IMG/VR virus record: IMGVR_UViG_2814123293_000008 | Coordinates: 1 to 64,000 of that record | DNA length: 64,000 bases | Origin: a virus | Lineage: Duplodnaviria; Caudoviricetes | Direction: 5' to 3' (one strand) | In this document: piece after piece, positions 1-64,000 of the stretch | How the letters are laid out: every line of letters begins with the position of its first letter | How positions within the stretch are numbered: the first letter of the stretch is position 1 | Notes under the pieces: generated by a model | Seen by the model: only the letters and a program-made list of their open reading frames with translations | Told to the model about the DNA's origin: nothing | Database searches by the model: none | Translations under genes and position numbers: made by a program

Positions 1-228
1 ATGTTAAATCAGGAAATGAGAACTGTAACAATGAACCGCTCCGATATGCTCCGCGTGGCCCAGGCGCTCACCCATGTGGTGCTGAAATTCCGGGATGAGG
101 TCAGGACCGCTACGACGGAGGATCGCCGGCGGAGCGCCAAGTGCTCTCTGGATATGTGGGAGCGCATCCGCAGCGAGTTCGACCGTCAGATGGATGAGCA
201 GGACCCCGAGGAGTTCCGCCGCAAGTAA
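1..228 (+). CDS. Hypothetical phage accessory protein
   Basis: 75-aa ORF, first of a run of co-oriented small genes. Confidence 0.6.
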   Translation: MLNQEMRTVTMNRSDMLRVAQALTHVVLKFRDEVRTATTEDRRRSAKCSLDMWERIRSEFDRQMDEQDPEEFRRK

Positions 229-277
229 CCGCACTGCCCACCCCGGAGGTCACGAGGGCAGAAAGGACAGCTGACCT

Positions 278-736
278 ATGGAACGCAACAAGTACGAATT
301 GCTGCACGGAGTTCTCGCTCGCAAATATGTCGACATCCTCCGGGACTTCGAGGAAGCCCGTGATGACCGACGCGTCGCCTGGAACTGCTACCAGCAGATC
401 ATCGCCGCCTGCGAAGCCATGCGGGACAGCGGAATGGAAAACAACTTCATCTGCTGTGCGGTCAACAAGAGCATTTGGGAGCAGGAAGCGGAGATTGACG
501 AAATCATCACCCGGTTTACCGGCAAGGTTTACATGGGTGTCAAATGGGTAGACGTTCGGGAAGAGATGAAAGGTGAGAAATTCACCTACGGCTATGTGGA
601 CTGCGTAATCGGCATGATGGCCTCGAAAGAGGCGGCCCGGAAACTGCTCCGGGAGCAGCTCTACGATATGCGAAACGAGCTCACCAGGGAGCACTACTTC
701 GATATGTACGAATACATCAGCGCCAGAACGGCCTGA
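278..736 (+). CDS. Hypothetical phage protein
   Basis: 152-aa ORF with AAAGGA RBS at 262-267. Confidence 0.75.
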   Translation: MERNKYELLHGVLARKYVDILRDFEEARDDRRVAWNCYQQIIAACEAMRDSGMENNFICCAVNKSIWEQEAEIDEIITRFTGKVYMGVKWVDVREEMKGEKFTYGYVDCVIGMMASKEAARKLLREQLYDMRNELTREHYFDMYEYISARTA

Positions 737-794
737 CCCATCCATCAAACACAACGCCTGACCTACCGGGCCTACGGGGAGAAAGGAAAATACT

Positions 795-1175
795 ATGACT
801 AAGACCGAGTACATGAACACCATCAACGAGAAGCTGACCGCCGCCGAGGGCCTGTGCGCCGATCTGCGGAAGCTCCGGGGCCTCCAGAAGCTGGCCCAGT
901 CCATCGCCGGCTCCGACGCGCTGGTGTCCTTCGACGCCCTGGGCGAGACCATCGCCAACAAGGAGGCCGAGCTGAAGACCGTGCGCGGCGAGCTCCAGAA
1001 GGCCCGCCGAATCGTGAAGAAGATGGACGAGATCGAGGCCATCGAGGCCGGCACCGACAAGGCCCCCGCGCCCAAGAAGCAGACCTCGAAGAAGCCCGCG
1101 GCCAAGAAGCCCGCAAAGGCCAAGGCCGAGCAGGCCCCCAAGGAGCCCCAAGTCGCCGCCACCCCGGCGGCCTGA
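795..1175 (+). CDS. Hypothetical coiled-coil protein with Lys/Ala/Pro-rich tail
   Basis: RBS AAAGGA; strongly GC3-biased codons; tail PAPKKQTSKKPAAKKPAKAKA. Confidence 0.75.
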   Translation: MTKTEYMNTINEKLTAAEGLCADLRKLRGLQKLAQSIAGSDALVSFDALGETIANKEAELKTVRGELQKARRIVKKMDEIEAIEAGTDKAPAPKKQTSKKPAAKKPAKAKAEQAPKEPQVAATPAA

Positions 1176-1182
1176 AAAGGGG

Positions 1183-1401
1183 GTGTTGGACATGACCTAT
1201 CTGAAAATCTTGATGTACGCCCGGGCAGGAATCCAGGCGAAGATCGACGAGTACCGCGGAATGCAGGAAAAGGCCCTGGAGGGGGCCGGATCCCACGCCG
1301 GCGCGCAGGTGCTGGCTCGGAAGTGTCAGGACATGATTGACGATCTGGAGGTCGACATGGCCACCATCGACGAGCTCCAGGAGATCCACGACAGGAAGTG
1401 A
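1183..1401 (+). CDS. Hypothetical phage protein
   Basis: 72-aa ORF tightly packed in the operon, preceded by AAAGGGGG. Confidence 0.65.
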   Translation: MLDMTYLKILMYARAGIQAKIDEYRGMQEKALEGAGSHAGAQVLARKCQDMIDDLEVDMATIDELQEIHDRK

Positions 1402-1408
1402 GGCGGGC

Positions 1409-1663
1409 ATGGAGCTGAAAGACTACACCGTGGAATTTTGCCCCTGGTGCTGTGAGGAGGTCGTCATCCACGCCGCCGGCATCACTGCCTACCCGTCCTG
1501 TGGGAAGCCTCTGGCCCCCTGCTCTGTCTGCTGTGACACCTACGGCGGGTGCCAGGAGCCGTGCCCCTATGGATGCACCGGCGAAGGGGCGCACGAGCAA
1601 AAGCCTGTCACCACTCCGCCCATCACCCAAAAGGAAATCGACTCCGTTATGGCGAACTATTGA
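1409..1663 (+). CDS. Cys-rich putative zinc-binding protein
   Basis: ATG at 1409 after GAGGCGGG; CPWC, CSVC and further Cys pairs; one pair reads YPSC. Confidence 0.65.
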   Translation: MELKDYTVEFCPWCCEEVVIHAAGITAYPSCGKPLAPCSVCCDTYGGCQEPCPYGCTGEGAHEQKPVTTPPITQKEIDSVMANY

Positions 1664-1679
1664 ACAAGGAGGATTTGCT

Positions 1680-2138
1680 GTGAATGCCAAGGAATTGATT
1701 GAAGCCTTTGCCAAGCGCCAGCGCGAGGGGCGCTACCCCTGCCCCCGGTGCGGCCGCGACGTCATGGACGAGGAGCCGGCGCGGAATGCCATGAGCCGCC
1801 GGGCTCACGTCTATGTGTGCGACGAATGCGGAACGGTTGAGGCGTTGGAAGATATGCTCCACTCCGTAAAGCTCCCGCTGGAGGAATGGGCTCTGGTGAC
1901 AACCCCGATGCGCTGGGATGTATATTCGGAAAAGCTGGTACTTAGGCATATCGGTCGTGACAACTGGAGCAGACCGGTCTATGAGTGCGGCGGCCGCTTG
2001 TATGTCGACACAGATCCACGAGCCGACAGAAAGCCGGACATCTTCACGAAGCAGGGTAACGCCTTTGATGGAGAGCCGTGCGATCCGCTTCCAGATGGGA
2101 TCGAGGTGGAATTCGTCCCGCACCGGGATACCTGGTAA
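1680..2138 (+). CDS. Zn-ribbon-containing hypothetical protein
   Basis: GTG start after AAGGAGG; CPRC and CDEC pairs; C-terminal GRDNWSRPVY segment. Confidence 0.7.
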   Translation: MNAKELIEAFAKRQREGRYPCPRCGRDVMDEEPARNAMSRRAHVYVCDECGTVEALEDMLHSVKLPLEEWALVTTPMRWDVYSEKLVLRHIGRDNWSRPVYECGGRLYVDTDPRADRKPDIFTKQGNAFDGEPCDPLPDGIEVEFVPHRDTW

Positions 2139-2140
2139 CA

Positions 2141-2200
2141 CCCGCCTGATGATGGCCATCTGGGCACTGGCCGAAACGCCCCTCCCCGGGGCGTCGCGGG
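2141..2200 (+). ncRNA. Type I hammerhead ribozyme
   Basis: Stem I CCCGC(2141-45)/GCGGG(2196-2200); core CUGAUGA(2146-52) plus an extra U; stem II GGCCA/UGGCC; GAAA; stem III ACGCCCC/GGGGCGU; GUC cleavage triplet ending at 2195. Confidence 0.88.
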
Positions 2201-2274
2201 AACCCGTCGGCACAGGGGAGAATCGCCGCCCCTTTTACATACATAACCTTGAGAACAAAATAGAAGGTATGCGT

Positions 2275-2487
2275 ATGAAGCATTACACGAAAAAGGAGTG
2301 GGACAAGATGGTGAAACAGTGCCCAAGCTATTTCGGGAAATGGGAACCAACCCCGTTTAACCTTGGCCGCATAGCGGCCGGAGAATTATCCGCTGAATAC
2401 ATAGGACGCAGAAATATGATGACCTATGAGCCGGAGTCGGGGACGGTTTTACTGACAGAGGGTGTGCATTTCACCATAGAGGAGTGA
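2275..2487 (+). CDS. Hypothetical phage protein
   Basis: ATG after GAAGGT; stop overlaps the next start. Confidence 0.6.
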   Translation: MKHYTKKEWDKMVKQCPSYFGKWEPTPFNLGRIAAGELSAEYIGRRNMMTYEPESGTVLLTEGVHFTIEE

Positions 2488-2813
2488 CGGCAATGAGTAG
2501 AGACTGGACCCCCGCAGAGCTTCAGGACGTCAGTGCCGCTATGGAGTCCCGGGGTGAAATGGGCTATGAGGAATTCTGCCGACATCTGGAACTTTGCACC
2601 AAAAAGGTCGTGGTCGTCCACCTGGACGACGGCGATACCATCACCACCAGAATCCACGGTACTGACGAAGACATCCGTGACTATTACCGGATCGGCTCTA
2701 TGTTAAATATGGGGGCCGGGTACGACAGGCTAGTGGAGGTCGTGGCGGTGGACATCACTGAGTTTCCTGGAAATGCCTTGTGCGCCCCCGTAAACAAGTT
2801 GCAACAGCCGTAA
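2484..2813 (+). CDS. Hypothetical phage protein
   Basis: 109-aa ORF, GTGA overlap with the previous gene. Confidence 0.6.
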   Translation: MTAMSRDWTPAELQDVSAAMESRGEMGYEEFCRHLELCTKKVVVVHLDDGDTITTRIHGTDEDIRDYYRIGSMLNMGAGYDRLVEVVAVDITEFPGNALCAPVNKLQQP

Positions 2814-2892
2814 GATGGAGCAGGAGTGTAGATGCCCGCCCGGAAGCAAAGGCGCGATGTAGGGCCTCTCGCGCGCTTTTACCCACAAAACG

Positions 2893-2940
2893 CAAAAAGC
2901 CCCCCTCGCAGGATGCAAAAATCCTGCAAGGGGGGCTTTG
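2893..2940. terminator. Bidirectional intrinsic terminator between convergent accessory and lysis units
   Basis: AAAGCCCCCCT-c-GCAGGAT / ATCCTGC-a-AGGGGGGCTTT hairpin with A-run and T-run flanks. Confidence 0.8.
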
Positions 2941-2953
2941 TCATGGTGAGAAA

Positions 2954-3271
2954 TCACCCGATCCCGATACTAGCCAGAAGATACCCTATCGCGCCCGTAA
3001 TGAGAGCCGCCACGACCGTCTCCCACCGCTTGGACGGCTTCTCTTTCAAGGCGTTCAGGTCGGCCGACATTGAGGACAGCCGGTCGATGATATTGCCGTA
3101 CTGTGTGGTAACCGTGGCCATACCACGTTCCAGCTCACCCAGCCGATCATAGATTTTTTCGCGCGCAAGTGAGCTATGCTGCTTCTGTGCCTCTAACGCC
3201 CGCTCCAGTGCCTCCACGCGGGCGATGGACACACAATTTACCCCATTGATAGGGCAATCGTTTTCGGGCAT
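2954..3271 (-). CDS. Lysis-cassette membrane protein (coiled coil plus C-terminal TM)
   Basis: Coiled coil then KRWETVVAALITGAIGYLL; directly downstream of the holin. Confidence 0.7.
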   Translation of the reverse strand: MPENDCPINGVNCVSIARVEALERALEAQKQHSSLAREKIYDRLGELERGMATVTTQYGNIIDRLSSMSADLNALKEKPSKRWETVVAALITGAIGYLLASIGIG

Positions 3272-3273
3272 AC

Positions 3274-3546
3274 TCAGCCCTCCCTGTCGTCCTTTGGCTT
3301 GTGGTAGGTGAGGGCCTGTGCGCTATCCCCCAGCCCTTTAGTGGTTGGGTCGGTGGTAACACCCACCAGGGCCAGCACGCCAAATACGGCCGTGACCAGG
3401 GCAGTGAGCGCCTGCTGCCAGCTCCCGGCCTCGGCGGTGATGTCCACCCCAAAGAGCTGTGCCATACCCACCGCAAACGCGCCGAGCACGCCGATGAGCC
3501 CTGTCCAGAACGCGGGGCTCTTCAGTCTGACTTTCCAGTTGATCAT
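3274..3546 (-). CDS. Holin (phiLC3-like)
   Basis: MINWKVRLKSPAFW N-terminus, two TM segments, DPTTKGLGDS C-terminus. Confidence 0.88.
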   Translation of the reverse strand: MINWKVRLKSPAFWTGLIGVLGAFAVGMAQLFGVDITAEAGSWQQALTALVTAVFGVLALVGVTTDPTTKGLGDSAQALTYHKPKDDREG

Positions 3547-3564
3547 GTCATGTACCTTCCTTTC

Positions 3565-5046
3565 TCAAAGCGAGGCCGCCCACTTGATGATGAGTGCCTG
3601 CACGTTTGCGGCGGAGTATACCCCGCCCTTCCAGTAATCCGGGCTGTTAATAAGCCCAGCGGCAGCCAGCTTGTCCACAGCGGCACCCAGCTCGGACACA
3701 CCGGCCGTCTTTCCCCGGCACAGAGCCAAGAAGCCCTCCCAGGCCCCGGTGGTGGACCGGATGGTCTTGGGGCAGTCCTTGCCGTTCCAGTGGGCATGCT
3801 GCACCACTCGGTCGATGGGGATACCGTGCTCCTCCATGAGCAGGCGCACCAGGCTGGCGGCATTGGCCTGAGCCTGGGCAAAATCACCCCCGGCGTTGAC
3901 GCAGATCTCGATGCCGATGCTGGTGGCGTTGCCCGGCCCGTCCTTGCCGTCCCCGGCATGGTAGGCCGTCTCGTAGTCGGGCAGGTGCTGGACAATGGCG
4001 TGGTCGTCCACGGTGTAGTGCCAGCTCACCAGGTCGCGCTCCCCGGCATCGCTGTCCAGGTAGGCGGCGTGAGCCGCGGCGTCGGCGCCCTTGGCCGCGT
4101 TGCCGGTCTCGTGGATGGTGATGTACCTACAGGGATTGCTGCCTCCGGGCCGATTATCCGCCCCTGGGGCGATAAGGTGCGTCTGGATGGCGAGGCCCGT
4201 GTCTGTGGCCCTCTGAGGGCCCTCCACGGCCTTCAGATAGGCCAGGGACACCCAGCCCTTATCTGTCCTGCCCCAGCCGTCCCTGGCCTCCAGCACGTCC
4301 ACCACGGTGCCCATGGGGTACGCCCCCACCTTGCCGTAGTTGGTGCCGGGCCCTTTTCGGATGTTGACGCCGATGCTGGGCGTCACGGTATACTTGCCCA
4401 TACTCTCCTCCTTGTCCGGCGGCTCCTGGCCGCCCTCCGTCGTCCAGATACACAGATAGCCCCTGACCCGCTTACCGTTGCTGATGCGCTGGCCGTCCCC
4501 AAAGTCGCAGTTGGAGGAGCTGCCTGCGTCGAGGCCCAAGGCCCGCAGGTTGGCCGCCTGGTCGTACCGGCAGCCGATGCTCACCAGTTCGTCCCGCAGC
4601 GCCTCGGGGGTCTTGGCGTCGCGGGTGCCGTCGCCGGAGCAATACAGGATCACCCGCGCCCCGGCCAGGAGAGCGGCGGAGCGCCCCCGTGTGCCCCCGT
4701 ACTCCGGGGAGTAGCTGAGGGCCTTACCCGGCCCCCTGGTGGGCGTCAGCAGCTCTACGCCGCTGAGGTAGGAGGCACCGCCGTTGTCGGGTACGATGTC
4801 CATGCGGATGTCGGCGCCCTTGTCCCAGGTCAGCCCCCAGCAATTCCAGCCGGCCGTGGCCTTGACCGTGCCGTCGATCTTGAGATTGCCGACGGGCTTC
4901 CCGGTGATTGTGTGATAAAACCAGCTATTGATGATGTACTGGCACCCGCAGGCGGCCTTGACCTGCTCCATAGACCGTCCCCCAGCCTCCACCAGGGCGG
5001 CGCGGGTGATGTCCGCCCTGGTGATGACCGCTATGTACTTACTCAT
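3565..5046 (-). CDS. Modular endolysin: phosphodiester-glycosidase (NAGPA)-like domain + SH3b + Amidase_2 + C-terminal domain
   Basis: ITIHET, SWHYTVD, AYHAGD, SIGIE, QHAHW..KDCP amidase motifs; VNIRKGPGTNY SH3b; RGRSAA and GLDAGSSS NAGPA-like motifs. Confidence 0.85.
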   Translation of the reverse strand: MSKYIAVITRADITRAALVEAGGRSMEQVKAACGCQYIINSWFYHTITGKPVGNLKIDGTVKATAGWNCWGLTWDKGADIRMDIVPDNGGASYLSGVELLTPTRGPGKALSYSPEYGGTRGRSAALLAGARVILYCSGDGTRDAKTPEALRDELVSIGCRYDQAANLRALGLDAGSSSNCDFGDGQRISNGKRVRGYLCIWTTEGGQEPPDKEESMGKYTVTPSIGVNIRKGPGTNYGKVGAYPMGTVVDVLEARDGWGRTDKGWVSLAYLKAVEGPQRATDTGLAIQTHLIAPGADNRPGGSNPCRYITIHETGNAAKGADAAAHAAYLDSDAGERDLVSWHYTVDDHAIVQHLPDYETAYHAGDGKDGPGNATSIGIEICVNAGGDFAQAQANAASLVRLLMEEHGIPIDRVVQHAHWNGKDCPKTIRSTTGAWEGFLALCRGKTAGVSELGAAVDKLAAAGLINSPDYWKGGVYSAANVQALIIKWAASL

Positions 5047-5401
5047 GGTCGCTGGGCTTCTCGCCGTTGATGGGACCGGGGTCGGCGGCGTTCTCCATCA
5101 GCTCAATCATGCCCTGATAGTCCTTTGCATTCCACAGGGCGGCCAGGGCCTTGACGTTACCCTGGCGCTTTCTGATCCAGGCGTTAAATTCGTCGTTCTC
5201 CGCGGCCAGATCTGCGTCGGCGCCCAGTGCTGCCCAGCCAGGCCGAAAGGCCGCGGGCAGATTTTCCGCGCCGGGATGCTCCACCCTGCCGTGGCGGATG
5301 TTGTTTTGCACCATGCTGCCGCCTACACCCACATCCACATCGTTGGCGTTGGCGATCGCGTAGCAGGCGGGGGTGAGCTCGTTCCAGTTGATGTTTTTCA
5401 T
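5039..5401 (-). CDS. Hypothetical protein between tail and lysis genes
   Basis: ATG at 5401 after AAAGGA; stop overlaps the endolysin start. Confidence 0.65.
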   Translation of the reverse strand: MKNINWNELTPACYAIANANDVDVGVGGSMVQNNIRHGRVEHPGAENLPAAFRPGWAALGADADLAAENDEFNAWIRKRQGNVKALAALWNAKDYQGMIELMENAADPGPINGEKPSDHE

Positions 5402-5439
5402 GATAAAGATTCCTTTCATTTTTACGGCCTTTGGCCGGT

Positions 5440-5637
5440 TTAAACGGTTTCAGGGGCGGGTTCGTAGGTTTCGCCAATGTACTGCTGATACTCTTCCTGG
5501 GTGATGACGCCGTCGGCCACATCGGCCCGCGCCAGGGTGCGCACGTCCTCCTTTACGGGGTCAAGGACGCTTTCAAAGGTGCGTGCCCCCCGTTTGATGC
5601 TGCGCCAGTAGCTGTGTGCGATTGCTTTTACTGCCAT
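5440..5637 (-). CDS. XkdX/CD1375-like small tail-associated protein
   Basis: ITQEEYQQYIGETY motif; position after the tail fibre genes. Confidence 0.65.
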   Translation of the reverse strand: MAVKAIAHSYWRSIKRGARTFESVLDPVKEDVRTLARADVADGVITQEEYQQYIGETYEPAPETV

Positions 5638-5642
5638 TGCTT

Positions 5643-6023
5643 TCAACCTCCTAGCATTTCATATATATCCAGCAACGCATCGTCCTGCTGTGCGTTGATA
5701 GATTCCTGTTCGGCCCGGCTCTCAAAGAGCGCGATAGCGGTTTCATCAGTCTGCGCCAGAGCTTCCTCCAGGGCCGCCACTCGTTCTTCTACAGATGGCG
5801 GCTCAGGTTCCGGCTCCGGCTCAGGGGGCCGCTCGGTGGGAGTGATGCCCACCAGTACCCCCTCCTCAATCTGGAGGTCACACCAGCCATAGGTCGCCCA
5901 CACCGCGTCATGGAGGTGGGCGGGCACCTCAATCCAGCCCTCCAGCCAGCAGGCGCGCCGCCCGCTCTGGCTCTGGATCGGGTGCTGGCCGGTTTCCAGC
6001 GGGTCAATTTGGATGATGGTCAT
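5643..6023 (-). CDS. Putative tail fibre assembly protein
   Basis: EPEPEP linker then EERVAALEEAL coiled coil; follows the tail fibre; GGAGGT RBS. Confidence 0.6.
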   Translation of the reverse strand: MTIIQIDPLETGQHPIQSQSGRRACWLEGWIEVPAHLHDAVWATYGWCDLQIEEGVLVGITPTERPPEPEPEPEPPSVEERVAALEEALAQTDETAIALFESRAEQESINAQQDDALLDIYEMLGG

Positions 6024-6039
6024 AGCTTCTACCTCCGTT

Positions 6040-8541
6040 TTAGCCAAATGCGACAAAGTGATATTTCTCGTTAGGGTTTGTAGCGTTGTTGGGTATATAA
6101 AACCCTGTATCAGTTATCGTTATACCATCTTTATTTGACACGTCATTTTTGTTCCAACGCCATGATAATCCTGGTAATGCTGCATATCTTGCGACTGAAT
6201 TATCTTCGCTTAAAGCAACAATATATTGCGGCTTAAACCCAAGTTCTATATTGTTTATTGGGTCGCTTGTTGTTGGTTGCCGTCCAACAAAAACTCCCGT
6301 AGCCATTTTGGTGTTTTGGGGTCTACCCCTCCCCCATACCTGGAGCACCCCGGCCAGCACGCCAGCGCCGTACACTCCGGGGCTGCTGATAACCTGCCCC
6401 TCCGTCACCCAGTCCGCCGCCACGGTGCCGGAGTAGATGACCTCGATACTCTGTCCGGCTGTACCGCTCTTGAGGGCGATGGCGTCCTGGCTACCGTTGA
6501 TAAAGCTGCCCGCGATCTGGTTGCCGGAGGCGGTCAAAATGGTGGAGGTTCCGTAACCAGAGTTGCCTGCAGCAGAATAACAAAGCAGCACTTGCTTATT
6601 GGCTATTGCCGTAATATCTAACGATTTAGATGTGCCGCTTGAGTGCAAAAATTTGTAGGTTGCAGCAAGCGATAATTCGCTTCCTTCATTAAGTAGAAGG
6701 TACGCATTTCCGTTTTCACATGAGACAACACAAGCTCCTGGAATCTGTGCGATTGTATTCTCAATCACACCTGATGTACTTGTAATTTGTAATGGAGCGA
6801 ATCGTGGAATGATAGTGTTGCCAGATACGATGCATGTCCTCGCCGCGACCCCTACAGGGCTGCTTGAGTAATAAGATATGACAACATTTCCTTTTTGGTT
6901 TGATGCACACCTCGGCTTTGCTGTATAAGTGTCATTGAATACCGCCACATCGCCCCACGTCACCGCATTTGAGCTGTCAACGGCGGCAATGAGCACCTTT
7001 CCTTTATTCCCATCGTTCAAATCGACATAGCAGATGCATACACGCCCATCGTTCATGGATGTCGCAGAGATTTCGCCTGATGACTCACCCGTAATATCTC
7101 TCGTATATATACTCCCGAGACTGGAGGAAGACAGAGTGAACACTCTCATCCGCAACTTATTTGATCCAGCAATGAGAGCGCTGTAGACAACTGCTACCCG
7201 ACCGTTTGTCAGCTCTGCGAGTGCGAAGAGATTATAAAATGCGGTATCTACGCTTTCACTTTGTGAAAAGGAAATGCTGTTTCCAGAAACTGTACCAAGC
7301 TTTACATATAGTGCACGGTTTTCTACATACCCTATCAAAAACTGCGTATCGCTCAGACGGGCGATACTAAGGCCGGTTATCGTCGTTTCATTTGCGTAAT
7401 TGTTGTCTCCGACTTTTTTCCCGGTTTTTTTGCTTATAAGGAATGCAGCGTGGTTAAAACCATTATCTTTAGAATTTGCGACAACTGCGTATTCCGAATT
7501 TAAATCACACAAGGCCATATGGGTTACTGCGCGTTCCAGCAACACCGTCTCTACATTTGCCACCGGCGTGAGGGTCTTCTGCGCCTTCCCTTCCACCACA
7601 TCCACCACGTCGCCCGCCTGGATGCTCTGGCCCTCTGCGATGGGATAGGTGCCCTTGACCGCACGGGAGGCCCCCACCTGCTCTGCCGTGACGGCATGGG
7701 GGTTGTTCTTGTTCCCGGTGTGGGCGGTCAGGGCCTGCTGCACCGCCTCCGCGCTGCCCGCCGGGTCATAGTCCATCTTTGGGAGCTGCCCGGCGGGCAC
7801 CTTGCCATCGGGCCCCAGCGTCGCCACGCCATTAGGCGCGCCCTTCTCGGTGATGGGAACCGCCCCGGTATCTGCCGCCGACGGTATCCAGCTTTCCGGC
7901 CTCGCCCCTACCATTTCCGCGGTATAGTCTCCCTCGGCGGGAACCACGGCTCCGCTGCGTCCGTTGAAGGTCATCACGCCGCCGCCTGCCTGGGGGACTG
8001 CGTTGCCCTCCTCGTCAAAGCCTACCACCTGGCCCGGGGTGCCCGTCAGTTTGTCCTGCTTGGTCCTGACGGCTTCGGTGATGGCGGCTGTCATATCCCC
8101 CTGCGTGACGCAGGCGCTGGTGTCGACCGTCACCGTCCAGGTGCCGGTGTTGGAGCAGGAGATCAGCGCATAGAAGGTGTAGACGAAATCCGGAGATTCC
8201 GTCTTGCTAGGGATGGGAATGCCCTGCTCCAGCTGGAACAGGGCGAGCATGGCGGGCGACCCGCCATCCACGCTGGCAGATACGCGGAACTGATTCAGCG
8301 TGTAAGCCGTATCCGGCGCGGCGATGCGGAGCTTCAGGCGGATGCCGGAGGCTACCTTCTCGCCGCCCAGCAGGCTTGCCACCTGCTTCTCATTGACAAG
8401 GGCAGTCTGCGCCATCATCGCCACCTCAGCGACGGTGCCCTGACCCGAAGCCGCGCTGTCGAAGTTCAGAGTTTTTTCGTTCACCCACTCATTGAGCAGT
8501 CTGTTCCCGGCGTTGGTGATGACGCCGTTCCATGTTGCCAT
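6040..8541 (-). CDS. Tail fibre / receptor-binding protein with probable beta-propeller insert
   Basis: N-terminus MATWNGVITNAG of baseplate-attachment type; follows the gpI-like gene; roughly 50-aa blade-like repeats in the central AT-rich part. Confidence 0.85.
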   Translation of the reverse strand: MATWNGVITNAGNRLLNEWVNEKTLNFDSAASGQGTVAEVAMMAQTALVNEKQVASLLGGEKVASGIRLKLRIAAPDTAYTLNQFRVSASVDGGSPAMLALFQLEQGIPIPSKTESPDFVYTFYALISCSNTGTWTVTVDTSACVTQGDMTAAITEAVRTKQDKLTGTPGQVVGFDEEGNAVPQAGGGVMTFNGRSGAVVPAEGDYTAEMVGARPESWIPSAADTGAVPITEKGAPNGVATLGPDGKVPAGQLPKMDYDPAGSAEAVQQALTAHTGNKNNPHAVTAEQVGASRAVKGTYPIAEGQSIQAGDVVDVVEGKAQKTLTPVANVETVLLERAVTHMALCDLNSEYAVVANSKDNGFNHAAFLISKKTGKKVGDNNYANETTITGLSIARLSDTQFLIGYVENRALYVKLGTVSGNSISFSQSESVDTAFYNLFALAELTNGRVAVVYSALIAGSNKLRMRVFTLSSSSLGSIYTRDITGESSGEISATSMNDGRVCICYVDLNDGNKGKVLIAAVDSSNAVTWGDVAVFNDTYTAKPRCASNQKGNVVISYYSSSPVGVAARTCIVSGNTIIPRFAPLQITSTSGVIENTIAQIPGACVVSCENGNAYLLLNEGSELSLAATYKFLHSSGTSKSLDITAIANKQVLLCYSAAGNSGYGTSTILTASGNQIAGSFINGSQDAIALKSGTAGQSIEVIYSGTVAADWVTEGQVISSPGVYGAGVLAGVLQVWGRGRPQNTKMATGVFVGRQPTTSDPINNIELGFKPQYIVALSEDNSVARYAALPGLSWRWNKNDVSNKDGITITDTGFYIPNNATNPNEKYHFVAFG

Positions 8542-8558
8542 AGTAGGACACCTCCGTT

Positions 8559-9146
8559 TTAGTATCGAATGGCGGTCGCACCGCCGACCATCTCACAGCC
8601 GATGCAGGCTGCGCCGAAATACTCCGTTGCCAGCCCTCCGGCGTCGTAGTATTCCACCTCGTCCAGCACCGAGCGCAGATTCTTATAAAAGGCAACGCGG
8701 TCGATCACGCGCTGGTGCCGGGCGGGGTCGACATCCTCATAGGTGGCGTCGATCAGCAGCTTGAAGTGGTACGGCTTGCCGCCGTATTCCCACCATTCGC
8801 TGACCTGCGTATCGGGGTAGATGGCGGAGATGGCCAGCACGACTGCCGCCTTGGTGCCGAGTCTGCGGTGGACATTCCAGGAGTCTTTCAGCGTCCGGCG
8901 CTTTTCCTCCAGGGTGTAGTTGGCGTCCCACCAGTCCACCTTGAAGTCGTGCGCCAGGATGTCCAGCAACTCGTTCGGGAGCTGGTCGATCTGCGAGTAG
9001 ATGGACACACGCCCGATCTCGCCCACGCGGTCGGCCAGCACCTCGGCGAAGGCAGCGGCCAGCGCCGCCATATCGTCATCGTTGGCCAGGACTGCCGGCA
9101 GCGATGCCAGCAGATTTTCTTTCGTGATGCCGTGCGCCTTATTCAT
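8559..9146 (-). CDS. Baseplate wedge / tail protein I (P2 gpI-like)
   Basis: LDILAHDFKVDWWD, HRRLGTKAAV and EWWEYGGKPYHF motifs. Confidence 0.88.
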   Translation of the reverse strand: MNKAHGITKENLLASLPAVLANDDDMAALAAAFAEVLADRVGEIGRVSIYSQIDQLPNELLDILAHDFKVDWWDANYTLEEKRRTLKDSWNVHRRLGTKAAVVLAISAIYPDTQVSEWWEYGGKPYHFKLLIDATYEDVDPARHQRVIDRVAFYKNLRSVLDEVEYYDAGGLATEYFGAACIGCEMVGGATAIRY

Positions 9147-10278
9147 CCTCGTAGCCCCCGTTCGTGGCAGTGATGGTACCGACCGCCGCGACCTGCGGCG
9201 GCGTGCCGTCGGAGCCGTCCCGCAGCGTGGTAAAGACCGGGCTGGTCAGCGCCACGCGCTTGATGCCGGTCTGCATGAGCTTCCCAATCAGCACAGATGG
9301 GTTGATGTCGCGCCCCAGCTTCCCGTACTGCCACGCGACGAATTCAGCCACGGCCTGGTCGACCGCAGCCTTGATCTCCGTGGAACTGAGGGAGCTGTCC
9401 TTCGGCACATAGTAGGTGAAGGCGATGTTGTAGCTCACCCTCTGCGGGTCTTTGACGGAAACTTTGTCCGTCAGCGGCCGCACGGCGTCATAGTTGCAGG
9501 CGGCGAGGACGGCGTTCTTGATCTCCGTGGTGGCGACGGTTCCGTCGTCCATGAGGACATACAGATCCACCGCCCCGTCGCTGGGGGTGTTCACTACCAC
9601 ATCGGCGATCTTGGTGCTGACCTTCTTGGCGAAGTAGATATACCCGCCCTTGGCCCCGGCGCAGCTGTAAGCGTCCTGGCTGGCGCGCATCAGCTCGTAG
9701 AATTCATCGTCGGTGGCCTCGTCCGCGCCGTCGTCGCTGGCGGTGATGTTTTCGCAGCTCCCGCAGTAGTCGAACAGGTCAACGAAGGTGTTAATCTGCC
9801 CGGCGGCGTAGCCGTTGCCGACCGCTCCGGCAGTCTGGCAGCGGATCTGCACATCGGCGTATGTCGCGCCGATTGACACATAGGCGTCTGCGACGGTCTC
9901 CCATGTCAGCGTGCCGCTGGCGTCGGTGACGCGCGTACCGGCTGGAATGAGGATCGCCGTGCTCTGCGCCTCGGAGATATGGAAGCGCTCGGTGCAGACC
10001 GCAGCCTGCGCCGCCGGGCGTTGCGTGACATAGAACAGCTCGGCCAGCGCGTCCAGGTTCTCGCCCTCGGCGCGGCTGGGGATATTCTGATTGCCGGTGT
10101 AGTTGTTCAGCCCGCGTTCCTGGATCACCACGGCGGCCACGAACTGGATAAACAGCTTTTCGGGGCTGGCTGGCTTCACACTGACTCCGGTAATCTTTTC
10201 ATAGATAGAGATCAGCAGCCCCTCTACCGCTTCGGCGTCGGTGGGAACGAACTGATATTCTGTATTTCTCTCACTCAT
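9139..10278 (-). CDS. Baseplate J-like protein
   Basis: AEGENLDALA, GAVGNGYAAGQI, AGAKGGY and VRPLTDKV motifs. Confidence 0.9.
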   Translation of the reverse strand: MSERNTEYQFVPTDAEAVEGLLISIYEKITGVSVKPASPEKLFIQFVAAVVIQERGLNNYTGNQNIPSRAEGENLDALAELFYVTQRPAAQAAVCTERFHISEAQSTAILIPAGTRVTDASGTLTWETVADAYVSIGATYADVQIRCQTAGAVGNGYAAGQINTFVDLFDYCGSCENITASDDGADEATDDEFYELMRASQDAYSCAGAKGGYIYFAKKVSTKIADVVVNTPSDGAVDLYVLMDDGTVATTEIKNAVLAACNYDAVRPLTDKVSVKDPQRVSYNIAFTYYVPKDSSLSSTEIKAAVDQAVAEFVAWQYGKLGRDINPSVLIGKLMQTGIKRVALTSPVFTTLRDGSDGTPPQVAAVGTITATNGGYEDE

Positions 10279-10591
10279 TGATGATGTTCACCTCCACGGT
10301 AGGGATCAGCCTGCCTGGGGTGGTTCTGTCGGCCTCAAAGGTCACATTCACCACCTCGGCGCGGGGCTCGTATTCTTCCACGGCCTCCTTGACCTCGGAA
10401 TACATCATGGGCATAGCTACCGGCAGGGGCTTATCCACGAACTTCTGAGGCAGGCCGAAGCCGCGGTACAGCGGGCAGGTGCCCTGCCGCGTGGAAAGGA
10501 TAATGGCGATATTCTGCAAGACGGATCGAACGGTGTCAGTCTCGTTGAGCTGCACCGCGCCGATGTCGGATGCAGTCACTTTGTAGCTCAT
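10271..10591 (-). CDS. Baseplate gp25/gpW-like sheath initiator
   Basis: SVLQNIAIILSTRQGTCPLYRGFG and EEYEPRA motifs. Confidence 0.85.
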   Translation of the reverse strand: MSYKVTASDIGAVQLNETDTVRSVLQNIAIILSTRQGTCPLYRGFGLPQKFVDKPLPVAMPMMYSEVKEAVEEYEPRAEVVNVTFEADRTTPGRLIPTVEVNIINE

Positions 10592-10598
10592 GGAAGCT

Positions 10599-11000
10599 TC
10601 ACCCCCTTAGATACTCTTGCAGGCTGACGGACACGGTGGCGCTTGTGACATTGCCGCGCCCGTCGTAGGTCTGCATTTTCATTTTGTGGTCGATCACGGA
10701 CCAGCGGTATTTTCCGTAGCCCTTGTTGCCGATCACCAGCGGGACGGCGATGCCGCCGCGCTCGTAGTTCCACAGCTTCACGACCTCTGTGATAGGGTCG
10801 ACGCCCAGATAAGCGGATAGAACGATGTCGAAGGCCATCTTATCAGGGTCAAGGCCGGTGAACTCCGTGAGGGCGTGTGTGCCGTGCCGCTGATGGGTCG
10901 CATACCGGGCAGACCCCGACCAGGTTACATTGTTGATCGTTTCGATAGTGCGGTCAGACACCGTGAAAACGATGTCGCCCAGACAGCCGACCATTCCCAT
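10599..11000 (-). CDS. P2 gpU-like tube initiator
   Basis: GCLGDIVF, EFTGLDPDKMAFDI and SVSLQEY motifs; position. Confidence 0.8.
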   Translation of the reverse strand: MGMVGCLGDIVFTVSDRTIETINNVTWSGSARYATHQRHGTHALTEFTGLDPDKMAFDIVLSAYLGVDPITEVVKLWNYERGGIAVPLVIGNKGYGKYRWSVIDHKMKMQTYDGRGNVTSATVSVSLQEYLRG

Positions 11001-11002
11001 AA

Positions 11003-11353
11003 TCAAAAACCTCCTAACACAAAGCCGTCCCCGTTGAATACCGGCAGGTAAAGGCAGAGAACGCGGTCGTTCACCTTCGGCATCCAGTAAGTCAGATGCG
11101 AGCCGGGCAGATGGTCGTGCGCGGGGTATTCGCTGGCCGACCCGCCGCCGGTGAAGGTGTCCGTGATTTCGTGGGTATGCTTTGCGTCCGGCACGATGTA
11201 GAAGTTTGCTCCGTAATGCTGGAGCACATAGAGCCAGTCTGAAATGATACCCGTGTCATTGAACTTGACGCGGGCCTTGCGCTTTGCGCTGTCGATGGCC
11301 GTTACCGTGCCGGTCTGCACGAGCCTCGAAAGGATATTCTGCTGTTCGTCCAT
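11003..11353 (-). CDS. Short baseplate spike protein (gpV-like OB fold)
   Basis: GTVTAIDSAKRKARVKF...SDWL...MPKVNDRVLCLY...GDGFVLG. Confidence 0.8.
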   Translation of the reverse strand: MDEQQNILSRLVQTGTVTAIDSAKRKARVKFNDTGIISDWLYVLQHYGANFYIVPDAKHTHEITDTFTGGGSASEYPAHDHLPGSHLTYWMPKVNDRVLCLYLPVFNGDGFVLGGF

Positions 11354-12702
11354 CAGTACCCCTCCAATGTCTTCCGCAGCTTGACCTGCGTGGTATAGCC
11401 GGACGAGCCGACCGAATGCGCGGCCTGCTCAACGATGTATTTCCCGTCCCATGCTCCCCAGCCGGAGAGCTTGGCCGTGACGCCGGCTACGATATCCGGA
11501 TTGCCTGGCAGCGTGAAGGTGGCGGTCTTTGCGTACTTGTTGTGCAGCCGGAGATACTTTTCAGCCTTGGTCTTGGCTTCGGCCACGCTCGCCACCTTCG
11601 CGGTGATCTCCAACTGCTGGTTGTTCTTGGCCTTGTCGTTGTAGTCCTCGACCTTGACGGTGGCCCCGATGCACTTCCCGGTGCCGGGGTCGGTGTAGCT
11701 GACCCGGCAGGAGGCGTACTGCGTTCCGGCTGTCCCTGTGCTCAGCTTGTGCTTAGTATAGCTTCCGCTGCCACGTGCGATGGTCAGCACCGGAGCCTTT
11801 TTCTCATAGTCCGCCTGGTCGAAAAGCACGAGCAGGTTGTTGGTGGCTTTCAGCGAAATGCCCGCCTCATGGCAGAGATTAGAGAGAAAGGCGATGTCGC
11901 TCTGCTTATACTGCTCTACGCGGCTGTAGGACGGGTCGCTGTTGGAAAGGTACATACAGGTCATGCCATTGGTTGCGGCCATCTCGTTTGCGATGCCGGA
12001 AAGTGTGTAGGCTTCCCACGCCTTGGATTTTTCCGTCTGGCGGATCTGTGCGCTGTATGGCAACGCCGTCGCCTTGATGGTGATGGTATTGGGCGGGCCG
12101 GAGGCGTCGACGCTGTCCAGCTCGAACTGTCCGCAGTCCAGCACCTTGTCCCTGCCGCCGCCCGTCCAGTTCTCCTGGACGAACACAGCGCTGATCTTGA
12201 AGCCTGCGCCGGAGGCGGATGTGGGAGCAGCGGCGGAAGCGTCGCCGCCCCCGCCGCCCGATTCCTTGATGTACGATGCGCTGACATAGGCGGCCTTGCC
12301 GTTGTAGCTGACCTTCGCCCAGCCGTTTTCGATACCCTCTACTTGCAGCTCTGCGCCGCAGACCAGAGCGCCGTATTTGCCGTAGCTGGTGCTGGGGCCG
12401 GAGCGGACATTCAGGCCGCTTTTGGCTGTGACCTTGTAGGACTTTGCCGCACCCTCGGTCTTGGCCTTGGAGGACGCGGACAGGCTTCCTGCGGAGGCTG
12501 CCGCGTCGATGGCGTCAGCCAGCCACTTTTTGAGCCAGATGTCATCGCGGTCCTGGAGCTTCAGCTGTAGGTCGTCGGTACCGTCCGCCTCCTTGTCGGT
12601 GTAGGTGGCCGACAGGAAATAGGGTCGCATACTGCCGGTGATGTCCGCGCCCCGGAAAAAGATCTGCGCCGTGACGCGGCGCGCCTGATTCGGGCTGCTC
12701 AT
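11353..12702 (-). CDS. Baseplate hub (P2 gpD / late control D-like) with inserted SH3b domain
   Basis: TYTDKEADGTDDLQLKL, QSDIAFLSNLC and GNPDIVAG hub motifs; LNVRSGPSTSY...WAKVSYNG..AYVSASY SH3b. Confidence 0.85.
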   Translation of the reverse strand: MSSPNQARRVTAQIFFRGADITGSMRPYFLSATYTDKEADGTDDLQLKLQDRDDIWLKKWLADAIDAAASAGSLSASSKAKTEGAAKSYKVTAKSGLNVRSGPSTSYGKYGALVCGAELQVEGIENGWAKVSYNGKAAYVSASYIKESGGGGGDASAAAPTSASGAGFKISAVFVQENWTGGGRDKVLDCGQFELDSVDASGPPNTITIKATALPYSAQIRQTEKSKAWEAYTLSGIANEMAATNGMTCMYLSNSDPSYSRVEQYKQSDIAFLSNLCHEAGISLKATNNLLVLFDQADYEKKAPVLTIARGSGSYTKHKLSTGTAGTQYASCRVSYTDPGTGKCIGATVKVEDYNDKAKNNQQLEITAKVASVAEAKTKAEKYLRLHNKYAKTATFTLPGNPDIVAGVTAKLSGWGAWDGKYIVEQAAHSVGSSGYTTQVKLRKTLEGY

Positions 12703-12911
12703 CCGACCACCTGCTTCCACGGGGGCAGGGTGTCGCTGACATCCTCAACGAGATCTGGCAGCTTCAGCACGATCCCCGCAGGGAAGGTATAGTACCCGAG
12801 ATACTGCGGATTCAGATTCATCAGCCGGTCGGTGTATGCCTCGCTCCCCAGCTTGGAGAAGGCGATGCTGTCCCACATATCGCCCTGAATAGTGGTGTAT
12901 GTCTTGCTCAT
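12699..12911 (-). CDS. Tail protein X (LysM-like, P2 gpX)
   Basis: YTTIQGDMWDSIA...LPPW motif. Confidence 0.9.
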   Translation of the reverse strand: MSKTYTTIQGDMWDSIAFSKLGSEAYTDRLMNLNPQYLGYYTFPAGIVLKLPDLVEDVSDTLPPWKQVVG

Positions 12912-15900
12912 TTGTAAGCCCTCCTTGCGGTGTCAATGCCAGCCTCTTCCATGACCTCCAGCACGCGCTCGGCAAATTCATCGCCGTATTCGCGCATGGC
13001 TTCCACCGTTTCCGGCGTTGCATTGCCCTGGATCTGGAACACGACCTGCAGCTCCACCACGCCGGCGCCGGAGCCTGCGCCCGGCTCTGCCGAAAGCGCG
13101 CCGCCGACCTGGATGGCGTGCAGCGCCTCCAGCAGCTGCGGAGCGAAGGTAATGGCCTGGTTCTCCATGCTGTCGCGCATGGCGGCGGTCTCCTCGGCGG
13201 TCATGACCTGCTCACCGCCGTTGAAGTAGACCAGCTCGGGGCCGTTCTCGCCGACGAGAGCGAAGCCCGGCGCGGCGGACTGCGTACCAACCGCATAGCC
13301 GGGGATGCTGCCAGCCGTCCCTGTGCCGGAAGTGGACAGCGCGGCCCTGGCTGCGGCGGCGGTGCGGCTATAAGCGGCAGTAACCTGGGGCAGCATACCG
13401 ACAGCGCCGTCGATGAAGCCCTGAATAGTTGCCTGCGCGCTTTCCTTGGCCTCGTCGCCCAGGTCCATCGCTTCGATGTCCTCGGCAAGCGCCGTCCGCA
13501 ATTCGTCCATGGTGGCCGTGAAGTCGGTCTTGAGGTCGGCCACGCTTCCGGCCGCGTTCTTCTGCTCCTGCTGCAAGGTCTGCCAGTTGGATACCATTGC
13601 CTCCAACTGCTCGTCGGTGGCGCCAGCCATGCCGGCGATGGCGTTCACGCTGTCGGAGCTTCCGTCCGCAAAGGAGGCGATCATGTCGCTCAGACCCTCG
13701 ATGTCGGCGCTGCGGTCGGTGAGGGATTGCAGATTGGCGTTGTAGTCCTGCCAGTAGGTGATCTGGCTTTCCAGTGCGGAATTGATGCTCCCTGCGCTGG
13801 TTGCAACGACCTCTGCGGCCTCGTCCCAAAGCTGGTACTGTCCGGATATGCTCTCGTATGCCGCGCTGTACGCTTCGCTGTAGGACTCCGCAAGGGCGGC
13901 GATCTTCTCCTGAACGTCGGAGATGGTTGGTTGAAGCTCCTGCATTTGGGCAGCGGCCTCAGAAGTTACGTCTGCGTTGGCGGCGTTGGCGGCAGCCATC
14001 AGGTCTATCGCCTCGTTCGCCAACTCCATTTCCTGCTTAGCATCGGCGACGGCCTCGGCATCCTTCTCCATGGCGGTATTGAGGTTTTTTATCTCCCGCT
14101 CCGCTTGGTTAATTTCGTCGTTGTACCCGTAGACAGCGCTCTGCAAGTCACGGTACTCCTGGGACAGGGCCGTATTATTATCGATGGAATCCTGGTACAG
14201 CTCGTCCATGCGCGCCATAGCGTCGGCACGCTTTTTTTCCGCTGCGTCTATTCTGAGCTGTGCCTTCGTCAGCTCAACACTGTTTTTGGCCTGCTCCACC
14301 AAGACATCATTGTACTGCTCGGCGAGCTCGTTCATGTACTCCTGGTACGCCTGAGCTTCCGCATTTTCCCGCCACGCCTGCGTGTTGGCGCGGAGAGCGG
14401 CGGTACCGCCTTGAACCGTACCGTTCTGGATGTCAATCAGATCGGAGAGCTCTGGTATCAGTTGGCACAGCAACGACAAGGTATTTCGATACTGCTCCTG
14501 CTCCTCATTGGAGAGCTGGGTATAATCCCCCATCTCCTCCAGCTTTGCAATATACTGGTCAGCGACATCGGCAGTCGCTACGGTTTGTGCAGCCGTATTC
14601 TCAAACGTTTCCCCTGCCTCGTCCATGGCATCCCGCATCCCCTGGGCCGCCTGGGTCAGTTCGTCCACGGAGGGAACGGCGTCATTGGCGGCGGCGGTGG
14701 CAAGGGCGGCAACTGCGGCGGTCACACCGGCCACAGCAGCGGCCACGCCCATGATGATATTCACGCCCGGAATGGCTGCGGTGAGCATGGCGGACGCAGC
14801 AGCAGCTACCTTTGCGCCGACAGTGTACGCGGCAAGGGCCACTACTACCACGCCGAGCACGCCCGCGAAGGCTGTAATGGCATTTACCAGTGCCGGGTTT
14901 TGCTTGATGAACTGCGCAACGCCGTTGAGAACGTCCGTGCCAACGGAGTACGCCTCCCGCAGCGCGGGGGTATAGGCATCACCGATGGCCACCTTCAAGT
15001 TCTTATAGGCGTTCTGCATCATGGTGAGCTGGCTCTGGGTGGTGGCATACCGCTTAGTGGCCTCGTTGGTGAGGGCGGTATTCTGCTGCCACGCGGTATT
15101 CGCGGTGTTCACCGCGCCGGTCATCTGGTCTGCGGCCAGTCCCAAGGCTTTGAGCATATTGCTCTGCCGGATGCCGGTCAGCCCCAGATCCTCCAGCACG
15201 AGCACGGTGCTTTCGCCCTGCTCGTCCAGCTTTCCCAAACCGCCGATGAAGGAGGTCAGGGCGCTCATGGCGTCGTTCCTCCAGGTAGAGGAGAACTCTT
15301 CGGAGGACATGCCCGCGATACGGGCGAACTCCGAAAGGTCGTCCCCGCCCTTTGCAACAGCCTTTTCGATGGCGTTGAGGGTCTGGGCCATGGCGGTACC
15401 GCCGGCCTCGGCCTCGATGCCGACAGAGGACATAGCCGCAGACAGGGCCATGATCTCGGGCTCAGTCAGACCGGCCAGCTTACCGGCAGATGCCAGGCGC
15501 GTACCCATCGCCACGATCTCGGATTCCGTTGTGGCGAAGTTGTTGCCCAGGTCGACGATGACGGAGCCGAGCCGCCCGTAATTGTCCGTCGCCATGCCGG
15601 TGATGTTGGCGAAGCGCGCAAGGGCGGTCGCCGCCTCGTCCGCCGTCATGTTGGTGGCGGTGCCAAGCATGGTCATGACCTCGGTGAAGTCCAGCAGCGC
15701 GTCCTTCTGGATGCCCAGCTGTCCGGCGGCTTCGGCAACCGCCGCGATCTCCTCGGTGGTCGCGGGGATCTCCGTGGACAGCGCCTTGATGGAATCCGAC
15801 ATCGCCGCCAGCTCCTCGTCGGTGAGGTCGGTGGTCTTGGCAACGCCTGTGATGGCGCTCTCAAAGTCCATCGACGCCTGCGCGCAGCTGGCGAAATATT

Positions 15901-16465
15901 TGTAGATTTCTTTCAGGGCGACGGCGATGCCTGCGGAAACGATGGCCTCGTGTACCTGGTTGAAGGCCTGTCCGGCCTTGTCACCGAAGGTCATGGCCTT
16001 ATCGGCGGCCTCGCCCTGCTTCTTTTTCAGCGTGTCGATCTTGCTGGCGAGCTGCTCAGAGCTGTGGGAGAGGTCGTCGGTGTTGACGCCTGCCTCTTCC
16101 AGCGCCCCGCTCAGCTCGTTCAGCTTTGCCGCCTGCTTCTCCAGCGAGGCGGAGGTCTTGTCGATCTGAAGCTGCTTTGCCAGCAGCTTGTTCTTCATGT
16201 CGGCGGACTCGTTGCCGGTCTCCTCCATCTCCCGCTGGATATTGTCATACTGCTGCCGCAGCATCTCCAGCCGTTTCCGCGTCGCTTCCACGGCGGCCTG
16301 CTGCTTCTGGAATGCGGAAATATCCGCCTGTGTCTTGGAGAGGGCCTGGATTTCCTTCTGCATGGACACGATTTCCTGCTGCGCGGCCTTGAAGGTCTTA
16401 CTGTAGCTGCCTCCAAGCTGCGCGTTCAGCTGAAATAGCATCTCATACTCTTTGCGGCCTGCCAT
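12908..16465 (-). CDS. Tape measure protein
   Basis: 1185-aa Ala-rich helical ORF; DFESAITGVAKT, LGNNFATTESEI core; GYAVGT...ALVGENGPEL. Confidence 0.95.
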   Translation of the reverse strand: MAGRKEYEMLFQLNAQLGGSYSKTFKAAQQEIVSMQKEIQALSKTQADISAFQKQQAAVEATRKRLEMLRQQYDNIQREMEETGNESADMKNKLLAKQLQIDKTSASLEKQAAKLNELSGALEEAGVNTDDLSHSSEQLASKIDTLKKKQGEAADKAMTFGDKAGQAFNQVHEAIVSAGIAVALKEIYKYFASCAQASMDFESAITGVAKTTDLTDEELAAMSDSIKALSTEIPATTEEIAAVAEAAGQLGIQKDALLDFTEVMTMLGTATNMTADEAATALARFANITGMATDNYGRLGSVIVDLGNNFATTESEIVAMGTRLASAGKLAGLTEPEIMALSAAMSSVGIEAEAGGTAMAQTLNAIEKAVAKGGDDLSEFARIAGMSSEEFSSTWRNDAMSALTSFIGGLGKLDEQGESTVLVLEDLGLTGIRQSNMLKALGLAADQMTGAVNTANTAWQQNTALTNEATKRYATTQSQLTMMQNAYKNLKVAIGDAYTPALREAYSVGTDVLNGVAQFIKQNPALVNAITAFAGVLGVVVVALAAYTVGAKVAAAASAMLTAAIPGVNIIMGVAAAVAGVTAAVAALATAAANDAVPSVDELTQAAQGMRDAMDEAGETFENTAAQTVATADVADQYIAKLEEMGDYTQLSNEEQEQYRNTLSLLCQLIPELSDLIDIQNGTVQGGTAALRANTQAWRENAEAQAYQEYMNELAEQYNDVLVEQAKNSVELTKAQLRIDAAEKKRADAMARMDELYQDSIDNNTALSQEYRDLQSAVYGYNDEINQAEREIKNLNTAMEKDAEAVADAKQEMELANEAIDLMAAANAANADVTSEAAAQMQELQPTISDVQEKIAALAESYSEAYSAAYESISGQYQLWDEAAEVVATSAGSINSALESQITYWQDYNANLQSLTDRSADIEGLSDMIASFADGSSDSVNAIAGMAGATDEQLEAMVSNWQTLQQEQKNAAGSVADLKTDFTATMDELRTALAEDIEAMDLGDEAKESAQATIQGFIDGAVGMLPQVTAAYSRTAAAARAALSTSGTGTAGSIPGYAVGTQSAAPGFALVGENGPELVYFNGGEQVMTAEETAAMRDSMENQAITFAPQLLEALHAIQVGGALSAEPGAGSGAGVVELQVVFQIQGNATPETVEAMREYGDEFAERVLEVMEEAGIDTARRAYK

Positions 16466-16483
16466 AGACGGCCCTCCTTCAGA

Positions 16484-16675
16484 TTATTTCTTCTTGCTCC
16501 GATCCCGAGCTTCCTTCACGAGCTGGTTGCTGACCTTGATCCACTTGCACAGGGACGGCAGGGGCAGCGCCAGCCAGTAGGAAACGGGGGTTTGATTGGT
16601 CTTAGCCATAGTAAGGCATTGCCTGCGGAGCCAGACGCCGCCGTCGCCGGTTACAGCTCCGATGCCAGCAAAAAA
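16484..16675 (-). CDS. -1 frameshift extension of the tail assembly chaperone (gpE+E'-like)
   Basis: TTTTTTG slippery site (CAAAAAA at 16669-16675 on +); -1 frame open to TAA at 16484, giving ...TPVSYWLALPLPSLCKWIKV... Confidence 0.75.
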   Translation of the reverse strand, partial: FFAGIGAVTGDGGVWLRRQCLTMAKTNQTPVSYWLALPLPSLCKWIKVSNQLVKEARDRSKKK

Positions 16676-17076
16676 GAGCGGGCCTTGCCTCTGACGCGGT
16701 TGAACTCGAAGATTGGCAGAGCGCGCAGGGCGTCGTCGCCGATGCGGCGGGGGTGGCCGCTGGCGTCAACGATGGTATTGGTGCAAGCCCGCGCCGCCAT
16801 ACGCACAAGGAACTGGCCGGAGAAGGTGGGCGAGATCGTGGGCTTGCCGATGGCCTGAAGCTCGTCCTCGATGGCGAGGGCGTCATCGCCGGTCAGACCC
16901 TCGAAATCGAAATTCAGCTCGTCGAAGGTCTGCCCCTCATAGGTAAAGGGTTTTTTCAGCTTGAGGGTAAAGTTGCCCACGCTCTCCTTGGCCTGCGCCT
17001 CGGCAGCGGCGTACTCGTCGTGATCGACGGTGGAAAAAGCGTCGGCGGGGACAGCGGCCTTCTTGGTGTCAGCCAT
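16651..17076 (-). CDS. Tail assembly chaperone
   Basis: Between tube and tape measure; LKKPFTYEGQTFDEL..DFEGLTG motif; AAAGGAG RBS. Confidence 0.85.
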   Translation of the reverse strand: MADTKKAAVPADAFSTVDHDEYAAAEAQAKESVGNFTLKLKKPFTYEGQTFDELNFDFEGLTGDDALAIEDELQAIGKPTISPTFSGQFLVRMAARACTNTIVDASGHPRRIGDDALRALPIFEFNRVRGKARSFLLASEL

Positions 17077-17100
17077 GATGATAACTCCTTTCAAATCTCA

Positions 17101-17136
17101 AAAAGATGCCCGGAACAGGTCTCCCGCCCCGGGCGT
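17101..17136 (-). terminator. Possible attenuating terminator after the tail tube gene
   Basis: GCCCGG/CCGGGC stem followed by ATCTTTT on the minus strand. Confidence 0.45.
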
Positions 17137-17148
17137 TGGCCTGGCCTC

Positions 17149-17658
17149 TTACATACCGAGCGCCTTGCGGACGTCGGCCAGGTAGTCGGTGCCGTTGACA
17201 TAGCAGATGAAGTTCAGCTGGTCGACCTCGCGCACCTTCTTGCCGTCGATGTAAGTCGCCCAGTAGCGGACGGCGTACTCGCCGGAGCCGTTGGAGGGCG
17301 CTGCGGGGGCGACGGAGCCGCCCTTGTCGCTCTTTGGGATGACCACAAGAATATGCTTGACGGAGCGCACGACCACCTTGCCGGCAACGACATCCTCGTC
17401 CTGCTGCGCAACGCGCAGGTCGATGGTGTGGCGGCGGGGCTCGGAGAGCTTCACGCTCTGGTCGGTGACGGTGCGGAAGTTGAGGCCCAGCGTCATCGCG
17501 TCGAAGTGGCCGAGGATGACCGCCTCCACATTGCCGGCAATGCCGGCACCGGAGATAGACTGCGTCAGCGCGGTCAGGTCGGGCAGCGTCGCTTGGGCCA
17601 TGCCGACATACTCCACGGAATCTTCGTAGACCTTGAAGTTGATAATGCTCTGATCCAT
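17149..17658 (-). CDS. Tail tube protein (P2 FII-like)
   Basis: IINFKVY..., ATLPDL, GAGIAG, NGTDYLADVRKALG motifs. Confidence 0.92.
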   Translation of the reverse strand: MDQSIINFKVYEDSVEYVGMAQATLPDLTALTQSISGAGIAGNVEAVILGHFDAMTLGLNFRTVTDQSVKLSEPRRHTIDLRVAQQDEDVVAGKVVVRSVKHILVVIPKSDKGGSVAPAAPSNGSGEYAVRYWATYIDGKKVREVDQLNFICYVNGTDYLADVRKALGM

Positions 17659-17673
17659 GATTCAAACCTCCTT

Positions 17674-19098
17674 TTAGCCCTGCAGGGCGCTGGTGACATA
17701 GCTGGCGTCATACTCCAGCACGAAGTCGATCTCCTGAGCGGGGGAGGGCGGCGTCATGTGGACACGGAGTTTGATGATGCCGGCCATAAGGTTGGTCAGC
17801 GGGTTCTCACTCTCCAGCATCTCCACGCGAGCGCCCAGGATGTAGCCAATACCCACCAGGCCGTTGAGCCAGATGTTGGCGGAATCGAGAACGGTGTCGA
17901 TGAGGCGGCGGGTCATGGGCTTGTCCAGCTTGCTCCAGAAGGTGCGGATCATGGTGTTTCCGACCCAGCCAAACATCCGGGAGACGGGGATAAAGTAATC
18001 CTTGACGTCGGTGTTGCTGGGATAGCAGGCGGTATAGTTGCCCCAGGCGCACCAGCCGCCCATGAAGTTCAGCGCGGTCAGGATGCCGTTGTCGTTGAGG
18101 ATGTTCGCCTGTGCCAAAGTCAGATTGACTTCGGTGCCATCCTCCAGGACCATCGCATCGCACTGGAAGCTCTTGTTGCTGGGGGACTCATAGGGGCAGC
18201 CGCCGTTGTCGGTGTCCACCTGGGCCATCAGGCCCGCCAGCTGCGTGCTCATGTGGAACTTGTAGTCCCCGAGCTTGAGCATGGGCCAGCAGGGAATCTC
18301 GTCCACATCGACGAAGTTCTTCCCGCTCTTCTCGGTGATGGCCGCGGTATAGCTGGTGGCGCCGGAGGAGCTGGAGTCGATGTCGATCAGCGCCTTGGCC
18401 TGGAACATCCCGTTGATGCCGCCGGCCTTGGTCGCCATGACGGCGGCCACGACCGAGGACTGGGAGTGCCCGGGGGCGCAGATCAGGTCGGGCACGATGC
18501 CCAGCGCGGTCATGCACAGCTCAATGCTTTCCATCCCCGCAGCAACAGCGGTATCGTCCACAGACGCGGGCTTGACCTTGTTGTAGGCCACGTTGATCTG
18601 CGAAGCGGAATAGGCCTTGCCGTCGGCCAGCGCCTCAATGACAAGAAACTCCCCGTCGTAGTAGGTGCTGTAATCGGTGTCCTTGACGTAGGCATCGCCG
18701 GCGCCGCCCGCGGCCTTGACGACCAGATTGCTGTCGTCGATGGCCTCGATGGGCAGCTTGGCCTTATGGTCGGCCAGGGCCACATCGGATGCGGCCACTG
18801 CCTCCTTCATGTCCGCGGCATCAAGGACGTTGCAGAAGATGACCGGCTGGCAGCCGAACAGCTTGAAGTGGGAATACGCAAACTCACAGAGCGGATAGCT
18901 GGCCCAGTCGTCCGAGTAGCCCAGCTTCTCCACAGCCTCGGCCCAGCTGGTGCAGAGAGCAGGGACGCCGACAGCGGCGGGAGACGCCGCGCTCTGCACG
19001 GGGGCCGCGCCGACGACAAAGGGGACTCCGCTCTCGGCCATGACGGGGGTGCTGACGCTGGTCGCCTGCTGGGAGACGTTTACGCCATGATTTGCCAT
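17674..19098 (-). CDS. Contractile tail sheath protein
   Basis: HGVNVSQ, PDLICAPG, YESPSN, GWCAWGN, PPSPAQEI motifs. Confidence 0.93.
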   Translation of the reverse strand: MANHGVNVSQQATSVSTPVMAESGVPFVVGAAPVQSAASPAAVGVPALCTSWAEAVEKLGYSDDWASYPLCEFAYSHFKLFGCQPVIFCNVLDAADMKEAVAASDVALADHKAKLPIEAIDDSNLVVKAAGGAGDAYVKDTDYSTYYDGEFLVIEALADGKAYSASQINVAYNKVKPASVDDTAVAAGMESIELCMTALGIVPDLICAPGHSQSSVVAAVMATKAGGINGMFQAKALIDIDSSSSGATSYTAAITEKSGKNFVDVDEIPCWPMLKLGDYKFHMSTQLAGLMAQVDTDNGGCPYESPSNKSFQCDAMVLEDGTEVNLTLAQANILNDNGILTALNFMGGWCAWGNYTACYPSNTDVKDYFIPVSRMFGWVGNTMIRTFWSKLDKPMTRRLIDTVLDSANIWLNGLVGIGYILGARVEMLESENPLTNLMAGIIKLRVHMTPPSPAQEIDFVLEYDASYVTSALQG

Positions 19099-19110
19099 AG
19101 TGCTTCCTCC

Positions 19111-19455
19111 TTACTTTCTGCCGGAGGCCAGCTTCTTGTAGTTCACATTCAGCAGGTTTCCGGCGGTCTTGACTTTGATGCGATCCTCGGGGAGCGTGTC
19201 GCCGGTGACAATCAGCGAGGCGATCAGCGGGTATCGTTCCAGGGCCGGAGCCAACTCACTGAGCACATCAGCTTTGCCGCCCCGATAGACCGCGCCGGAC
19301 TGGATTACTCCCCGGATGCTGGGGCCGAGGTAGACGCAAAACCCGGCGGCCTTGCCGTCGGGTTTCTTGGTTTTCTTGGGGGCCTTGGGCTCCTCCGCGT
19401 GCTCACCGGCGCGCTCGGCGGCGCTCTCGGCCGTTTCTTTCTTTACTACTGCCAT
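19111..19455 (-). CDS. Hypothetical protein preceding the sheath gene
   Basis: 114-aa ORF with VYLGPSI motif, overlapping its neighbour. Confidence 0.65.
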   Translation of the reverse strand: MAVVKKETAESAAERAGEHAEEPKAPKKTKKPDGKAAGFCVYLGPSIRGVIQSGAVYRGGKADVLSELAPALERYPLIASLIVTGDTLPEDRIKVKTAGNLLNVNYKKLASGRK

Positions 19456-19937
19456 TCTGCTACCTCTCTTTCCACGCCGGGGACACGCCAGGTGGTCGTC
19501 ATCTCTCCGGCAAAATAGGGGGCGGTGTCATCGGGGTAGATGAAGGTCTCCAAGCCAGCCTCCAGGTCAAGCTGGTAGCGCCGCCCGATGACGACCTGTC
19601 TTAAAAGGCGGATGCGAAGCCGCTCCATGAGATTGAGCAGCATAAGGCCGCCCTCCTGCTCGTCGCCGCTGTAAATAGCGAAAATAGAACGCACCACGGC
19701 CACGCCGCGCTCTCGCTCGCCGGCCGGCTGGACGTCTCTGCTGGTGATCGCCTGGTGGATGATGTAGGGGGCCTTCTTTTTCGCGGATGTGCCATCCGGG
19801 AGCCGCATCAGGTAGACCTCCGCCGCCCGGTATTGCTGCCTCTCCTCGGCGCTCTGCACCCGAACCGGCATAATCAGGTCTTTAATCGCTTCCTCGGTGA
19901 CGGCCTTCAGCTCCTCCAGGAGCATAACCCTATCCAT
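19446..19937 (-). CDS. Putative tail terminator / neck protein
   Basis: Position in neck cluster; PYII and APYFAGEMTTTW motifs. Confidence 0.6.
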   Translation of the reverse strand: MDRVMLLEELKAVTEEAIKDLIMPVRVQSAEERQQYRAAEVYLMRLPDGTSAKKKAPYIIHQAITSRDVQPAGERERGVAVVRSIFAIYSGDEQEGGLMLLNLMERLRIRLLRQVVIGRRYQLDLEAGLETFIYPDDTAPYFAGEMTTTWRVPGVEREVAEWQ

Positions 19938-19940
19938 CGG

Positions 19941-20516
19941 CTACCCTCCCCACCCGTTGAGCACCCGCATGATTTCGTGCTCAATGCGGCTCTCGTAGGT
20001 TTTTAGGATCTCCTCGTCCATCTTGTCGGTCGTCTCCTCGTGGGCGTAGAAGGCCTGGACGGCAGAGGGCCCGAACAGCTCCCGGATTGGAAAGCGCTCA
20101 GGGCCCTCTCGCTCGAATACGCCGGTGTGCCCGCCTACCTGGGTGACAAAGGCATTGTCCAGCGCCTCCTGGGCATTGGAGCGCAGCACGCGGGTATGCA
20201 CCCGCCCATCCGAGCCGAACTTGGTGTCGAACTTAATCAGCGGGATTACGTTTCCACGGTAGCCGAAGGTGATGGAGTAGGCGCCGGCGGCATCCTTGAT
20301 GACGGTGTTGATGTTCCTCGTCCGGGCTTTCAGCTCTCCTTGGGAAATGGCGTATTCCTCGGAAACGATCTTCATACCGACGGTGAGGCCGTGCCGCGCT
20401 GCCCGCTTCAGGGCGCTGCCGACGGCGCGGTAAACGCCGTCGGGAACTCCGGCCAGGAGCTTTGATGCCCGCTCAAGGCTGCCGTCGATCTCGTCAATGG
20501 TAATGGCGTAGCTCAT
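19941..20516 (-). CDS. Tail completion protein (lambda gpZ-like)
   Basis: AFVTQVGGHTGVFER..RFPIRELFGPS motif. Confidence 0.75.
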   Translation of the reverse strand: MSYAITIDEIDGSLERASKLLAGVPDGVYRAVGSALKRAARHGLTVGMKIVSEEYAISQGELKARTRNINTVIKDAAGAYSITFGYRGNVIPLIKFDTKFGSDGRVHTRVLRSNAQEALDNAFVTQVGGHTGVFEREGPERFPIRELFGPSAVQAFYAHEETTDKMDEEILKTYESRIEHEIMRVLNGWGG

Positions 20517-20881
20517 TCGTCGATCGCCTCCAGTTCCACCCGGAGCATACCCAGCTCACAGACCGAGGAGGCGACATAGAACTCCCGGAAGAAACCGCCT
20601 CCGCCCTCCTGGTCGTTGATTTTGATGCGCTGTCCTTTCTCTGGCTGGTTGCCGCCCAGGTCAGATAGCGCACAGTGCAGGACGGAGGATACCAGGTAGA
20701 GCCCCTGGAGGTGGTCGGACTGGAGCTGGCGTCGCTCCCGCTCCTTCAGGCCGGACAAGACGACGGGGATGTCCTGGTACTCCTCTCCGTCATAGCGAAT
20801 GGTGCGTTTTTCGGCGAACTCATCCAGGTTGAGAAAGACGCTGTGGACGTCTTTGGCTACCATGTCCTTGAAGCCGCTCAT
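20513..20881 (-). CDS. Head-tail adaptor/closure protein
   Basis: FKDMVAKDVHSVFLNLDEFAE N-terminus; position. Confidence 0.7.
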   Translation of the reverse strand: MSGFKDMVAKDVHSVFLNLDEFAEKRTIRYDGEEYQDIPVVLSGLKERERRQLQSDHLQGLYLVSSVLHCALSDLGGNQPEKGQRIKINDQEGGGGFFREFYVASSVCELGMLRVELEAIDE

Positions 20882-21354
20882 TCCACCGGCCCCTCCGCCC
20901 CCAGGCTGGGCGGAGCCTCCTCGTCGCCCTCCCCACCGGAGATGGCATCCTCCAGGGGGATGTCAGTGATGGCCGCGATTAGCTGTGCCTTCGTCTTGAG
21001 CTTGGCCGTGTCGATACCCAGGCCTTCGGCCAGCTCCCGGAGCTTGGCGTTGGTGAGCTCTTTAAGCTGCTCGGGGTCAAGACGGGCAGCGCCCTCGCCC
21101 TCCGCAGGCCCGTCCCCATCGGGAGTGTCCACGCCTGTCCCCGCGCCGTCCTCGCCCTCTGCGGGCGTTGCAACGGCCCCTGCGGTATCTTCCTCGGGGA
21201 TGTCCTCGAGTACGACACCCACACCGAGGGAGGCCAGGCGGGCGGCCTCGGTGTCAGTCACGACGCAGAGACCGCCCGCGGGTACCGACCGGGGGTGCTT
21301 CGCCCCCTCGGGCCGGTAGCCGTACAGGCCGTTGGTGATTTTTACATGCTTCAT
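20878..21354 (-). CDS. Head-associated protein with Rho-N/HeH-like helical domain
   Basis: LTNAKLRELAEGLGI...TKAQLIAAI. Confidence 0.6.
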   Translation of the reverse strand: MKHVKITNGLYGYRPEGAKHPRSVPAGGLCVVTDTEAARLASLGVGVVLEDIPEEDTAGAVATPAEGEDGAGTGVDTPDGDGPAEGEGAARLDPEQLKELTNAKLRELAEGLGIDTAKLKTKAQLIAAITDIPLEDAISGGEGDEEAPPSLGAEGPVE

Positions 21355-21378
21355 GGTGTTGCTCCTTTCCCAGCCCTA

Positions 21379-22449
21379 TCAGGTGCCGACCACGTTGGCT
21401 GCGTACATCCAGGGGGCCTTGCTCCGGGGTGCAGCCAGGGGGCGGGCGGCCAGACGCAGCTTGCGGGTATCCTTGTCCTTGTCGACGACAAACTTGGGCA
21501 CGCGCTGCATGGCGAAGCTGTGGTACTCGTTGTCGTCCTCGATCTGGTCGACGCGGCCATACATCATGTGGCCGCAGTCGGGAGCGGTGACCATCGCGGA
21601 GGTCGCGGGGAACAGGCGGATGGTGCCGTCCTTGTCCAGCACGGTCTCGCGCACGGAGAAGATGTCCAGGTCGGTGCCGTCGAAGTTCAGGTTGCCGATC
21701 CATACCACGCCGGGGTAGCGCACCTGGGGCGCCAGGCGGCCATACTCGGCGCGCCGGTTGTCCAGCAGCTTCAGCGTGGCCTCGTCGCTCTGGATGAAAG
21801 CGGCCACGTCGGTGCCCACGATCAGGTCGGTGGCGGGGAGGCCGCGATCCAGCAGGTCGTTCACCATCGCGGCGACGTCACCCTTCCAGTCGCCGTCTCC
21901 AGCGTCCCACTTGTTCGCCACGGTGTACTTGGCGGGGTTGGAGCCGGTGGTGTCGAAGTAGAAGATGTCGTAGGTTTCGCCCACGGTGTCGTTGTCGATG
22001 TAGGCGACGATGGTGCAGCCGTTGTTGATCATGGTCTGGACGGCCATCCACTCCTCACGGCGCTGAATGCGGCGGTCCAGGTCGGTGAGGTCCTGCATCT
22101 GGAGCGCCCGGGCGCGCTCGGCGGGGGTGCTGCCGGCATACAGAGCCTCCCCGAAGCCGCGCTTCTGCAGGTCATCCATGGTCAGCAGACGGGAGGGAGC
22201 AGTGAAAGGCGGCTCGAACTCGTGGATCTCGTAGCCGCCGCGGGCCACGGGGATATCGCCGGCACGGCGCACAACGAAGGGAGCCATAGCCCGGTCACGG
22301 TCGCGGTACTCCACCAGCACCTTGTTGGCGTTGAAGATGTCGGTCGCCGCGTTGGTGGGGAAATAGCGGTCACGGAAGAAGCTCTGGACAGGGACAATCT
22401 CCTGGACCATGCCCGCCATGTAGTAGGTGTCAAAAATGTCGAAAGGCAT
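21379..22449 (-). CDS. Major capsid protein (lambda gpE family)
   Basis: FFRDRYFP, RAMAPFV and RREEWMA motifs; position after the decoration protein. Confidence 0.92.
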   Translation of the reverse strand: MPFDIFDTYYMAGMVQEIVPVQSFFRDRYFPTNAATDIFNANKVLVEYRDRDRAMAPFVVRRAGDIPVARGGYEIHEFEPPFTAPSRLLTMDDLQKRGFGEALYAGSTPAERARALQMQDLTDLDRRIQRREEWMAVQTMINNGCTIVAYIDNDTVGETYDIFYFDTTGSNPAKYTVANKWDAGDGDWKGDVAAMVNDLLDRGLPATDLIVGTDVAAFIQSDEATLKLLDNRRAEYGRLAPQVRYPGVVWIGNLNFDGTDLDIFSVRETVLDKDGTIRLFPATSAMVTAPDCGHMMYGRVDQIEDDNEYHSFAMQRVPKFVVDKDKDTRKLRLAARPLAAPRSKAPWMYAANVVGT

Positions 22450-22464
22450 ATTCTTGTCCTCCTT

Positions 22465-22866
22465 TTAGTCCAGGACCTGGGCAAGATAGATTCCGCGCTC
22501 GCGCAGGGTGTCCTTGTCGGCCTGGGTGATGGTGTACTCATCATCCACGGTCATGGCGTCTTCATTGAAGCAGCCCATCACATAGACGGCGACATTGGCA
22601 TCGGCGTCGGTGCCGATGTCCTCGTCATCGCAGAGAATGCAGTCGGGGGTCAAAGTCTCGCTCTCGGCGGCGGTGGTGCCGAGGATCTTCAGTTTGCCAT
22701 CGCCGCCGGTGCCGGAGCTGCGGCACAGGACGGTGCCCCGCGGATAGGTGGCGGCGACGGACAGCTTGGTGATGATGCCGGAGGCCACCTTCACAGGCGG
22801 TGTGATACCGGCGATCAGCTTGTCGTACTCCATAGAGCCGACCTTGTCGTTGAGATGCTTCGCCAT
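22465..22866 (-). CDS. Head decoration protein (gpD-like)
   Basis: RGTVL, ILCDD, VYVMGCFNEDA motifs; immediately upstream of the capsid gene. Confidence 0.8.
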   Translation of the reverse strand: MAKHLNDKVGSMEYDKLIAGITPPVKVASGIITKLSVAATYPRGTVLCRSSGTGGDGKLKILGTTAAESETLTPDCILCDDEDIGTDADANVAVYVMGCFNEDAMTVDDEYTITQADKDTLRERGIYLAQVLD

Positions 22867-22867
22867 G

Positions 22868-23311
22868 TTACTTATCCTCCTTCTTGTTCAGGGCCTTCGC
22901 ATCGGCGCGGCCCTTCGCCATGCGCTGCTCCGGGGTGAGCTCACCGGCGGGCGCGCCCTCATTGTTGGCGGCTCCGACCTGCTGCGCGCCGGACGCGCCG
23001 GTGTCAGCCTCCAGGGCCGCCATGTAGCTCTTGCCGGTCTGAGCGGCTTTCTGAGCCATACGGTAGGCCAGCTCCTGGGCCGTGCAGGGATGCCCGCCAT
23101 ACTTGGCCTCCCGGATGCTCTCGGCGTCATAGAGAGATGCCAGGGCGTCAATCTCCTGGATTCTCTGGCGCTCGGCCTGGGCGGGGTCAGCCCCGCCGTC
23201 ACCTTCGGCCGCTGCGCTGGGGGCAGGGTTGGCAGCAGCTCTCGCCTCGGCCTCCAGCTGCGCGGTCAGCTCCGGGTACTCCGCCCGGAGCTCCTCAACA
23301 GTACTTGCCAT
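22868..23311 (-). CDS. Nested in-frame scaffolding protein (Nu3-like)
   Basis: Internal AAGGAGG RBS (23322-23328) 10 nt before the in-frame ATG of MASTVEELRAEYPEL. Confidence 0.6.
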   Translation of the reverse strand: MASTVEELRAEYPELTAQLEAEARAAANPAPSAAAEGDGGADPAQAERQRIQEIDALASLYDAESIREAKYGGHPCTAQELAYRMAQKAAQTGKSYMAALEADTGASGAQQVGAANNEGAPAGELTPEQRMAKGRADAKALNKKEDK

Positions 23312-24124
23312 AGGTGTACTTCCTCCTTTTCTGCCGGTCTTGGCCGGCGGATTTGTATGTGTCTTAGCCGGGGCCGAGGCCTCGGGATCGACCGTGGGAA
23401 TGCTATCCGGGGCGAACATCCCCGGAGTGAGGTGGATGGTGCGGCCGCGGACGAACAGGCTCCGGCCGTCCGCGCTGGCGGCAATATCCAGAGGAGCTGC
23501 GTCCTCCAGGAGCTCGTCGGCAAAGCCCTTTTCTACCGCCTCGCCGCCCGTCATATAGGTCGTGTCCGCCATCATGTGGGTCAAAACGGTGTCAGACAGG
23601 CCGGTCTTGCGCTTGTAGATGGTCGCCTGGGCCTTATCCCAGGCCGTATTCCTGTCTGCCAGGGCCCGCATCTCGTCGGCATTGTAGCCACCGAACAGGA
23701 ACGTCCAGCACTTGTGGATCATCACCAGGCTGGAGGGGTTGACCTTCACCGTGTCGCAGGCGCACATGATAAGCGAGCCGCCGGACATCGCCACGCCGTC
23801 CACGACGCAGGTGAGCTTCGCTCCGCCCCGCGCCAGCTCCCGGAGCCGGTTGTGGATGGTGATAGACACGCCGGCGTCGCCGCCGTAGCTGTTCATGCGG
23901 ATGGTGATGTCCTTGCAGGAGGCGATCTGCTCCAGGTCCTCCATGAACTCAGGCAGAAGCACGAACTCACCTTCGACAGGATTTCCGTCCCAGTCGGTGG
24001 GGTGCTGCTCGTAGATGTCACCGTACATGGTGATCTCTGCGCTCTGGCCGTCGGTAGTGGCCATCGCGTAGACGGCCCGCTTGATGTTCACGGCAGGCCG
24101 CGCGGCCGGTACTGTTTTGCTCAT
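22868..24124 (-). CDS. ClpP-like head maturation protease with C-terminal scaffold
   Basis: RMNSYGGD (Ser), AMSGGS, MIHK, TYMTGGEAVEKGFAD motifs. Confidence 0.9.
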   Translation of the reverse strand: MSKTVPAARPAVNIKRAVYAMATTDGQSAEITMYGDIYEQHPTDWDGNPVEGEFVLLPEFMEDLEQIASCKDITIRMNSYGGDAGVSITIHNRLRELARGGAKLTCVVDGVAMSGGSLIMCACDTVKVNPSSLVMIHKCWTFLFGGYNADEMRALADRNTAWDKAQATIYKRKTGLSDTVLTHMMADTTYMTGGEAVEKGFADELLEDAAPLDIAASADGRSLFVRGRTIHLTPGMFAPDSIPTVDPEASAPAKTHTNPPAKTGRKGGSTPMASTVEELRAEYPELTAQLEAEARAAANPAPSAAAEGDGGADPAQAERQRIQEIDALASLYDAESIREAKYGGHPCTAQELAYRMAQKAAQTGKSYMAALEADTGASGAQQVGAANNEGAPAGELTPEQRMAKGRADAKALNKKEDK

Positions 24125-25770
24125 GCGTTTTCTCCCTTCCCTTCGCCCTCGCCATTGCCGCCTTCGCCGTCATCGGCACCGGAGCTCGGCAGGTTGGTAA
24201 TCCGTGCGCCGCCCGCTTCCGCGAGCTTCGCGTTTTCTGCTTTTAGCTGCTCCACGTTGGCCTCCCAGTCGCCTCCGCCCAGCTCGCGCGTGACCTGCTC
24301 GTGGGTCTTGAAGCCGTGGTCGACCAGGACAACGGCGGCGTTGGCCTCTTTCAACGGGTCGAGCTGTCCCTGCACGGGGCCGATCCAGCGCGCGCCGCAC
24401 CACGCGGCCCGCACCAGGGGGTCTTCAAAGAAGCCCGGGGCCTTGATGCGGCCGCGGGCCACCGCCTCCGAAAGCCACACTTCATAGGCCGGCTGGCAGA
24501 AGTCGGTCACAAACCAGCTCCGGCGCATCTTGAACTCTTCCCAAGCCTCCAGGAGAGCGGCGCGGGAGGCCGAGTAGCTGGAGTTAAAGGTCTTCATCAG
24601 CACCTCGTAGGGCTCTCCCAAAGCCGCGCCGGTCTGCTGGCAGAAGGTCTTGACGAAGGTATCAAAGCCCGTGGTGGGGATGCTGGGGTTTCCGAATTTG
24701 ATGTCCTCATTCTCCGCCAAGTGAGAAACCGTGCCGGGGCCCATCTCATACTCGCTGTCGCTTCCGGATAGGTTGTTCTCGATGGGATTTGCCGCGGGGA
24801 CACCGGCGATGTCGCCGGTGCCGACCTCGTTGACGGGGATCTCGGTCTGGCTGGTCTTGGTGATGATCCACGCCGTAAAGAAAGACTGGACGAGGGCGGC
24901 CATAAGCGTGCTCTCCGTGTACCGGCGTAGCTGTAGCAGCTGCTCGATCACTGGAGCCAGATAGGTCACGCCACGGTATTGGTCCGGCCGCTCGCTCCCC
25001 ATGATGTGGAGGATGTTCGGCAAGCCCGTCCTGGGGCCGTAGGCCTCCACCCTCGTCCACTTGGTCGGCTCTGTCGTGGTCTGCCAGGGGTAGGTGTTGT
25101 GGACGTAGTAGGCGACGACCATGCTGTCGTTGTCCACCTCCACCCCGTCAAAGATGCGGTTTCCGTTCTCCGGGTTCTTCCCGTCCGTGATGTGTGCCAC
25201 AGCCGTTCCGCCCCCGTACTCGGCGGGGGTGCGCACCCGGTCGGCCTCCACAAGATGGATGCGCAGGGAGTAGGGATTTACCGGCGTGGGGTTTCTCCGC
25301 TTGAACACGGGGAAAACGTCTCCGCTCTGGAGCCACGCCACCAGCGCCAGCTGCTGCATCCCGTAAAAATTGTTCATGCCGGTAGCGTCGCAGTTGGCCT
25401 TGTTCCTGGCCCATAGGGAAAACTCCGCCTCGGTGCGCCGTTGCCACTCCTTGGCTGCTTCCGGGGAGATGCCCAGCACCTCCCGATCCACGGAGCTCTT
25501 GAGGGTCAGGCCGACGCCGACTACCTTCGTCCGATTGGTGTTGATGGCTGACGTCGCCACCGGGGAGGACATATACAGCATCCGCCCCCTCTGGCGGAGG
25601 GTGAAGTTGTTCCAGTCGATGTCCTCCCTAGGGGAGCCGCTGCGCGGGGTAAAGCCTTTGAGCGCCCGCCGGGTCATGCTGGCGCCGGCCTCGCTGTATC
25701 CCTTGGCCTGGGGGCGCGCTGTGTCGGGCATGAACAGCCCGGTTTTCTTATCGCGGTATATGTCGCCCAC
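24121..25770 (-). CDS. Portal protein (lambda family)
   Basis: YSEAGAS, RQRGRML, RPDQYRGV, SYSASRAALLE, LDPLKE motifs. Confidence 0.95.
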   Translation of the reverse strand: MGDIYRDKKTGLFMPDTARPQAKGYSEAGASMTRRALKGFTPRSGSPREDIDWNNFTLRQRGRMLYMSSPVATSAINTNRTKVVGVGLTLKSSVDREVLGISPEAAKEWQRRTEAEFSLWARNKANCDATGMNNFYGMQQLALVAWLQSGDVFPVFKRRNPTPVNPYSLRIHLVEADRVRTPAEYGGGTAVAHITDGKNPENGNRIFDGVEVDNDSMVVAYYVHNTYPWQTTTEPTKWTRVEAYGPRTGLPNILHIMGSERPDQYRGVTYLAPVIEQLLQLRRYTESTLMAALVQSFFTAWIITKTSQTEIPVNEVGTGDIAGVPAANPIENNLSGSDSEYEMGPGTVSHLAENEDIKFGNPSIPTTGFDTFVKTFCQQTGAALGEPYEVLMKTFNSSYSASRAALLEAWEEFKMRRSWFVTDFCQPAYEVWLSEAVARGRIKAPGFFEDPLVRAAWCGARWIGPVQGQLDPLKEANAAVVLVDHGFKTHEQVTRELGGGDWEANVEQLKAENAKLAEAGGARITNLPSSGADDGEGGNGEGEGKGENA

Positions 25771-25784
25771 CTCCTATGTTGCAT

Positions 25785-25839
25785 AAAAAACGGGCTGCCC
25801 GGCGGCGAAAGGAGCTGACAAACTCCGCCGGGCTGCCCG
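25785..25839 (-). terminator. Terminator-like hairpin between gpW-like and portal genes
   Basis: CGGG-CAG-CCCGGCGG / CCGCCGGG-CAG-CCCG stem followed by TTTTTT on the minus strand. Confidence 0.55.
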
Positions 25840-25895
25840 TGGTAAAGCCCTCTCGGGCTTGTACCCATATCATTTTCGTGACCTCACGAAAAAGG

Positions 25896-26153
25896 TCACC
25901 AGTCGCGGGGGATGACGCCGAAGGCCTTGCGGGGCCGCCTGCCGTTCAGCAGGGCGGTCAACTCGTCGATCTTCTGCTCGGCCTCCTCGATCTCGTCCTT
26001 GAGGGTGCTAAGGTCGAAGCGGGTGAGCTGCCGGTCGTCGATGGTATAGCTCTTGACGCGGCCGTCTACCAGGGCGGTGTAAGCCGCAGTCAGCTTCTCA
26101 TAGGCGGAGCGCCAGAAGTTCAGCCGGATTTTCACGTCGGTCATATCTGCCAT
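25896..26153 (-). CDS. Head-tail joining protein (gpW-like)
   Basis: VKSYTIDDRQLTRFDL motif; between terminase and portal. Confidence 0.8.
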   Translation of the reverse strand: MADMTDVKIRLNFWRSAYEKLTAAYTALVDGRVKSYTIDDRQLTRFDLSTLKDEIEEAEQKIDELTALLNGRRPRKAFGVIPRDW

Positions 26154-26163
26154 CGGGCATCAC

Positions 26164-28143
26164 CTACCATTCGTCGTAATATTTTTTCAGCGCGGAACCG
26201 CGCTTGGTCTGCTTTTTGGGGGGCGGCGGAGCCGTTGCAACGCCCGTAGAGGGGGCTTTCCCCCGGGCCGCCTTTAGCCGCCTGTCTATCTCGTCCAGGT
26301 TGGCAGGCAGGGCCTTGAATGCGGCCAGGGCGTAGTTGCGGCAATCCAGGGCTTCGTTGCGCTCGTGGCCGGGTATCTTCTCCCACACCCAGGGCTGCTT
26401 CTTGGCCGGGTCATATACCAGGTGCTCGGAGAGCAGGCCGGTAAAGTAGCCGGGGCCGTAGTCGTCCCGCCTCGGGAAGTGGCAGTACTTCGAGCCCGGC
26501 TTCTGCACCTTGAGGTTGTCCATGATGATCTGCTTACCGGAGTCGACGCCGAGCTGGTACTGCCAGCAGGTGCCGATGGCGACCTGATTGACCACGATCT
26601 TCATCTTCTTCGGCGGAGAGGTGTAGGGCTTATCCGCCCCGGGCATACCCTTGATGCAGAACACCTTGCGGGAGATGCGCGCCCGGCATTGGAGGCGGAC
26701 GTCCTGGGTGAAGTGGCCGCCCTCGTCCACGAAGGTCATAGAGCTTCGGAGTCCCAGGCCGTCCTCGAAGCGGAACACTCGGTTGAACACCATCTCGTCC
26801 AGCTTGGCCCAGGTATCCGGGTCATCCGGCCTGCCCATGACGATGCCCTTTTCAATGCCCCAGGTTTCCCCGAAGTGGCCGTGCCCGACGACCTCATACT
26901 CCATGCGGTCGTCCTGGGTGTCCACGCCGGCGGTGAGCACTAGCACCCCCTCCGGCAGCTCCACGGGAGCGCCGTCCGGCCGGGTGCCGTAGTCCTCCCG
27001 GCGGGCCATGAGGCTGTCCTCGTCCTCCAGGTCGCCGCGGTCTTCCCACAGCAGGCCGAAGCAGGTGTTGTAGACCACCTGGAGCTTCCGGGTGTTGCCG
27101 ATCGCTTTGAGATACTTGAGCACGATGGAGCTCCAGGAAGCCCACTGGCTGACAAAGGCATTTAGCCAGAAAGAGCGGACGCCCTGGGCGTATGCATCGG
27201 GGTTGTCCGCCTCCCAGCGCGCGGGCTGGTGCTTCATGGTCGTCTCGTTGGAGATACACCCGCAGCCAGGACAGACGTACCAGACGCGCAGCACCTTGAA
27301 GGTCTTGCGGCCAGCCACCACGCTTTCCTCGTGCTCATAGCGGATGTCCTCGAAGTTGATCTCGTGGTACTCTCCGCAGTGGGGGCATTTGCTTTTCCAC
27401 CGCTCCATCGTGCCCTCGGCGTAGGACGCCTCGATTGCGCTGGCGTTCTTAACGGTGGGGGTGCTGACCTCCAGAGCCTTGGCGTTGTAGAACGTGGTCT
27501 GTCGGGCCTGGGCCAGTTCCCAGGGGTCACCCTCGTTGCCGGCGGAGGTCGCCCAGCGGTCGCGCTCGTCCCCCATGATGTAGCGGATGGGCTTGGATGC
27601 CAGAGCGTGGGCCTCGGTGGAACCGCACATCGTCAGGATGCCGCCGGGGTATGTCTTTTGCAGGATGGTGTTTCCGCTGTCGCGGCTTTTGGGGTCCGCC
27701 ACCTTCTTTTTGAGGGTGGGGCAGTCCCGGATCATCGGAGCGATACGGAGCTTGGAGTACTCCTTGGCGTCAATGGTCGTGGGGTGGACGAACAGGATGG
27801 AGCCGGGATCCTCGTCGATGATATAGCCGATGGTGTTGTTGAGGAATTCCGACTTTCCCACCTGGGACGCCGCCACCATGACGATGCGGCGCACCCGGGG
27901 GTCGGTAAATGCGTCCATCGGCTCCCGGAGGTAAGGGGTGCGGTCGGTGCGCCAGGGGCCAGGCTCGGCGCTGGCCTCGGTGGACAGGCGGCGGTTTTTC
28001 TCCGCCCATTCCGTTACGGTCAGGTCATCCGGCGGCTTCATGCCGGCCAAGACCTTCGCGATGACGGCGTTCAGCCGCTTTACCCGCTCGCGGGTCTCTT
28101 TCTCCCCAATGAGCCGGCGCGTTTCCTTATCCGTCATCGGCAT
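26164..28143 (-). CDS. terL: Terminase large subunit (lambda GpA family)
   Basis: GPWRTDRTPY, SQVGKSE Walker A, GDERDR Walker B, STPT, GVDTQDDR, NEALDC motifs. Confidence 0.97.
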   Translation of the reverse strand: MPMTDKETRRLIGEKETRERVKRLNAVIAKVLAGMKPPDDLTVTEWAEKNRRLSTEASAEPGPWRTDRTPYLREPMDAFTDPRVRRIVMVAASQVGKSEFLNNTIGYIIDEDPGSILFVHPTTIDAKEYSKLRIAPMIRDCPTLKKKVADPKSRDSGNTILQKTYPGGILTMCGSTEAHALASKPIRYIMGDERDRWATSAGNEGDPWELAQARQTTFYNAKALEVSTPTVKNASAIEASYAEGTMERWKSKCPHCGEYHEINFEDIRYEHEESVVAGRKTFKVLRVWYVCPGCGCISNETTMKHQPARWEADNPDAYAQGVRSFWLNAFVSQWASWSSIVLKYLKAIGNTRKLQVVYNTCFGLLWEDRGDLEDEDSLMARREDYGTRPDGAPVELPEGVLVLTAGVDTQDDRMEYEVVGHGHFGETWGIEKGIVMGRPDDPDTWAKLDEMVFNRVFRFEDGLGLRSSMTFVDEGGHFTQDVRLQCRARISRKVFCIKGMPGADKPYTSPPKKMKIVVNQVAIGTCWQYQLGVDSGKQIIMDNLKVQKPGSKYCHFPRRDDYGPGYFTGLLSEHLVYDPAKKQPWVWEKIPGHERNEALDCRNYALAAFKALPANLDEIDRRLKAARGKAPSTGVATAPPPPKKQTKRGSALKKYYDEW

Positions 28144-28750
28144 CACGCCCGCTGTCAGCTTCCCAGGCCCTCCGCTCCCGGACGCGCTCCTCGTATTTCT
28201 TTGGGTCATAGCGGTAGTTGGAGAGCTCCCGCATGGCCTTGTTGACCTCGCGGCGGATGATCTCGGCGGCCTCCGCCGGGGACTGGGCTGCGGCCACGTC
28301 CACGGCCAGGCGGCCGGGCAGGGCCATCATCGCCCCGCGAATGGCGTAAATCAGGTCGGTGGTCATCGCGGCCACGTCCTCGCTCCGGTGCATTTTCCCC
28401 TGGAGCTCGTCGGCCTCGGCCTTGGCGATCTGGGCGCGGGCCACCTTCATCGTGACCTCGGCGGCGCTCTTGGCCTCCTCCCGCTTGATTTCCTGCTCAG
28501 ACTTTTCAGGCCCCGCGCGGGCCTTGAGCATGGCGCAGTAGGCGCGCATCGTCTCGCCGAGCTCGAACAGGTTCCCGTGCGGGGTGCTGCGCTTGTGCAG
28601 CGTTCCCTGGGCCACCAACTGGCCGACCCACTGGTTACTGTTCCCGGTAGCCGAGCAGATGTCGGCGGTCTTGACGTAGACGGGAGTGCCAGCACGCAGC
28701 ACATAGACGGCGCCGTCCTCCACGACAATATCCTGTTTTCTTGGTGCCAT
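28127..28750 (-). CDS. terS: Terminase small subunit (Nu1-like)
   Basis: N-terminal wHTH-like segment then coiled coil (AKAEADELQGKMHRSEDV); directly upstream of terL. Confidence 0.85.
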   Translation of the reverse strand: MAPRKQDIVVEDGAVYVLRAGTPVYVKTADICSATGNSNQWVGQLVAQGTLHKRSTPHGNLFELGETMRAYCAMLKARAGPEKSEQEIKREEAKSAAEVTMKVARAQIAKAEADELQGKMHRSEDVAAMTTDLIYAIRGAMMALPGRLAVDVAAAQSPAEAAEIIRREVNKAMRELSNYRYDPKKYEERVRERRAWEADSGRDADDG

Positions 28751-28936
28751 GGGCTGCGCTCCTTTCCTGGCCTGTGGCCCTCCGCCCGGCGTCCGGGGCA
28801 TTTCTGCCCCGGGCCAGGCTATAAAAATAGGAGGCGGGCGTCCCACGCCCGGCGGAAGGTCACGAGATGTCGATATTTTTTACTGAGATTTCAATTAAAG
28901 TTCCCCTATTTCGCGCGCACTAACTAATCGTTTTTT

Positions 28937-28987
28937 GGGGTCGGCGAGCCCGCGGCGTGTGGGGCGGGGGTCGTCACAGTACCTTTT
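28937..28987 (-). other. Putative cos packaging site
   Basis: AAAAGGTACTGT then GC-rich CGCGGGCTCGCCGACCCC upstream of terS, resembling the lambda cosQ/cosN arrangement; followed by an AT-rich tract. Confidence 0.4.
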
Positions 28988-29056
28988 GCCGTCGTCGCCT
29001 GTTGCAACGCATTTCCCCGCCCTCAGCGCGACGATGCCGAGAGGGGGAGGGAGCAA

Positions 29057-29108
29057 CACAGCCAGACGCAGATACGCCGCTCTCGTGCGATGTATGCGTC
29101 TGGCTGTG
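29057..29108. repeat. 14-bp perfect inverted repeat just downstream of the IbrB-like gene
   Basis: CACAGCCAGACGCA (29057-29070) / TGCGTCTGGCTGTG (29095-29108). Confidence 0.85.
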
Positions 29109-29116
29109 GTATTGTG

Positions 29117-29641
29117 TTATAACTTCGTCAGCAATTCCGCATGGCTATATCCCTTAACGCCCTTGGTCATCATGCCGAGGAAGTCATCGCGCGAGAAATC
29201 AGAGAGCCGGAATACTTCTTCGGGTTTCATTCCGAGCTGTTTGCCGATCTCCTGAACGGACTTGCCCTCGTCCAGCAGCCGCTTTACGATGGCTTTCATC
29301 GGCTCAAGCAGATGTGTACCACGAGCGCGGTTGTGTGTGACGGTGCCGTAAATATCCTCGGTCGCGTCATCATGCCGCACGATCACCACCGGCACCTTGC
29401 CTTTGAGCATGGTGTGCAGCGGCTCCTCTCCGGCCACGGTCCAGCGGTGAAAGCCGTCGATGATGGTGTAGTCGGGACGCACGACGATGGGAAGCGTCCA
29501 GCCATTGGTCATGATCGATTGCACCAGCAGTTTCAGATTCTCACGGTTGACCTTGTTGGGGTTGTAGTCATTGGGCTTGAGCTGCTCCCGGTCTACCCAT
29601 TGCAGGGAGGATAACGGGGCGAACAGATCCGCGTCAGCCAT
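29117..29641 (-). CDS. ibrB: ParB/Srx-domain protein, IbrB/YbdM-like
   Basis: LKPNDYNPN, GWTLPIV, IIDGFHR, THNRARG motifs; start overlaps the upstream stop. Confidence 0.85.
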   Translation of the reverse strand: MADADLFAPLSSLQWVDREQLKPNDYNPNKVNRENLKLLVQSIMTNGWTLPIVVRPDYTIIDGFHRWTVAGEEPLHTMLKGKVPVVIVRHDDATEDIYGTVTHNRARGTHLLEPMKAIVKRLLDEGKSVQEIGKQLGMKPEEVFRLSDFSRDDFLGMMTKGVKGYSHAELLTKL

Positions 29642-30788
29642 TTGCCTCACCTCCCTTCCGGAAGCGCTTGGCGTAATCGGCATAGGCGCAGGATATGTCC
29701 TGATAGATGGCGCGCAGGGTGCGGAGCTTGGGATCACCAGCAGTCAGACCGCCGTACATTTTCTTGTAGTCGCGCGGCCGCGCCATTCCGTCCATCTGAA
29801 TGAACATCTTGCGGTACTGCTTGGCGATCTTGCGCTTATGCTCCGTGTTGAAGAAGTCTCCCGGACGGACGAACAGCATCTCCTTCAGGAGCGCACGGTA
29901 GTCCTTGGTGTCCTCGCCCTCCAGCTCCCGGCGCTTCCTTGTGGTGCGGTGGAACATTTCGCTGTCCCAGTACAGCATGGCAAGGTAGGCATTCGGCTCG
30001 CGCCGAAGGACGCGCTCCATGAGAGATGGGTCATATTCGCCCAGGTGTACCAGCACAGGTACGGTATCAACAGAGAAGAACTGCGACACGCGCAGCTGAT
30101 TCCGATTGACGCCGACCTGATACATCTGCAGGTAGACCTCGGGGACTTCGATGCGCTGGTCTCGCAGGTACAGCCAGACGTCCGCCGTCTTCCAGTCGTA
30201 GATGGGATAGATGGTGTTCGTGCCGGTGATGCCCTTTGCGCCCATATTTAGTGCCGCCATATATTGGAGCCGCTGAATGGACTCTGCCGCGCGGACGCCG
30301 GTGATCATGATGCCGTCCATCGTCACGCGGGGCAGGAAGGATTGATAGTTGTCGATCCTTGGCCGGAGCTGCGGGTGATTGCGGATGGCAAAGGGCGGCG
30401 GCTGCCGCACCCAGACATCGCGCTTGCGCCGATCCCAGCAGACGAAGGTTTCATCGCTGGACAGCTCATTGAGACAGCTGAAATGCTTGACCTCGATGCA
30501 CCACCATTGAAACTTGGCACCGGCAAGCAGGAACTTCTTCCGCCACGCCTTGGTCGTTGCTTCAATGGAATCGAAGATTGCCTCCTCGTCCACGAAAAGG
30601 ACGGTCAACTGCGAGGGATTGATCTCTCCAGCCTGGATCAGCTTATAGGTCAGGTCGGCAAGAACGATGCTGTCCTTGCCGCCGGAAAACGAGAGGTATA
30701 CGGGGACGCCGTTGGAAAATACGTTTTTGATCCGCTGGCGCGCCGCAGTCACAACGTCGATGTCTGAGCTGATGCGCTTTACAGCCAT
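29634..30788 (-). CDS. ibrA: PAPS-reductase-fold PP-loop protein, IbrA/YbdN-like
   Basis: SFSGGKDS PP-loop, FVDEE, GVRAAESIQR, YPIYDW motifs; paired with the IbrB-like gene. Confidence 0.88.
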   Translation of the reverse strand: MAVKRISSDIDVVTAARQRIKNVFSNGVPVYLSFSGGKDSIVLADLTYKLIQAGEINPSQLTVLFVDEEAIFDSIEATTKAWRKKFLLAGAKFQWWCIEVKHFSCLNELSSDETFVCWDRRKRDVWVRQPPPFAIRNHPQLRPRIDNYQSFLPRVTMDGIMITGVRAAESIQRLQYMAALNMGAKGITGTNTIYPIYDWKTADVWLYLRDQRIEVPEVYLQMYQVGVNRNQLRVSQFFSVDTVPVLVHLGEYDPSLMERVLRREPNAYLAMLYWDSEMFHRTTRKRRELEGEDTKDYRALLKEMLFVRPGDFFNTEHKRKIAKQYRKMFIQMDGMARPRDYKKMYGGLTAGDPKLRTLRAIYQDISCAYADYAKRFRKGGEANG

Positions 30789-31384
30789 ATCCGCTCACCA
30801 CATTTCGGGCAGAGGATAAACCTCTTAGCGGGCTCGGTGGAAGACGCCGTGCCGCTCTGTGCGGGTGCGACTTCCTCAGCCTGCGCCGCAGCAGCTTCTT
30901 CCCGGGCGGCGTATTTCTCGCGCGTCTCGGTGATGGCCGCAGCCTGCTCCGGCTCAATGGTGCCGTACTCAAGCAGGGCGTCGCTGGCTTCGTCAGCCTC
31001 CATCACCATCGCACGGAGAAGATCCTCTTCGTAGCCGGGAATGTCCAGGTCGTCTTTCAGGTCGAGGATAAAAGCGTCCAGCGCGGCCAAATCGTCAACA
31101 CCCAGGTCAAAGACGCGGTTATCGGCCAGCATGAGCTTTTTCTTCTCTGCCTCAGTCAGCCCGGACACAACATAGCAGTCCGCTTCTGTGCGGCCGAGGG
31201 ACAGCAGCGTTTCATACAAGCCGTTGCCGGCGAGAATAACGCCGTCCTCGTCGACCACGATGGGGCGGATCTGACCGAACATTTCGACAGAGCGTCGGAA
31301 CTCCTTCAGCTGCTTGTCGGTGTGCATTCGGACATTCCGATCCGGTCGCCGCAGCTCGGTCAGAGGCTTCTTTATGACCTTCAT
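30779..31384 (-). CDS. ParB-N domain protein with C-terminal CPKCG knuckle
   Basis: NVRMH, IRPIVVD, ILAGNG, LADNR motifs; ends ILCPKCGERIWL. Confidence 0.82.
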   Translation of the reverse strand: MKVIKKPLTELRRPDRNVRMHTDKQLKEFRRSVEMFGQIRPIVVDEDGVILAGNGLYETLLSLGRTEADCYVVSGLTEAEKKKLMLADNRVFDLGVDDLAALDAFILDLKDDLDIPGYEEDLLRAMVMEADEASDALLEYGTIEPEQAAAITETREKYAAREEAAAAQAEEVAPAQSGTASSTEPAKRFILCPKCGERIWL

Positions 31385-32163
31385 GCCTGCACCCCCTTCA
31401 AGAAGGCGCGAGCGCTGTCGATCTTTTCAGCCGCCGCAAGGACGATGCTGTGGTCGATATCGTAGACCTCGTGCCAGCCGTTCTCGATGCTGCCCGTCCA
31501 TTGGCGGGCGGGCCACGGGTGAGTGCCGCACAGATATCCGTTCTTCCAGCCGTAGATCGGCGGAAGCGGGAGCTGATGGTAGTGAATATAGGCAAGGATG
31601 TGCTCATGCTTCCACGCAGCGAGCGGGCTGAATCGCGTAACACCTTTGCCATCGGTATAGATATTGCTGTTGCGACCGACATAATTGCCGTCCGCACGGC
31701 GGCGGCCGAGAATGATGACGTCCAGCTCGTGCGCCTTGAAGTATTCACGCTGCGCTCGGTGCTGCACGATAGAAAACCATCGTCCGGCCGCGGCGGAGCC
31801 CTTGGGGAAAAGCATCTCTTGATGCTTCGCCAGCCAGTCGATATCCTGATGCGTGTTGATGACTTCACAGCCTGCCGGCTTATGCTCCTCGATCCACGCG
31901 GCAAAAGCGGGGTATTCCAGGTCGCACACGCCGATCATACTATCGGTGACGCCGGCCGCTTCACAGAGTTTGCCAAGGACAATACTGTCCTTACCAGCGC
32001 TCCATGCGTAGGCAGCACACTTCCCAGCCGTCACGGCCTTGATGTCCGCCACGGTCGCGGCAGTAAGTTCGTCCAGCTCTGCGCGGGAAACGGCTTCTTC
32101 GATAGTTGCAACGGCATCCAGCCACGCGCCGTTGTCGATCCTCTGCTTCCTTCCGAGACTCAT
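31381..32163 (-). CDS. Second PP-loop / adenine nucleotide alpha-hydrolase (PAPS-reductase-like) protein
   Basis: AWSAGKDS PP-loop, ILGRRRAD, SPLAAW motifs; ATG overlaps the symporter stop (ATGA). Confidence 0.82.
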   Translation of the reverse strand: MSLGRKQRIDNGAWLDAVATIEEAVSRAELDELTAATVADIKAVTAGKCAAYAWSAGKDSIVLGKLCEAAGVTDSMIGVCDLEYPAFAAWIEEHKPAGCEVINTHQDIDWLAKHQEMLFPKGSAAAGRWFSIVQHRAQREYFKAHELDVIILGRRRADGNYVGRNSNIYTDGKGVTRFSPLAAWKHEHILAYIHYHQLPLPPIYGWKNGYLCGTHPWPARQWTGSIENGWHEVYDIDHSIVLAAAEKIDSARAFLKGVQA

Positions 32164-33542
32164 GCTCTCACCGCCTTTCTCGAGGCGATAACAGCGACAA
32201 GGCCGCTGGACAGGACGGTCGTCAGACTGCCTGCCGCTTTCACAGCCGGAATGCCGGCGAGATTGCCGTAGGCGAAGATTGGAAGCCCGACACACAGCGC
32301 AGTCAGCACACCGGCAAAAACGCCCTTGCCCGTCAGCTTCTTACCGAGCAGCGTCATGACCGTCGGCAGCAGCGTCGAAGCGCGGAGCGTTCCGTAGAAC
32401 AGAAACAGGTATGTCACCGTCAGGCCGGGAATGTTGGCGATGGCGATAGCCACGATCAGCAGGCAAAGCATGGTGCGGCGCGAAGTCTGCACCGTGTCCT
32501 TCCCAATGCCGAGCCAGTCTGTCGTGAGCGACGCTGCCGCGCAAAGGTTGCTATCTACCGTGGAGAGCAGGCCGGAGATAATCATAAACAGGAACGGGAC
32601 CAGCACCCATGTCGGAAGCAGCGAGGAAACGAATTCAAAGTTGACCATGCCGGTGTCGCTGGCCACAAAGTCGGAGCCTGCGGCAAGGAAGCCCACCGTT
32701 CCCATACAGATCGGAACGAGCGCAAACAAAAGCGCACCGGCAAAAAACGATCTGCCGATGCGGTCGCGCCTGATTGCGAAAGCTCGCTGCCAGAAGCACT
32801 GATCCCCGAACGGGCCAGAGATCAGACCGACAGCCATCGGCAGACCGTAGCCCAGCAGGACCTCAATGCCCGTGGAGGAGATGAGCGAAGTATATTCTCC
32901 GGAGACAGCACCGAGCCCTGCCCGTACCGTGTCAAAGCCGCCGGTCATGCGAAGGCTCAGAACGACCAGCAGAGCGCCACCCATGAGAATAATGCCCAGC
33001 TGGACGACATCGGTGATGATGGAGGCTTTCAGCCCGGAGAAGCGGGAGTAGGAATATGCGATAGCTGCCAGGGCGAGCGTCATGCTCCAGAATGGCAGCC
33101 CCGTAATGAGAGCCAGCGTCTTTCCCCCGGCGAGCAGCTGCACCGCCGTTGAAAGAACGGCCAGCGCGCCGAGCTGGAAGGAGTAGACGCCCTTGACCTT
33201 GCCGGAGTGATAGCGCTCCGCCATGTAGCCGGTCAAGGTGATGCCCTCCGGGTACTGCGCCCGGATCCTTTTTGCAAAGGGGATAAACAGGATCAGGCAC
33301 AGCACATTCGGTACCGTAAACCAGAACATCCCCGGGATGCCGCGCGTATAGGCCATCTCCGAGGAAGTGAACAGTGAGGGAGCCCAAATCCAAGTGGCGG
33401 CGATGCTCATGGCGGCAATCGCCGAGCCGATGCGCCGGTCCGCCACATGGAAGCCCTCTGCGTCGGTCGTCTTTCGGGTGAACATCAGCGTGACACCGAT
33501 CATCAGCACCGCATAGACGGCCAGAATGACAATTCCGAACAT
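32160..33542 (-). CDS. Sodium:solute symporter family transporter
   Basis: About 13 hydrophobic segments; ADRRIG, SIAATWIWAPSL, MAERY, DQCFWQRAFA, STVDS motifs; AAAAGGAG RBS. Confidence 0.9.
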   Translation of the reverse strand: MFGIVILAVYAVLMIGVTLMFTRKTTDAEGFHVADRRIGSAIAAMSIAATWIWAPSLFTSSEMAYTRGIPGMFWFTVPNVLCLILFIPFAKRIRAQYPEGITLTGYMAERYHSGKVKGVYSFQLGALAVLSTAVQLLAGGKTLALITGLPFWSMTLALAAIAYSYSRFSGLKASIITDVVQLGIILMGGALLVVLSLRMTGGFDTVRAGLGAVSGEYTSLISSTGIEVLLGYGLPMAVGLISGPFGDQCFWQRAFAIRRDRIGRSFFAGALLFALVPICMGTVGFLAAGSDFVASDTGMVNFEFVSSLLPTWVLVPFLFMIISGLLSTVDSNLCAAASLTTDWLGIGKDTVQTSRRTMLCLLIVAIAIANIPGLTVTYLFLFYGTLRASTLLPTVMTLLGKKLTGKGVFAGVLTALCVGLPIFAYGNLAGIPAVKAAGSLTTVLSSGLVAVIASRKAVRA

Positions 33543-33772
33543 TTTGGAAATCTCCTTTTATGATGTCACCGCTGCCCTCTGCTGGCGAACATCGGACCCG
33601 GCGCATGACCGGCGCGCAAGGAGTAACGCGCAGGCCTCAACCTCCTTCCCAAACGAATGACGGCCACCCCGCGAGGGATGGCCGCCTGGCTTATGTAGGA
33701 TTTTACGAGTCTAATCCTAATACATGGTGCGGGGAATATCAAGAAACGAGTTGCAACAGCGAAGAACAGCTT
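33543..33772 (-). promoter_or_regulatory. Putative late promoter and multi-hairpin leader
   Basis: Lies between the ArpU/RinA-like activator and the first late gene; roughly 10-bp-spaced CTGTT/TCGTT repeats, then five consecutive hairpins. Confidence 0.45.
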
Positions 33773-34150
33773 TTAACTACCGAGGTAGCGGTAACACACC
33801 ATCTTTACCGAATCCTCCGAATTGCGGCCTCCTATGACCGCTGCGACCTCTTTCCATGCGAGCCCTCTCAGGAAGCGCAGCCGGAAGATCAGGCGCGTCT
33901 GGTCATCGTCGATGCCTTGAATGAACGGCATGATCTGTCCCTCGCTGGCCTTGACCTCTTCCTCCAGAAAGCCGACACGCGCATCCATATCCACAATCTC
34001 AGCTGCGAGGTCGCCGACCTTATCCTTTATGCCGGGAGTATGCGGCATACCTGTGAGGGCAGCCGCGCCGGGGCAAGCCGCGTCACGCAAGGACTGTAGC
34101 ATCTCCCTTGCCCTTGCCAGTTTCTCTATCAGCTCAAAATGCTGATTCAA
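33773..34150 (-). CDS. Late transcription activator (ArpU/RinA-like, sigma region-4-like HTH)
   Basis: RLIFRLRFLRGLAWKEVAAVIG...SEDSVK..CYRY; last early gene; true start may be slightly upstream. Confidence 0.78.
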   Translation of the reverse strand: MNQHFELIEKLARAREMLQSLRDAACPGAAALTGMPHTPGIKDKVGDLAAEIVDMDARVGFLEEEVKASEGQIMPFIQGIDDDQTRLIFRLRFLRGLAWKEVAAVIGGRNSEDSVKMVCYRYLGS

Positions 34151-34187
34151 TTCCGAAAGCGTCGTAATAGCTCACCCCAATCTGTTC

Positions 34188-34376
34188 TTACTTCCTCTTG
34201 CCGCCCTGTCGGCTGACAGTCTCTCCAATCTGCATTTGCCGGTATGATGGCTGCACTACCTCTACCGACACCACACGGGTATCTCCGTACCGCTCCAAAT
34301 CCTGAGCAATCTGCTCCTTTATGCCAATGGCCTGCCCCGCCGGGGCGTTCACATGAACGGTGATGACGAGCATCAT
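34188..34376 (-). CDS. Hypothetical protein
   Basis: 62-aa ORF with GGAG RBS, overlapping the upstream gene. Confidence 0.6.
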   Translation of the reverse strand: MMLVITVHVNAPAGQAIGIKEQIAQDLERYGDTRVVSVEVVQPSYRQMQIGETVSRQGGKRK

Positions 34377-35074
34377 CGCACCGTCTGATAGGCGCGAGCT
34401 TTCTTGTTATAGGCCAGATCGACCGGCGCGCCGCAGGAAAGGCAGCTGTAGGTGAAGACGTCCCCCTCGAAATTCGTCCGGTATTTGAAGTGCTTTCCGC
34501 ACTTGCAGCGGATGTGCGCCGACGTGAGATCGTGCAGCGGCGTCTCTCCGTTGCAGGTTGCGCACCGATAGGACGAGATAGGCTGTTTTGCGTAAAAGCC
34601 GCGCAGCTCGCCGCATTGTGCGCACCGAATAAGCAGAAATCCCTTGTATGTCTTCGGCGTGGTCTCCTCGGCTTCCGCTCTATCAGGGATAGCCCAGGCC
34701 TCTTTCGGCCCGAACATAGTCTCCGCGCGGCTGGGCTTTGCACGAAGCAAAGTCGGCTCTGCCTTGTGTATCTCCGGCAGGGAGGCCTTCGTTGCAGCCC
34801 CGCGCCACACAGGGCGGCAGTCTATGCCATTCCCGAGGCGGCAATGCCATCTGTTCGCGCCGCTGAATTCCTCTTTCTCTCCATGCTCGCAGTATTCGCA
34901 GTTGCCGTTCAGCCAAAGCAGAGCGGCAATATCGGTCGCGGCGGCGTTGATCGCCTCCTCCGCTCCCGCAAACTCCTGCACCAAGTCAAAAAGACGGCTG
35001 TAATCGTCATACTGAATACGCCCGTTCTCATTCAGCTCATTGATAAAATCGAGCAGGTTTTCAAATCGTTCCAT
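34373..35074 (-). CDS. Zn-ribbon-containing hypothetical protein
   Basis: Multiple CxxC pairs (CEYC, CAQC, CATC, CKC, CLSC). Confidence 0.7.
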   Translation of the reverse strand: MERFENLLDFINELNENGRIQYDDYSRLFDLVQEFAGAEEAINAAATDIAALLWLNGNCEYCEHGEKEEFSGANRWHCRLGNGIDCRPVWRGAATKASLPEIHKAEPTLLRAKPSRAETMFGPKEAWAIPDRAEAEETTPKTYKGFLLIRCAQCGELRGFYAKQPISSYRCATCNGETPLHDLTSAHIRCKCGKHFKYRTNFEGDVFTYSCLSCGAPVDLAYNKKARAYQTVR

Positions 35075-35086
35075 AGAAGCTCCTTT

Positions 35087-35491
35087 TCATTCCATCGCCA
35101 CGCAACCACAGACTGTACATTGACCGTGAAAGTGTCCGTTGCTGCGCGCCCTTGCTCCGACCATCGTGCTCTTTCCTCCGCAGGAGGGGCAGTCCATGCG
35201 AACTTCCTCCGGCGGCTTGCTCCATTCCTCCGTAAGCGCGTCGGGCAGAAACCTTTGACCGCAGAAGACACACCGCTCCAAGCTGTACGGCATATTCCCG
35301 CAGGAGGGGCATTCGGGATATCTGCCGCTCCAATAATCCTCAGCCCAGCGAATATGTACCGGCTCAGCCTTGCCGTTTTCCTTATCATCGGCGGCGGGCT
35401 GGTGTTCGCAGGTATCGCAGTAAAACTCCTTCTTGCAGACCAAGCCCTTATCCCAATGGCAGTACATAGTGAGATCTCCGGTATCAATCAT
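35087..35491 (-). CDS. Cys-rich hypothetical protein
   Basis: CDTC, CPSC twice, CVFC, CTVC; ATG after GGAGG. Confidence 0.65.
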   Translation of the reverse strand: MIDTGDLTMYCHWDKGLVCKKEFYCDTCEHQPAADDKENGKAEPVHIRWAEDYWSGRYPECPSCGNMPYSLERCVFCGQRFLPDALTEEWSKPPEEVRMDCPSCGGKSTMVGARARSNGHFHGQCTVCGCVAME

Positions 35492-35903
35492 TTTTGTCGT
35501 CCTCCTTCGGCGGCGCAGGCAGCGGCATCCAATAGACAACTGCAACATCGCTTCTATCTCCGATACCGACATGGACGCTCCATTCCGCCCTTTCGGGAGC
35601 GCACCAGCCCATATAGACGCCCCATCTTTCGTTCCAATACGCGACAACGAGGACATTGCTACGATCTTCCGGTAACCTCTCTTTTACAGATACCCATTTT
35701 GGCATCCGTTTTGTCGCAGCATTCAGCTTCAATTCGAGCCGGCCGGAATAGCGCTTGCTATCCTCGAACATCATCCCCATCTTTACGATTTCGTCCGGCA
35801 TCAACTCTGTTGCTTCGTAAGAAGCCAGCCGCGCCAGCGCGACCTCATATCCGCGGCGGCAGTAAAGCCGCCCATCCTCGTCATACCATGTCAGCTTATC
35901 CAT
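35484..35903 (-). CDS. DUF551-domain protein
   Basis: WVSVKERLP...YWMPLPAPP signature. Confidence 0.8.
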   Translation of the reverse strand: MDKLTWYDEDGRLYCRRGYEVALARLASYEATELMPDEIVKMGMMFEDSKRYSGRLELKLNAATKRMPKWVSVKERLPEDRSNVLVVAYWNERWGVYMGWCAPERAEWSVHVGIGDRSDVAVVYWMPLPAPPKEDDKND

Positions 35904-36165
35904 TGCGTTCCTCCCTCGATTTGAAGTTGCCTGCCGCCCGGCAGCTCCCCCAGTGGGGAGCGAAGCCGGTGCCGGTGGCCTTGTGCGGATCTTCCGTATA
36001 CTCGCAGGAAATGACCTCGCCGTTGGGCGTGACGATCTTTTTACTGCCGGAACGGGGCTTTTCGATGTAATAGCGCGGGGTGGCGTCACACGGCATGGAC
36101 TTCCCGCCGGGTGTTCTGATCCAGACGATAGCCGCGCCGCAGCCTTTGCAGGTAGATGCTCTCAT
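35896..36165 (-). CDS. Zn-finger hypothetical protein
   Basis: CKGCGAAIVWI..GKSMPCD...PHWGSC. Confidence 0.7.
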   Translation of the reverse strand: MRASTCKGCGAAIVWIRTPGGKSMPCDATPRYYIEKPRSGSKKIVTPNGEVISCEYTEDPHKATGTGFAPHWGSCRAAGNFKSREERNG

Positions 36166-37535
36166 TCGTCGGTCACCTCCCCGAAAAGCTCATGTGTTCC
36201 GTCCTGGAGAGCCTTTTCATCGTCGGACATCTCGTAGCCCAGCTTGACGAGCAACGCATAGATGCGGTCCAGCTTCTCGTTTTCCTCGTGCTTCATGGTG
36301 TAGCTGTTCCAGTAGCTGCGGAAATAGCCCTCGGATTTGCCATCACCCAGGCGCGCATAGATCATTCGCAGGAGCGCCTTTTCGGGCGTCTTGCCGATTG
36401 CGTCGGTCACGGCCTGGAGCGTAAATGCGGCATCGTCCTCACCGTCCTCGTCATCTTCGGCAAGGGTCTCGGCGCCAGTAGCCTGCGCGATCTCCTCTTC
36501 GGTGAGCCAACCGGTATCGTCCCAGTATTCGGCGTAGGCCCACAGCGCCACGATGTCCGCAAGGCGCTTTTTGATGGCGGTTGTGGAAACGGTAGCCACG
36601 AAGTCGGCGCGAAGCTCGTAGGCGCGGGCGGTTGCTTCGGACAGCGCCTTTTCTGCGGCGTCCTTTCGCTCCTGCTTCAGCTGCTCCTCGCGCCCTTTCG
36701 CTTCTTCCTCCGGGGTAAGGGCGGTGGGCTCATCCTTGACCATCAGCACAATATAACCCCATGTTTCGACGAAGAAGAAATACTCAATGGTATCGGCATC
36801 CTCCGGGCGATCCACTTTGACTTCTCCGTTGGTGTAGAAGCTATTGACTCTCTTATAGCCGGTCTTGTCGGTAATCTGCGTCGCAAAGGTACTCAGCTGC
36901 TCTACCCATAGGGCTTTGCGCGCCTCTGCTGCTTCATCATTGATGGCTTGTTTCAGCTTGTACTTGAAGTTCTCGGTGCCGATGTAATCAAGCATTTCAT
37001 TCTTACGCTCCGGACTTTTCAGCTTGTCCAGCTCCATGTACTCGAAAAGGCTGACGCCGCGCTCCTCGGACTTCTTGAATTTGTCCTTATCCAGCTCCAG
37101 GAGCTTCACACGGCGCCGGACGGTGGTGGCGGAAAAACCGGACTTTTCCGCGATGTCCTCGACGGTATCGCCCATGTCAAGCATCATCTGGAAGCCCTGC
37201 GCCTGCTCATAGACCGTCAGATCGGACCGCTGCATATTCTCCGTGAGCATCGTACTCAGCTGCTCCCGCTCCGACATCTCGACCACGACGCAGGGAAGCT
37301 CCTCCAAACCAGCCAGCTTTGCGGCCGCAAGACGGCGGTGGCCGATGATGACGCGGTAGCTTTCTCCGTCCCACTTCTTTGTGATTTCCCCGATCAGCGG
37401 AACAACGGTGAGGTTTTGGAGTACGCCGTTGACCTTGATGCTCTCAGCCAGCTCGGTCACATCGCCCAGGTCCTTACGGGGGTTATCGGGATGCCCCCAC
37501 AGTTTACTGACCGGAATGTACTTGATTTCTGCCAT
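36162..37535 (-). CDS. ParB/Spo0J-family protein (phage early region)
   Basis: HPDNPRKDL, GVLQNLTV, IIGHRRLAAA, TENMQRSDL and HTH; no adjacent ParA. Confidence 0.88.
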   Translation of the reverse strand: MAEIKYIPVSKLWGHPDNPRKDLGDVTELAESIKVNGVLQNLTVVPLIGEITKKWDGESYRVIIGHRRLAAAKLAGLEELPCVVVEMSEREQLSTMLTENMQRSDLTVYEQAQGFQMMLDMGDTVEDIAEKSGFSATTVRRRVKLLELDKDKFKKSEERGVSLFEYMELDKLKSPERKNEMLDYIGTENFKYKLKQAINDEAAEARKALWVEQLSTFATQITDKTGYKRVNSFYTNGEVKVDRPEDADTIEYFFFVETWGYIVLMVKDEPTALTPEEEAKGREEQLKQERKDAAEKALSEATARAYELRADFVATVSTTAIKKRLADIVALWAYAEYWDDTGWLTEEEIAQATGAETLAEDDEDGEDDAAFTLQAVTDAIGKTPEKALLRMIYARLGDGKSEGYFRSYWNSYTMKHEENEKLDRIYALLVKLGYEMSDDEKALQDGTHELFGEVTDE

Positions 37536-37585
37536 AAAACGCTCCTTTCTTATGCCGAGCTTTGCCCCTCGGCTGGGACAGCTTA

Positions 37586-38770
37586 TTATTTTCGGCTCAT
37601 GCCGTTCACGCGGCACCAGTGCCGCTGGGCCTGCTTCTTCCTCGCGGTGCGGCAGGCCAAGCAGAAGCGATTTTCCTTGCGCTCATAGAAGGTAGCCCCG
37701 CAGCGGGCGCAGTATTGCGGGGGTATGCGGCGGAACTCTGTGCAGGAATCGCAGTCCTTGCACCCGGCGGCGCATCCGTCGAAGTCATCCCAGTTCATGC
37801 ACATAAACCGCTGCCAGTAGGGGTCATACCCGAGGTCGTTCATCCTCTTGCGGAGCAGTGCCGCCAGCGTGGAGAGGTCGCGCCGGACCTGCTGTCTGGT
37901 GCGCGAGATATAGAAGCTGTGCTTGACGTCCATCTCCGGGGCTCCGGATCCCCAGGGTCCGTCGCCGAGCATTTCACGCACCTTGTCCATGTTTTCGGTC
38001 AGGTAGTCGTTGTAGACCTTGGAGCGGACACATTTCTCCGACCGGCCTACGGCCTTCCCGATGGCGGCGTAGCTGTCGCCATTGCGAATACCGTCAACCA
38101 GTGCCTCAAAGTCCTCCGGTGACCATGTCCCACGCTTCCCGGTCAACTCCATAGCCACAGGCCGGTCTTTGATACCAAGGTCGCGGCAACGGCGGGAAAT
38201 CGCTCCATGGGAGCGGTGCATCATGTCGGAAATTTCGGCCCACGAATACTTGTGCAGGCTGACCAGCATTTTTAGGCGGGAGTCCTCTGTCGGTGTCCAT
38301 GCGTCCTTTCTCTGAAGCGCATAGGCCTCATAATCTTTTCGGCGCTGCCCCGGCAGCCAGTCTGGTTCCTCCCCCAGTGCCAGGGGCTCCATTTTGGAGA
38401 AATCCAGGAAAGAGCGGTTTTTCTCGGCCCACGCCCAGAATTCACCCAGGTAGACCACACGGATCGTCGATGCTCCCCGCCGCTTGTAGTGCAGGGGGAA
38501 GCCCCGGTTTTCCACCCAGCTTTTCATGAAATACTTATCCGATGATGCCCCGAAGCCAAGTGCGCGTGACAGTTGGTGCAGGGTGATGTATTCTCCACTC
38601 TCCAGGTAGGGCGGAAGCCCCAGCCGGTTTACCCTTACCATGATAGCGTTTTTTGTGCGGTTCAAGTGGCGGCAGATTCCATCGACCGTCACGGTACCCC
38701 AGCTCTCCCGGAGGTAGTTTTCTTCCTCCGCCGTCCATGTCCTTTTCCCAAGCGGCGGCGATACGCGCAT
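37586..38770 (-). CDS. DNA-binding protein with three Myb/SANT-like HTH repeats and Cys-rich tail
   Basis: WTAEEE.., WTPTED.., WSPEDF.. repeats; C-terminal CxxC clusters. Confidence 0.7.
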   Translation of the reverse strand: MRVSPPLGKRTWTAEEENYLRESWGTVTVDGICRHLNRTKNAIMVRVNRLGLPPYLESGEYITLHQLSRALGFGASSDKYFMKSWVENRGFPLHYKRRGASTIRVVYLGEFWAWAEKNRSFLDFSKMEPLALGEEPDWLPGQRRKDYEAYALQRKDAWTPTEDSRLKMLVSLHKYSWAEISDMMHRSHGAISRRCRDLGIKDRPVAMELTGKRGTWSPEDFEALVDGIRNGDSYAAIGKAVGRSEKCVRSKVYNDYLTENMDKVREMLGDGPWGSGAPEMDVKHSFYISRTRQQVRRDLSTLAALLRKRMNDLGYDPYWQRFMCMNWDDFDGCAAGCKDCDSCTEFRRIPPQYCARCGATFYERKENRFCLACRTARKKQAQRHWCRVNGMSRK

Positions 38771-38784
38771 TTTCTCCCCTCCCA

Positions 38785-39645
38785 TCAAAACAGTGTCAGC
38801 TGGCCGCCCTTGCCCTCGGACAATGTAGGCCCATTTGTGCCTGGCGGCTCCGGGGCCAGCGTTTCCGCCTGGCCTTTCGGAGCCGCCGTGAACAATACGC
38901 GATCCATCTGCACCCACAGCCGGCGCCAGTGCCAAACGTCCCGGAAGTACATGGGCGTGTACCAGACGTTTGGTCCGTCGCGAGGAATGAGCCCATGAGG
39001 ATCAATCCCTGTTATGGGGTGGGAGATACTGTCGTCTATGACCACATACCCAGGGCAGCCCATGAGGCTCAGCTGGATATAGCACATCATCCCTGCCAGG
39101 AAGTCGATGTCTTGGGCCACGAACAGCACCGACGTCTGGAAGTTGATGTCGTGGCCAGGGCGGCGGCACTCGTTTGCAAAGGCAATCAGCAGGGCCCCTG
39201 CTCCGCAGGCCGGGTCGTTAACGGCCACCCATCCCCTTTGTTCGATACGCGCCTTGAGATCGTCGCCGTAGGTCATGCCGGACATCGCCCGGCACACGGA
39301 GTACGGGGTGAAGAACTGCCCCTTCCACTTGTTGCTGAGGTCGAGGGCCATAAACAGCTCCCCGAGGAGGTCTTGATCGGGCTCTCGCTCCATTTCCATA
39401 GCCACCTCCGCCAGCATCTGTGCGAATACCTCCAGCTCCTTCCGGGAGTACCGGGAAGCGTGCTCCATGTACTCGCGCTCACGGGCCTCCCGGTGAGGGC
39501 CGCTCAGGACGTTCGCGATGCTGATGGCGGACATGATGATGAAGTCCTGCCACACTTCCCACCTGGAGTAGTGGCCGCACAAGCCGTCCAGCAACTTGAC
39601 GATATTCTTTTGGCACTCACCACGGAGACGGATGGCCTTTCCCAT
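38785..39645 (-). CDS. N6-adenine methyltransferase-fold protein with variant motif IV
   Basis: GQFFTP (motif X), NDPACGAGAL (motif I), YTPMY where NPPY is expected; C-terminal QLTLF. Confidence 0.8.
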   Translation of the reverse strand: MGKAIRLRGECQKNIVKLLDGLCGHYSRWEVWQDFIIMSAISIANVLSGPHREAREREYMEHASRYSRKELEVFAQMLAEVAMEMEREPDQDLLGELFMALDLSNKWKGQFFTPYSVCRAMSGMTYGDDLKARIEQRGWVAVNDPACGAGALLIAFANECRRPGHDINFQTSVLFVAQDIDFLAGMMCYIQLSLMGCPGYVVIDDSISHPITGIDPHGLIPRDGPNVWYTPMYFRDVWHWRRLWVQMDRVLFTAAPKGQAETLAPEPPGTNGPTLSEGKGGQLTLF

Positions 39646-39648
39646 GAC

Positions 39649-39825
39649 TTATCCCTCCGCTTCCGGCGCGCCGTCGGCGGCCTTCGCCTGGATGGCAGCC
39701 TTGGTCTTGGCGATGACAGACTTGACGCCCGCATCGAAGCCGCGCTGGTAGACTGTCTGGAGATATTTCTCCATCTGGGTCTTATCCATGTGTTTTACGG
39801 CCTTGTAGTCCTCACGCCTCATCAT
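39649..39825 (-). CDS. Hypothetical protein
   Basis: YKAVKHMDKTQMEKYLQTVYQRGF; coupled to neighbours. Confidence 0.65.
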   Translation of the reverse strand: MMRREDYKAVKHMDKTQMEKYLQTVYQRGFDAGVKSVIAKTKAAIQAKAADGAPEAEG

Positions 39826-40540
39826 CGCTCTCGCCCTCCTCGCCGTCATCGTCATCGGGGAGGTCACTGGGGAGCACCTCTCGCGGGTCGGAGCCGTTGT
39901 AGGGGCCGACCACGCCCAGACGCTCCAAGGCATCCAGGAGGCGGGCAGCCTTGGCATAGCCGATATTCATGCGTCGTTGCAAGAGGGCCGTGGAAGCCTT
40001 GTTCTCACCCCGGACGATACGGGTAGCCTCCTGGATGTCCGGGGCATCCTCGTCGAGCTCCTCGTCTCCGGGGATCTCGCCGTCGTCCTCGTATTCCTCC
40101 AGGGGCTCGGCGCCCTCCGGCGCGGGCGGGGCCTCGCTGTCGTCGGCCTCGTCCTCGTCGATGACGGGCATTACGCCGGGGCGCAGGGCGTTCTTCTCCA
40201 TCACATCCCGGAAGAAGTACTGCTGCCAGTAGGCAATCATCTTCACCAGGACGTTCTCGATTTTCCCCCGGAGGGTCTTGCTGATGGTGAAGGTGCCGCC
40301 GGTGACCTTCGTCTCCAGCACCCCGTCCTCGAAGATCCAGGTCATGGAGGCATCCGGGCTCCGATAGCCGACCTCCTCCACGTCCTCCAGCATAGACATC
40401 TGGGCTTCAACGCCCTGCACAGGCTTGATGGTGAGGGTGATTGGGTAGCGGTCTTTGATGAAGCGGTAAACAAGGTCGTGCTCGTCGCAAAGGCCCTGCA
40501 GCTTCTTCTTTTGGGCTTCATACATGGAAATCTCGCTCAT
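39812..40540 (-). CDS. Protein with stand-alone FtsK gamma winged-helix domain
   Basis: ASTALLQRRMNIGYAKAARLLDALERLGVVGP..GS.PREVL after an acidic linker; no ATPase domain. Confidence 0.85.
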   Translation of the reverse strand: MSEISMYEAQKKKLQGLCDEHDLVYRFIKDRYPITLTIKPVQGVEAQMSMLEDVEEVGYRSPDASMTWIFEDGVLETKVTGGTFTISKTLRGKIENVLVKMIAYWQQYFFRDVMEKNALRPGVMPVIDEDEADDSEAPPAPEGAEPLEEYEDDGEIPGDEELDEDAPDIQEATRIVRGENKASTALLQRRMNIGYAKAARLLDALERLGVVGPYNGSDPREVLPSDLPDDDDGEEGESDDEA

Positions 40541-40556
40541 GGTAATCTCCTTTCGT

Positions 40557-41069
40557 TCAGTCGAGCAGCTGCAGCGTGGCGTTCCACGCCGTATGCACTC
40601 GGTATCGCTCCAAGTCGGCCTCGGTGACATACTTGCGGCCGAAAAGCTCTTTCATGGCCCTCCATGTGGGCCAGGGGATGCGGTAGACCTCACCGGAGCC
40701 GAAGCCAGCCAAAACATAGCATCTTGCCCCCAAGCGTTCGTGCCGGTCAAGATATTCGCTCTGGGTCCGTTCCACGCGATCCTGCTCCATCCGGTCCTTC
40801 GCCGTGAATTTCGCCTCGAACATGACGGTGCGGCCGCCCTTGATGGTTCCCTTGTAGTCGGGCTGGGCCTTCTTCTCAAAGAAAGCGATGAACTTGCCGT
40901 TGCCCAGATTTTTGGTCGGGCGCATGGGCTCCGGGGTCTTTTCGATGATGGCGTACCCGCAGTCGCGGTAGTAGGCGAAGGAGGCGTCCAGGCGCTCCTC
41001 GAAGTGCTTGCCCTTGGCCTTGCTGATTTTCCCCATCAGCTGCCGGCGTGGGTCCTTATCCTTGCTCAT
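40557..41069 (-). CDS. recU: RecU-family Holliday junction resolvase
   Basis: GKHFE, IIEKTPEP, PDYKG, FEAK motifs. Confidence 0.85.
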   Translation of the reverse strand: MSKDKDPRRQLMGKISKAKGKHFEERLDASFAYYRDCGYAIIEKTPEPMRPTKNLGNGKFIAFFEKKAQPDYKGTIKGGRTVMFEAKFTAKDRMEQDRVERTQSEYLDRHERLGARCYVLAGFGSGEVYRIPWPTWRAMKELFGRKYVTEADLERYRVHTAWNATLQLLD

Positions 41070-41248
41070 TCGATATACCCTCCCAAATAGCATCCGGCGG
41101 CAAATAGCCCGAGCTCCAAGGCCGCCAAGCAAAACGATTCCGGACGGTCGAGGGTGCCGGTATCGCTGCCCCCGGCCGCTACCAGCATGATAAAGAAACC
41201 GATGCCGGCCACCACGCCGCAGGCAGTTCTAAACTTGCTTCTTCTCAT
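41066..41248 (-). CDS. Small two-TM membrane protein
   Basis: Two hydrophobic segments; ATG after GGGAG. Confidence 0.55.
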   Translation of the reverse strand: MRRSKFRTACGVVAGIGFFIMLVAAGGSDTGTLDRPESFCLAALELGLFAAGCYLGGYIE

Positions 41249-41252
41249 AAAG

Positions 41253-41870
41253 TCACTCCCAGGCATAGGCGTAACAGAACACATGGCCGCCGATCTTGCC
41301 CCACACGCGGTCGTTTTCTCCGCTCTGGGAGAAGAACACCACATCGGCCGGCAGGATGGAGGGGCCGTACAGGGCTGCGTCGATAGCGTCATACTGGGCT
41401 TGGGTTGGCTCCGCTTTCGGCAAGAGGCCGATGGTGGAGAACTGCGGCACCGCCTTTCCCTCTCCCTGGTGCAGCACCTCGTTTACGCTGTCCGGAAAGT
41501 CCGGGGAAATCACCCTGTTCAGGATGACCTCGGCCACTGCCTGTTGCCCCTCGGCCGGCTCTCCGCGAGCCTCCAGGTAGATGATCGCCGCCAGCTCGGC
41601 GCGCTCCGCCTCGGTCATGGAGACATCCGCATATCGGGCCATCACCGTCGGTGTCGGCTCCGGGGTCGGAATTGCCTCTACGATATAGGTAGGCTCCGGC
41701 CGCAATACAGCCGTTTCCTGGGGCGTTGCCTCCGGGGTGGTAGATACCTCGCCCGCCACCGGCTCCGCCTCTATACGGGCGATTATCAGCGTTGCAACGA
41801 CCGCCAGGAGCAGCACCAGTGCGATGCGCTGCGCCCAAGCCCGGCGGCGGTAGCTTTTTCTCGTTCTCAT
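41253..41870 (-). CDS. SleB-like cell wall hydrolase (Hydrolase_2), membrane anchored
   Basis: IIYLEARGE, AVAEVILNRV, QFS, IGGHVF motifs; N-terminal TM. Confidence 0.88.
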   Translation of the reverse strand: MRTRKSYRRRAWAQRIALVLLLAVVATLIIARIEAEPVAGEVSTTPEATPQETAVLRPEPTYIVEAIPTPEPTPTVMARYADVSMTEAERAELAAIIYLEARGEPAEGQQAVAEVILNRVISPDFPDSVNEVLHQGEGKAVPQFSTIGLLPKAEPTQAQYDAIDAALYGPSILPADVVFFSQSGENDRVWGKIGGHVFCYAYAWE

Positions 41871-42376
41871 GGACTCAACTCCTTCTTTTTCCCGGAGGTC
41901 AGCCGCGCCACCGCCCCGGGCACTTCTTTTCGCATCAGCTTTTCGTACATATCCCGGAACTCGTAGTAGTTCCAGCTTCCTTCTCCCTTGGTGGCGAACT
42001 TCTCCATACCGCCCAGGGCGTCAATCACGGCCTTAACGTCGCTATTGGTGGGTAGCCTCTGATACCATTCCTGCGGCGACTTATCCAGCAAGCGGGAGAA
42101 CTTGATCTCGTTCCACTCCAGGTCAATGCGTGACCTGATTTCCTGCTGGACGTTGTCTGCTTTTTCCTTAAACTCCGCAATAGAGGGAGGAAATTTGCAC
42201 TCGCGGCACAGCCGGATAACAGCCTGCTGGCCCAGCCAGAAGTCCACGTCGGAGAGGCAGTCTGTCCAGAGCTCGATGGTCGGCCCCAGTTTGGCGACGC
42301 CACCCTTGAACATTTCAGCGTTGGGCCACGCAAGGAGCATGACACTGAAAATCTCCGTCATTTCCTTCTTGGTCAC
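41867..42376 (-). CDS. Helicase loader/inhibitor (G39P-like)
   Basis: MTKKE..., LWTDCLSD, KFPPSIAEF; directly after the initiator. Confidence 0.7.
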   Translation of the reverse strand: MTKKEMTEIFSVMLLAWPNAEMFKGGVAKLGPTIELWTDCLSDVDFWLGQQAVIRLCRECKFPPSIAEFKEKADNVQQEIRSRIDLEWNEIKFSRLLDKSPQEWYQRLPTNSDVKAVIDALGGMEKFATKGEGSWNYYEFRDMYEKLMRKEVPGAVARLTSGKKKELSP

Positions 42377-42380
42377 AACA

Positions 42381-43178
42381 TCACCCCTCACCGAACAGCT
42401 CGTGGAGCTCCCGCAGATCCTCCGCAGCACCCTGGGATGCGCTTTTCCTCGTGCCGCCCACTGGGGCCGACGTCCGTTCAAGTCCCCAGCGCCCCTTGCT
42501 GCATTTCCGAATGACGAGATTCCAGTCCTTCCACTTGTTCTTATTGCCGGTGGTCTGGGCGGCCTCGTCGACATAGGTAATGCAGCGGGCCAGCTCGTCC
42601 GGCCCCAGGTCGCGGGTGAGGCGGTCCATCTCCTCGTCGGTAAGGCGCACCCATCCGTACTGGCCGCGCTTGTGGCGCACCTGCCTTTCCGGGGTAGCCT
42701 CGGCGCCGTCGCTGCCTTTCCTGGGTGGGGGAGGCAGCTCGCTGCCCGCCGGCGGCTGGTCGGTCCAGTGTTCATAGGGAACGCTCACGCTGTCCCGCTC
42801 GTTGTAGCGGTCGGCCAGATACTCCCGGAAGCTGTCACACTTCACCGTCCGAATCTCAGCCAGCAGGGGCTTATCCAGCTTTTCCGAGGCGTTCCAGTTG
42901 TAGCGATACCAGTTGAGCACCAGGAGCTCCTTCGTGGGGGCGCTGTATCGGATGACATTGTGCGCCCCATCCAGCCGCTTCAAGAGCCGCTCCACGGTGT
43001 CGGTATTGTACCCCAGCTCATGGGCAATCTGCTTGATGCTGACCTCGTAACAGCCGCAGAGGTTGGTGTGAGGATTGGTCAGGCACCAGAGGTATGCGTA
43101 CTTGTCCTCCGGCGTGAAATCATCTTCCACCTTGCCGTCCATCCAGAAATTTGTGCTGATAAGGCGTCCCTTGGCCAC
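42381..43178 (-). CDS. Phage replication initiator
   Basis: FWMDGKV.DDFTPEDKY.YLWCLTNPHTNLCGCYE wHTH N-terminus; helical C-terminal domain; GTG start. Confidence 0.8.
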   Translation of the reverse strand: MAKGRLISTNFWMDGKVEDDFTPEDKYAYLWCLTNPHTNLCGCYEVSIKQIAHELGYNTDTVERLLKRLDGAHNVIRYSAPTKELLVLNWYRYNWNASEKLDKPLLAEIRTVKCDSFREYLADRYNERDSVSVPYEHWTDQPPAGSELPPPPRKGSDGAEATPERQVRHKRGQYGWVRLTDEEMDRLTRDLGPDELARCITYVDEAAQTTGNKNKWKDWNLVIRKCSKGRWGLERTSAPVGGTRKSASQGAAEDLRELHELFGEG

Positions 43179-43235
43179 ACTTGCGTCACCTCCTTTTGGT
43201 GGCGGGCCGCCGCCCGAAGGGACGGCCCGCACAGG

Positions 43236-43736
43236 TCAGAACGGGAGCTCCCCGTCATCGTCATCGCCCAGCTCCGCGAAGTCTCCGCCGCCGTAGTTGG
43301 AGGGCGGATAGCCCCCGGCCGGTGGGCCAGACCGCCCGGACGGTGGAGGCGCATACCCGCCGTAGGCGTCCTGCGGGTAGCCGCCTTGGTAGCCCCCGCC
43401 TCCGTCCCCGTCCCTCTTGGAGTCCCCGAAGTACACGTTGTCGGCGACGACCTCGGCCGAGCGGCGCTTGTTCCCGTCCCGGTCCTGCCAGGGGCGGATC
43501 TGCAGCCGCCCCTCCACCACGGCCATGCGGCCCTTGGTGAAGTACCGGGACACGAACTCCGCAGAATTGCGCCAGGCCACCACGTCGATGAAGTCCGTGG
43601 ACTTCTCGCCGGTGGTCTTGTCCTTGAAGTCCCGGTCCACCGCCAGGGAGAAGGAGGCGACGGCCGTGCCGCTCTGGGTGCGGCGAAGCTCTGGATCACG
43701 GGTCAGCCGACCCATGATGATGATTCTATTGAGCAT
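43236..43736 (-). CDS. ssb: Single-stranded DNA-binding protein
   Basis: MLNRIIIMGRLTRDPELR, DFIDVVAW, VEGRLQ, acidic tail DDDGELPF. Confidence 0.97.
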   Translation of the reverse strand: MLNRIIIMGRLTRDPELRRTQSGTAVASFSLAVDRDFKDKTTGEKSTDFIDVVAWRNSAEFVSRYFTKGRMAVVEGRLQIRPWQDRDGNKRRSAEVVADNVYFGDSKRDGDGGGGYQGGYPQDAYGGYAPPPSGRSGPPAGGYPPSNYGGGDFAELGDDDDGELPF

Positions 43737-43965
43737 CGCCCTCCACCTCCGGTTTGCCCAGGAGCACCTTGTTCCGGGCCTTCTTGATGGCATCCAAAAC
43801 GGTGCCAACGGCATACTTGTTTTCGCCCAGGACCGTGGCCTCCAGGACGTCGCGCTCCGCCTCAGCCCGCACCAGCTCCTCAAAGCGATCCTGCGGCACC
43901 AGCACGAAGCCGGGCTCCAGGCACAGCTGCGCCAGCAGCTCCTCGGGGCTTCTCTTTTCATCCAT
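43726..43965 (-). CDS. Hypothetical protein
   Basis: ATG after GAGGAGG; coupled to ssb. Confidence 0.6.
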   Translation of the reverse strand: MDEKRSPEELLAQLCLEPGFVLVPQDRFEELVRAEAERDVLEATVLGENKYAVGTVLDAIKKARNKVLLGKPEVEGDAQ

Positions 43966-44341
43966 GTGAACTTCCTCCTCTCGTTTCGTTCTCGATGATA
44001 TGAATGGCCTTGCGACACTGCGCCACATCGAACATCCCGATATGGGTCTGCTCCACGGGCAAGCCCATCTTCTGGGCCAGCCATCCATAAGCCGCGTTGC
44101 GGTGGCCGCGGAAACGCCCCCGCTGCCACAGGGGGTCGAAAACGGCGTGGGCCCGCTTCTTCCAGTAGCGGAGCTCCGCGTTGGACAGCCGGCCCAGGGG
44201 CTTGTCGGTGCCCTTGTGAACACCGACGTAGGCCATGCAATTCCGGCAGAGGTACATCATGCCGTAGCTCTTGCCGTAGACGACCTTGCTGTCCACATAC
44301 TCAGCCTCGCGGCCGCAGTAGTCGCAATGAACCTTTCTCAT
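43958..44341 (-). CDS. DUF3268-like zinc-finger protein
   Basis: CDYCG, LCRNC.AYVGVH, PLGRL, HIGMFD motifs. Confidence 0.8.
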   Translation of the reverse strand: MRKVHCDYCGREAEYVDSKVVYGKSYGMMYLCRNCMAYVGVHKGTDKPLGRLSNAELRYWKKRAHAVFDPLWQRGRFRGHRNAAYGWLAQKMGLPVEQTHIGMFDVAQCRKAIHIIENETRGGSSHG

Positions 44342-44868
44342 GTTTTGTTCCATTCCTCCTTGTACCGGGCCAACTGTTCCGGTGTGTCGGTCTCGATACC
44401 CAGCTCCCGGGCGACCTCAACAGCGCCGTCAATCAGGCGGGCCATTTCCTTGCTGTCCATGAGATGCGTCTGCTTGTAGACCAAGTAGCACTTGAACAGC
44501 TTCCCGCCCTCCTCCCGGGTATCGAAGCACTTGACATAGGGGTAAATGGTGGAGACATCGACCGAGGCCGGGAGTTTGAAGCCGACCGTCAGCCCGTCCT
44601 CGTCCTTGGCCAGCGCGCCATATTCGCATACCAGCGAAGTCTTTGCGGACTCCTCGCTGCCTCCGCGCTCGGCGGCAATTTTGCTGACCAGGACGTGAAA
44701 GTAGGCGTTGGCCGAAAGGGAGCGGCGGTTGCGGTGTTTCTTGATTTCCACATCCAGCTCTGCGTCCTTCAAGCGGTCAAAGTCCTCTCGGAAGTCCCGA
44801 TCGACCTCCACCGTGATTCTCTGCTTGCGGTTCAGGCCGATGGCGAGGTCAATCAATCGTCCTCTCAT
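44338..44868 (-). CDS. NinB/Orf-like recombination mediator
   Basis: RSLSANAYFHVL, THLMDSKEMARLIDG..ELGI motifs. Confidence 0.7.
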   Translation of the reverse strand: MRGRLIDLAIGLNRKQRITVEVDRDFREDFDRLKDAELDVEIKKHRNRRSLSANAYFHVLVSKIAAERGGSEESAKTSLVCEYGALAKDEDGLTVGFKLPASVDVSTIYPYVKCFDTREEGGKLFKCYLVYKQTHLMDSKEMARLIDGAVEVARELGIETDTPEQLARYKEEWNKT

Positions 44869-45536
44869 TGCTCCGGCCCTGCTTCCTCAACGTCCTGATG
44901 GCAGTGCAGATAAACATACTGACCGCCTGGACCGATGTTCGCATATATGAAGTCGTCACACTTCGCCTTTGACAAGTGGTTGTGCAGTACCTGGTATTCA
45001 TAGGCGTATTCCTGATTCTCTTTTTTCTGGCGAATTTTCTCCCGGATAGCGTCATCCTCATAGTTGGCTTCAATCAGATAGAGGTCATAGCCCCTTGCTC
45101 TGATTCCGTTCAGGTTGTTGGTGTCCGTGGCATAGAATACTTTCCCTGTTGGAAAATGTACTTTATAGCCGCAATTCGGCACATTGTGCACCAGTAGAAC
45201 GGGAATGACGTTGCATAGGCCATATCCGTACATCACATCCGGCTCCAGCACATCAATGTTCCCCTTTCCAACCCCGGCTGCCACTAGTGGCTCCACAAGC
45301 CACCGGCAGCAGCCAAAGCGGAGCGTCGGCCGCTCGTACGCCAGCCTGCGGATTGTCGTCCGGTTGAAGTGGTCGGAATGAATGTGGGTCAGCAGCACCA
45401 GCTTCAAATCTCGGTAATAGTCACGGAGCGCCTTGAATGGTACGCCGCAGTCGATTAGGATAAATTGATTCAGCACAACGGCGTTTCCCTTGCTGCCAGT
45501 CGAAATGATTTCATAGGGAATATTCACACCGGCCAA
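44865..45536 (-). CDS. Metallo-beta-lactamase-fold nuclease
   Basis: STGSKGN, LTHIHSDH, HNV, YATDT, IEANY, HLS motifs; next to recT. Confidence 0.88.
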   Translation of the reverse strand: MAGVNIPYEIISTGSKGNAVVLNQFILIDCGVPFKALRDYYRDLKLVLLTHIHSDHFNRTTIRRLAYERPTLRFGCCRWLVEPLVAAGVGKGNIDVLEPDVMYGYGLCNVIPVLLVHNVPNCGYKVHFPTGKVFYATDTNNLNGIRARGYDLYLIEANYEDDAIREKIRQKKENQEYAYEYQVLHNHLSKAKCDDFIYANIGPGGQYVYLHCHQDVEEAGPEQ

Positions 45537-45552
45537 TCTCCTTTCGTGAGGA

Positions 45553-46515
45553 TTACAGCGTAGAGATGTCGACCTGCTCCACTACGTCCGACGCTTCCGG
45601 ACGCAGGTCATCGTTCAGCACATTTCCCGGGGGCATTTGCCGGTCAGGATTCTCCGGCGCGTCCAGTACCGGCTCGTCGGCGGGCGTGGTTACGAAGCCT
45701 TGCCCGGCATCCACTTCGACCAAAGATGCATCCCCGGCAAATGCCTGTTGCAACTCTGTAGACATGACGCCCCATCTGGAGATAAGCTGCCGCAGCATGG
45801 TCTTTTTCGCCATATCATCGAAGTTTTTGTACCAAAAGCTGCTGAACTTCCAAAGGTCCTTTTCCGGGATTTCGCCGGCGAGGAGGCGCTTGTACGCCTG
45901 TGCGGAGAATGCGGGGGAAAAGCTGTCAGCGTGGGTCATCATCTTTTCCTTGCTCCAGTAAATCGCCTTGCGGAAGCCGTTCACATACTCGAACATGGCA
46001 TAGTACCCCGTGGTTTCCGCCTGCTCGCGCTTCTCAAAGTCCTCAATCAAACGGCATTCGATTTCCTCGTTGAGCGGGTCGAAGTGTACCAACTCGCCCT
46101 CTTTGATTTCAATGACATTCAGCTTTTGGTAGTAGCCGCTACGGATTGCCAGCTGGATATACCCCTTATAGCCAAGGACAAACTGAGCCTTGTAGCATTC
46201 CGGGGCAATCATATTGCCCTGTCGGTCGTACTTGGCTTTCTGCTTAAACGGAACGAGGTAATACTGCCCAAGCTGGGGAGAGGGGGAGAGATTCAGGCTT
46301 TCCCCGAGCAGCCCTCCGGCAAGAATGCTTCCGGCTTCACAGGTCTGAAGCTGCGGATTGACGGCTACCGCCGAAGTGATGGCGGCTACAAACCTCTTTG
46401 CCCGGTCAGGGTCGCCCAGCGTATTGTTAATCAGGCTTTGATAGCCTTTGGTGGTTATTGCAACGCTGAACTTTGGCTGCTGCTGCGTGGACTGGAGCTG
46501 TGTGGAATTACTCAT
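45553..46515 (-). CDS. recT: RecT/Redbeta-like single-strand annealing protein
   Basis: LSPSPQLGQYYLVPF, AQFVLGYKGYIQLAIRSG, MAKKTMLRQL motifs. Confidence 0.92.
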   Translation of the reverse strand: MSNSTQLQSTQQQPKFSVAITTKGYQSLINNTLGDPDRAKRFVAAITSAVAVNPQLQTCEAGSILAGGLLGESLNLSPSPQLGQYYLVPFKQKAKYDRQGNMIAPECYKAQFVLGYKGYIQLAIRSGYYQKLNVIEIKEGELVHFDPLNEEIECRLIEDFEKREQAETTGYYAMFEYVNGFRKAIYWSKEKMMTHADSFSPAFSAQAYKRLLAGEIPEKDLWKFSSFWYKNFDDMAKKTMLRQLISRWGVMSTELQQAFAGDASLVEVDAGQGFVTTPADEPVLDAPENPDRQMPPGNVLNDDLRPEASDVVEQVDISTL

Positions 46516-47398
46516 AGTCAAAACCCCCATCAGTTAAGAATTGCTTGACCTGCTTCAGCCGGTCTATGGTGCCCCTGACGGTGAACGTCATGGCGTAAAT
46601 TTTCGTCGAATCGCCAAGCGGCGCTGCCGCTGAATCCCGTCCGGGCATCTCGGATTCTGGCGCCGGAGCAGCGACGGGGGGAGCCATCGGAGAAGTAGCC
46701 GCTCGGGTTTCCCGCACAATATCTTCCACCCGCATCTGTGCCTGCTTGCGATTTGCGCGCTCAACCTCGGCAGCCTCTCTGCGCTGGCGTTCCTCGTCAA
46801 TGGCGGCGTGACGCTGAATAGCGAAGGTTACCGCCTGAGATGCATTCAGTGTCTTTTTGTACTCGGCCAGAATCTCGTCCTTGAACTCCTGTGTACCAAT
46901 CATCGCCAGATCATCCATGACCCGGTCCAAATACGCCTGTGCCTTTTCTTTCAGCGATTTTTTGGATGACGTCATTGTTATGGCAATGCCGGAATTTTCA
47001 AATGAGACGAAATCAATGCCAAGGCTTGATTTGTATTCGTCGAAGAACGCGCGGACTTCATCTTCTTTTTGCTTTTTCAGGCCGTCCTCCACCTCGGAGA
47101 TTTTGGCTTTCAGGTCGGCGTCAGCGTCCTTGAATTTGTCGGTGACGCACGCTTTATAGATGGCCTCAAAACTGGAATAGGGGTCCATCACAGCCTTTTT
47201 TACGGCAATGCGCTGGGCTTCCAACTCCTTGAACTGGGCGGACAGTTCAGCGCGGGTTCGCTTAACGTCCTTGTAAGTGTCCTCCGTGCAGACGAGGCTT
47301 TTGGCATCGGTGACTCTCTTGTCAATTTCAGATGCCAGCGCGCGAAGATGCTCCTCGATGATGGGGAGCTGCTTGACAATAATCAGCTCATTCGACAT
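46508..47398 (-). CDS. DUF1351-like coiled-coil protein
   Basis: VKQLPIIEEHL, VKRTRAEL, coiled coil, TVRGTIDRLKQVKQFL. Confidence 0.7.
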   Translation of the reverse strand: MSNELIIVKQLPIIEEHLRALASEIDKRVTDAKSLVCTEDTYKDVKRTRAELSAQFKELEAQRIAVKKAVMDPYSSFEAIYKACVTDKFKDADADLKAKISEVEDGLKKQKEDEVRAFFDEYKSSLGIDFVSFENSGIAITMTSSKKSLKEKAQAYLDRVMDDLAMIGTQEFKDEILAEYKKTLNASQAVTFAIQRHAAIDEERQRREAAEVERANRKQAQMRVEDIVRETRAATSPMAPPVAAPAPESEMPGRDSAAAPLGDSTKIYAMTFTVRGTIDRLKQVKQFLTDGGFDYE

Positions 47399-47630
47399 AC
47401 ATCTGCTCCTCCTTCCGCTGGGTGATAGTTTTCAGCAGGGGCATAATGCGTTCATCAACCCTGCTCTCAGGGACGTTGATTTCAACGATAACTGCCTCGT
47501 TCTCGCCGGTGGCCGTAGGGGCGATTACCTTGTCTCCCGGCTGGATGTCGGGAATATCGCACAGGTAGCTATAAGCCCTACCCCGAAACTGGCCCGTCTT
47601 GGAATCCCGGTAGTTGACACTGACAATCAT
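47388..47630 (-). CDS. Hypothetical protein
   Basis: 80-aa ORF with AAAGGAG RBS. Confidence 0.65.
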   Translation of the reverse strand: MIVSVNYRDSKTGQFRGRAYSYLCDIPDIQPGDKVIAPTATGENEAVIVEINVPESRVDERIMPLLKTITQRKEEQMYVE

Positions 47631-47642
47631 AAAAAGCTCCTT

Positions 47643-47900
47643 TCAGTTGGTAACGGCTTCGCGCCGCAGGGTGATGATTTCGTGACACCGGAAGCCAAAA
47701 TTATCTCGCCGATACATCTCGGTCAGCTTGAAGTGAGCCTCGTCGTACACGCTGGAACAGTTCAAGAGGCCCTCGGTCTTGTCCGGGTGGTAGGCTCTGA
47801 ACGCAGCACAGGCCGCGTGGCCATCCGGGGCCTCGACCTCCGTCCAGCCGCCGACAAACGGCTGGCCCTCGGCGCCGTAGGTGAAATAGAATTTAGGCAT
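47643..47900 (-). CDS. Hypothetical protein
   Basis: MPKFYFTYG.. after AAGGAG. Confidence 0.65.
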   Translation of the reverse strand: MPKFYFTYGAEGQPFVGGWTEVEAPDGHAACAAFRAYHPDKTEGLLNCSSVYDEAHFKLTEMYRRDNFGFRCHEIITLRREAVTN

Positions 47901-48117
47901 CTTCGCTCCTTTCAGGGAAGCAGTCTTCAACTTCCCATGCGTCCTTGGTTTCCATGCACACGTCGCAGCCGACGTATGCACCGTATCGGTCTTTGTAGAC
48001 GGTTTCGCACTCCTCGCCGCAGATGGGGCAACGGGGGCAGCGGGGCTCCTTTCCGTCCGGATAGCCGGTGCGCTCCAGGTTTTGCACGACCGGGTGATCC
48101 GGCAGGTCATAGTTCAC
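47893..48117 (-). CDS. Zn-ribbon hypothetical protein
   Basis: CPICGEEC...GCDVC. Confidence 0.65.
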   Translation of the reverse strand: MNYDLPDHPVVQNLERTGYPDGKEPRCPRCPICGEECETVYKDRYGAYVGCDVCMETKDAWEVEDCFPERSEDA

Positions 48118-48488
48118 GCTTCCACCTCCCCGGCAAGATACCGGCGCACCAGGGCGGTCATGAGCTCCTGGGCAGTGGCATATCCATCGGCTTTCATGCG
48201 CTGTTGCAACGCCTCCATATCGGCGTCCTCCAGGCGGCAGGTGATACGGCCCGTCAGCCGGTGGCGGTCTTTCTTCCGCCGGCTGGCCTTGGTGCCACCA
48301 GGGGCGAACTTCTCATACAGCGCCTTCATGGCGTCCGGCCGGAGGGAGATCCCGTAGTCATCGCCGTTCTCGCACTTGCTCTGCATGGTCTTGTCGTACT
48401 TGGGATAGAGCCCCTGGACGACGGCCACCATGTCGCGGGCCGGTAGGCCCAGCTCAATGCGAAGACTTCTCAGTTCATTGTCCGGCAT
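48114..48488 (-). CDS. XRE-like HTH plus ribbon-helix-like protein
   Basis: NELRSLRIELGL...QSKCEN; second segment RITCRL. Confidence 0.65.
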   Translation of the reverse strand: MPDNELRSLRIELGLPARDMVAVVQGLYPKYDKTMQSKCENGDDYGISLRPDAMKALYEKFAPGGTKASRRKKDRHRLTGRITCRLEDADMEALQQRMKADGYATAQELMTALVRRYLAGEVEA

Positions 48489-48664
48489 GGCATTACCTCC
48501 AGCCCTTGACTTCCAGCCGACGGGCTGATAGACTGGGTTTGTGTCCATTTGCGTGAGGTCGTTCCCGTGGCAGCGGGGGCGGCCTCTTTTTCTACTTCCC
48601 GGCAGTCACAGGGCTCGCCGGGGTCGAGATGCGCCCCACAGCGGGGGCATTCCCTGAAATACAT
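48470..48664 (-). CDS. Small Zn-finger protein
   Basis: CPRCGAHLDPGEPCDC; GGAGGT RBS. Confidence 0.65.
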   Translation of the reverse strand: MYFRECPRCGAHLDPGEPCDCREVEKEAAPAATGTTSRKWTQTQSISPSAGSQGLEVMPCRTMN

Positions 48665-48675
48665 AGGTACCTCCC

Positions 48676-48951
48676 TCAAACCTTCTTCGCTGGGGGGGTC
48701 TTGGTCTTGATAATGCACACAAACCGGTCGGCGCGGTACATATCGAAAACTTCCTGCAGCTTGTTGGCGTTTCGGAAGTTCCGCAGGCTGTCATACCGCT
48801 TCTTGGCCTCCTTGGCGTCATTGTACTCGAAGACCATATTTCGCTGTCGTCCATCTGCCAGGAAGGACTTCAAGGCAGTCACTTCCTCGCTTTCCTTCCT
48901 GTTGCCTCGTTTCCGCTCAGGAAGGTGCTCTACGTTATAGGCGATTTTCAT
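48676..48951 (-). CDS. Hypothetical protein
   Basis: 91-aa ORF with GGAGGG RBS. Confidence 0.65.
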   Translation of the reverse strand: MKIAYNVEHLPERKRGNRKESEEVTALKSFLADGRQRNMVFEYNDAKEAKKRYDSLRNFRNANKLQEVFDMYRADRFVCIIKTKTPPAKKV

Positions 48952-48961
48952 TTCATCCCTC

Positions 48962-49342
48962 CTATGCCGAGTAGACCAGGTGCTCCTCGGTGATAATGTC
49001 CGCCCAGGTCATCCCATCTGTTCCCGGGATGGGGTCATCCAGGCTGACAGTCTTAATTCTGCGGGCCTGCTTCCGCTTTTCGTTTGAGACGGCCGACCGC
49101 ATGGACGCCCAGGCGATGGTGGAAAATTCGTACTGGTACAAGTCCGGGCGACTAAACCACTTTTTGACGGCCAGCAGGAGCCCAAGGGCAACGACATCGC
49201 AGTATTCGTCTTTTGGCAAAGACCGCTGTGCTATGTACTTGTCAATCATCTGGTAGTGGCGCATCGCCACAGCCTGCTCGGCCGGTGACAGCTGGCTTAG
49301 GCGCTGTCGTTTCATGCCCCCCGCGATTTTCTGGCCCATCAT
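48962..49342 (-). CDS. Truncated sigma-70-like protein (regions 2-3 only)
   Basis: DVVALGLLLAVKKW...FSTIAWASMRSAV..EKRKQ...VSLDDPI resembles sigma regions 2.2-3.2; no region 4. Confidence 0.65.
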   Translation of the reverse strand: MMGQKIAGGMKRQRLSQLSPAEQAVAMRHYQMIDKYIAQRSLPKDEYCDVVALGLLLAVKKWFSRPDLYQYEFSTIAWASMRSAVSNEKRKQARRIKTVSLDDPIPGTDGMTWADIITEEHLVYSA

Positions 49343-49345
49343 CCG

Positions 49346-49591
49346 TCAGCTCCTCTCGGAAAACTCATGGATGCAGGCCCCGCAGAGGGAAACCCCGTTG
49401 AACTCGACCAGATCCTCCGACGACCCGCAGCAGATACACCCGGGTTTATAGGGGCGGATAAGGATTCCGTCCTCCGTCGTGAAAATCTCCATCGGGTCCT
49501 CTTCCTTGATTCCGGGGGTGCGGCGCAGCTCCATCGGGATCACCAGGCGCCCTAAGCTATCCACCCTCCGCACGATTCCGGTTGCTTTCAC
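49346..49591 (-). CDS. AbrB/MazE/SpoVT-family regulator
   Basis: KATGIVRRVDSLGRLVIPMELRR, with C-terminal CICC..LCGAC. Confidence 0.9.
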   Translation of the reverse strand: MKATGIVRRVDSLGRLVIPMELRRTPGIKEEDPMEIFTTEDGILIRPYKPGCICCGSSEDLVEFNGVSLCGACIHEFSERS

Positions 49592-49618
49592 AGAAATCAG
49601 CTCCTTTCCATTGCCCGG

Positions 49619-49846
49619 CTACGCTCGCTTAACTTGGCGCAGCGCCCGGGCTACTTTCATGTCCGGCCGTGCCGGGTGCGTCGCGCGGGCCAGATACTCG
49701 ACCAGCGCCTCTTCGGTAATCCAGACCTTTCCTCCGGGCTTACGCTGTATGTAGGCCAGGTGGCCGCTGCTCCGCTCGGCGTCTAAGGTCATTACCGTAA
49801 TGCCAAGCCGCGCAGCCGCCTCTTTCCGGGTCAACAGGTTTGGCAT
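49619..49846 (-). CDS. Excisionase-like HTH protein
   Basis: LLTRKEAAARLGIT...G.V.ITEEALVEYL. Confidence 0.75.
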   Translation of the reverse strand: MPNLLTRKEAAARLGITVMTLDAERSSGHLAYIQRKPGGKVWITEEALVEYLARATHPARPDMKVARALRQVKRA

Positions 49847-49921
49847 CTGATTACCTCCTTTCGCCATCCTTGCCTGCCCCATCTTTCCGTGATAAAATCC
49901 ATTGTGAAAGGAGGCGATAGG

Positions 49922-50200
49922 ATGGACTTCAAAATTGAGCTCTTATGCAGTAAATGCAAGTGCTCTTGTGAATTGCGGCCAGAGGAATTCAAAGCGCGCA
50001 CATCCATGGAGTGCCCGAATTGCGGTCAGGCGCTTCCGGCGGATGTTTACAACGACTTGAAAGCTGGGGTCGAGGCCCTTGGGAGGGTCCCGGAACGCAT
50101 CAGCGAGAATGCCACAAATCCATTTTCCGAAGATCTCTTTACGGTGCGTGTAAAAAGCTTCGGCACTCTTCACAACCTTCTGGATAACCGCCAAAACTAA
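49922..50200 (+). CDS. Inverted Zn-ribbon protein within the early operon
   Basis: TGaTAAAAT extended -10 at 49890-49898; AGGAGG RBS; CSKC and CPNC. Confidence 0.7.
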   Translation: MDFKIELLCSKCKCSCELRPEEFKARTSMECPNCGQALPADVYNDLKAGVEALGRVPERISENATNPFSEDLFTVRVKSFGTLHNLLDNRQN

Positions 50201-50406
50201 ATCTTTGCCCTGCGTAGACGGCCTTTCGCTACCTCAAGCAATAGCTCTGCTTGCTGGAACGAGAGGCCGTTATTTACAAGCAAGCCACAGATTTCGTTTG
50301 GGATAGTCTTCAGCTTTTCGGTCGGAATTCCAGCCAGGATCTGTTCGGGTTGCTCCTTGTTGATAGCAGCCACAGCCTTCTCTAACGCTTCGCACATTTT
50401 CTTCAC
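50197..50406 (-). CDS. Hypothetical protein
   Basis: 69-aa ORF with AGGAGGT RBS. Confidence 0.6.
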   Translation of the reverse strand: MKKMCEALEKAVAAINKEQPEQILAGIPTEKLKTIPNEICGLLVNNGLSFQQAELLLEVAKGRLRRAKI

Positions 50407-50603
50407 CTCCTTTTTGACAGGCGCATTCTTCGTAAAAAAGTCACTCCAAAGTAGTTCGCCATTTTAATTTTCACGGAATCTTTTGGGACGCGCCGGTTTG
50501 TTTCGTACATTCTGAGGGAGGATGCGGAGATACCAAGCTCGCTTGCTACCTCGTCTCCGCTTCTGCCCCCGCGCAATTTTTTAAGCCGCCTACCAAGGTT
50601 CAT
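50403..50603 (-). CDS. XRE-family HTH protein
   Basis: GRRLKKLR..EVASELGISASSLRMYETNRRVP. Confidence 0.8.
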   Translation of the reverse strand: MNLGRRLKKLRGGRSGDEVASELGISASSLRMYETNRRVPKDSVKIKMANYFGVTFLRRMRLSKRR

Positions 50604-50636
50604 AAAATCATCTCCTTTCCTCGATTGTGTAGTCGG

Positions 50637-50837
50637 TTAAACAGTTTCAGTAAAAAAAATACGGTCTACGCTTGTGTTGAGTGCCTGGGCGAGCTTCAGC
50701 AAGGTTTTGCTGGTTGTGTTCCGCATGGAGCCGTTCTCCAGCGCGGAAATTGTACCACGGCTGACACCACTTTTGTCGGCAAGCTCCTCCTGGGTCATCT
50801 TCATGGCTTCACGAAGCTCTCGGATTCTGTACCCCAT
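50637..50837 (-). CDS. Cro-like repressor
   Basis: RIRELRE..MTQEELADKSGVSRGTISALENG; divergent from cI. Confidence 0.88.
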   Translation of the reverse strand: MGYRIRELREAMKMTQEELADKSGVSRGTISALENGSMRNTTSKTLLKLAQALNTSVDRIFFTETV

Positions 50838-50890
50838 AGCTGCCCCCTCCTTTCTGAAAAATCGCGGTGTGTTTAACCGGCTGCACAGAC

Positions 50891-50919
50891 ATAGTACACC
50901 AGGACGCAGGGCCTGTCAA
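50891..50919 (-). promoter_or_regulatory. Lytic (cro) promoter
   Basis: TTGACA-17 bp-TACTAT on the minus strand. Confidence 0.8.
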
Positions 50920-50960
50920 GTGAGTTACACAAATTTTGCTCAATAAATTTCACACTTTTA

Positions 50961-50989
50961 TTGACAGCCCTCATGTGCGCGTGTATAAT
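50961..50989 (+). promoter_or_regulatory. Repressor (cI) promoter
   Basis: Perfect TTGACA-17 bp-TATAAT. Confidence 0.85.
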
Positions 50990-51018
50990 AGATTAAACAA
51001 AAACAGGGGGTCAAAGTT

Positions 51019-51417
51019 ATGACACTGAGCGATTTGGTGCAGGAATACCGCAGGGAGCACGGCCTGTCCCAGCGTCAATTTGCTTCCATCTGCGGCCTGT
51101 CGAATGGCTACATCTCCATGCTGGAGCGGAATGTCAACCCCAAAACTGGCCAGCCGGTAACTCCATCGCTCCCCGCCTTGAAGAAGATTGCGGACGGAAT
51201 GAGCATCACGTTAACCGATCTTTTTACCCGCACTGACGACATCCCCGTCGATTTGCTAACAGAGGGCCTGGATGAAACAACGCCCGCCCCCAAAGCAGGG
51301 AGCGGGCGTTGTGGCCTCGACAATGAGTTGGCAGCTATTCTTCTCGAACTGACGCCTGAGAAGAAGCGGGAGGCGTTGAGCTATCTGCGGTACCTCGCAG
51401 AGAGCGCAGATAAATAA
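51019..51417 (+). CDS. CI-like XRE repressor without S24 peptidase domain
   Basis: LSQRQFASICGLSNGYISMLE HTH; short helical C-terminus. Confidence 0.88.
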   Translation: MTLSDLVQEYRREHGLSQRQFASICGLSNGYISMLERNVNPKTGQPVTPSLPALKKIADGMSITLTDLFTRTDDIPVDLLTEGLDETTPAPKAGSGRCGLDNELAAILLELTPEKKREALSYLRYLAESADK

Positions 51418-51490
51418 TCAGTCGCCCTTTTTGAGCAACCGACAGCTTTGACAGCATGGCTTCTATTTCCTGTCGCTCTTTTGATTTCAT
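51335..51490 (-). CDS. Unannotated 51-aa antisense ORF overlapping the cI 3' end (candidate antirepressor)
   Basis: ATG at 51490, AAGGAG RBS 8 nt upstream, TGcTATAAT extended -10 at 51534-51542; MKSKERQEIEAMLSKLSVAQKGRLIIYLRSLRGTADSSTPPASSQASVREE. Confidence 0.65.
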   Translation of the reverse strand: MKSKERQEIEAMLSKLSVAQKGRLIIYLRSLRGTADSSTPPASSQASVREE

Positions 51491-51641
51491 TTCCTCAGCT
51501 CCTTATCGAAAAGTAGCTGCCGGCAGTGGCACCATTATAGCAAAGGTCAGTAGATTTTTGCTGGAAAAGATAAAAAATCACTTTCGACATACTTCGGCAC
51601 GAAAACGCTGTATATTGGAAAATATGTGAAAGGGGATCGCT

Positions 51642-51899
51642 ATGATTATTACTACATCCTTTACCGTAGAGGGGCGCCCTGTCATTGAGTACCTGGGTAT
51701 CGTTTCCGCCGCTCAGGTCATGGCTCTGCCTGGGGGGAACAAGGGGGTGCAGCGTGGGTGGCAGACAGGCGTAGAAGGGGCCGTTGCCGTCCTTCAGCAG
51801 CAGGCCGCAGAATTAGGGGCCGATGCCGTCATCGCCGCCCGCTTTGAACCATTCGGATCCAATATCTGCGCCACGGGGACGGCCGTTCGGCTCGGCTGA
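51642..51899 (+). CDS. YbjQ/UPF0145-like protein
   Basis: IITTSFTVEGRPVIEYLGIV...AAELGADAVI..RF...ATGTAV. Confidence 0.8.
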   Translation: MIITTSFTVEGRPVIEYLGIVSAAQVMALPGGNKGVQRGWQTGVEGAVAVLQQQAAELGADAVIAARFEPFGSNICATGTAVRLG

Positions 51900-52067
51900 T
51901 ACCCTATCCATGCTTTTGCGGATACGGTATGGATAGGGTATCAATAGGGTATGGATACTCGCGCGCGTGCGCGCGCGACGCGCCTATATCTACTTTCTAT
52001 TCTATCTTAAGACTAAGTCTGTATTTAATCTTCTGGTTATTCTGTCTTAGGAAAGCTACCAATAGAA
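51898..52067. repeat. Origin-like locus: 14-bp inverted repeat, 11-bp tandem iterons, (CG)n run, AT-rich tract
   Basis: GATACCCTATCCAT/ATGGATAGGGTATC; GGATACGGTAT-GGATAGGGTAT-CAATAGGGTAT-GGATAC at 51920-51958; CG run 51960-51983; AT-rich from about 51985. Confidence 0.7.
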
Positions 52068-52083
52068 GAAGGGGGGCGGTGGC

Positions 52084-53283
52084 ATGGCTCGGCCAAAGAA
52101 GCCAACCTACGAATGGATTGAGAGCCGTAAAGAATTTCGGAAACGTATCAAGGGGCCAGGAGGAAAGTACATCGCCCTCTATGCCCAAACGGCGGAGGAG
52201 CTGACCGAGAAGATCGCCACCGTTCAGCGCCAGATTGAGGAAGATATCTACCGTCGGGATAATCCCACCGTCAAGGACTACGCTGAAAAGTGGCTCACCA
52301 TGCAGGCCGCGCACGTCCGAGCCACTACGCTGGCCGACTATGCCTCCAAGGTCAAGATCTACATCATAGCGCCCCTGGGGGAGAAATACATGGCCGAGGT
52401 GACGCCGGATGATATTAAGCTGGCGATCTCCAAGGCAGCAGAGAAGTCGGCTTCTATCTACCGTAGCGTTCAGATGCTCTACAAGATGATTTTCGGCTCC
52501 GCGCTGGAGAATCGCATCATCGACGAAAGCCCGTGTAAAAACCTCAACCCCAAGGGAGGGAGGGCCCCAAAGGAGAAAACTGCGCTTACCGATAAGCAGG
52601 TCAGTATTTTGCTGGATGCCATCCGGGGATTACCGCCGTATCCGTTTGTCATGCTCTGCCTATATGCGGGGCTCCGTCGAGAGGAGGCCCTGGCGCTGCA
52701 ATGGGATAGCGTTTTTCTGGAGGGGGGCGCCCCTCACATCTCCGTCTGCAGAGCCTGGCACACTGAGCACAATAGGCCAGTCATATTGACCGACCTGAAA
52801 ACCAAGGCGTCCAAGAGGATCATCCCGATCCCTCCCCAGCTGGTGGAATGCCTAAAGGCCGTCAAAGAAGCAAGCCAGTCTGAGTATGTGATTTCCAACC
52901 GGGACGGTGGGCCGCTATCCGGTACCCAGTGGGCGCGACTCTGGAAATATGTAACCGTACGAAGCACAAAAGAGCGCACATACACCAGATATGTCAAAGG
53001 CCAGAAAATCAAGCACACGGTCACGCCGGTGCTTGGAGAGCGGGCCGCTCACAACAAGACCGTCATTTACAGCATGGACTTTCAGGTGACGCCGCATCAG
53101 CTCAGGCATACCTACATCACGAATCTGCTCTTATCTGGCGCTGTTGACGTCAAGACCGCTCAGGTGCTGGCCGGCCATGAGCACGCGAAAATCACCTTGG
53201 ACATCTATGCCCACTTGACCTATAATCAGCCTAAAGACTTGATCTCCAAGGTCACGGCCGCCTTCGCTTCCAGTCCAAAATAA
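52084..53283 (+). CDS. int: Tyrosine integrase
   Basis: AGLRREE (R), HQLRHT (HxxR), AGH, LDIYAH (Y) catalytic motifs; N-terminal arm-binding and SAM-like domains. Confidence 0.95.
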   Translation: MARPKKPTYEWIESRKEFRKRIKGPGGKYIALYAQTAEELTEKIATVQRQIEEDIYRRDNPTVKDYAEKWLTMQAAHVRATTLADYASKVKIYIIAPLGEKYMAEVTPDDIKLAISKAAEKSASIYRSVQMLYKMIFGSALENRIIDESPCKNLNPKGGRAPKEKTALTDKQVSILLDAIRGLPPYPFVMLCLYAGLRREEALALQWDSVFLEGGAPHISVCRAWHTEHNRPVILTDLKTKASKRIIPIPPQLVECLKAVKEASQSEYVISNRDGGPLSGTQWARLWKYVTVRSTKERTYTRYVKGQKIKHTVTPVLGERAAHNKTVIYSMDFQVTPHQLRHTYITNLLLSGAVDVKTAQVLAGHEHAKITLDIYAHLTYNQPKDLISKVTAAFASSPK

Positions 53284-53305
53284 GGTTCATTTTGAGGTGC
53301 ATTTT
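53283..53305 (+). repeat. Putative integrase arm-type sites
   Basis: Direct repeat AGGTTCATTTT (53283-93) / AGGTGCATTTT (53295-305) between int and the att core. Confidence 0.5.
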
Positions 53306-53352
53306 TGGAGGCGTGACTTATACCCATTGAAAATAAAGGGGATTTCGCCAGA

Positions 53353-53412
53353 GAGCGCAAGAAGTACGGCCTCAAGGCTGCCCGTCGCGCTCCCCAGTTC
53401 AGCAAGCGCTAA
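53353..53412 (+). pseudogene. rpsI: Duplicated 3' end of 30S ribosomal protein S9 gene (att core, attR)
   Basis: Translates ERKKYGLKAARRAPQFSKR*; upstream sequence is not rpsI. Confidence 0.92.
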
Positions 53413-53442
53413 TCAGCACTTCAAACTGGTTCAAAGATGCTC

Positions 53443-53478
53443 AAAAACCCCGAAAAACTGCGGTTTTTCGGGGTTTTT
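53443..53478 (+). terminator. Intrinsic terminator after the rpsI fragment
   Basis: Perfect 16-bp IR AAAAACCCCGAAAAAC-TGCG-GTTTTTCGGGGTTTTT. Confidence 0.85.
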
Positions 53479-53548
53479 CTATTTCACATCTTCTGTTGCA
53501 GCTTGTCTGATTCTGGCAGGATTTGAACTGTTCTTACCCTGTTTTTCT

Positions 53549-53610
53549 TGATTAAAAATGGGGCAACCGGCCCTTTTTGACCCCATTATGATTAAAAAAT
53601 GGGGCAACCG
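53549..53610 (+). repeat. Direct repeat pair near the ICE left end
   Basis: TGATTAAAAA(A)TGGGGCAACCG at 53549-53569 and 53589-53610. Confidence 0.8.
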
Positions 53611-53800
53611 AGAGCCAAAATCGAGCCGTTTTCTAGGTGCTTTTGCCCTGTCCTTTGCCCCTCATTTTAGGAGCCTTTCTTTATGATTTTTCTTTTGAAA
53701 GGGCTGGCCTGATTTGTCAGGATTTGACCAAATCGAATCCGGTTTATCTTTTCTTGCTCATGGCGTCCAATACCCTTAAAGCTGGTGAATACTCGCACAT

Positions 53801-53830
53801 TTGCGCTGCACGTCTTTGAACAGCTACAAT
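53801..53830 (+). promoter_or_regulatory. Putative promoter of the ICE operon
   Basis: TTGCGC-18 bp-TACAAT upstream of an AGGAGG RBS. Confidence 0.4.
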
Positions 53831-53854
53831 GAAGGCGAAAAGGAGGACTGCACT

Positions 53855-54019
53855 ATGAGGAAACAGAAATTCAAGGTATACCTCACCCCTGCTGAAAACA
53901 GCATTGTGATCCAGAGCCTGAATCATCTGCGGAACACCCTGCTGCGGGAAAATCGGGACACCGGCTGCGTGGATGATCTTTTGCTCAAAGTCATGTGCGC
54001 CCCTGTCAAGAGAATTTGA
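53855..54019 (+). CDS. Small ICE leader protein
   Basis: AAGGAGG RBS; 54 aa MRKQKFKVYLTPAE... Confidence 0.65.
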   Translation: MRKQKFKVYLTPAENSIVIQSLNHLRNTLLRENRDTGCVDDLLLKVMCAPVKRI

Positions 54020-54045
54020 AAACTACATATTGTGCCGACTGAATC

Positions 54046-54083
54046 AAGCCGTTTATTCTTTCATAGAGTAGACGGCTTTTTTT
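54046..54083 (+). terminator. Intrinsic terminator upstream of parA
   Basis: AAGCCGTTTA/TAGACGGCTT stem plus T-tract. Confidence 0.7.
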
Positions 54084-54154
54084 CATGCCCATTTTACCGC
54101 ATACATAGCTGTTCGTCTTGCCAACGGGCAGCTAAATCTATCAAAAAGGAGGAC

Positions 54155-55009
54155 ATGAAAATGCCGGAACAGAGAAGCCGCCCGAAGGAAGGCCGTGTCA
54201 TCGCATTGGCCAACCAGAAAGGCGGAACAGGCAAAACCACCACAACGGTGAATCTGGGCATTGGGTTGGCCCGCCTGGGACAAAAGGTTCTGCTCATTGA
54301 CGCAGACCCCCAGGGCGACCTCACCACTTGCCTGGGCTGGCAGGATCAGGACAGCTTGCAGACCACCCTTGCAACCATCATGGAGAAGGTGATCCGCGAC
54401 GAGCCGTTTTCTGTGGATGAGGGCATCCTGCACCACAAAGAGGGTGTTGACCTTATGCCAGCCAACATTGAGCTGTCGGCTATGGAAATGAGCTTGGTAA
54501 ACGCCATGAGCCGGGAGTTCACGCTGCGAACCTATGTCAATGCAGTCAAGAAGAACTATGACACGGTTCTGATCGACTGTATGCCGTCCCTCGGTATGAT
54601 TACGATCAATGCGCTGGCGGCGGCAGACAGCGTGATTATCCCGGTGCAGGCCCACTATCTCCCGGCCAAAGGCATGACCCAGCTCATGCGAACCATTGGC
54701 AAGGTCAAGCGGCAGATCAACCCGTCCCTCAAGGTGGACGGCGTACTGCTGACCCTTGTGGATGGGCGCACCAATCTGGCCAAGCAGACAGCCGAAACCT
54801 TGCGGCAGAGCTACGGGAGTGTTTTGAAAATCTATCGTTCCGAGATTCCCGTTGCAATCAAAGCCGCAGAAATCAGCGCCGCTGGCAAGAGCATCTACGC
54901 CTATGATAATGGCAGCAAGGTAGCTCAGGCTTATGCGGAATTTTCAAAGGAGGTGCAGGCGGATGGCGAGAAACAACGCGCTAAACTTCAATCTGCCCTC
55001 AGTCGATGA
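54155..55009 (+). CDS. parA: ParA/Soj-family ATPase
   Basis: NQKGGTGKTTT, IDADPQG, LIDCMPSLG motifs. Confidence 0.95.
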   Translation: MKMPEQRSRPKEGRVIALANQKGGTGKTTTTVNLGIGLARLGQKVLLIDADPQGDLTTCLGWQDQDSLQTTLATIMEKVIRDEPFSVDEGILHHKEGVDLMPANIELSAMEMSLVNAMSREFTLRTYVNAVKKNYDTVLIDCMPSLGMITINALAAADSVIIPVQAHYLPAKGMTQLMRTIGKVKRQINPSLKVDGVLLTLVDGRTNLAKQTAETLRQSYGSVLKIYRSEIPVAIKAAEISAAGKSIYAYDNGSKVAQAYAEFSKEVQADGEKQRAKLQSALSR

Positions 55010-55934
55010 CCTCTTTTCCACCGAGGAAAGCCGTGCAGAGGCCAGATTGGAGAAAGTCGTCAACCTGAATCCCTCAGAGATCAGCAATTTCCCAGATCAC
55101 CCTTTCAAAGTGCGGATGGACGCGGCCATGCAGGAAATGGCGGAGAGCGTCAAGCAGTACGGCGTGTTGGTTCCTGCGCTGGTACGCCCCAAGCAGGGCG
55201 GCGGTTATGAAATGGTAGCCGGACACCGCAGGAAAATGGCGGCGGAGCTGGCGCAGCTCCTGGAAATCCCCTGTATTGTGCGAAACCTCACCGACGATGA
55301 AGCAACGATCATCATGGTGGATTCCAACCTGCAACGAGAGCAGATTTTGCCCTCGGAAAAAGCCTTCGCGTACAAGATGAAGCTGGATGCCATGAAACGG
55401 CAGGGACAGCGCACGGATTTAACTTCTGCAACAGTGTTGCAGAAGTCCACAGGAAAGACTTCGCGCCAGATGCTTGCCGAGCAAGTAGGAGAAAGTCACG
55501 AACAAATCCGTAAGTATATCCGCCTTACCCACCTTATCCCGGATATTCTGGAACTGGTGGATAATTCCGTTCTGCGAGAGCCGGAAGTGCTGCAAATCGC
55601 CATGCGTCCTGCGGTGGAACTGTCCTACCTGCGAAAAGAAGAACAGGCAGACCTGTTTGCTATCATGGAGGAAATGGACTGCACTCCATCCCATGCCCAG
55701 GCAATCAAAATGCGGCAGATGTCCGAAGCCAAGACCGGTGATGAGCGGCTTGCCAAAGATGCCCTTGTCGCCATTATGAAGGAGGAAAAGCCCAATCAAA
55801 AAGAACAAATCAAAATTCCGAAAGAGCGGATCAGCAAGTATTTTGCGCCGGGGACGCCCGCGCAGAAGATCGAGGATACCATTGTTCAAGCTCTGGAACT
55901 TTACCGCAGACGTCAACGCAGTTTAGAACGATAA
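54963..55934 (+). CDS. parB: ParB-family partition protein
   Basis: FPDHPF, GVLVP, VAGHRR, DSNLQRE, HTH; follows parA. Confidence 0.93.
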   Translation: MARNNALNFNLPSVDDLFSTEESRAEARLEKVVNLNPSEISNFPDHPFKVRMDAAMQEMAESVKQYGVLVPALVRPKQGGGYEMVAGHRRKMAAELAQLLEIPCIVRNLTDDEATIIMVDSNLQREQILPSEKAFAYKMKLDAMKRQGQRTDLTSATVLQKSTGKTSRQMLAEQVGESHEQIRKYIRLTHLIPDILELVDNSVLREPEVLQIAMRPAVELSYLRKEEQADLFAIMEEMDCTPSHAQAIKMRQMSEAKTGDERLAKDALVAIMKEEKPNQKEQIKIPKERISKYFAPGTPAQKIEDTIVQALELYRRRQRSLER

Positions 55935-56156
55935 TCCCACTCACAAGGGAAAAGTACGCCCATTTGCCGGGGAACGAATTTTCCGCTCCCCCCTCTCCAC
56001 ACCTCACCCCCTACAAACAGCCTAAACAACCCAAAAAAGAAGATATTGGGGCAGCCTGTTTCAAAAAAATACCGGCTGTATTGGTAAAAGGCTGACATGG
56101 AGAAAAAGCGGCGTACCACTTCTTTTTTAGACAGTAACCAACAATCATAAGCTGAA

Positions 56157-56191
56157 CGGCAGCACATCAGGAAACGATGTGCTGTTTTTTT
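56157..56191 (+). terminator. Intrinsic terminator directly upstream of the adhesin RBS
   Basis: CAGCACATC-AGGAAAC-GATGTGCTG plus 7 T. Confidence 0.75.
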
Positions 56192-56216
56192 CGGCCAATT
56201 TTCAGGAGGTAACAAG

Positions 56217-59200
56217 ATGAAAGCATTGAAAAAGCCTTTGTCCCTGTTCCTGGCGTTTCTGATGTGTTTTGGAGTGTTCGCCGGAACGGGCGTCACGGCC
56301 TTTGCCGCAGGCGAAACCATGACCACCTATATGGTGGATATTCCCCGTGCCAGCGATCCCAATAAAGCCGGATGGGGCCACTCTGACATGAGCTTTCTGG
56401 GCGGCTGGTCTGCGCAGGCCAATGACAGTTTTTCTGTTCATACACAGGACGCTTACAACGGCAAGGCCATCTATTGCATTGAGCCTGGTATCGGTGTGAA
56501 AACCGGCGACCAGTACACGGGCCGGGGCGAGGATTTCTGGGACAACTATCCGTCCCATCTGAACCCCACCATTCCGCCCAGCACCATCAAGGAATATATC
56601 GGACGGATCATGACCTACGGCTGGCAGGGCAACGCCGATACTTCGTGGAACAGCAACAATCCCGATGATGCCAATGAGATGGCGGGCTATATCGCTACCC
56701 AGCTTCTTGTTTGGGAAACGGTTGTCGGTGAGCGTGATAGCCAGTTTAACCATGTGGATGCCAATGCTCAGGGGAAAAACAACGTGGCCGAATATATCAG
56801 CAGCAGTCATCCGCTGCGCAGCCAGATTTTCAGCCAGTATTCCGCCATTGAGAGCGCCGTAAAGCGCCACACCATGCTGCCCAGCTTTTTCAGCGGTTCC
56901 CCGGATGCTAGAGCTTATGAACTGAAATGGGATGGCGAGAAGTATTCCGTTACCCTGACGGACACCAACAATGTGCTGGGTGATTACACCTTTACCAGCA
57001 GCACCACCGGCCTGAACTTTTCGGTGGACGGCAACCAGCTTACCATCACATCCAATCAGGCCATCAAAGGTTCTGTGACGGTGAAAGCGGAGAAGATCAC
57101 CGCCCAGCGCAGCGGCGTTGTGGTCTGGACGGACGGTGTAACCGGTGGTGGTACGCAGGACTTCGCCACCTATGGAGCTACCGTTTCCGACCAGATGGTG
57201 GGCTATCTCAATTTGGAAGTCAAAACCGGCAACATGAAGCTGATCAAAACTTCCGAGGACGGCAAAGTAGAGGGCATCTCCTTCACGATCACCGGCGAGG
57301 GATACAGCGCCACCAAGACCACCAATTCGGCGGGCGAAATCGACATCACCGACCTCAATCCCGGTGTTTATACCGTCACCGAGCAGGCCATCGACAAATA
57401 CGAACCCCAGGCTACTCAGCGCGTGACCATCGTCAGCGGCCAGACGGCCACCGTGAACTTTAACAACGTGCTGAAGCGCGGCAGTCTGGAGGTCACAAAG
57501 ACCAGCGAGGACGGTTTGGTGGAGGGAATGACCTTCCATCTCTATGGAACTTCTCTTTCCGGCCTGCCGGTGGATGAATACGCTGTGACCGACTCCAGCG
57601 GTGTGGCAAGGTTTGAAAACGTCCTCATCGGCTCCGACTTCGTGCTGGAGGAGGTTGATACGCCGATTCGCTATGTGGTGCCGGAGGCTCAGAGTGCCAC
57701 GATTGCCTGGAACGAAGTCACAAACAAGAGCGTGAACAATGTGCTGAAAAAGTTCCGTGTCACAGTAACTAAGAGCGATGTGGAAACCGGCGCGCCCCAG
57801 GGCGACGGTTCTCTTGCCGGAGCCACCTATGGGCTTTATAAGGGCGACACCCTTATCGACAGCTATACCACCGATGAGAACGGTCAGTTTACCACGGATT
57901 ATTATATCTGTGATTCCGACTGGACGATTCGTGAAATCAACCCCAGCGAGGGGTATCTGCTGGATTCCACTATTCACAAGGTAGGTGCGGAGCCGGAACT
58001 GTATGAGATCGAGCTGAACGACACCGCCAATGATGTGACTGAACAGGTTATCAAAGGCGACATCGCCATCATCAAGCATACCGACGACGGAGAAACCCAG
58101 ATCGAAACCCCGGAAGTCGGTGCGGAGTTCCAGATTTATCTCAAGGCGGCAGGCAGCTATGACGCTGCAAAGGAATCTGAGCGCGACGTTCTCACCTGTG
58201 ACGAGAATGGCTTTGCACAGTCCAAAAAGCTGCCCTATGGAACCTATATTGTCCACCAGACAAAAGGCTGGGAAGGCCGAGAGCTGATGGACGATTTTGA
58301 AGTGTATATCGCTCAGGACGGCCAGACCTACCGCTATCTCATCAACAACGCCAACTTTGAGAGCTTCATCAAGGTGGTCAAGGTGGATGCGGAAACTGGT
58401 GTTACCATCCCCTATGCAGGAGCCGGGTTCCAGATTTATCGTCCCGATGGCAGCAAGGTGGAAATGACCTTCACCTATCCTACGCCCACAACCATCGACA
58501 CGTTCTATACCAATGCTGAAGGATATTTGGTAACACCCGAAAAGCTGGAGTATGGCTCCGGGTACTCTTTGGTAGAGGTACAGGCTCCCTATGGTTATGT
58601 GCTGGACAGCACACCGGTGTACTTTGATGTGACCGAGGACGCTTCCAGCGAGGAAGGCGGCGTGACGGTCATTAAAGTCACTAAGCCCAATATGGCACAG
58701 AAAGGCGTCATCAAGGTCAGCAAAACCGGCGAGGTGTTCTCCACCGTCACAGAATCCAACGGAGTATATCAGCCGGTGTATGACGTAACCGGCCTGTCTG
58801 GTGCGGTGTTTGAAATCACAGCGCTGGAGGACGTTTATACGCTGGATGGTACGCTGCGTTATTCTGCGGGCGAGGTGGTGGACACCATTACCACCGGCGA
58901 GGATGGCACAGCCCAGAGCCAGCCTCTCTATTTGGGCAAGTTCCAGGTGAAGGAAATCGAGTTCCCCCACGGCATGGTGGATACCGGTGAGAATGTCACC
59001 AATGTTGAGCTGGTGTATGCAGGCCAGGAGGTAGAGATCACCGAAACTTCCGCCAGCTTCTACAACCAGCGCCAGAAAGCACAGGTCACTCTGAATAAGC
59101 TGCTGGAGCAGGATGAAGCCTTCGGCATTGGTGTGAATGGCGAGATTTCCGCCGTCACCTTTGGCCTGTATGCACAGCAGGATATTCCCGCAGCGGACGG

Positions 59201-60446
59201 TTCTGTGATTCCGGCAGACGGGCTTCTGGAGATCGTTTCGGTGGCTGAGAACGGTCAGGCCGTTTGTGCTACTGACCTTCCCTTTGGCAGCTTCTATCTG
59301 AAGGAACTGTCCACGGACAGTCATTATCTGCTGAATGGCGAAACCTTCCCGTTCACCTTTGAATACGGCGGGCCGTCCGTTGCTGTGGTGGAGATTACTG
59401 CAAACGACGGCGAGGCCATCACCAACGAGCTGATTCGCGGTGAAATCCACGGCCTCAAAACAGACGAGAATGGCGCTGGCCTGGGTGGGGCTGTGATTGG
59501 CCTGTTCAAGTCTGATGAAAGCGAATTTACCGCAGAAAATACCATTGCCACCGCCACCTCTGCGGACGACGGCAGCTTCTCCTTTACCGATGTGCCGTAT
59601 GGAAATTGGGTGCTAAAAGAGCTGGAAAGCCCGGAGGGATTCGTCCTCTCCGATGAGGTTATTTCCGTTACCATCGAGGAAGATGGGCAGGTTGTGGAAA
59701 TCTCCTTTGCCAACGAGCGCGTTTATGGCGACCTGCGCCTTACCAAAGTGGATAAGGATTACCCGGACAACAAGCTGACCGGTGCCGAGTTTGAGGTGTA
59801 CCGTGATACCAATGGTAACAAGGAGCTGGACGAGGGCGACGAACTGCTGGGCAAGCTGGAGGAAACCAGCACCGGTATCTATGAGATGTCCCATATCCTC
59901 TACGGCGGTGTGTTCGTGAAGGAAACCAAAGCGCCGGAGGGCTACCTGTTGGATGAAAACGCCTACTATGTGGAGATTGTTGAGAACGGCAAAATTTACG
60001 AAGTGGAAAATGAAGCTGGAAAGGGCTTTGTCAATGCGGCACAGACCGGCTCCCTGCGGATCGAAAAGACATCCAGCGACGGCAAGGTGGAAGGGTTCTC
60101 CTTCCGCGTGACGGGTGCCAATGGTTATGACCAGACATTCAAGACCGACAGCACCGGCAAGATTGAGATCACCGGACTGCGCGTGGGCGATTACACCGTA
60201 TCGGAGGTATCGGACAATGCCAGCGCTAACTATGTGCTGCCTGCTGATAAGACGGTGACGATCTTTTCGGATAAGACCACCGTTGCACAGATGCACAACG
60301 AACTGCGCGACACCCCGAAAACCGGTGATGAGAGCAAACCGTGGCTATGGATGACCCTAATGGGCGTATCTGCCGCCGGAGCCGCTGTTCTGGGGATTGC
60401 GGCCTATGTGAGCAAGCGCCGGAAGGACGAAGAATCCGCTGAATAA
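56217..60446 (+). CDS. Sortase-anchored adhesin: thioester (TED) domain plus SpaA/CnaB-type repeats
   Basis: Signal peptide; YCIEPG and TQLLVWE thioester motifs; repeated KTSEDG/E.KAPEGY domains; PKTGD sorting motif, TM, KRRK tail. Confidence 0.9.
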   Translation: MKALKKPLSLFLAFLMCFGVFAGTGVTAFAAGETMTTYMVDIPRASDPNKAGWGHSDMSFLGGWSAQANDSFSVHTQDAYNGKAIYCIEPGIGVKTGDQYTGRGEDFWDNYPSHLNPTIPPSTIKEYIGRIMTYGWQGNADTSWNSNNPDDANEMAGYIATQLLVWETVVGERDSQFNHVDANAQGKNNVAEYISSSHPLRSQIFSQYSAIESAVKRHTMLPSFFSGSPDARAYELKWDGEKYSVTLTDTNNVLGDYTFTSSTTGLNFSVDGNQLTITSNQAIKGSVTVKAEKITAQRSGVVVWTDGVTGGGTQDFATYGATVSDQMVGYLNLEVKTGNMKLIKTSEDGKVEGISFTITGEGYSATKTTNSAGEIDITDLNPGVYTVTEQAIDKYEPQATQRVTIVSGQTATVNFNNVLKRGSLEVTKTSEDGLVEGMTFHLYGTSLSGLPVDEYAVTDSSGVARFENVLIGSDFVLEEVDTPIRYVVPEAQSATIAWNEVTNKSVNNVLKKFRVTVTKSDVETGAPQGDGSLAGATYGLYKGDTLIDSYTTDENGQFTTDYYICDSDWTIREINPSEGYLLDSTIHKVGAEPELYEIELNDTANDVTEQVIKGDIAIIKHTDDGETQIETPEVGAEFQIYLKAAGSYDAAKESERDVLTCDENGFAQSKKLPYGTYIVHQTKGWEGRELMDDFEVYIAQDGQTYRYLINNANFESFIKVVKVDAETGVTIPYAGAGFQIYRPDGSKVEMTFTYPTPTTIDTFYTNAEGYLVTPEKLEYGSGYSLVEVQAPYGYVLDSTPVYFDVTEDASSEEGGVTVIKVTKPNMAQKGVIKVSKTGEVFSTVTESNGVYQPVYDVTGLSGAVFEITALEDVYTLDGTLRYSAGEVVDTITTGEDGTAQSQPLYLGKFQVKEIEFPHGMVDTGENVTNVELVYAGQEVEITETSASFYNQRQKAQVTLNKLLEQDEAFGIGVNGEISAVTFGLYAQQDIPAADGSVIPADGLLEIVSVAENGQAVCATDLPFGSFYLKELSTDSHYLLNGETFPFTFEYGGPSVAVVEITANDGEAITNELIRGEIHGLKTDENGAGLGGAVIGLFKSDESEFTAENTIATATSADDGSFSFTDVPYGNWVLKELESPEGFVLSDEVISVTIEEDGQVVEISFANERVYGDLRLTKVDKDYPDNKLTGAEFEVYRDTNGNKELDEGDELLGKLEETSTGIYEMSHILYGGVFVKETKAPEGYLLDENAYYVEIVENGKIYEVENEAGKGFVNAAQTGSLRIEKTSSDGKVEGFSFRVTGANGYDQTFKTDSTGKIEITGLRVGDYTVSEVSDNASANYVLPADKTVTIFSDKTTVAQMHNELRDTPKTGDESKPWLWMTLMGVSAAGAAVLGIAAYVSKRRKDEESAE

Positions 60447-60482
60447 TACAGCGGTCAAAATTTGTGACAGGAGGAATTGACT

Positions 60483-60572
60483 ATGGAATTGAAAACCATC
60501 ATTGCGGTAGGATTGGTACTCTTTATTCTCGGCGGCCTGATCTTTCTCAAGATCAAAAGCCAGAAGAAGTAA
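60483..60572 (+). CDS. 29-aa single-TM peptide
   Basis: AGGAGG RBS; MELKTIIAVGLVLFILGGLIFLKIKSQKK. Confidence 0.65.
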   Translation: MELKTIIAVGLVLFILGGLIFLKIKSQKK

Positions 60573-60579
60573 TCCAGCG

Positions 60580-60606
60580 GGGGCGGCTTTGAGGGGCCGC
60601 CCCTTT
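60580..60606 (+). terminator. Intrinsic terminator
   Basis: GGGGCGGC/GCCGCCCC stem plus TTT. Confidence 0.55.
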
Positions 60607-60638
60607 ACATTTCCCAAAAAGAAAGGAGCGTGATTGCG

Positions 60639-60881
60639 ATGAGAGAACGATTTGAACAACGGTTATTCCGTATCTTTGCCCAGGCGGGATATTCGCTGGT
60701 GCAGCTTTTAACGATCACCCCGGAAGAAATGGTGGAGATTCCCGGTATCACCGTCCCCAATATCCGGGCGGTGCTTTGTGTTCAGAACAAAGTGCTTGCG
60801 GATCGGAACAAGGTTCGCAGTGGCAAGCTGGTAGAGGCACTTTTGAAGGAGGCAGAGGAAAGCGGGTGTTGCCATGAGTGA
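60639..60881 (+). CDS. ICE hypothetical protein
   Basis: AAAGGAG RBS; coupled to the next ORF. Confidence 0.65.
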   Translation: MRERFEQRLFRIFAQAGYSLVQLLTITPEEMVEIPGITVPNIRAVLCVQNKVLADRNKVRSGKLVEALLKEAEESGCCHE

Positions 60882-61110
60882 ACTGCATCTGCTGGACATC
60901 CTTGCAGCACGGCGAGGGTGCTTTATCTCAGACCTGAATCTTTCTCCTATTCTGCGGAGGGCGGCCCTTTTAGACCTGTGCAGGATGGAAACAAACAAAT
61001 TTCCTCTCTCTCAATGGCAGGATACCGTGCGATACCTGACGGGTATTGAGAAGGACTTTGCATCCATCGAGGAAATCAAAGCATTTTTGCGAAATGAGGT
61101 GAAGTTATGA
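60874..61110 (+). CDS. ICE hypothetical protein
   Basis: 78-aa ORF overlapping both neighbours. Confidence 0.65.
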   Translation: MSELHLLDILAARRGCFISDLNLSPILRRAALLDLCRMETNKFPLSQWQDTVRYLTGIEKDFASIEEIKAFLRNEVKL

Positions 61111-61733
61111 AAGATGAAACACATAGGCGTATGGCTGGTGACTATGAGATCATCCAGGCCATCCACATCGGTGACAGAGAAATCGTTTTGGGAGAAAAAA
61201 TCCAGGATGAAAGCGTTGAGAAATATATGTGTGCCTTCTGTCAGCAGAATGAGTTATTTGCGGCATACAGCGAGGTCATGTGCAGCGACAACTATGCGGA
61301 GATAGTAAAGATGTTCGGTGAGCGCGTCACCGAGCAGGCCGAGAAAACCCGTGTGGCAATGAACAAGCCGAAAATACAGGGCATTGATGACCGCCCTATC
61401 ACAGCCAGCGATTGTACCGTAGCGTCCTACGAGGACGACTTGAATAACAAGATCGTGGTCATCAAGCCGGAAGTGCTGCGCCGGGAGTACCGCAGGGCCA
61501 CTTGCCAGTTAAAGCTCTGCACAGGCGGCTTTGGTGCTTACCCTCGCAGCCGTGGTTCAGCCTGCTTCTGCATCGACCTCTATACCGGAAAAGAGAGCCG
61601 GTATGAGCGGATGGACATTCTCGGCATCATGGAACCGGAGAAACTGCCCGGATGGGCAAAACACGGGCTGCTGACTGTTCAGCAGGAACGGGCGAAAAAA
61701 GAACAGCACAAAGGCGAAAAGGAGGCACGATGA
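61107..61733 (+). CDS. ICE hypothetical protein
   Basis: 208 aa; GAGGTG RBS; GGFGAYPRSRGSACF segment. Confidence 0.7.
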   Translation: MKDETHRRMAGDYEIIQAIHIGDREIVLGEKIQDESVEKYMCAFCQQNELFAAYSEVMCSDNYAEIVKMFGERVTEQAEKTRVAMNKPKIQGIDDRPITASDCTVASYEDDLNNKIVVIKPEVLRREYRRATCQLKLCTGGFGAYPRSRGSACFCIDLYTGKESRYERMDILGIMEPEKLPGWAKHGLLTVQQERAKKEQHKGEKEAR

Positions 61734-61736
61734 ACG

Positions 61737-62381
61737 ATGGATGTTCGTATCAATCAAGGATATGTCATCACGGATTCCTGTCATGTAGGTGATAGTGAAT
61801 TTGTTCTGGGGGTTCATTCAACAGCACCCCAGCAGTTTGTAACCTGGAAATGCAAAGATCAGACAGATTACTATTGGGGTCACTATTTCAGCACCCTATT
61901 TGATGCACAGAAAGATTTAGTAGCACGGGCGCAAGAGGAAGTTCAATGCCTGGAGGAACAACGGCAGAATACCAGTGTGTATGAAGCACCGGATTATTCC
62001 CCCTGGGGAGAAATCCAGACCTGTGAAACCCTCTGCCCTGGCGCGTATTCCGTCAGCACAGCGGGACATGGCGGCGTTATGGTGCGTCAGGAGCTGGCGG
62101 GAAAGGAGTTCCGAAAAGCAGCGCGGGATTGCAGCTTTGTGGAGGGAGCGTGGCTCTGCTACGAAGAGGATTGTGACGGGCCGCTAGCCCTGCGAGAACT
62201 GATGGACAAAAAGATGTATCAGGCTCCCGTCAACCAGTATTTCCGCCCTGGTGAATATGAAGCAGTCATCAACCGCAGCTTACAGACCTATCATCCCGAA
62301 TACTGGCAGGCACGGGCAAAGGATTTGAAGGAAAAAGGCCAGCCTTCTATCCAACGAAAAAAGAATGAGCGTGAACGATAA
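61737..62381 (+). CDS. ICE hypothetical protein
   Basis: 214 aa; YYWGHYF and SPWG..Q..VSTAGHGG segments. Confidence 0.7.
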   Translation: MDVRINQGYVITDSCHVGDSEFVLGVHSTAPQQFVTWKCKDQTDYYWGHYFSTLFDAQKDLVARAQEEVQCLEEQRQNTSVYEAPDYSPWGEIQTCETLCPGAYSVSTAGHGGVMVRQELAGKEFRKAARDCSFVEGAWLCYEEDCDGPLALRELMDKKMYQAPVNQYFRPGEYEAVINRSLQTYHPEYWQARAKDLKEKGQPSIQRKKNERER

Positions 62382-63331
62382 TGGAACTGGAAATCATCAG
62401 TATGACCCCGCAGGAACGGATGTACTCTTACAGCCAGAGCAGCCAGATCGAGGCCCAGACCGGCTGTATCGGCCACCTGCGCGGTGATTTTGGTGCTGGC
62501 CAAGAGTTTTTCAGCTCATGGTTTGACCACCGTGGAGAGTATAAGACCGACGAGTTCAAAGCGGAGTTTGATGAAGTGGTCAACAGCCTGCGGAAGAAGG
62601 ACGGGCTGCTTTTCAGCCGGGACAGCATGACCCGCTATTGTCGGCAACGCCCGGAAGCCGAGATGGTGGGCAACTACTGTACCGAGTACGGCTTTAAGCT
62701 GAAAACCGACCAGCACACCTATATGTTGCGGTGCAATCCCAATTATGGGGATTATAATTTCTACCTCTATGCCTATGTTGGTCGGTTCCTGGAACACCAC
62801 ATGGAAAAGGCCAAGCAGGGCATCCGATTTATCACTCCCGGCTACAAGGAGATTTTTCGCATTCCGGACGGCGATAGCATCCGCATTTTCACAGGCGGAG
62901 GAGGAACCCGTGACCGAACCTGCCGGTTTATCGACGAAACACACTTTGAAACCAGCGGCGACTATCCCAGCGCCCTCTATCATATCTGCGAGTTTGCGGA
63001 ACGTCTGGAGAAAACCCACGGAAGTGTCATTCCTCTGCGTTCTTCTCTACCGCCCAACTGTTTGAGTATTCTCCCTTCCAGCGGAGAGCTGATTATCATC
63101 ACACGGGGCGAAAAAGGATATTTGCTCTCGGATATGCAAATTAAAGGAAAATCCAATCAGGAGGTGGCGGAGATCGCAAACCATGCTGCTGGTGTTACCA
63201 AAGCACAGGAAGCTGCAATGCTGGCAGGCTCCATGTTTGGCTGGCAAACGCCCGCCGCTGATCCTAAAAACTACGATGAGCAGGGCCAGCCCATCCGTCC
63301 AAAGCAAAAAGACCGGGGTGATGCCCGATGA
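62381..63331 (+). CDS. ICE hypothetical protein
   Basis: 316 aa; GCIGHLRGDFG and AGSMFGWQTPAADP segments. Confidence 0.72.
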   Translation: MELEIISMTPQERMYSYSQSSQIEAQTGCIGHLRGDFGAGQEFFSSWFDHRGEYKTDEFKAEFDEVVNSLRKKDGLLFSRDSMTRYCRQRPEAEMVGNYCTEYGFKLKTDQHTYMLRCNPNYGDYNFYLYAYVGRFLEHHMEKAKQGIRFITPGYKEIFRIPDGDSIRIFTGGGGTRDRTCRFIDETHFETSGDYPSALYHICEFAERLEKTHGSVIPLRSSLPPNCLSILPSSGELIIITRGEKGYLLSDMQIKGKSNQEVAEIANHAAGVTKAQEAAMLAGSMFGWQTPAADPKNYDEQGQPIRPKQKDRGDAR

Positions 63332-63873
63332 ACGAGGATAAACACATTATCTGGAGTAACTATGATCTGGATTATGAGGACTGGCGCGGTGATCTGGAAG
63401 CAGAATACCCGGAGCTGTCCGAGGATGAGCGTATCTCTCTGATGTATGAAATCAATGGGCATTATCTGGATGATGAGCGCATGAACCTCAATGTGCAGCT
63501 TTCCCAGCCTATTTTGGTAATCGGTGATCTGGGCTTATGGAACGGACGCCGCATGGGATACAAGGAGATTCCCAGCGGCAATATCCGTGACTGCCTTTAC
63601 GGAGATACGGACTACTCCACATGGTATGTAGACCGCCTGGGCGATCTGCGGTGTGATGCCATCCACCATGACGGCACCAACCATTATCTCTATCGAGTTT
63701 ATAAGGATGGTGTGCGAGATTCCCAGATTGAACTTCTGAAAGAAAAACTGTATCGCGGCACAGCGACCCGCGCCGATATAACGAGAGTGACCCGCAGGCT
63801 GGGCGACGACATCGCCAAAGTCTACGGGTTTTCCATTCCCCGGCAGCGGCAGGCCGCTACAATCGAAAGGTAA
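63328..63873 (+). CDS. ICE hypothetical protein
   Basis: 181 aa; HHDGTNHYLYR segment; ATGA coupling. Confidence 0.72.
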   Translation: MNEDKHIIWSNYDLDYEDWRGDLEAEYPELSEDERISLMYEINGHYLDDERMNLNVQLSQPILVIGDLGLWNGRRMGYKEIPSGNIRDCLYGDTDYSTWYVDRLGDLRCDAIHHDGTNHYLYRVYKDGVRDSQIELLKEKLYRGTATRADITRVTRRLGDDIAKVYGFSIPRQRQAATIER

Positions 63874-63885
63874 GGTGAATACGCA

Positions 63886-64000
63886 ATGGCATATCTGCCA
63901 CCAGTAAAGTTGGAAACCCATACAAGCTGGTTTGACATTCTGCTTACGGTTCTGCATGAACACGCGGAAAGCGATCCCTATGAAGAATATCGGGAGATGG
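63886..64000 (+). CDS. Partial ORF truncated by the window end
   Basis: AAGGTG RBS and ATG at 63886, open to the end. Confidence 0.5.
   Translation, partial: MAYLPPVKLETHTSWFDILLTVLHEHAESDPYEEYREM

Follow-up and report, generated by a model that had tools for sequence, protein, structure and literature searches.

Cleavage by hammerhead ribozymes yields a 5′-OH end. In bacteria and phages these ribozymes are known in thousands, and their function there is still open (Perreault et al. 2011, PMC3088659). That paper reports cleavage of hammerheads next to prophage genes both in vitro and in vivo, and pseudoknots, which have been published for all three hammerhead types, are required for fast cleavage. 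An extra nucleotide between A9 and G10.1 is natural in the plus-strand hammerhead of the chrysanthemum chlorotic mottle viroid (de la Pena and Flores 2001, as cited in PMC3705267). In this viroid hammerhead, which belongs to rolling-circle RNA replication in the plant chloroplast, the extra base is an A and U is the most active variant; a U between A9 and G10.1 raised trans-cleavage 3-4 fold (PMC3705267).

The locus described here lies on the plus strand of a 64,000-nt stretch of DNA (the window). The window covers the initial 64 kb of an IMG/VR provirus from gut Clostridia whose total length is 76,263 nt. Its type I hammerhead shares with the prophage hammerheads of Perreault et al. (PMC3088659) the core, the three-helix junction and the position between small genes of a prophage operon. 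In the published hammerheads a base-paired pseudoknot replaces the loop-loop contacts, and such a pseudoknot is predicted for the window copy. The provirus carries a single copy, whereas relatives resemble the published systems in carrying several per phage (six in L115, seven in L138). In the available part of PMC3088659, neither a conserved module 3′ of the cut nor a link to boxA is mentioned, whereas the family of the window has such a module. With the Rfam family Hammerhead_1 (RF00163) the site has in common an open stem I, closed stems II and III and the same core; it differs by the U inserted behind A9, the 9 nt of loop II, the shortness of stem I (5 bp) and the predicted pseudoknot with the tail. 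The extra unpaired position is the same as in the viroid hammerhead. Prophage hammerheads, pseudoknots and an extra core nucleotide are already published, and the new part of this locus lies 3′ of the cut. An earlier note, made from the sequence of this stretch, had read 2141-2200 as a complete hammerhead. Three features go beyond that note: pairing of loop II with the tail as a pseudoknot, a conserved module on the 3′ side of the cut, and the boxA-like box within it. They suggest a link to transcription elongation besides mRNA stability. The coordinates of all features are collected in Table 1.

Table 1. Features of the hammerhead locus, numbered from the first nucleotide of the window.
Feature	Position	Strand	Description and basis
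Upstream small gene, zinc-ribbon protein, function unknown	1683..2138	+	start uncertain; TAA at 2136-2138; ORF list
Type I hammerhead ribozyme	2141..2200	+	sequence, descriptor scan, model R1, covariation of three helices
Stem I	2141-2145/2196-2200	+	5 bp, perfect
Hammerhead core CUGAUGA	2146-2152	+	unpaired extra U directly 3′ at 2153
Stem II	2154-2158/2168-2172	+	5 bp, perfect; 9-nt loop
G12-A13-A14	2173-2175	+	
Stem III	2176-2182/2188-2194	+	7 bp including A15.1-U16.1, perfect; 5-nt loop
C17	2195	+	predicted cleavage between 2195 and 2196
Tertiary pseudoknot (loop II with tail)	2161-2164 with 2203-2206	+	4 bp, one G-U wobble; by homology with covarying relatives
5′ hairpin of the 3′ product	2196-2199 with 2204-2207	+	4-nt loop; folds, RNAalifold, pair counts, permutation
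Candidate pairing HA	2208-2211 with 2225-2228 (HB loop)	+	99% of cells pair
Hairpin HB	2214-2218 with 2229-2233	+	compensatory changes in 3 of 5 pairs; 98% of cells pair
boxA-like box	2246..2260	+	degenerate positional orthologue of the rRNA-leader-type boxA of relatives; alignments, host leaders, enrichment test
Ribosome-binding site	2263-2268	+	precedes the gene at 2275-2487
First downstream small gene	2275-2487	+	70 aa, no known family
Second downstream small gene	2493..2813	+	106 aa, no known family
GC-rich inverted repeat	2896..2939	.	19-bp stem; terminator scan

The hammerhead at 2141-2200 and its family

The conserved hammerhead core (C3 U4 G5 A6 N7 G8 A9, G12 A13 A14, A15.1-U16.1 and H17) is complete at 2146-2152, 2173-2176, 2194 and 2195; all 11 core bases, the A15.1-U16.1 pair and C17 are intact in the window copy. 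The site reads exactly as the earlier note had it, with the core, the extra U, the perfect stems and a cut after 2195, and the identification as a complete hammerhead is borne out by family-wide covariation and by the match to an independent covariance model. In thermodynamic folding of the window site, which leaves tertiary contacts uncounted, the structure of minimum energy is a different one, and it is favoured over the hammerhead fold by only 1.5 kcal/mol. Since the alternative hairpin of this minimum-energy fold is not conserved in relatives, it was taken as incidental. A reading of stem III as a terminator was also rejected, as no U-run follows the stem.

On either strand of the window, 2141-2200 is the only match of the descriptor scan. 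First-order Markov simulations (n = 100 windows) gave 0.14 loose matches per window and none with stems of at least 5, 5 and 6 bp. The Infernal check with Rfam hammerhead models that the earlier note had proposed came out negative: no Rfam model reports 2141-2200. In the Rfam 15 scan of the window, no hammerhead was found at the gathering score and none at E ≤ 10 on 2050-2300. The gathering threshold of RF00163 (34 bits) is not reached by the site, and over the whole record this model returned only an unrelated 12-bit match elsewhere. Nothing was reported by the Rfam hammerhead models on eight related loci that are rich in family members, and Rfam scanning of the window, of the remaining provirus and of these eight loci turned up neither a hammerhead nor any other family that would cover the 3′ module. 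We built a covariance model, R1, from 36 related phage sequences, from which the window and near-identical copies were left out. R1 scores the window site with 73.4 bits (E 1.7e-21), which is mid-range among the family, while the next best match in the 64 kb reaches 10.6 bits; the site is the single R1 match in the whole provirus.

A pattern search with the core and stem II returned more than 116 viral loci among the matches listed, and 78 distinct sequences among these listed matches can be read as type I hammerheads whose stems I and III vary. The R1 search of 100 sources gave 124 matches, many of them outside the pattern selection, and across these 124 family members all three helices covary. 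Cells of the alignment pair in 93.7% of cases compared with 70.4% after shuffling and 30-49% after sliding, and changes on both sides were found in 15 of 17 pairs, with the observed values reached by none of 500 shuffles; because the alignment is fitted to R1 and part of the family was gathered with a pattern derived from the window, these figures are inflated for stem II, whereas those for stems I and III are unaffected. Nine viral contigs (L070-L078), which carry homologues of the downstream gene with 56-59% protein identity, agree with the window in stem I, in the core and in the extra U. In place of its stem III they have an entirely different helix of 12 bp, and loop II is different as well.

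The family is present in 67 species-representative genomes, mostly of Clostridia (Oscillospiraceae and others), Paenibacillus, Cohnella and Desulfosporosinus; a few are Proteobacteria and Cyanobacteria. The exact stem II and loop of the window had no match in the species-representative genomes. R1 finds several hammerheads per locus, for instance five in L173 besides the six and seven mentioned above. In L115, L138, L173, L140 and L143, 3-7 type I hammerheads lie within a few kb, between nearly every pair of small genes, and none was reported by Rfam at gathering score on these clusters. A large class of type I phage hammerheads is missed by the standard Rfam models and therefore goes unannotated.

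The extra U is found in 108 of the 124 family matches, although most of these were gathered with a pattern that requires a U. Type III hammerheads with the same core, extra U and start of stem II were also observed (L089, L101, L117, L118, L146, L167 and L168); in these, stem I is closed by an upstream loop and stem III is open. The extra U is thus not limited to type I. In a relative with 99% identity to the window (L005:3457-3530), an A-C mismatch interrupts stem I and two inserted nucleotides form a bulge in stem III; its score is 60.8 bits. These defects may reflect relaxed constraint in the window lineage or may be an assembly variant.

Changes in loop II and the tail are matched in relatives. 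Over the family, the complementarity of loop II and tail amounts to 3.75 bp, compared with 3.20 ± 0.06 bp in 500 permutations. The pseudoknot of the window has 4 bp including the wobble, compared with 5 bp in relatives.

Genomic context and the module 3′ of the cut

The plus-strand unit from 1 to 2813 consists of small genes without known function. The gene directly upstream of the ribozyme (1683..2138) has weak Pfam matches to zinc ribbons and a match to phrog_31748 (unknown function). At 2896-2939 the plus-strand small-gene unit meets a minus-strand lysis operon (holin at 3274-3546, endolysin beyond). The inverted repeat at this position scores as a minus-strand terminator; read on the plus strand, its stem is followed by no more than three Us. 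Stem I starts two bases past the upstream TAA. Counted with crude open frames in GC-rich DNA, roughly half of 107 family members have an upstream stop at a distance of 0-5 nt from stem I, and in 22 further members among the 107 an open frame ends in the UGA of the core itself.

Flavonifractor porci P01024 (L442) carries a syntenic copy with the same flanking genes. Its stem II, loop II and stem III loop differ from those of the window, and the changes are compensated or lie in loops. In three other sequences (L003, L004 and L069), homologous flanking genes were found without a ribozyme between them, so the ribozyme is dispensable for these genes. In L165, the hammerhead module is placed directly before a homologue of the second downstream gene. 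Given the ribozyme-free gene pairs and the placement in L165, the ribozyme behaves as a portable cassette. A contig from a gut metatranscriptome (run X5) shares only 2141-2211 with the window, and both of its flanks are unrelated; this fits a cassette that is common to different phages. The metatranscriptome data with the locus consist of assembled contigs, which cannot show RNA ends, and one contig bridges 1500-2923 and spans the cut site. A circular-RNA or retrozyme-like role at this locus was rejected because the provirus has only one copy.

Downstream of the cut, 2196-2262 forms a module that occurred solely next to hammerheads. It was resolved from 24 sequences of viral contigs and bacterial genomes and comprises the 5′ hairpin, hairpin HB, a U-rich/AU-rich spacer and the box. 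Over 2196-2243 the window is identical to the F. porci copy and L165 differs by one base, whereas the coding flanks and the ribozyme loops differ. A covariance model of the 3′ module, R2, was used to search 818 kb. All 27 matches of at least 37 bits follow directly after a hammerhead; of two weak extras, one lies after a Paenibacillus hammerhead and one is doubtful. Two loose DNA patterns for the 3′ module on viral contigs gave mostly chance-like GC-rich matches among those listed, and of these only L343, L383 and L365 were added.

The 5′ hairpin (2196..2207) begins at the very first base of the 3′ product, and its formation is in competition with both stem I and the pseudoknot. That the 3′ product can refold into a 5′ hairpin at the expense of stem I had been suggested in the earlier note, and this view gained support from three sides. 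RNAalifold predicts the hairpin unguided in its consensus, A-U/G-U and C-G/U-A changes show covariation within the subfamily, and over 112 members the complementarity of the new 5′ end to the following 30 nt is 3.98 bp compared with 3.60 ± 0.09 bp, a value above all 300 permutations. The effect is modest, and several subfamilies are without the hairpin.

Hairpin HB and the candidate pairing HA follow downstream of the 5′ hairpin. For HA, one position is altered on both sides in 2 of 24 sequences. The 3′ strands of HA and HB are contiguous, and both pairings have compensatory changes. With contiguous 3′ strands, the two cannot stack as in a classical H-type pseudoknot, and they may represent alternative states or a compact side-by-side fold. 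A terminator reading of HB was discarded in view of its 5-bp stem, its loop of 10-13 nt, a U-run that is not conserved and a silent terminator scan. Pistol, twister, HDV-like, preQ1 and guanidine-III RNAs were considered for 2208-2233; none of them is known to fit, and none was reported by cmscan.

The synthetic insulator RiboJ (Lou et al. 2012) reportedly consists of a hammerhead and a downstream hairpin. The likeness lies in a hammerhead that would strip off the RNA preceding it and in a hairpin that, placed at the fresh 5′ end, would standardise the leader of the next gene; in contrast to RiboJ, the window system is natural and has a predicted pseudoknot and a further conserved box. Family members that lie directly after stop codons, many of them with a hairpin at the new 5′ end, are a natural counterpart of such synthetic ribozyme insulators.

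boxA-like boxes and host rRNA leaders

The boxA of rRNA leaders is a loading site for Nus factors. For B. subtilis a 2026 paper describes a boxA consensus; NusB binds boxA, which is immediately preceded by a small hairpin located at the transcript's 5′ terminus (PMC13753749). The box of the phage relatives resembles this boxA of Gram-positive rRNA leaders. In the 16S leaders of Oscillibacter valericigenes, Flavonifractor porci and Flintibacter muris, we found a hairpin followed by one common conserved box, and the leader of Paenibacillus sp. HW567 has a Bacillus-like form of the box. The boxes of Oscillospiraceae prophages have the Oscillospiraceae form; L105, L180, L343, L440, L460 and L486 carry all 8 of its 8 core bases. 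Paenibacillus prophages as well as the viral sequences L122 and L475 carry the Paenibacillus form (13/14). Altogether, a match of 13/14 to the rRNA-leader box of the host was observed in L122, L431, L458 and L475, and in L431 the match extends beyond these positions. The tracking of the host form is imperfect, as L479 and L487 from Clostridia carry the other form.

Box matches of at least 11/14 were found in 16 of 150 distinct regions downstream of hammerheads, compared with 2 of 150 upstream regions and 1 of 150 on the reverse strand. They cluster 42-48 nt past stem I, or 10-20 nt past it in a compact form. A good box is confined to roughly a tenth of the family. L431 and L124 have the compact form, in which no more than 2-3 nt separate the product's 5′ hairpin from the box, an arrangement as described for the B. 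subtilis rRNA leader. The box of the window keeps 6 of the 8 core bases and, aligned by hand, matches the host 14-mer at 8 of 14 positions, which is background level; the best match of the window in the 14-mer scan (10/14) fell elsewhere than 2246-2260. The window box also overlaps a possible pairing with the ribosome-binding site.

Compared with rRNA leaders and the lambda nut site, relatives share the order of hairpin and box as well as the match to the box of their own host. The 5′ terminus, on the other hand, would come from a ribozyme inside an operon and not from a promoter. A spacer of 13-16 nt between HB and the box is a further difference. No N-like protein partner is known, and the window box is degenerate. 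A subset of the family is fused to a module with a host-like boxA, which leads to the testable hypothesis that self-cleavage is linked to Nus-factor antitermination.

A promoter reading of the TTGA-type box was rejected, as no -10 element was seen at 16-18 nt in the relatives that were inspected by eye; the start codon of the window's downstream gene follows the box at a distance of about 15-30 nt. Several other arrangements were noted around the boxes. About 30 nt past the box, a further conserved GC-rich hairpin-like motif that starts with CUGCCGGG is common to L085:11921-12005(-), L157:1887-1971(+) and L446. The order ribozyme, hairpin, box and second ribozyme with a different stem II was observed in L180:7984-8052(-), L438 and L445. 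In the 16S leader of Flintibacter muris (L503:61-80), CUGAUGA occurs in the loop of the hairpin that precedes the rRNA boxA, which is probably a coincidence.

Proposed mechanism and alternative explanations

We propose that the ribozyme folds during transcription of the operon, some 3 nt past the stop codon of the upstream gene, and that its cut falls between C2195 and G2196. Stem I is open and an additional U follows A9; the fold would be held by the pseudoknot of loop II with the tail. The upstream mRNA would retain stems II and III, with a 2′,3′-cyclic phosphate at its 3′ end, and the downstream mRNA would begin with a 5′-OH at G2196. The 5-bp stem I would then dissociate, and the new 5′ end would pair with 2204-2207 into the flush hairpin, which is predicted to block re-ligation and to shield the end from 5′ exonuclease. 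The downstream RNA would continue with the conserved hairpin (2214-2233) and the box (2246-2260). The cut would in this way make an internal site of the operon resemble the start of an rRNA transcript, with a 5′ hairpin followed by boxA. In the family, and perhaps in the window, the new leader would present boxA to host Nus factors, and upon their loading the downstream genes would gain stability and read-through properties of their own.

The motif, its place in the family, the covariation and the strict tie of the 3′ module to hammerheads are shown; cleavage of the window copy, protection of the new end and loading of Nus factors are inferred. Cutting of the operon mRNA by the window ribozyme would agree with the published prophage hammerheads (PMC3088659). 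Binding of NusB/S10 at the box and read-through of terminators may be expected by analogy with PMC13753749. Taken as a whole, a functional type I hammerhead with a protected 5′ leader and a boxA/Nus-loading mechanism is the best explanation of the locus and, in our view, a probable one. A more specific form of this explanation is a two-part device for ‘operon punctuation’, with hammerheads of this phage class as its front half. The cut would create the hairpin and a host-type boxA, NusB/S10 would load and transcription of the downstream genes would become resistant to termination, with the RNA freed from upstream ribosomes, Rho and decay. We put this device forward tentatively, as one possibility.

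It is also conceivable that the hammerhead is real and cleaves, and that the 3′ module is a leader for mRNA stability or translation only, with no role for Nus factors. The 5′ hairpin and HB would then protect the 5′-OH end, and the box of the window would be an anti-Shine-Dalgarno sequence that gates the gene at 2275. The minimum-energy fold of the product indeed pairs 2238-2250 with 2264-2277 and covers the ribosome-binding site and the start codon, the potential for this pairing is kept in the window, L165 and L442, and the window box is degenerate. However, the box of distant relatives is far from any ribosome-binding site, in several relatives it precedes other structures or a second hammerhead, and the match to the host leader exceeds the anti-Shine-Dalgarno core in L122, L431, L458 and L475. 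A leader of this kind appears unlikely. The opposite effect on the downstream mRNA was considered as well. Collins et al. 2007 reportedly observed that the 5′-OH end of the glmS ribozyme product is a preferred entry for RNase J1 in Bacillota. The host of the provirus belongs to Bacillota and hammerhead cleavage gives a 5′-OH, so that cleavage might destabilise the downstream mRNA and turn down 2275-2813 relative to the upstream genes. Against this, the product has a conserved hairpin from its first base, which is a known block to 5′ exonucleases, and conservation is stronger in the module than in the genes beside it, as would be expected sooner of a leader that protects or has a function. Such a destabilising cut seems quite improbable to us.

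Two further explanations concern the status of the window copy itself. It could be a decaying copy of a phage hammerhead cassette that is no longer active. The single copy in the provirus, a pseudoknot that is weaker than in relatives, the degenerate box and the near-identical L005 with its stem I mismatch and stem III insertion point in this direction. Yet the 11 core bases, A15.1-U16.1 and C17 are intact, the three stems are perfect, the R1 score is mid-range for the family and the differences to the syntenic F. porci copy are only compensated or in loops, and we regard decay as very improbable. A chance match in GC-rich intergenic DNA, for which the missing Rfam match could be cited, has a practically negligible probability: with E 1.7e-21 from an independent model, no comparable match in any simulated window and conservation of the site with covariation at homologous positions, the score and the covariation rule it out.

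With the functional hammerhead and its boxA-bearing leader as the preferred explanation, the punctuation device would, if true, give bacterial hammerheads the concrete job that has been missing since 2011. Within a literature coverage that is incomplete and in which co-mentions were judged by titles, no paper linking natural hammerheads with boxA or antitermination was found; in one co-mentioning paper, an engineered hammerhead was used purely as a tool. The syntenic copy of F. porci P01024 exists in a cultured lysogen.

Follow-up and report, generated by a model that had tools for sequence, protein, structure and literature searches.

The stretch of DNA analysed here (the window) covers 64,000 nucleotides of the IMG/VR virus record IMGVR_UViG_2814123293_000008. 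On its minus strand, from position 33,542 to 29,117, lie five genes that open the late DNA-packaging operon, behind a folded and conserved RNA leader (Table 1). They encode a putative importer, a first PP-loop enzyme (PP1), a ParB-N protein (ParBa), and relatives of IbrA and IbrB. A sequence-only reading had described five overlapping genes set between a late activator and terS, and the locus agrees: each open reading frame is stop-free on translation at the coordinates in Table 1, which are unchanged; the junctions overlap by 4 nt (importer/PP1), 4 nt (PP1/ParBa), 10 nt (ParBa/IbrA), and 8 nt (IbrA/IbrB); and a RinA-like gene and a phrog_57 terS flank the set. Its family labels (SSS, SAGKDS PP-loop, ParB-N, SGGKDS IbrA-like, and DGFHR IbrB-like) were matched by Pfam and PHROG searches. 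The phage that carries the cassette is a gut-Clostridia prophage.

Table 1. Cassette, leader, and neighbouring genes, in the direction of transcription (window positions)
Feature	Position	Strand	Evidence or remark
RinA-like late activator (125 aa)	33773..34150	-	context, outside cassette; phrog_36 transcriptional regulator, E 7e-6
Promoter-like box GTAAAATCCTA	33696..33706	-	nearly invariant in 22 diverged leaders
Structured 5' leader RNA (~150 nt)	33543..33692	-	three covarying hairpins
Leader P1 hairpin, then U-rich tract	33686-33659	-	
Leader invariant GGGAAGGAGG	33650-33641	-	
Leader P2 hairpin with loop UUACUCCUU	33636-33607	-	
Leader P3 hairpin with loop UUCGCCA	33606-33563	-	
Shine-Dalgarno GGAG in leader	33555-33552	-	
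SSS importer (460 aa)	32160..33542	-	PF00474, E 3e-22; phrog_20720, E 2e-169
PP1 PP-loop enzyme (260 aa)	31381..32163	-	PAPS_reduct PF01507, 8e-10; motif WSAGKDS
ParBa ParB-N protein (201 aa)	30779..31384	-	phrog_620, 1e-44
IbrA/YbdN-family enzyme (384 aa)	29634..30788	-	PAPS_reduct, 5e-13; phrog_2302, 1e-85; SFSGGKDS
IbrB/YbdM-family protein (174 aa)	29117..29641	-	ParB_N PF02195, 6.5e-8; phrog_2159, 5e-70; IDGFHRW
terS, terminase small subunit	28127..28846	-	context; phrog_57, E 1e-23
terL, gpA type	26164..28209	-	context; PF05876, 2e-79; PF20454, 6e-69

Of 197 non-redundant loci, 194 have importer, ParBa, IbrA, and IbrB in one fixed order, which persists to protein identities of ~40–45%, so the arrangement does not reflect chance; that it is non-random and a single inherited unit is well supported. 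When IbrA alone served as the seed, the importer lay upstream at 116 of 119 loci (67/68 from genomes, 49/51 from metagenomes), and at the loci found from this seed the median distance from cassette end to terL was 954 nt. The position directly before the terminase is kept even where an unrelated Terminase_6 stands in place of the gpA-type terL. IbrA is 100% identical at loci where terL identity is only 77–81%, and the cassette therefore moves independently of the terminase. Recurring in hundreds of phages, it is a mobile module that spreads over phage backbones and host genera; the published literature that we searched held no description of it. The expected co-occurrence of importer, PP-loop, and ParB genes was found at the 194 core loci. 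The five-gene set needs some amendment: it is indeed co-inherited and its importer is essentially never lost, but PP1, missing from 26 of the 194 cassettes, is an accessory member.

The leader is conserved in its fold. RNAalifold gave 26 pairs with compensatory changes at 22 of them, and 91.4% of the alignment cells are paired compared with 36–50% in slid controls, a level reached by 0 of 500 shuffles. Neither strand of the region 33543–33772 matched an Rfam 15 family at E ≤ 5. The GTAAAATCCTA box is probably the -10 region of the late promoter. In two metatranscriptome studies, RNA contigs begin 9–19 nt downstream of it, at 33687–33699, and those starting at 33687 and 33691 span the cassette and run into the terminase and later genes. 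For one of these RNA contigs, DNA was also assembled from its sample, and that DNA contig crosses the boundary at which the RNA starts. Please note that metatranscriptome contigs may include DNA. It is well supported that the late promoter drives the cassette, whose genes come first in the packaging/structural transcript, and these RNA contigs, which carry the cassette within the late transcript, support the suggestion of late expression. Since there is no promoter besides the late one, the cassette is probably silent in lysogens.

Judged by sequence, the last two genes are true homologues of YbdN/IbrA and YbdM/IbrB, as their earlier "IbrA/IbrB-like" label had it. The IbrA profile aligns with Escherichia coli YbdN over 270 columns (hhalign probability 99.8%, E 7e-29; query 5–281 to YbdN 4–293), and IbrB shares 41% identity with its E. 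coli counterpart YbdM (E 2e-32). IbrA has the invariant motifs SGGKDS, DEEA, GxRxxESxQR, REPNAYL, and GDPK, and a model with a generic PP-loop fold (pLDDT 78.5); its family alignment shows no cysteine cluster that is conserved throughout and could hold an Fe-S centre. DUF3440 (PF11922) gave no match at E ≤ 1 in the window IbrA and 15 relatives, although the YbdN alignment extends past PAPS_reduct; a transporter-less phage relative with the same leader (L258) does match PF11922 (E 6e-6). In IbrB, IDGFHRW and THNRARGTH are invariant across 60 sequences, and the C-terminus holds an HTH-like segment. IbrB shows weak sequence matches to solved ParB/Spo0J/Noc structures. A ParB CTPase clamp was rejected for IbrB, whose DGFHRW is an Srx/DndB-type motif and not GERRxRA. 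YbdN/YbdM are the K-12 paralogues of E. coli IbrA/IbrB, and both pairs are, as in the cassette, overlapping genes with the enzyme first; however, they come without transporter, ParBa, PP1, or terminase neighbour, and the comparison supplies no mechanism. The ybdNM genes lie on the chromosome, share regulation with citrate-lyase genes, and are not known to have a function on DNA (PMC9068703).

The importer is, from its domain match, a member of the sodium:solute symporter family (TC 2.A.21): PF00474 covers residues 31–413 and model positions 1–404 of 406. In TM8, GLLSTVDSNL is nearly invariant across 132 sequences, and we take it, by comparison with PutP and vSGLT, to be the Ser/Thr sodium-site motif. 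TIGR00813 scored 117 bits, under its cutoff, and no equivalog model for an SSS subfamily with an assigned substrate was reached in the equivalog-model search; panF, PutP, and ActP were each rejected (53.8 vs. a cutoff of 328, 52.6 vs. 515, and 28 vs. 750 bits). Its 149 relatives in IMG/VR are, every one, the first gene of the same cassette. Three importer forms occur: SSS; the 330-aa membrane protein of the Faecalibacterium phage FP_Taranis (NC_047914), which hhalign shows to be a shorter homologue of the SSS protein (93.7%, E 2e-7); and, in low-GC contigs, SSS with an extra 202-aa signal-peptide protein of barrel-like sequence between SSS and PP1. This last protein looks like a second, outer-membrane import component, and the hosts of these contigs appear to be diderm. 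Import is not required by every relative, because some phages have a transporter-less YbdN-type module behind the same leader.

The AlphaFold model of PP1 (pLDDT 94) finds its best Foldseek matches in PAPS/APS reductases, CysD, TtuA, and FAD synthase, and the protein has the invariant motifs SxGKDS, LGRRRxDGN, and GYLCGTHPW. On this predicted structure it is an accessory PP-loop ATP-pyrophosphatase-type enzyme with the PAPS-reductase fold. A more specific identity was rejected. PP1 is not a PAPS/APS reductase (CysH), as it has no Cys after residue 212 and hence no C-terminal ECGLH, and the NCBIfam CysH models scored it at only 18–26 bits against cutoffs of 154–254; IbrA likewise does not qualify as CysH. 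The fold and the GY(L)xxG(T)H motif are common to PP1 and to the assimilatory CysH and CysD behind the label "viral cysH/cysD AMG," but PP1 differs in its canonical ATP-type SxGKDS loop, in lacking a CysN partner, and in its NCBIfam scores (20–28 bits, far under cutoffs of 154–290).

ParBa has no Pfam match. It is a stand-alone ParB-N domain protein with a linker rich in Ala and acidic residues and with CPxCG at the C-terminus; its matches include the ParB-N portion of ParB-methyltransferase families from phages (phrog_498, 5e-27; PADLOC MTase_II, 2e-15). Unlike the methyltransferase fusions and DpdB, ParBa is free-standing and has a conserved LxGNGL at the site of GxxR/HR in other ParB/Srx proteins, with no H-R dyad; a ParB CTPase DNA clamp was rejected because the GxxRxxA arginine patch is absent. 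In the Dpd system, the ParB-like ATPase DpdB assists a DNA base-exchange enzyme (PMC12839542), whereas the cassette has no methyltransferase or transglycosylase. The two PP-loop and two ParB/Srx proteins read from the sequence are all present, but they do not form two equivalent enzyme/ParB pairs: ParBa lacks the dyad and resembles the ParB domain of the methyltransferase fusions.

Enzymes of the PP-loop clan (CysD, FAD synthase, and DndC/TdpC) transfer AMP to sulfate or phosphate oxyanions. The Dnd, Ssp, BREX-4, and Tdp systems pair a PAPS-reductase-clan PP-loop enzyme with a DG(x)HR ParB/Srx protein, much as the cassette does (DndC/DndB), and share the logic of DNA-oxyanion adenylation that we propose for it; for Tdp, PMC12914056 cites An et al. 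2025 as reporting a DNA-backbone adenylate. The cassette proteins have weak HMM matches to DndC and BrxP, far under the family cutoffs. A DNA phosphorothioation system was nevertheless rejected: the DndC model TIGR03183 scored 23.5 bits against a cutoff of 290, and the cassette lacks the cysteine desulfurase, P-loop NTPase, DndE, and conserved Cys cluster of such systems, which need no importer. These systems require the P-loop NTPase DndD/SspC/BrxC (PMC12914056), and none lies between the activator and terS.

Our preferred reading, which we hold tentatively and with a little more doubt than confidence, is that PP-loop adenylation serves to attach an imported solute to phage DNA, the cassette being a self-contained late uptake-and-use module. 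The Na+-coupled SSS permease would enter the host membrane late in infection and import a small extracellular solute, assisted in diderm-type hosts by the phage-encoded outer-membrane barrel. IbrA, with its canonical SGGKDS, would be the core enzyme, spending ATP to adenylate an oxyanion on the target; IbrB, as an NTP-binding ParB/Srx protein with an HTH, would be its partner, and ParBa, a free copy of the phage methyltransferase ParB domain, may bring the enzymes to replicated phage DNA. The solute or a derivative would then attack the adenylated position, leaving a covalent mark before packaging as protection for the DNA in the next host, with the optional PP1 pre-activating or tailoring the solute.

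Several results argue for parts of this proposal. An import-and-use unit is suggested by an importer that varies in form yet is not lost across loci, and late expression alongside the packaging genes by the short distance to terL, the place kept before Terminase_6, and RNA contigs running into the terminase. Adenylation chemistry is consistent with the canonical PP-loops and PAPS-reductase/PP-loop folds of PP1 and IbrA. The resemblance of ParBa to the methyltransferase module and of IbrB to ParB/Spo0J/Noc, with a pairing that parallels DndC/DndB, points to DNA. Against the proposal stand the missing phosphorothioation-type NTPase and Fe-S cysteine cluster, a ParBa without the usual catalytic or NTP-binding arginine motif, the transporter-less relatives, the lack of a known DNA role for E. 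coli ybdNM, and the possible DNA content of the metatranscriptome contigs. It is important to remember that the present evidence does not discriminate between DNA, RNA, tRNA, and a free metabolite as possible targets.

A free metabolite would suit auxiliary metabolism, in which a nutrient or cofactor precursor (e.g., sulfur- or carboxylate-bearing) is imported, adenylated, and converted for the infected cell, with the ParB/Srx proteins acting as small-molecule kinases or NTPases. We consider this unlikely, although the nearest folds to PP1 (PAPS/APS reductase, CysD, and FAD synthase) are all small-molecule enzymes and the ParB/Srx fold includes sulfiredoxin (ParBa weakly matches structure 6ky4) as well as the archaeal 1vk1. 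In addition, loss of citR in E. coli raises ybdNM along with the cys regulon (PMC9068703), and surveys count such genes as cysH/cysD auxiliary genes, whose abundance peaks in viruses of the human gut (bioRxiv 10.1101/2021.01.05.425418). However, PP1, the most CysH-like enzyme, departs from CysH in tail, PP-loop, and partner and is the dispensable one, and two DNA-binding-type ParB proteins, a fixed terminase-side position, and co-transcription are hard to explain in metabolic terms.

The name ibrAB comes from E. coli genetics, where the genes activate eib genes and are labelled "co-activators of prophage gene expression." We see a small chance that the cassette is likewise a regulatory or packaging accessory, in which IbrA/IbrB co-activate prophage genes or the ParB proteins assist DNA recognition or cutting by the terminase, while a signal through the permease tunes late expression. 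The ParB/Srx relative DndB acts as a regulator (PMC12839542), and the cassette both adjoins terS and has its own elaborate leader RNA. The invariant catalytic-type motifs of PP1, IbrA, and IbrB nevertheless suggest enzymology and not only DNA binding, and the cassette is unchanged before unrelated terminases.

Slimmer still is the prospect that IbrA/IbrB, alone or together with PP1, use the imported compound late in infection to modify tRNA or other RNA of host or phage, in the manner of TilS, TtuA, or NcsA with lysine or sulfur. The best-known nucleobase reactions of PP-loop enzymes are those on tRNA, and Foldseek ranks NcsA, TtuA, TilS, and LarE level with APS reductases for the IbrA model; that these enzymes act on tRNA or cofactors also counts against DNA marking. 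Domain searches found no THUMP, PUA, or TilS C-terminal domain in any cassette protein, though, the partners are ParB-type with an HTH, and expression from the head of the packaging transcript comes late for a system that reprograms translation. Some other conflict function, such as anti-defence or superinfection exclusion by depleting, modifying, or exporting a molecule of the host or of a competitor, is the most improbable. The terminase-side slot of temperate phages often holds accessory conflict genes, and this cassette does spread as a mobile module; however, SSS permeases as a family are importers, silence in lysogens is probable, and no PADLOC defence model matched beyond partial PP-loop/ParB similarity to BrxP, DndC, and methyltransferases.

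Returning to DNA marking, a fuller version strikes us as doubtful: a new kind of DNA hypermodification with a gut-lumen metabolite, using IbrA/YbdN-IbrB/YbdM adenylation and, in diderms, an outer-membrane channel, with the leader as a new gating riboregulator. If true, this would give a first biochemical function to a protein pair of E. coli K-12 and thousands of phages, and many "viral cysH" auxiliary genes would be re-assigned.

FP_Taranis and Pioen (PP479940), both isolated phages of Faecalibacterium, have related genes in the same slot, in the order RinA-like activator, membrane protein, ParB, IbrA, IbrB, terS, and terL. Their IbrA and IbrB are 45% and 72% identical to those of the window, the window's RinA-like regulator is 42% identical to the FP_Taranis gene labelled "RinA-like transcriptional activator," and they share the leader's 5' half; in contrast to the cassette, they have the shortened (~330 aa) SSS homologue and no PP1. 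Their cassette genes are annotated simply as "transporter membrane protein," "PAPS reductase," and "ParB-like."

The five genes are inherited together and keep a late position in the phage genome. The sequence-only reading had described overlapping genes for a solute symporter, two PP-loop enzymes and two ParB-type proteins, set between a late activator and terS, and this description was borne out in full. In the window, part of a provirus record of 76 kb in IMG/VR, the minus-strand ORFs all translate cleanly with their coordinates exact, and successive genes overlap by 4, 4, 10, and 8 nt. Family labels are from Pfam, NCBIfam, and PHROG. The upstream regulator (125 aa, phrog_36) is 42% identical to a gene annotated as "RinA-like transcriptional activator" in the isolated Faecalibacterium phage FP_Taranis (NC_047914), and the downstream flank is terS (phrog_57) followed by a gpA-type terL.

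Cassette genes in the window, in transcription order
Gene product	Position	Strand	Size (aa)	Motif	Family match
SSS symporter (importer), full-length	33542-32160	-			PF00474, E 3e-22; phrog_20720, E 2e-169
PP1, PAPS-reductase family	32163-31381	-	260	WSAGKDS	
ParBa, ParB-like	31384-30779	-	201		phrog_620, 1e-44; no Pfam match
IbrA-like, PAPS-reductase family	30788-29634	-	384	SFSGGKDS	phrog_2302, 1e-85
IbrB-like, ParB_N	29641-29117	-	174	IDGFHRW	phrog_2159, 5e-70

Whether these genes form a unit was addressed by four independent scans: SSS, IbrA against GTDB, IbrA against metagenome contigs, and a further IMG/VR scan seeded with TarTM, a membrane protein of roughly 330 aa present in FP_Taranis, the Faecalibacterium phage Pioen (PP479940), and 61 IMG/VR contigs. 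The symporter has 149 IMG/VR relatives, with identities as low as 56%, and wherever the locus is long enough PP1, ParBa, IbrA, and IbrB follow it on the same strand. An IbrA profile search of one genome per GTDB species returned 220 relatives, the best 80 of which are prophages of Oscillospiraceae, Lachnospiraceae, Ruminococcus, Christensenellales, and Clostridioides difficile (locus L172). Where there was enough flank, an importer gene lies within 3.5 kb upstream in 67 of 68 GTDB-genome loci and 49 of 51 metagenome loci; these IbrA-seeded counts are the unbiased ones, because the other loci were partly collected through the importer itself. Single-protein scans with the distant IbrA representatives P0061 and P0062 gave no matches, and when the activator protein was used to look for cassette-free sister phages, all the prophages retrieved were near-identical and carried the cassette.

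Co-occurrence is also plain in gene order, tallied over 197 non-redundant loci. SSS-PP1-ParBa-IbrA-IbrB accounts for 125 and TarTM-PP1-ParBa-IbrA-IbrB for 28, followed by TarTM-ParBa-IbrA-IbrB (19), SSS-OMB-PP1-ParBa-IbrB-IbrA (15), SSS-ParBa-IbrA-IbrB (7), and other orders (3). The core is therefore an importer with ParBa, IbrA, and IbrB, and PP1 is accessory.

Activator, leader, and cassette (window 29117-34150) share 98-100% identity across prophages from at least five genera (Agathobaculum, Faecousia, Yanshouia, Hominicoprocola, and Dysosmobacter, among compared loci L100-L106, L111, and L112), and terL in prophages sharing so similar a cassette is only 77-81% identical to that of the window. 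The converse is seen in L111 and L112, with terL 97-98% and cassette 84-87% identical. The cassette is therefore a mobile module among phage backbones, with a recombination boundary directly after IbrB. All three elements also occur on a 5.5-kb contig binned as Bacteroidales, probably through mis-binning. At loci L239 and L240 (about 1700-2150), all that stands between the leader's 5' half and terL is a short remnant of TarTM (33 aa) and one of IbrB (45 aa); a deletion has apparently removed the cassette from these phages. Elsewhere, an in-frame-looking deletion joins PP1 to IbrB (L026:8383-9425), a 1.6-kb insertion separates IbrA from IbrB (L014/L091, about 5738-7350), and an insertion of roughly 3.5 kb interrupts PP1 (L169:1061-4616).

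The importer itself changes form. TarTM has no Pfam match, and its BLAST similarity to the symporter is not significant; profile-profile comparison, however, aligns the two over 204 columns (93.7% probability, E 2e-7), and both carry the motifs SIAATW, G(M/I)xxxVLTD, and xxGPF. On this evidence TarTM is a diverged, shortened SSS homologue, and the idea that FP_Taranis uses an unrelated transporter family was dropped. Every SSS equivalog model scores well below its cutoff and points to no importer substrate, and protein Atlas names are limited to "sodium:solute symporter" or an automatic "pantothenate permease."

OMB is a 202-aa ORF between symporter and PP1, found in contigs of ~41% G+C that in some cases reach hundreds of kb. 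A typical signal peptide, an alternating-strand pattern, and an aromatic C-terminal segment characterise it, and its nearest Atlas clusters are those of outer-membrane barrels, at 0.91-0.93 only and thus a sub-0.95 lead. The hosts are probably diderm, and OMB has the look of an outer-membrane partner for the symporter. Its loci have IbrB before IbrA and an unrelated terminase, Terminase_6, and here too the cassette directly precedes terS. One low-GC cassette symporter (L306:2722-4455) has 578 aa, including a C-terminal extension of ~120 aa that has no counterpart in the 460-aa protein of the window. An importer that shifts form, is kept in almost every locus, and can gain a putative outer-membrane partner argues more strongly than anything else that the function depends on taking up an external solute; its retention argues that it is required.

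Directly before the importer gene lies a leader of ~150 nt (33543-33692), a candidate new regulatory RNA. Nucleotide-level conservation extends over the ~200 nt preceding the importer gene, across SSS-type and TarTM-type cassettes whose proteins are only 45-60% identical. From 5' to 3', this conserved stretch runs from a box (GTAAAATCCTA) through hairpin P1, a U-rich tract, the invariant purine tract GGAAAGGAGG, and hairpins P2 and P3 to the Shine-Dalgarno sequence. The P2 loop, CUCCUU, is complementary to both the purine tract and the real Shine-Dalgarno sequence; the P3 loop is UUCGCCA. RNAalifold predicts 26 pairs, with compensatory changes in 22. Pairing holds in 91.4% of cells versus 36-50% with slid partners, and the observed values were reached in 0 of 500 shuffles. 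An Rfam 15 scan of the region (E<=5) gave chance-level matches only, none of them in the leader. The leader may act as a ligand-sensing or a translational switch, or in antitermination as a put-like or Q-type element.

A simple regular expression undercounts the leader; by nhmmer profile, the full form lies upstream of 73/156 SSS and 27/56 TarTM loci, and the remainder have a simpler one (GTAAAAT, a T-run hairpin, GGAAAGGAG, then CTCC). A pattern scan of IMG/VR gave 51 matches. Five were rejected as plain promoter-hairpin-Shine-Dalgarno arrangements in unrelated low-GC phages, and all 46 true leaders precede an IbrA/IbrB-type module. Five of these 46 modules are transporter-less, with the order YbdN-like (DUF3440)-IbrB-211 aa-ParB-terS. 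In the example at L258:7986-12118 (also L251, L279, L280, and L287), the same three-hairpin leader is followed by a 426-aa YbdN-like protein (PAPS_reduct plus DUF3440), an IbrB-like protein, an unknown 211-aa protein, a second ParB-N protein, and terS.

Contigs of public runs from a bovine and a pig study bear on the transcript boundary. RNA-library contigs from both run from 28921 to 33687, 33691, or 33699, extending into terminase and later genes, and separate RNA contigs of the activator region end at 33727 and 33729. The DNA contig of the same bovine sample is unbroken across 28921-35149, and no loose ends were found at the boundary positions. The transcript contigs are probably co-linear with the packaging genes. 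Their ends hint weakly at a late transcription start ~10 nt 3' of the conserved box and, just as weakly, at read-through of P1 into a single long late transcript that opens with the cassette.

IbrA/IbrB-type pairs, in which a PAPS-reductase-like protein accompanies a ParB-like one, are common in phages, and the Escherichia coli K-12 version is ybdNM. We know of no such pair with a known reaction. By profile and sequence comparison, the last two cassette genes are true members of this YbdN/YbdM pair: the IbrA-like profile matches K-12 YbdN with 99.8% probability over 270 columns, and identity between the IbrB-like protein and YbdM is 41%. Pfam DUF3440 found no match in the cassette IbrA-like proteins. 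The closest known counterparts of the cassette are this uncharacterised pair and the annotated yet unstudied genes of FP_Taranis and Pioen; the likeness to DndC/DndB is by analogy only.

In the literature searched, ybdNM features only as a CitR-repressed operon (PMC9068703), and our search found no biochemistry for the pair and no description of the importer-coupled cassette or its leader. Published surveys class genes of this type among the sulfur auxiliary genes of viruses, as cysH/cysD, and viral ecology counts these especially in the human gut (bioRxiv 10.1101/2021.01.05.425418). Membership tests argue against this sulfur-assimilation filing. For PP1, CysH identity was ruled out by the ATP-type loop and the lack of any cysteine after residue 212; its CGTH is not the catalytic ECGLH of CysH, the position being an internal GYLSVGDTH-type family motif and the C-terminal Cys tail being absent.

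Across the 120-170 sequences surveyed for motif conservation, both enzymes retain canonical PP-loops and ATP-pyrophosphatase motifs. IbrA also conserves DEEA, GxRxxESxQR, REPNAYL, YWDxEMF, and GDPK, with no invariant cysteine cluster, and PP1 conserves LGRRRxDGN and GYLCGTHPW. AlphaFold models (pLDDT 94 for PP1, 78.5 for IbrA) gave only generic PP-loop/AANH folds in Foldseek, at TM about 0.3-0.6 (PAPS/APS reductases, CysD, FAD synthase, TtuA/NcsA, TilS, and LarE), so the enzyme substrate could not be inferred. None of the four soluble proteins has a close relative of solved structure by PDB sequence search.

IbrB conserves IDGFHRW and THNRARGTH, and ParBa has LxGNGL at the site of the ParB/Srx arginine motif. 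The main, indirect pointer to a DNA target is that ParBa resembles the ParB module carried by ParB-methyltransferase families of phages (phrog_498, 5e-27; PADLOC MTase_II, 2e-15). The ParBa C-terminus (window 30779-30830, minus strand) carries a conserved CPxCGxxxW behind a low-complexity Ala/Glu-rich linker, a half zinc-ribbon-like motif whose partner cysteines are not obvious. The prophage has a third ParB-family gene in its early region (window 36162-37616, minus strand; 484 aa, ParB_N plus HTH_ParB; phrog_6218, 2.5e-86), with gp25 as its FP_Taranis counterpart.

We tentatively favor import and attachment, a reading we would not yet call probable. PP1 would tailor the solute, ParBa would deliver the enzymes to DNA, a DNA oxyanion would be adenylated and then attacked by the imported compound, and the resulting mark would protect the DNA. 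Attachment to DNA is our proposal, and modified DNA its prediction. Against it, known phosphorothioation systems require a P-loop NTPase (PMC12914056) that the cassette lacks, Fe-S cysteines are not conserved, tRNA-modifying enzymes resemble the folds just as well, and relatives without a transporter exist. The importer would also suit a role in small-molecule metabolism, the best surviving alternative and an unlikely one; ParBa points to DNA. A regulatory or packaging accessory would be in keeping with the place beside terS, is less easily matched with two retained PP-loops, and is distinctly improbable. RNA modification is slightly more doubtful again: the fold resemblance to tRNA-modifying enzymes is equally good, and the ParBa match again favors DNA. 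Least probable is some other conflict role, PADLOC having matched partial PP-loop or ParB similarity and no defence system.

Under import and attachment, with an environmental compound as the source of the DNA mark, gut chemistry would be tied to the ability of phages to resist host defences. The dedicated importer makes the function of the pair testable, by asking what enters and where it ends up. Cultured lysogens carrying the cassette, in near-identical form for example in Agathobaculum ammoniilyticum Sanger_34, Dysosmobacter segnis BX15, and Yanshouia hominis BX1, are found in Agathobaculum, Dysosmobacter, Yanshouia, Flavonifractor, Anaerotruncus, and C. difficile, alongside the isolated phages FP_Taranis and Pioen.
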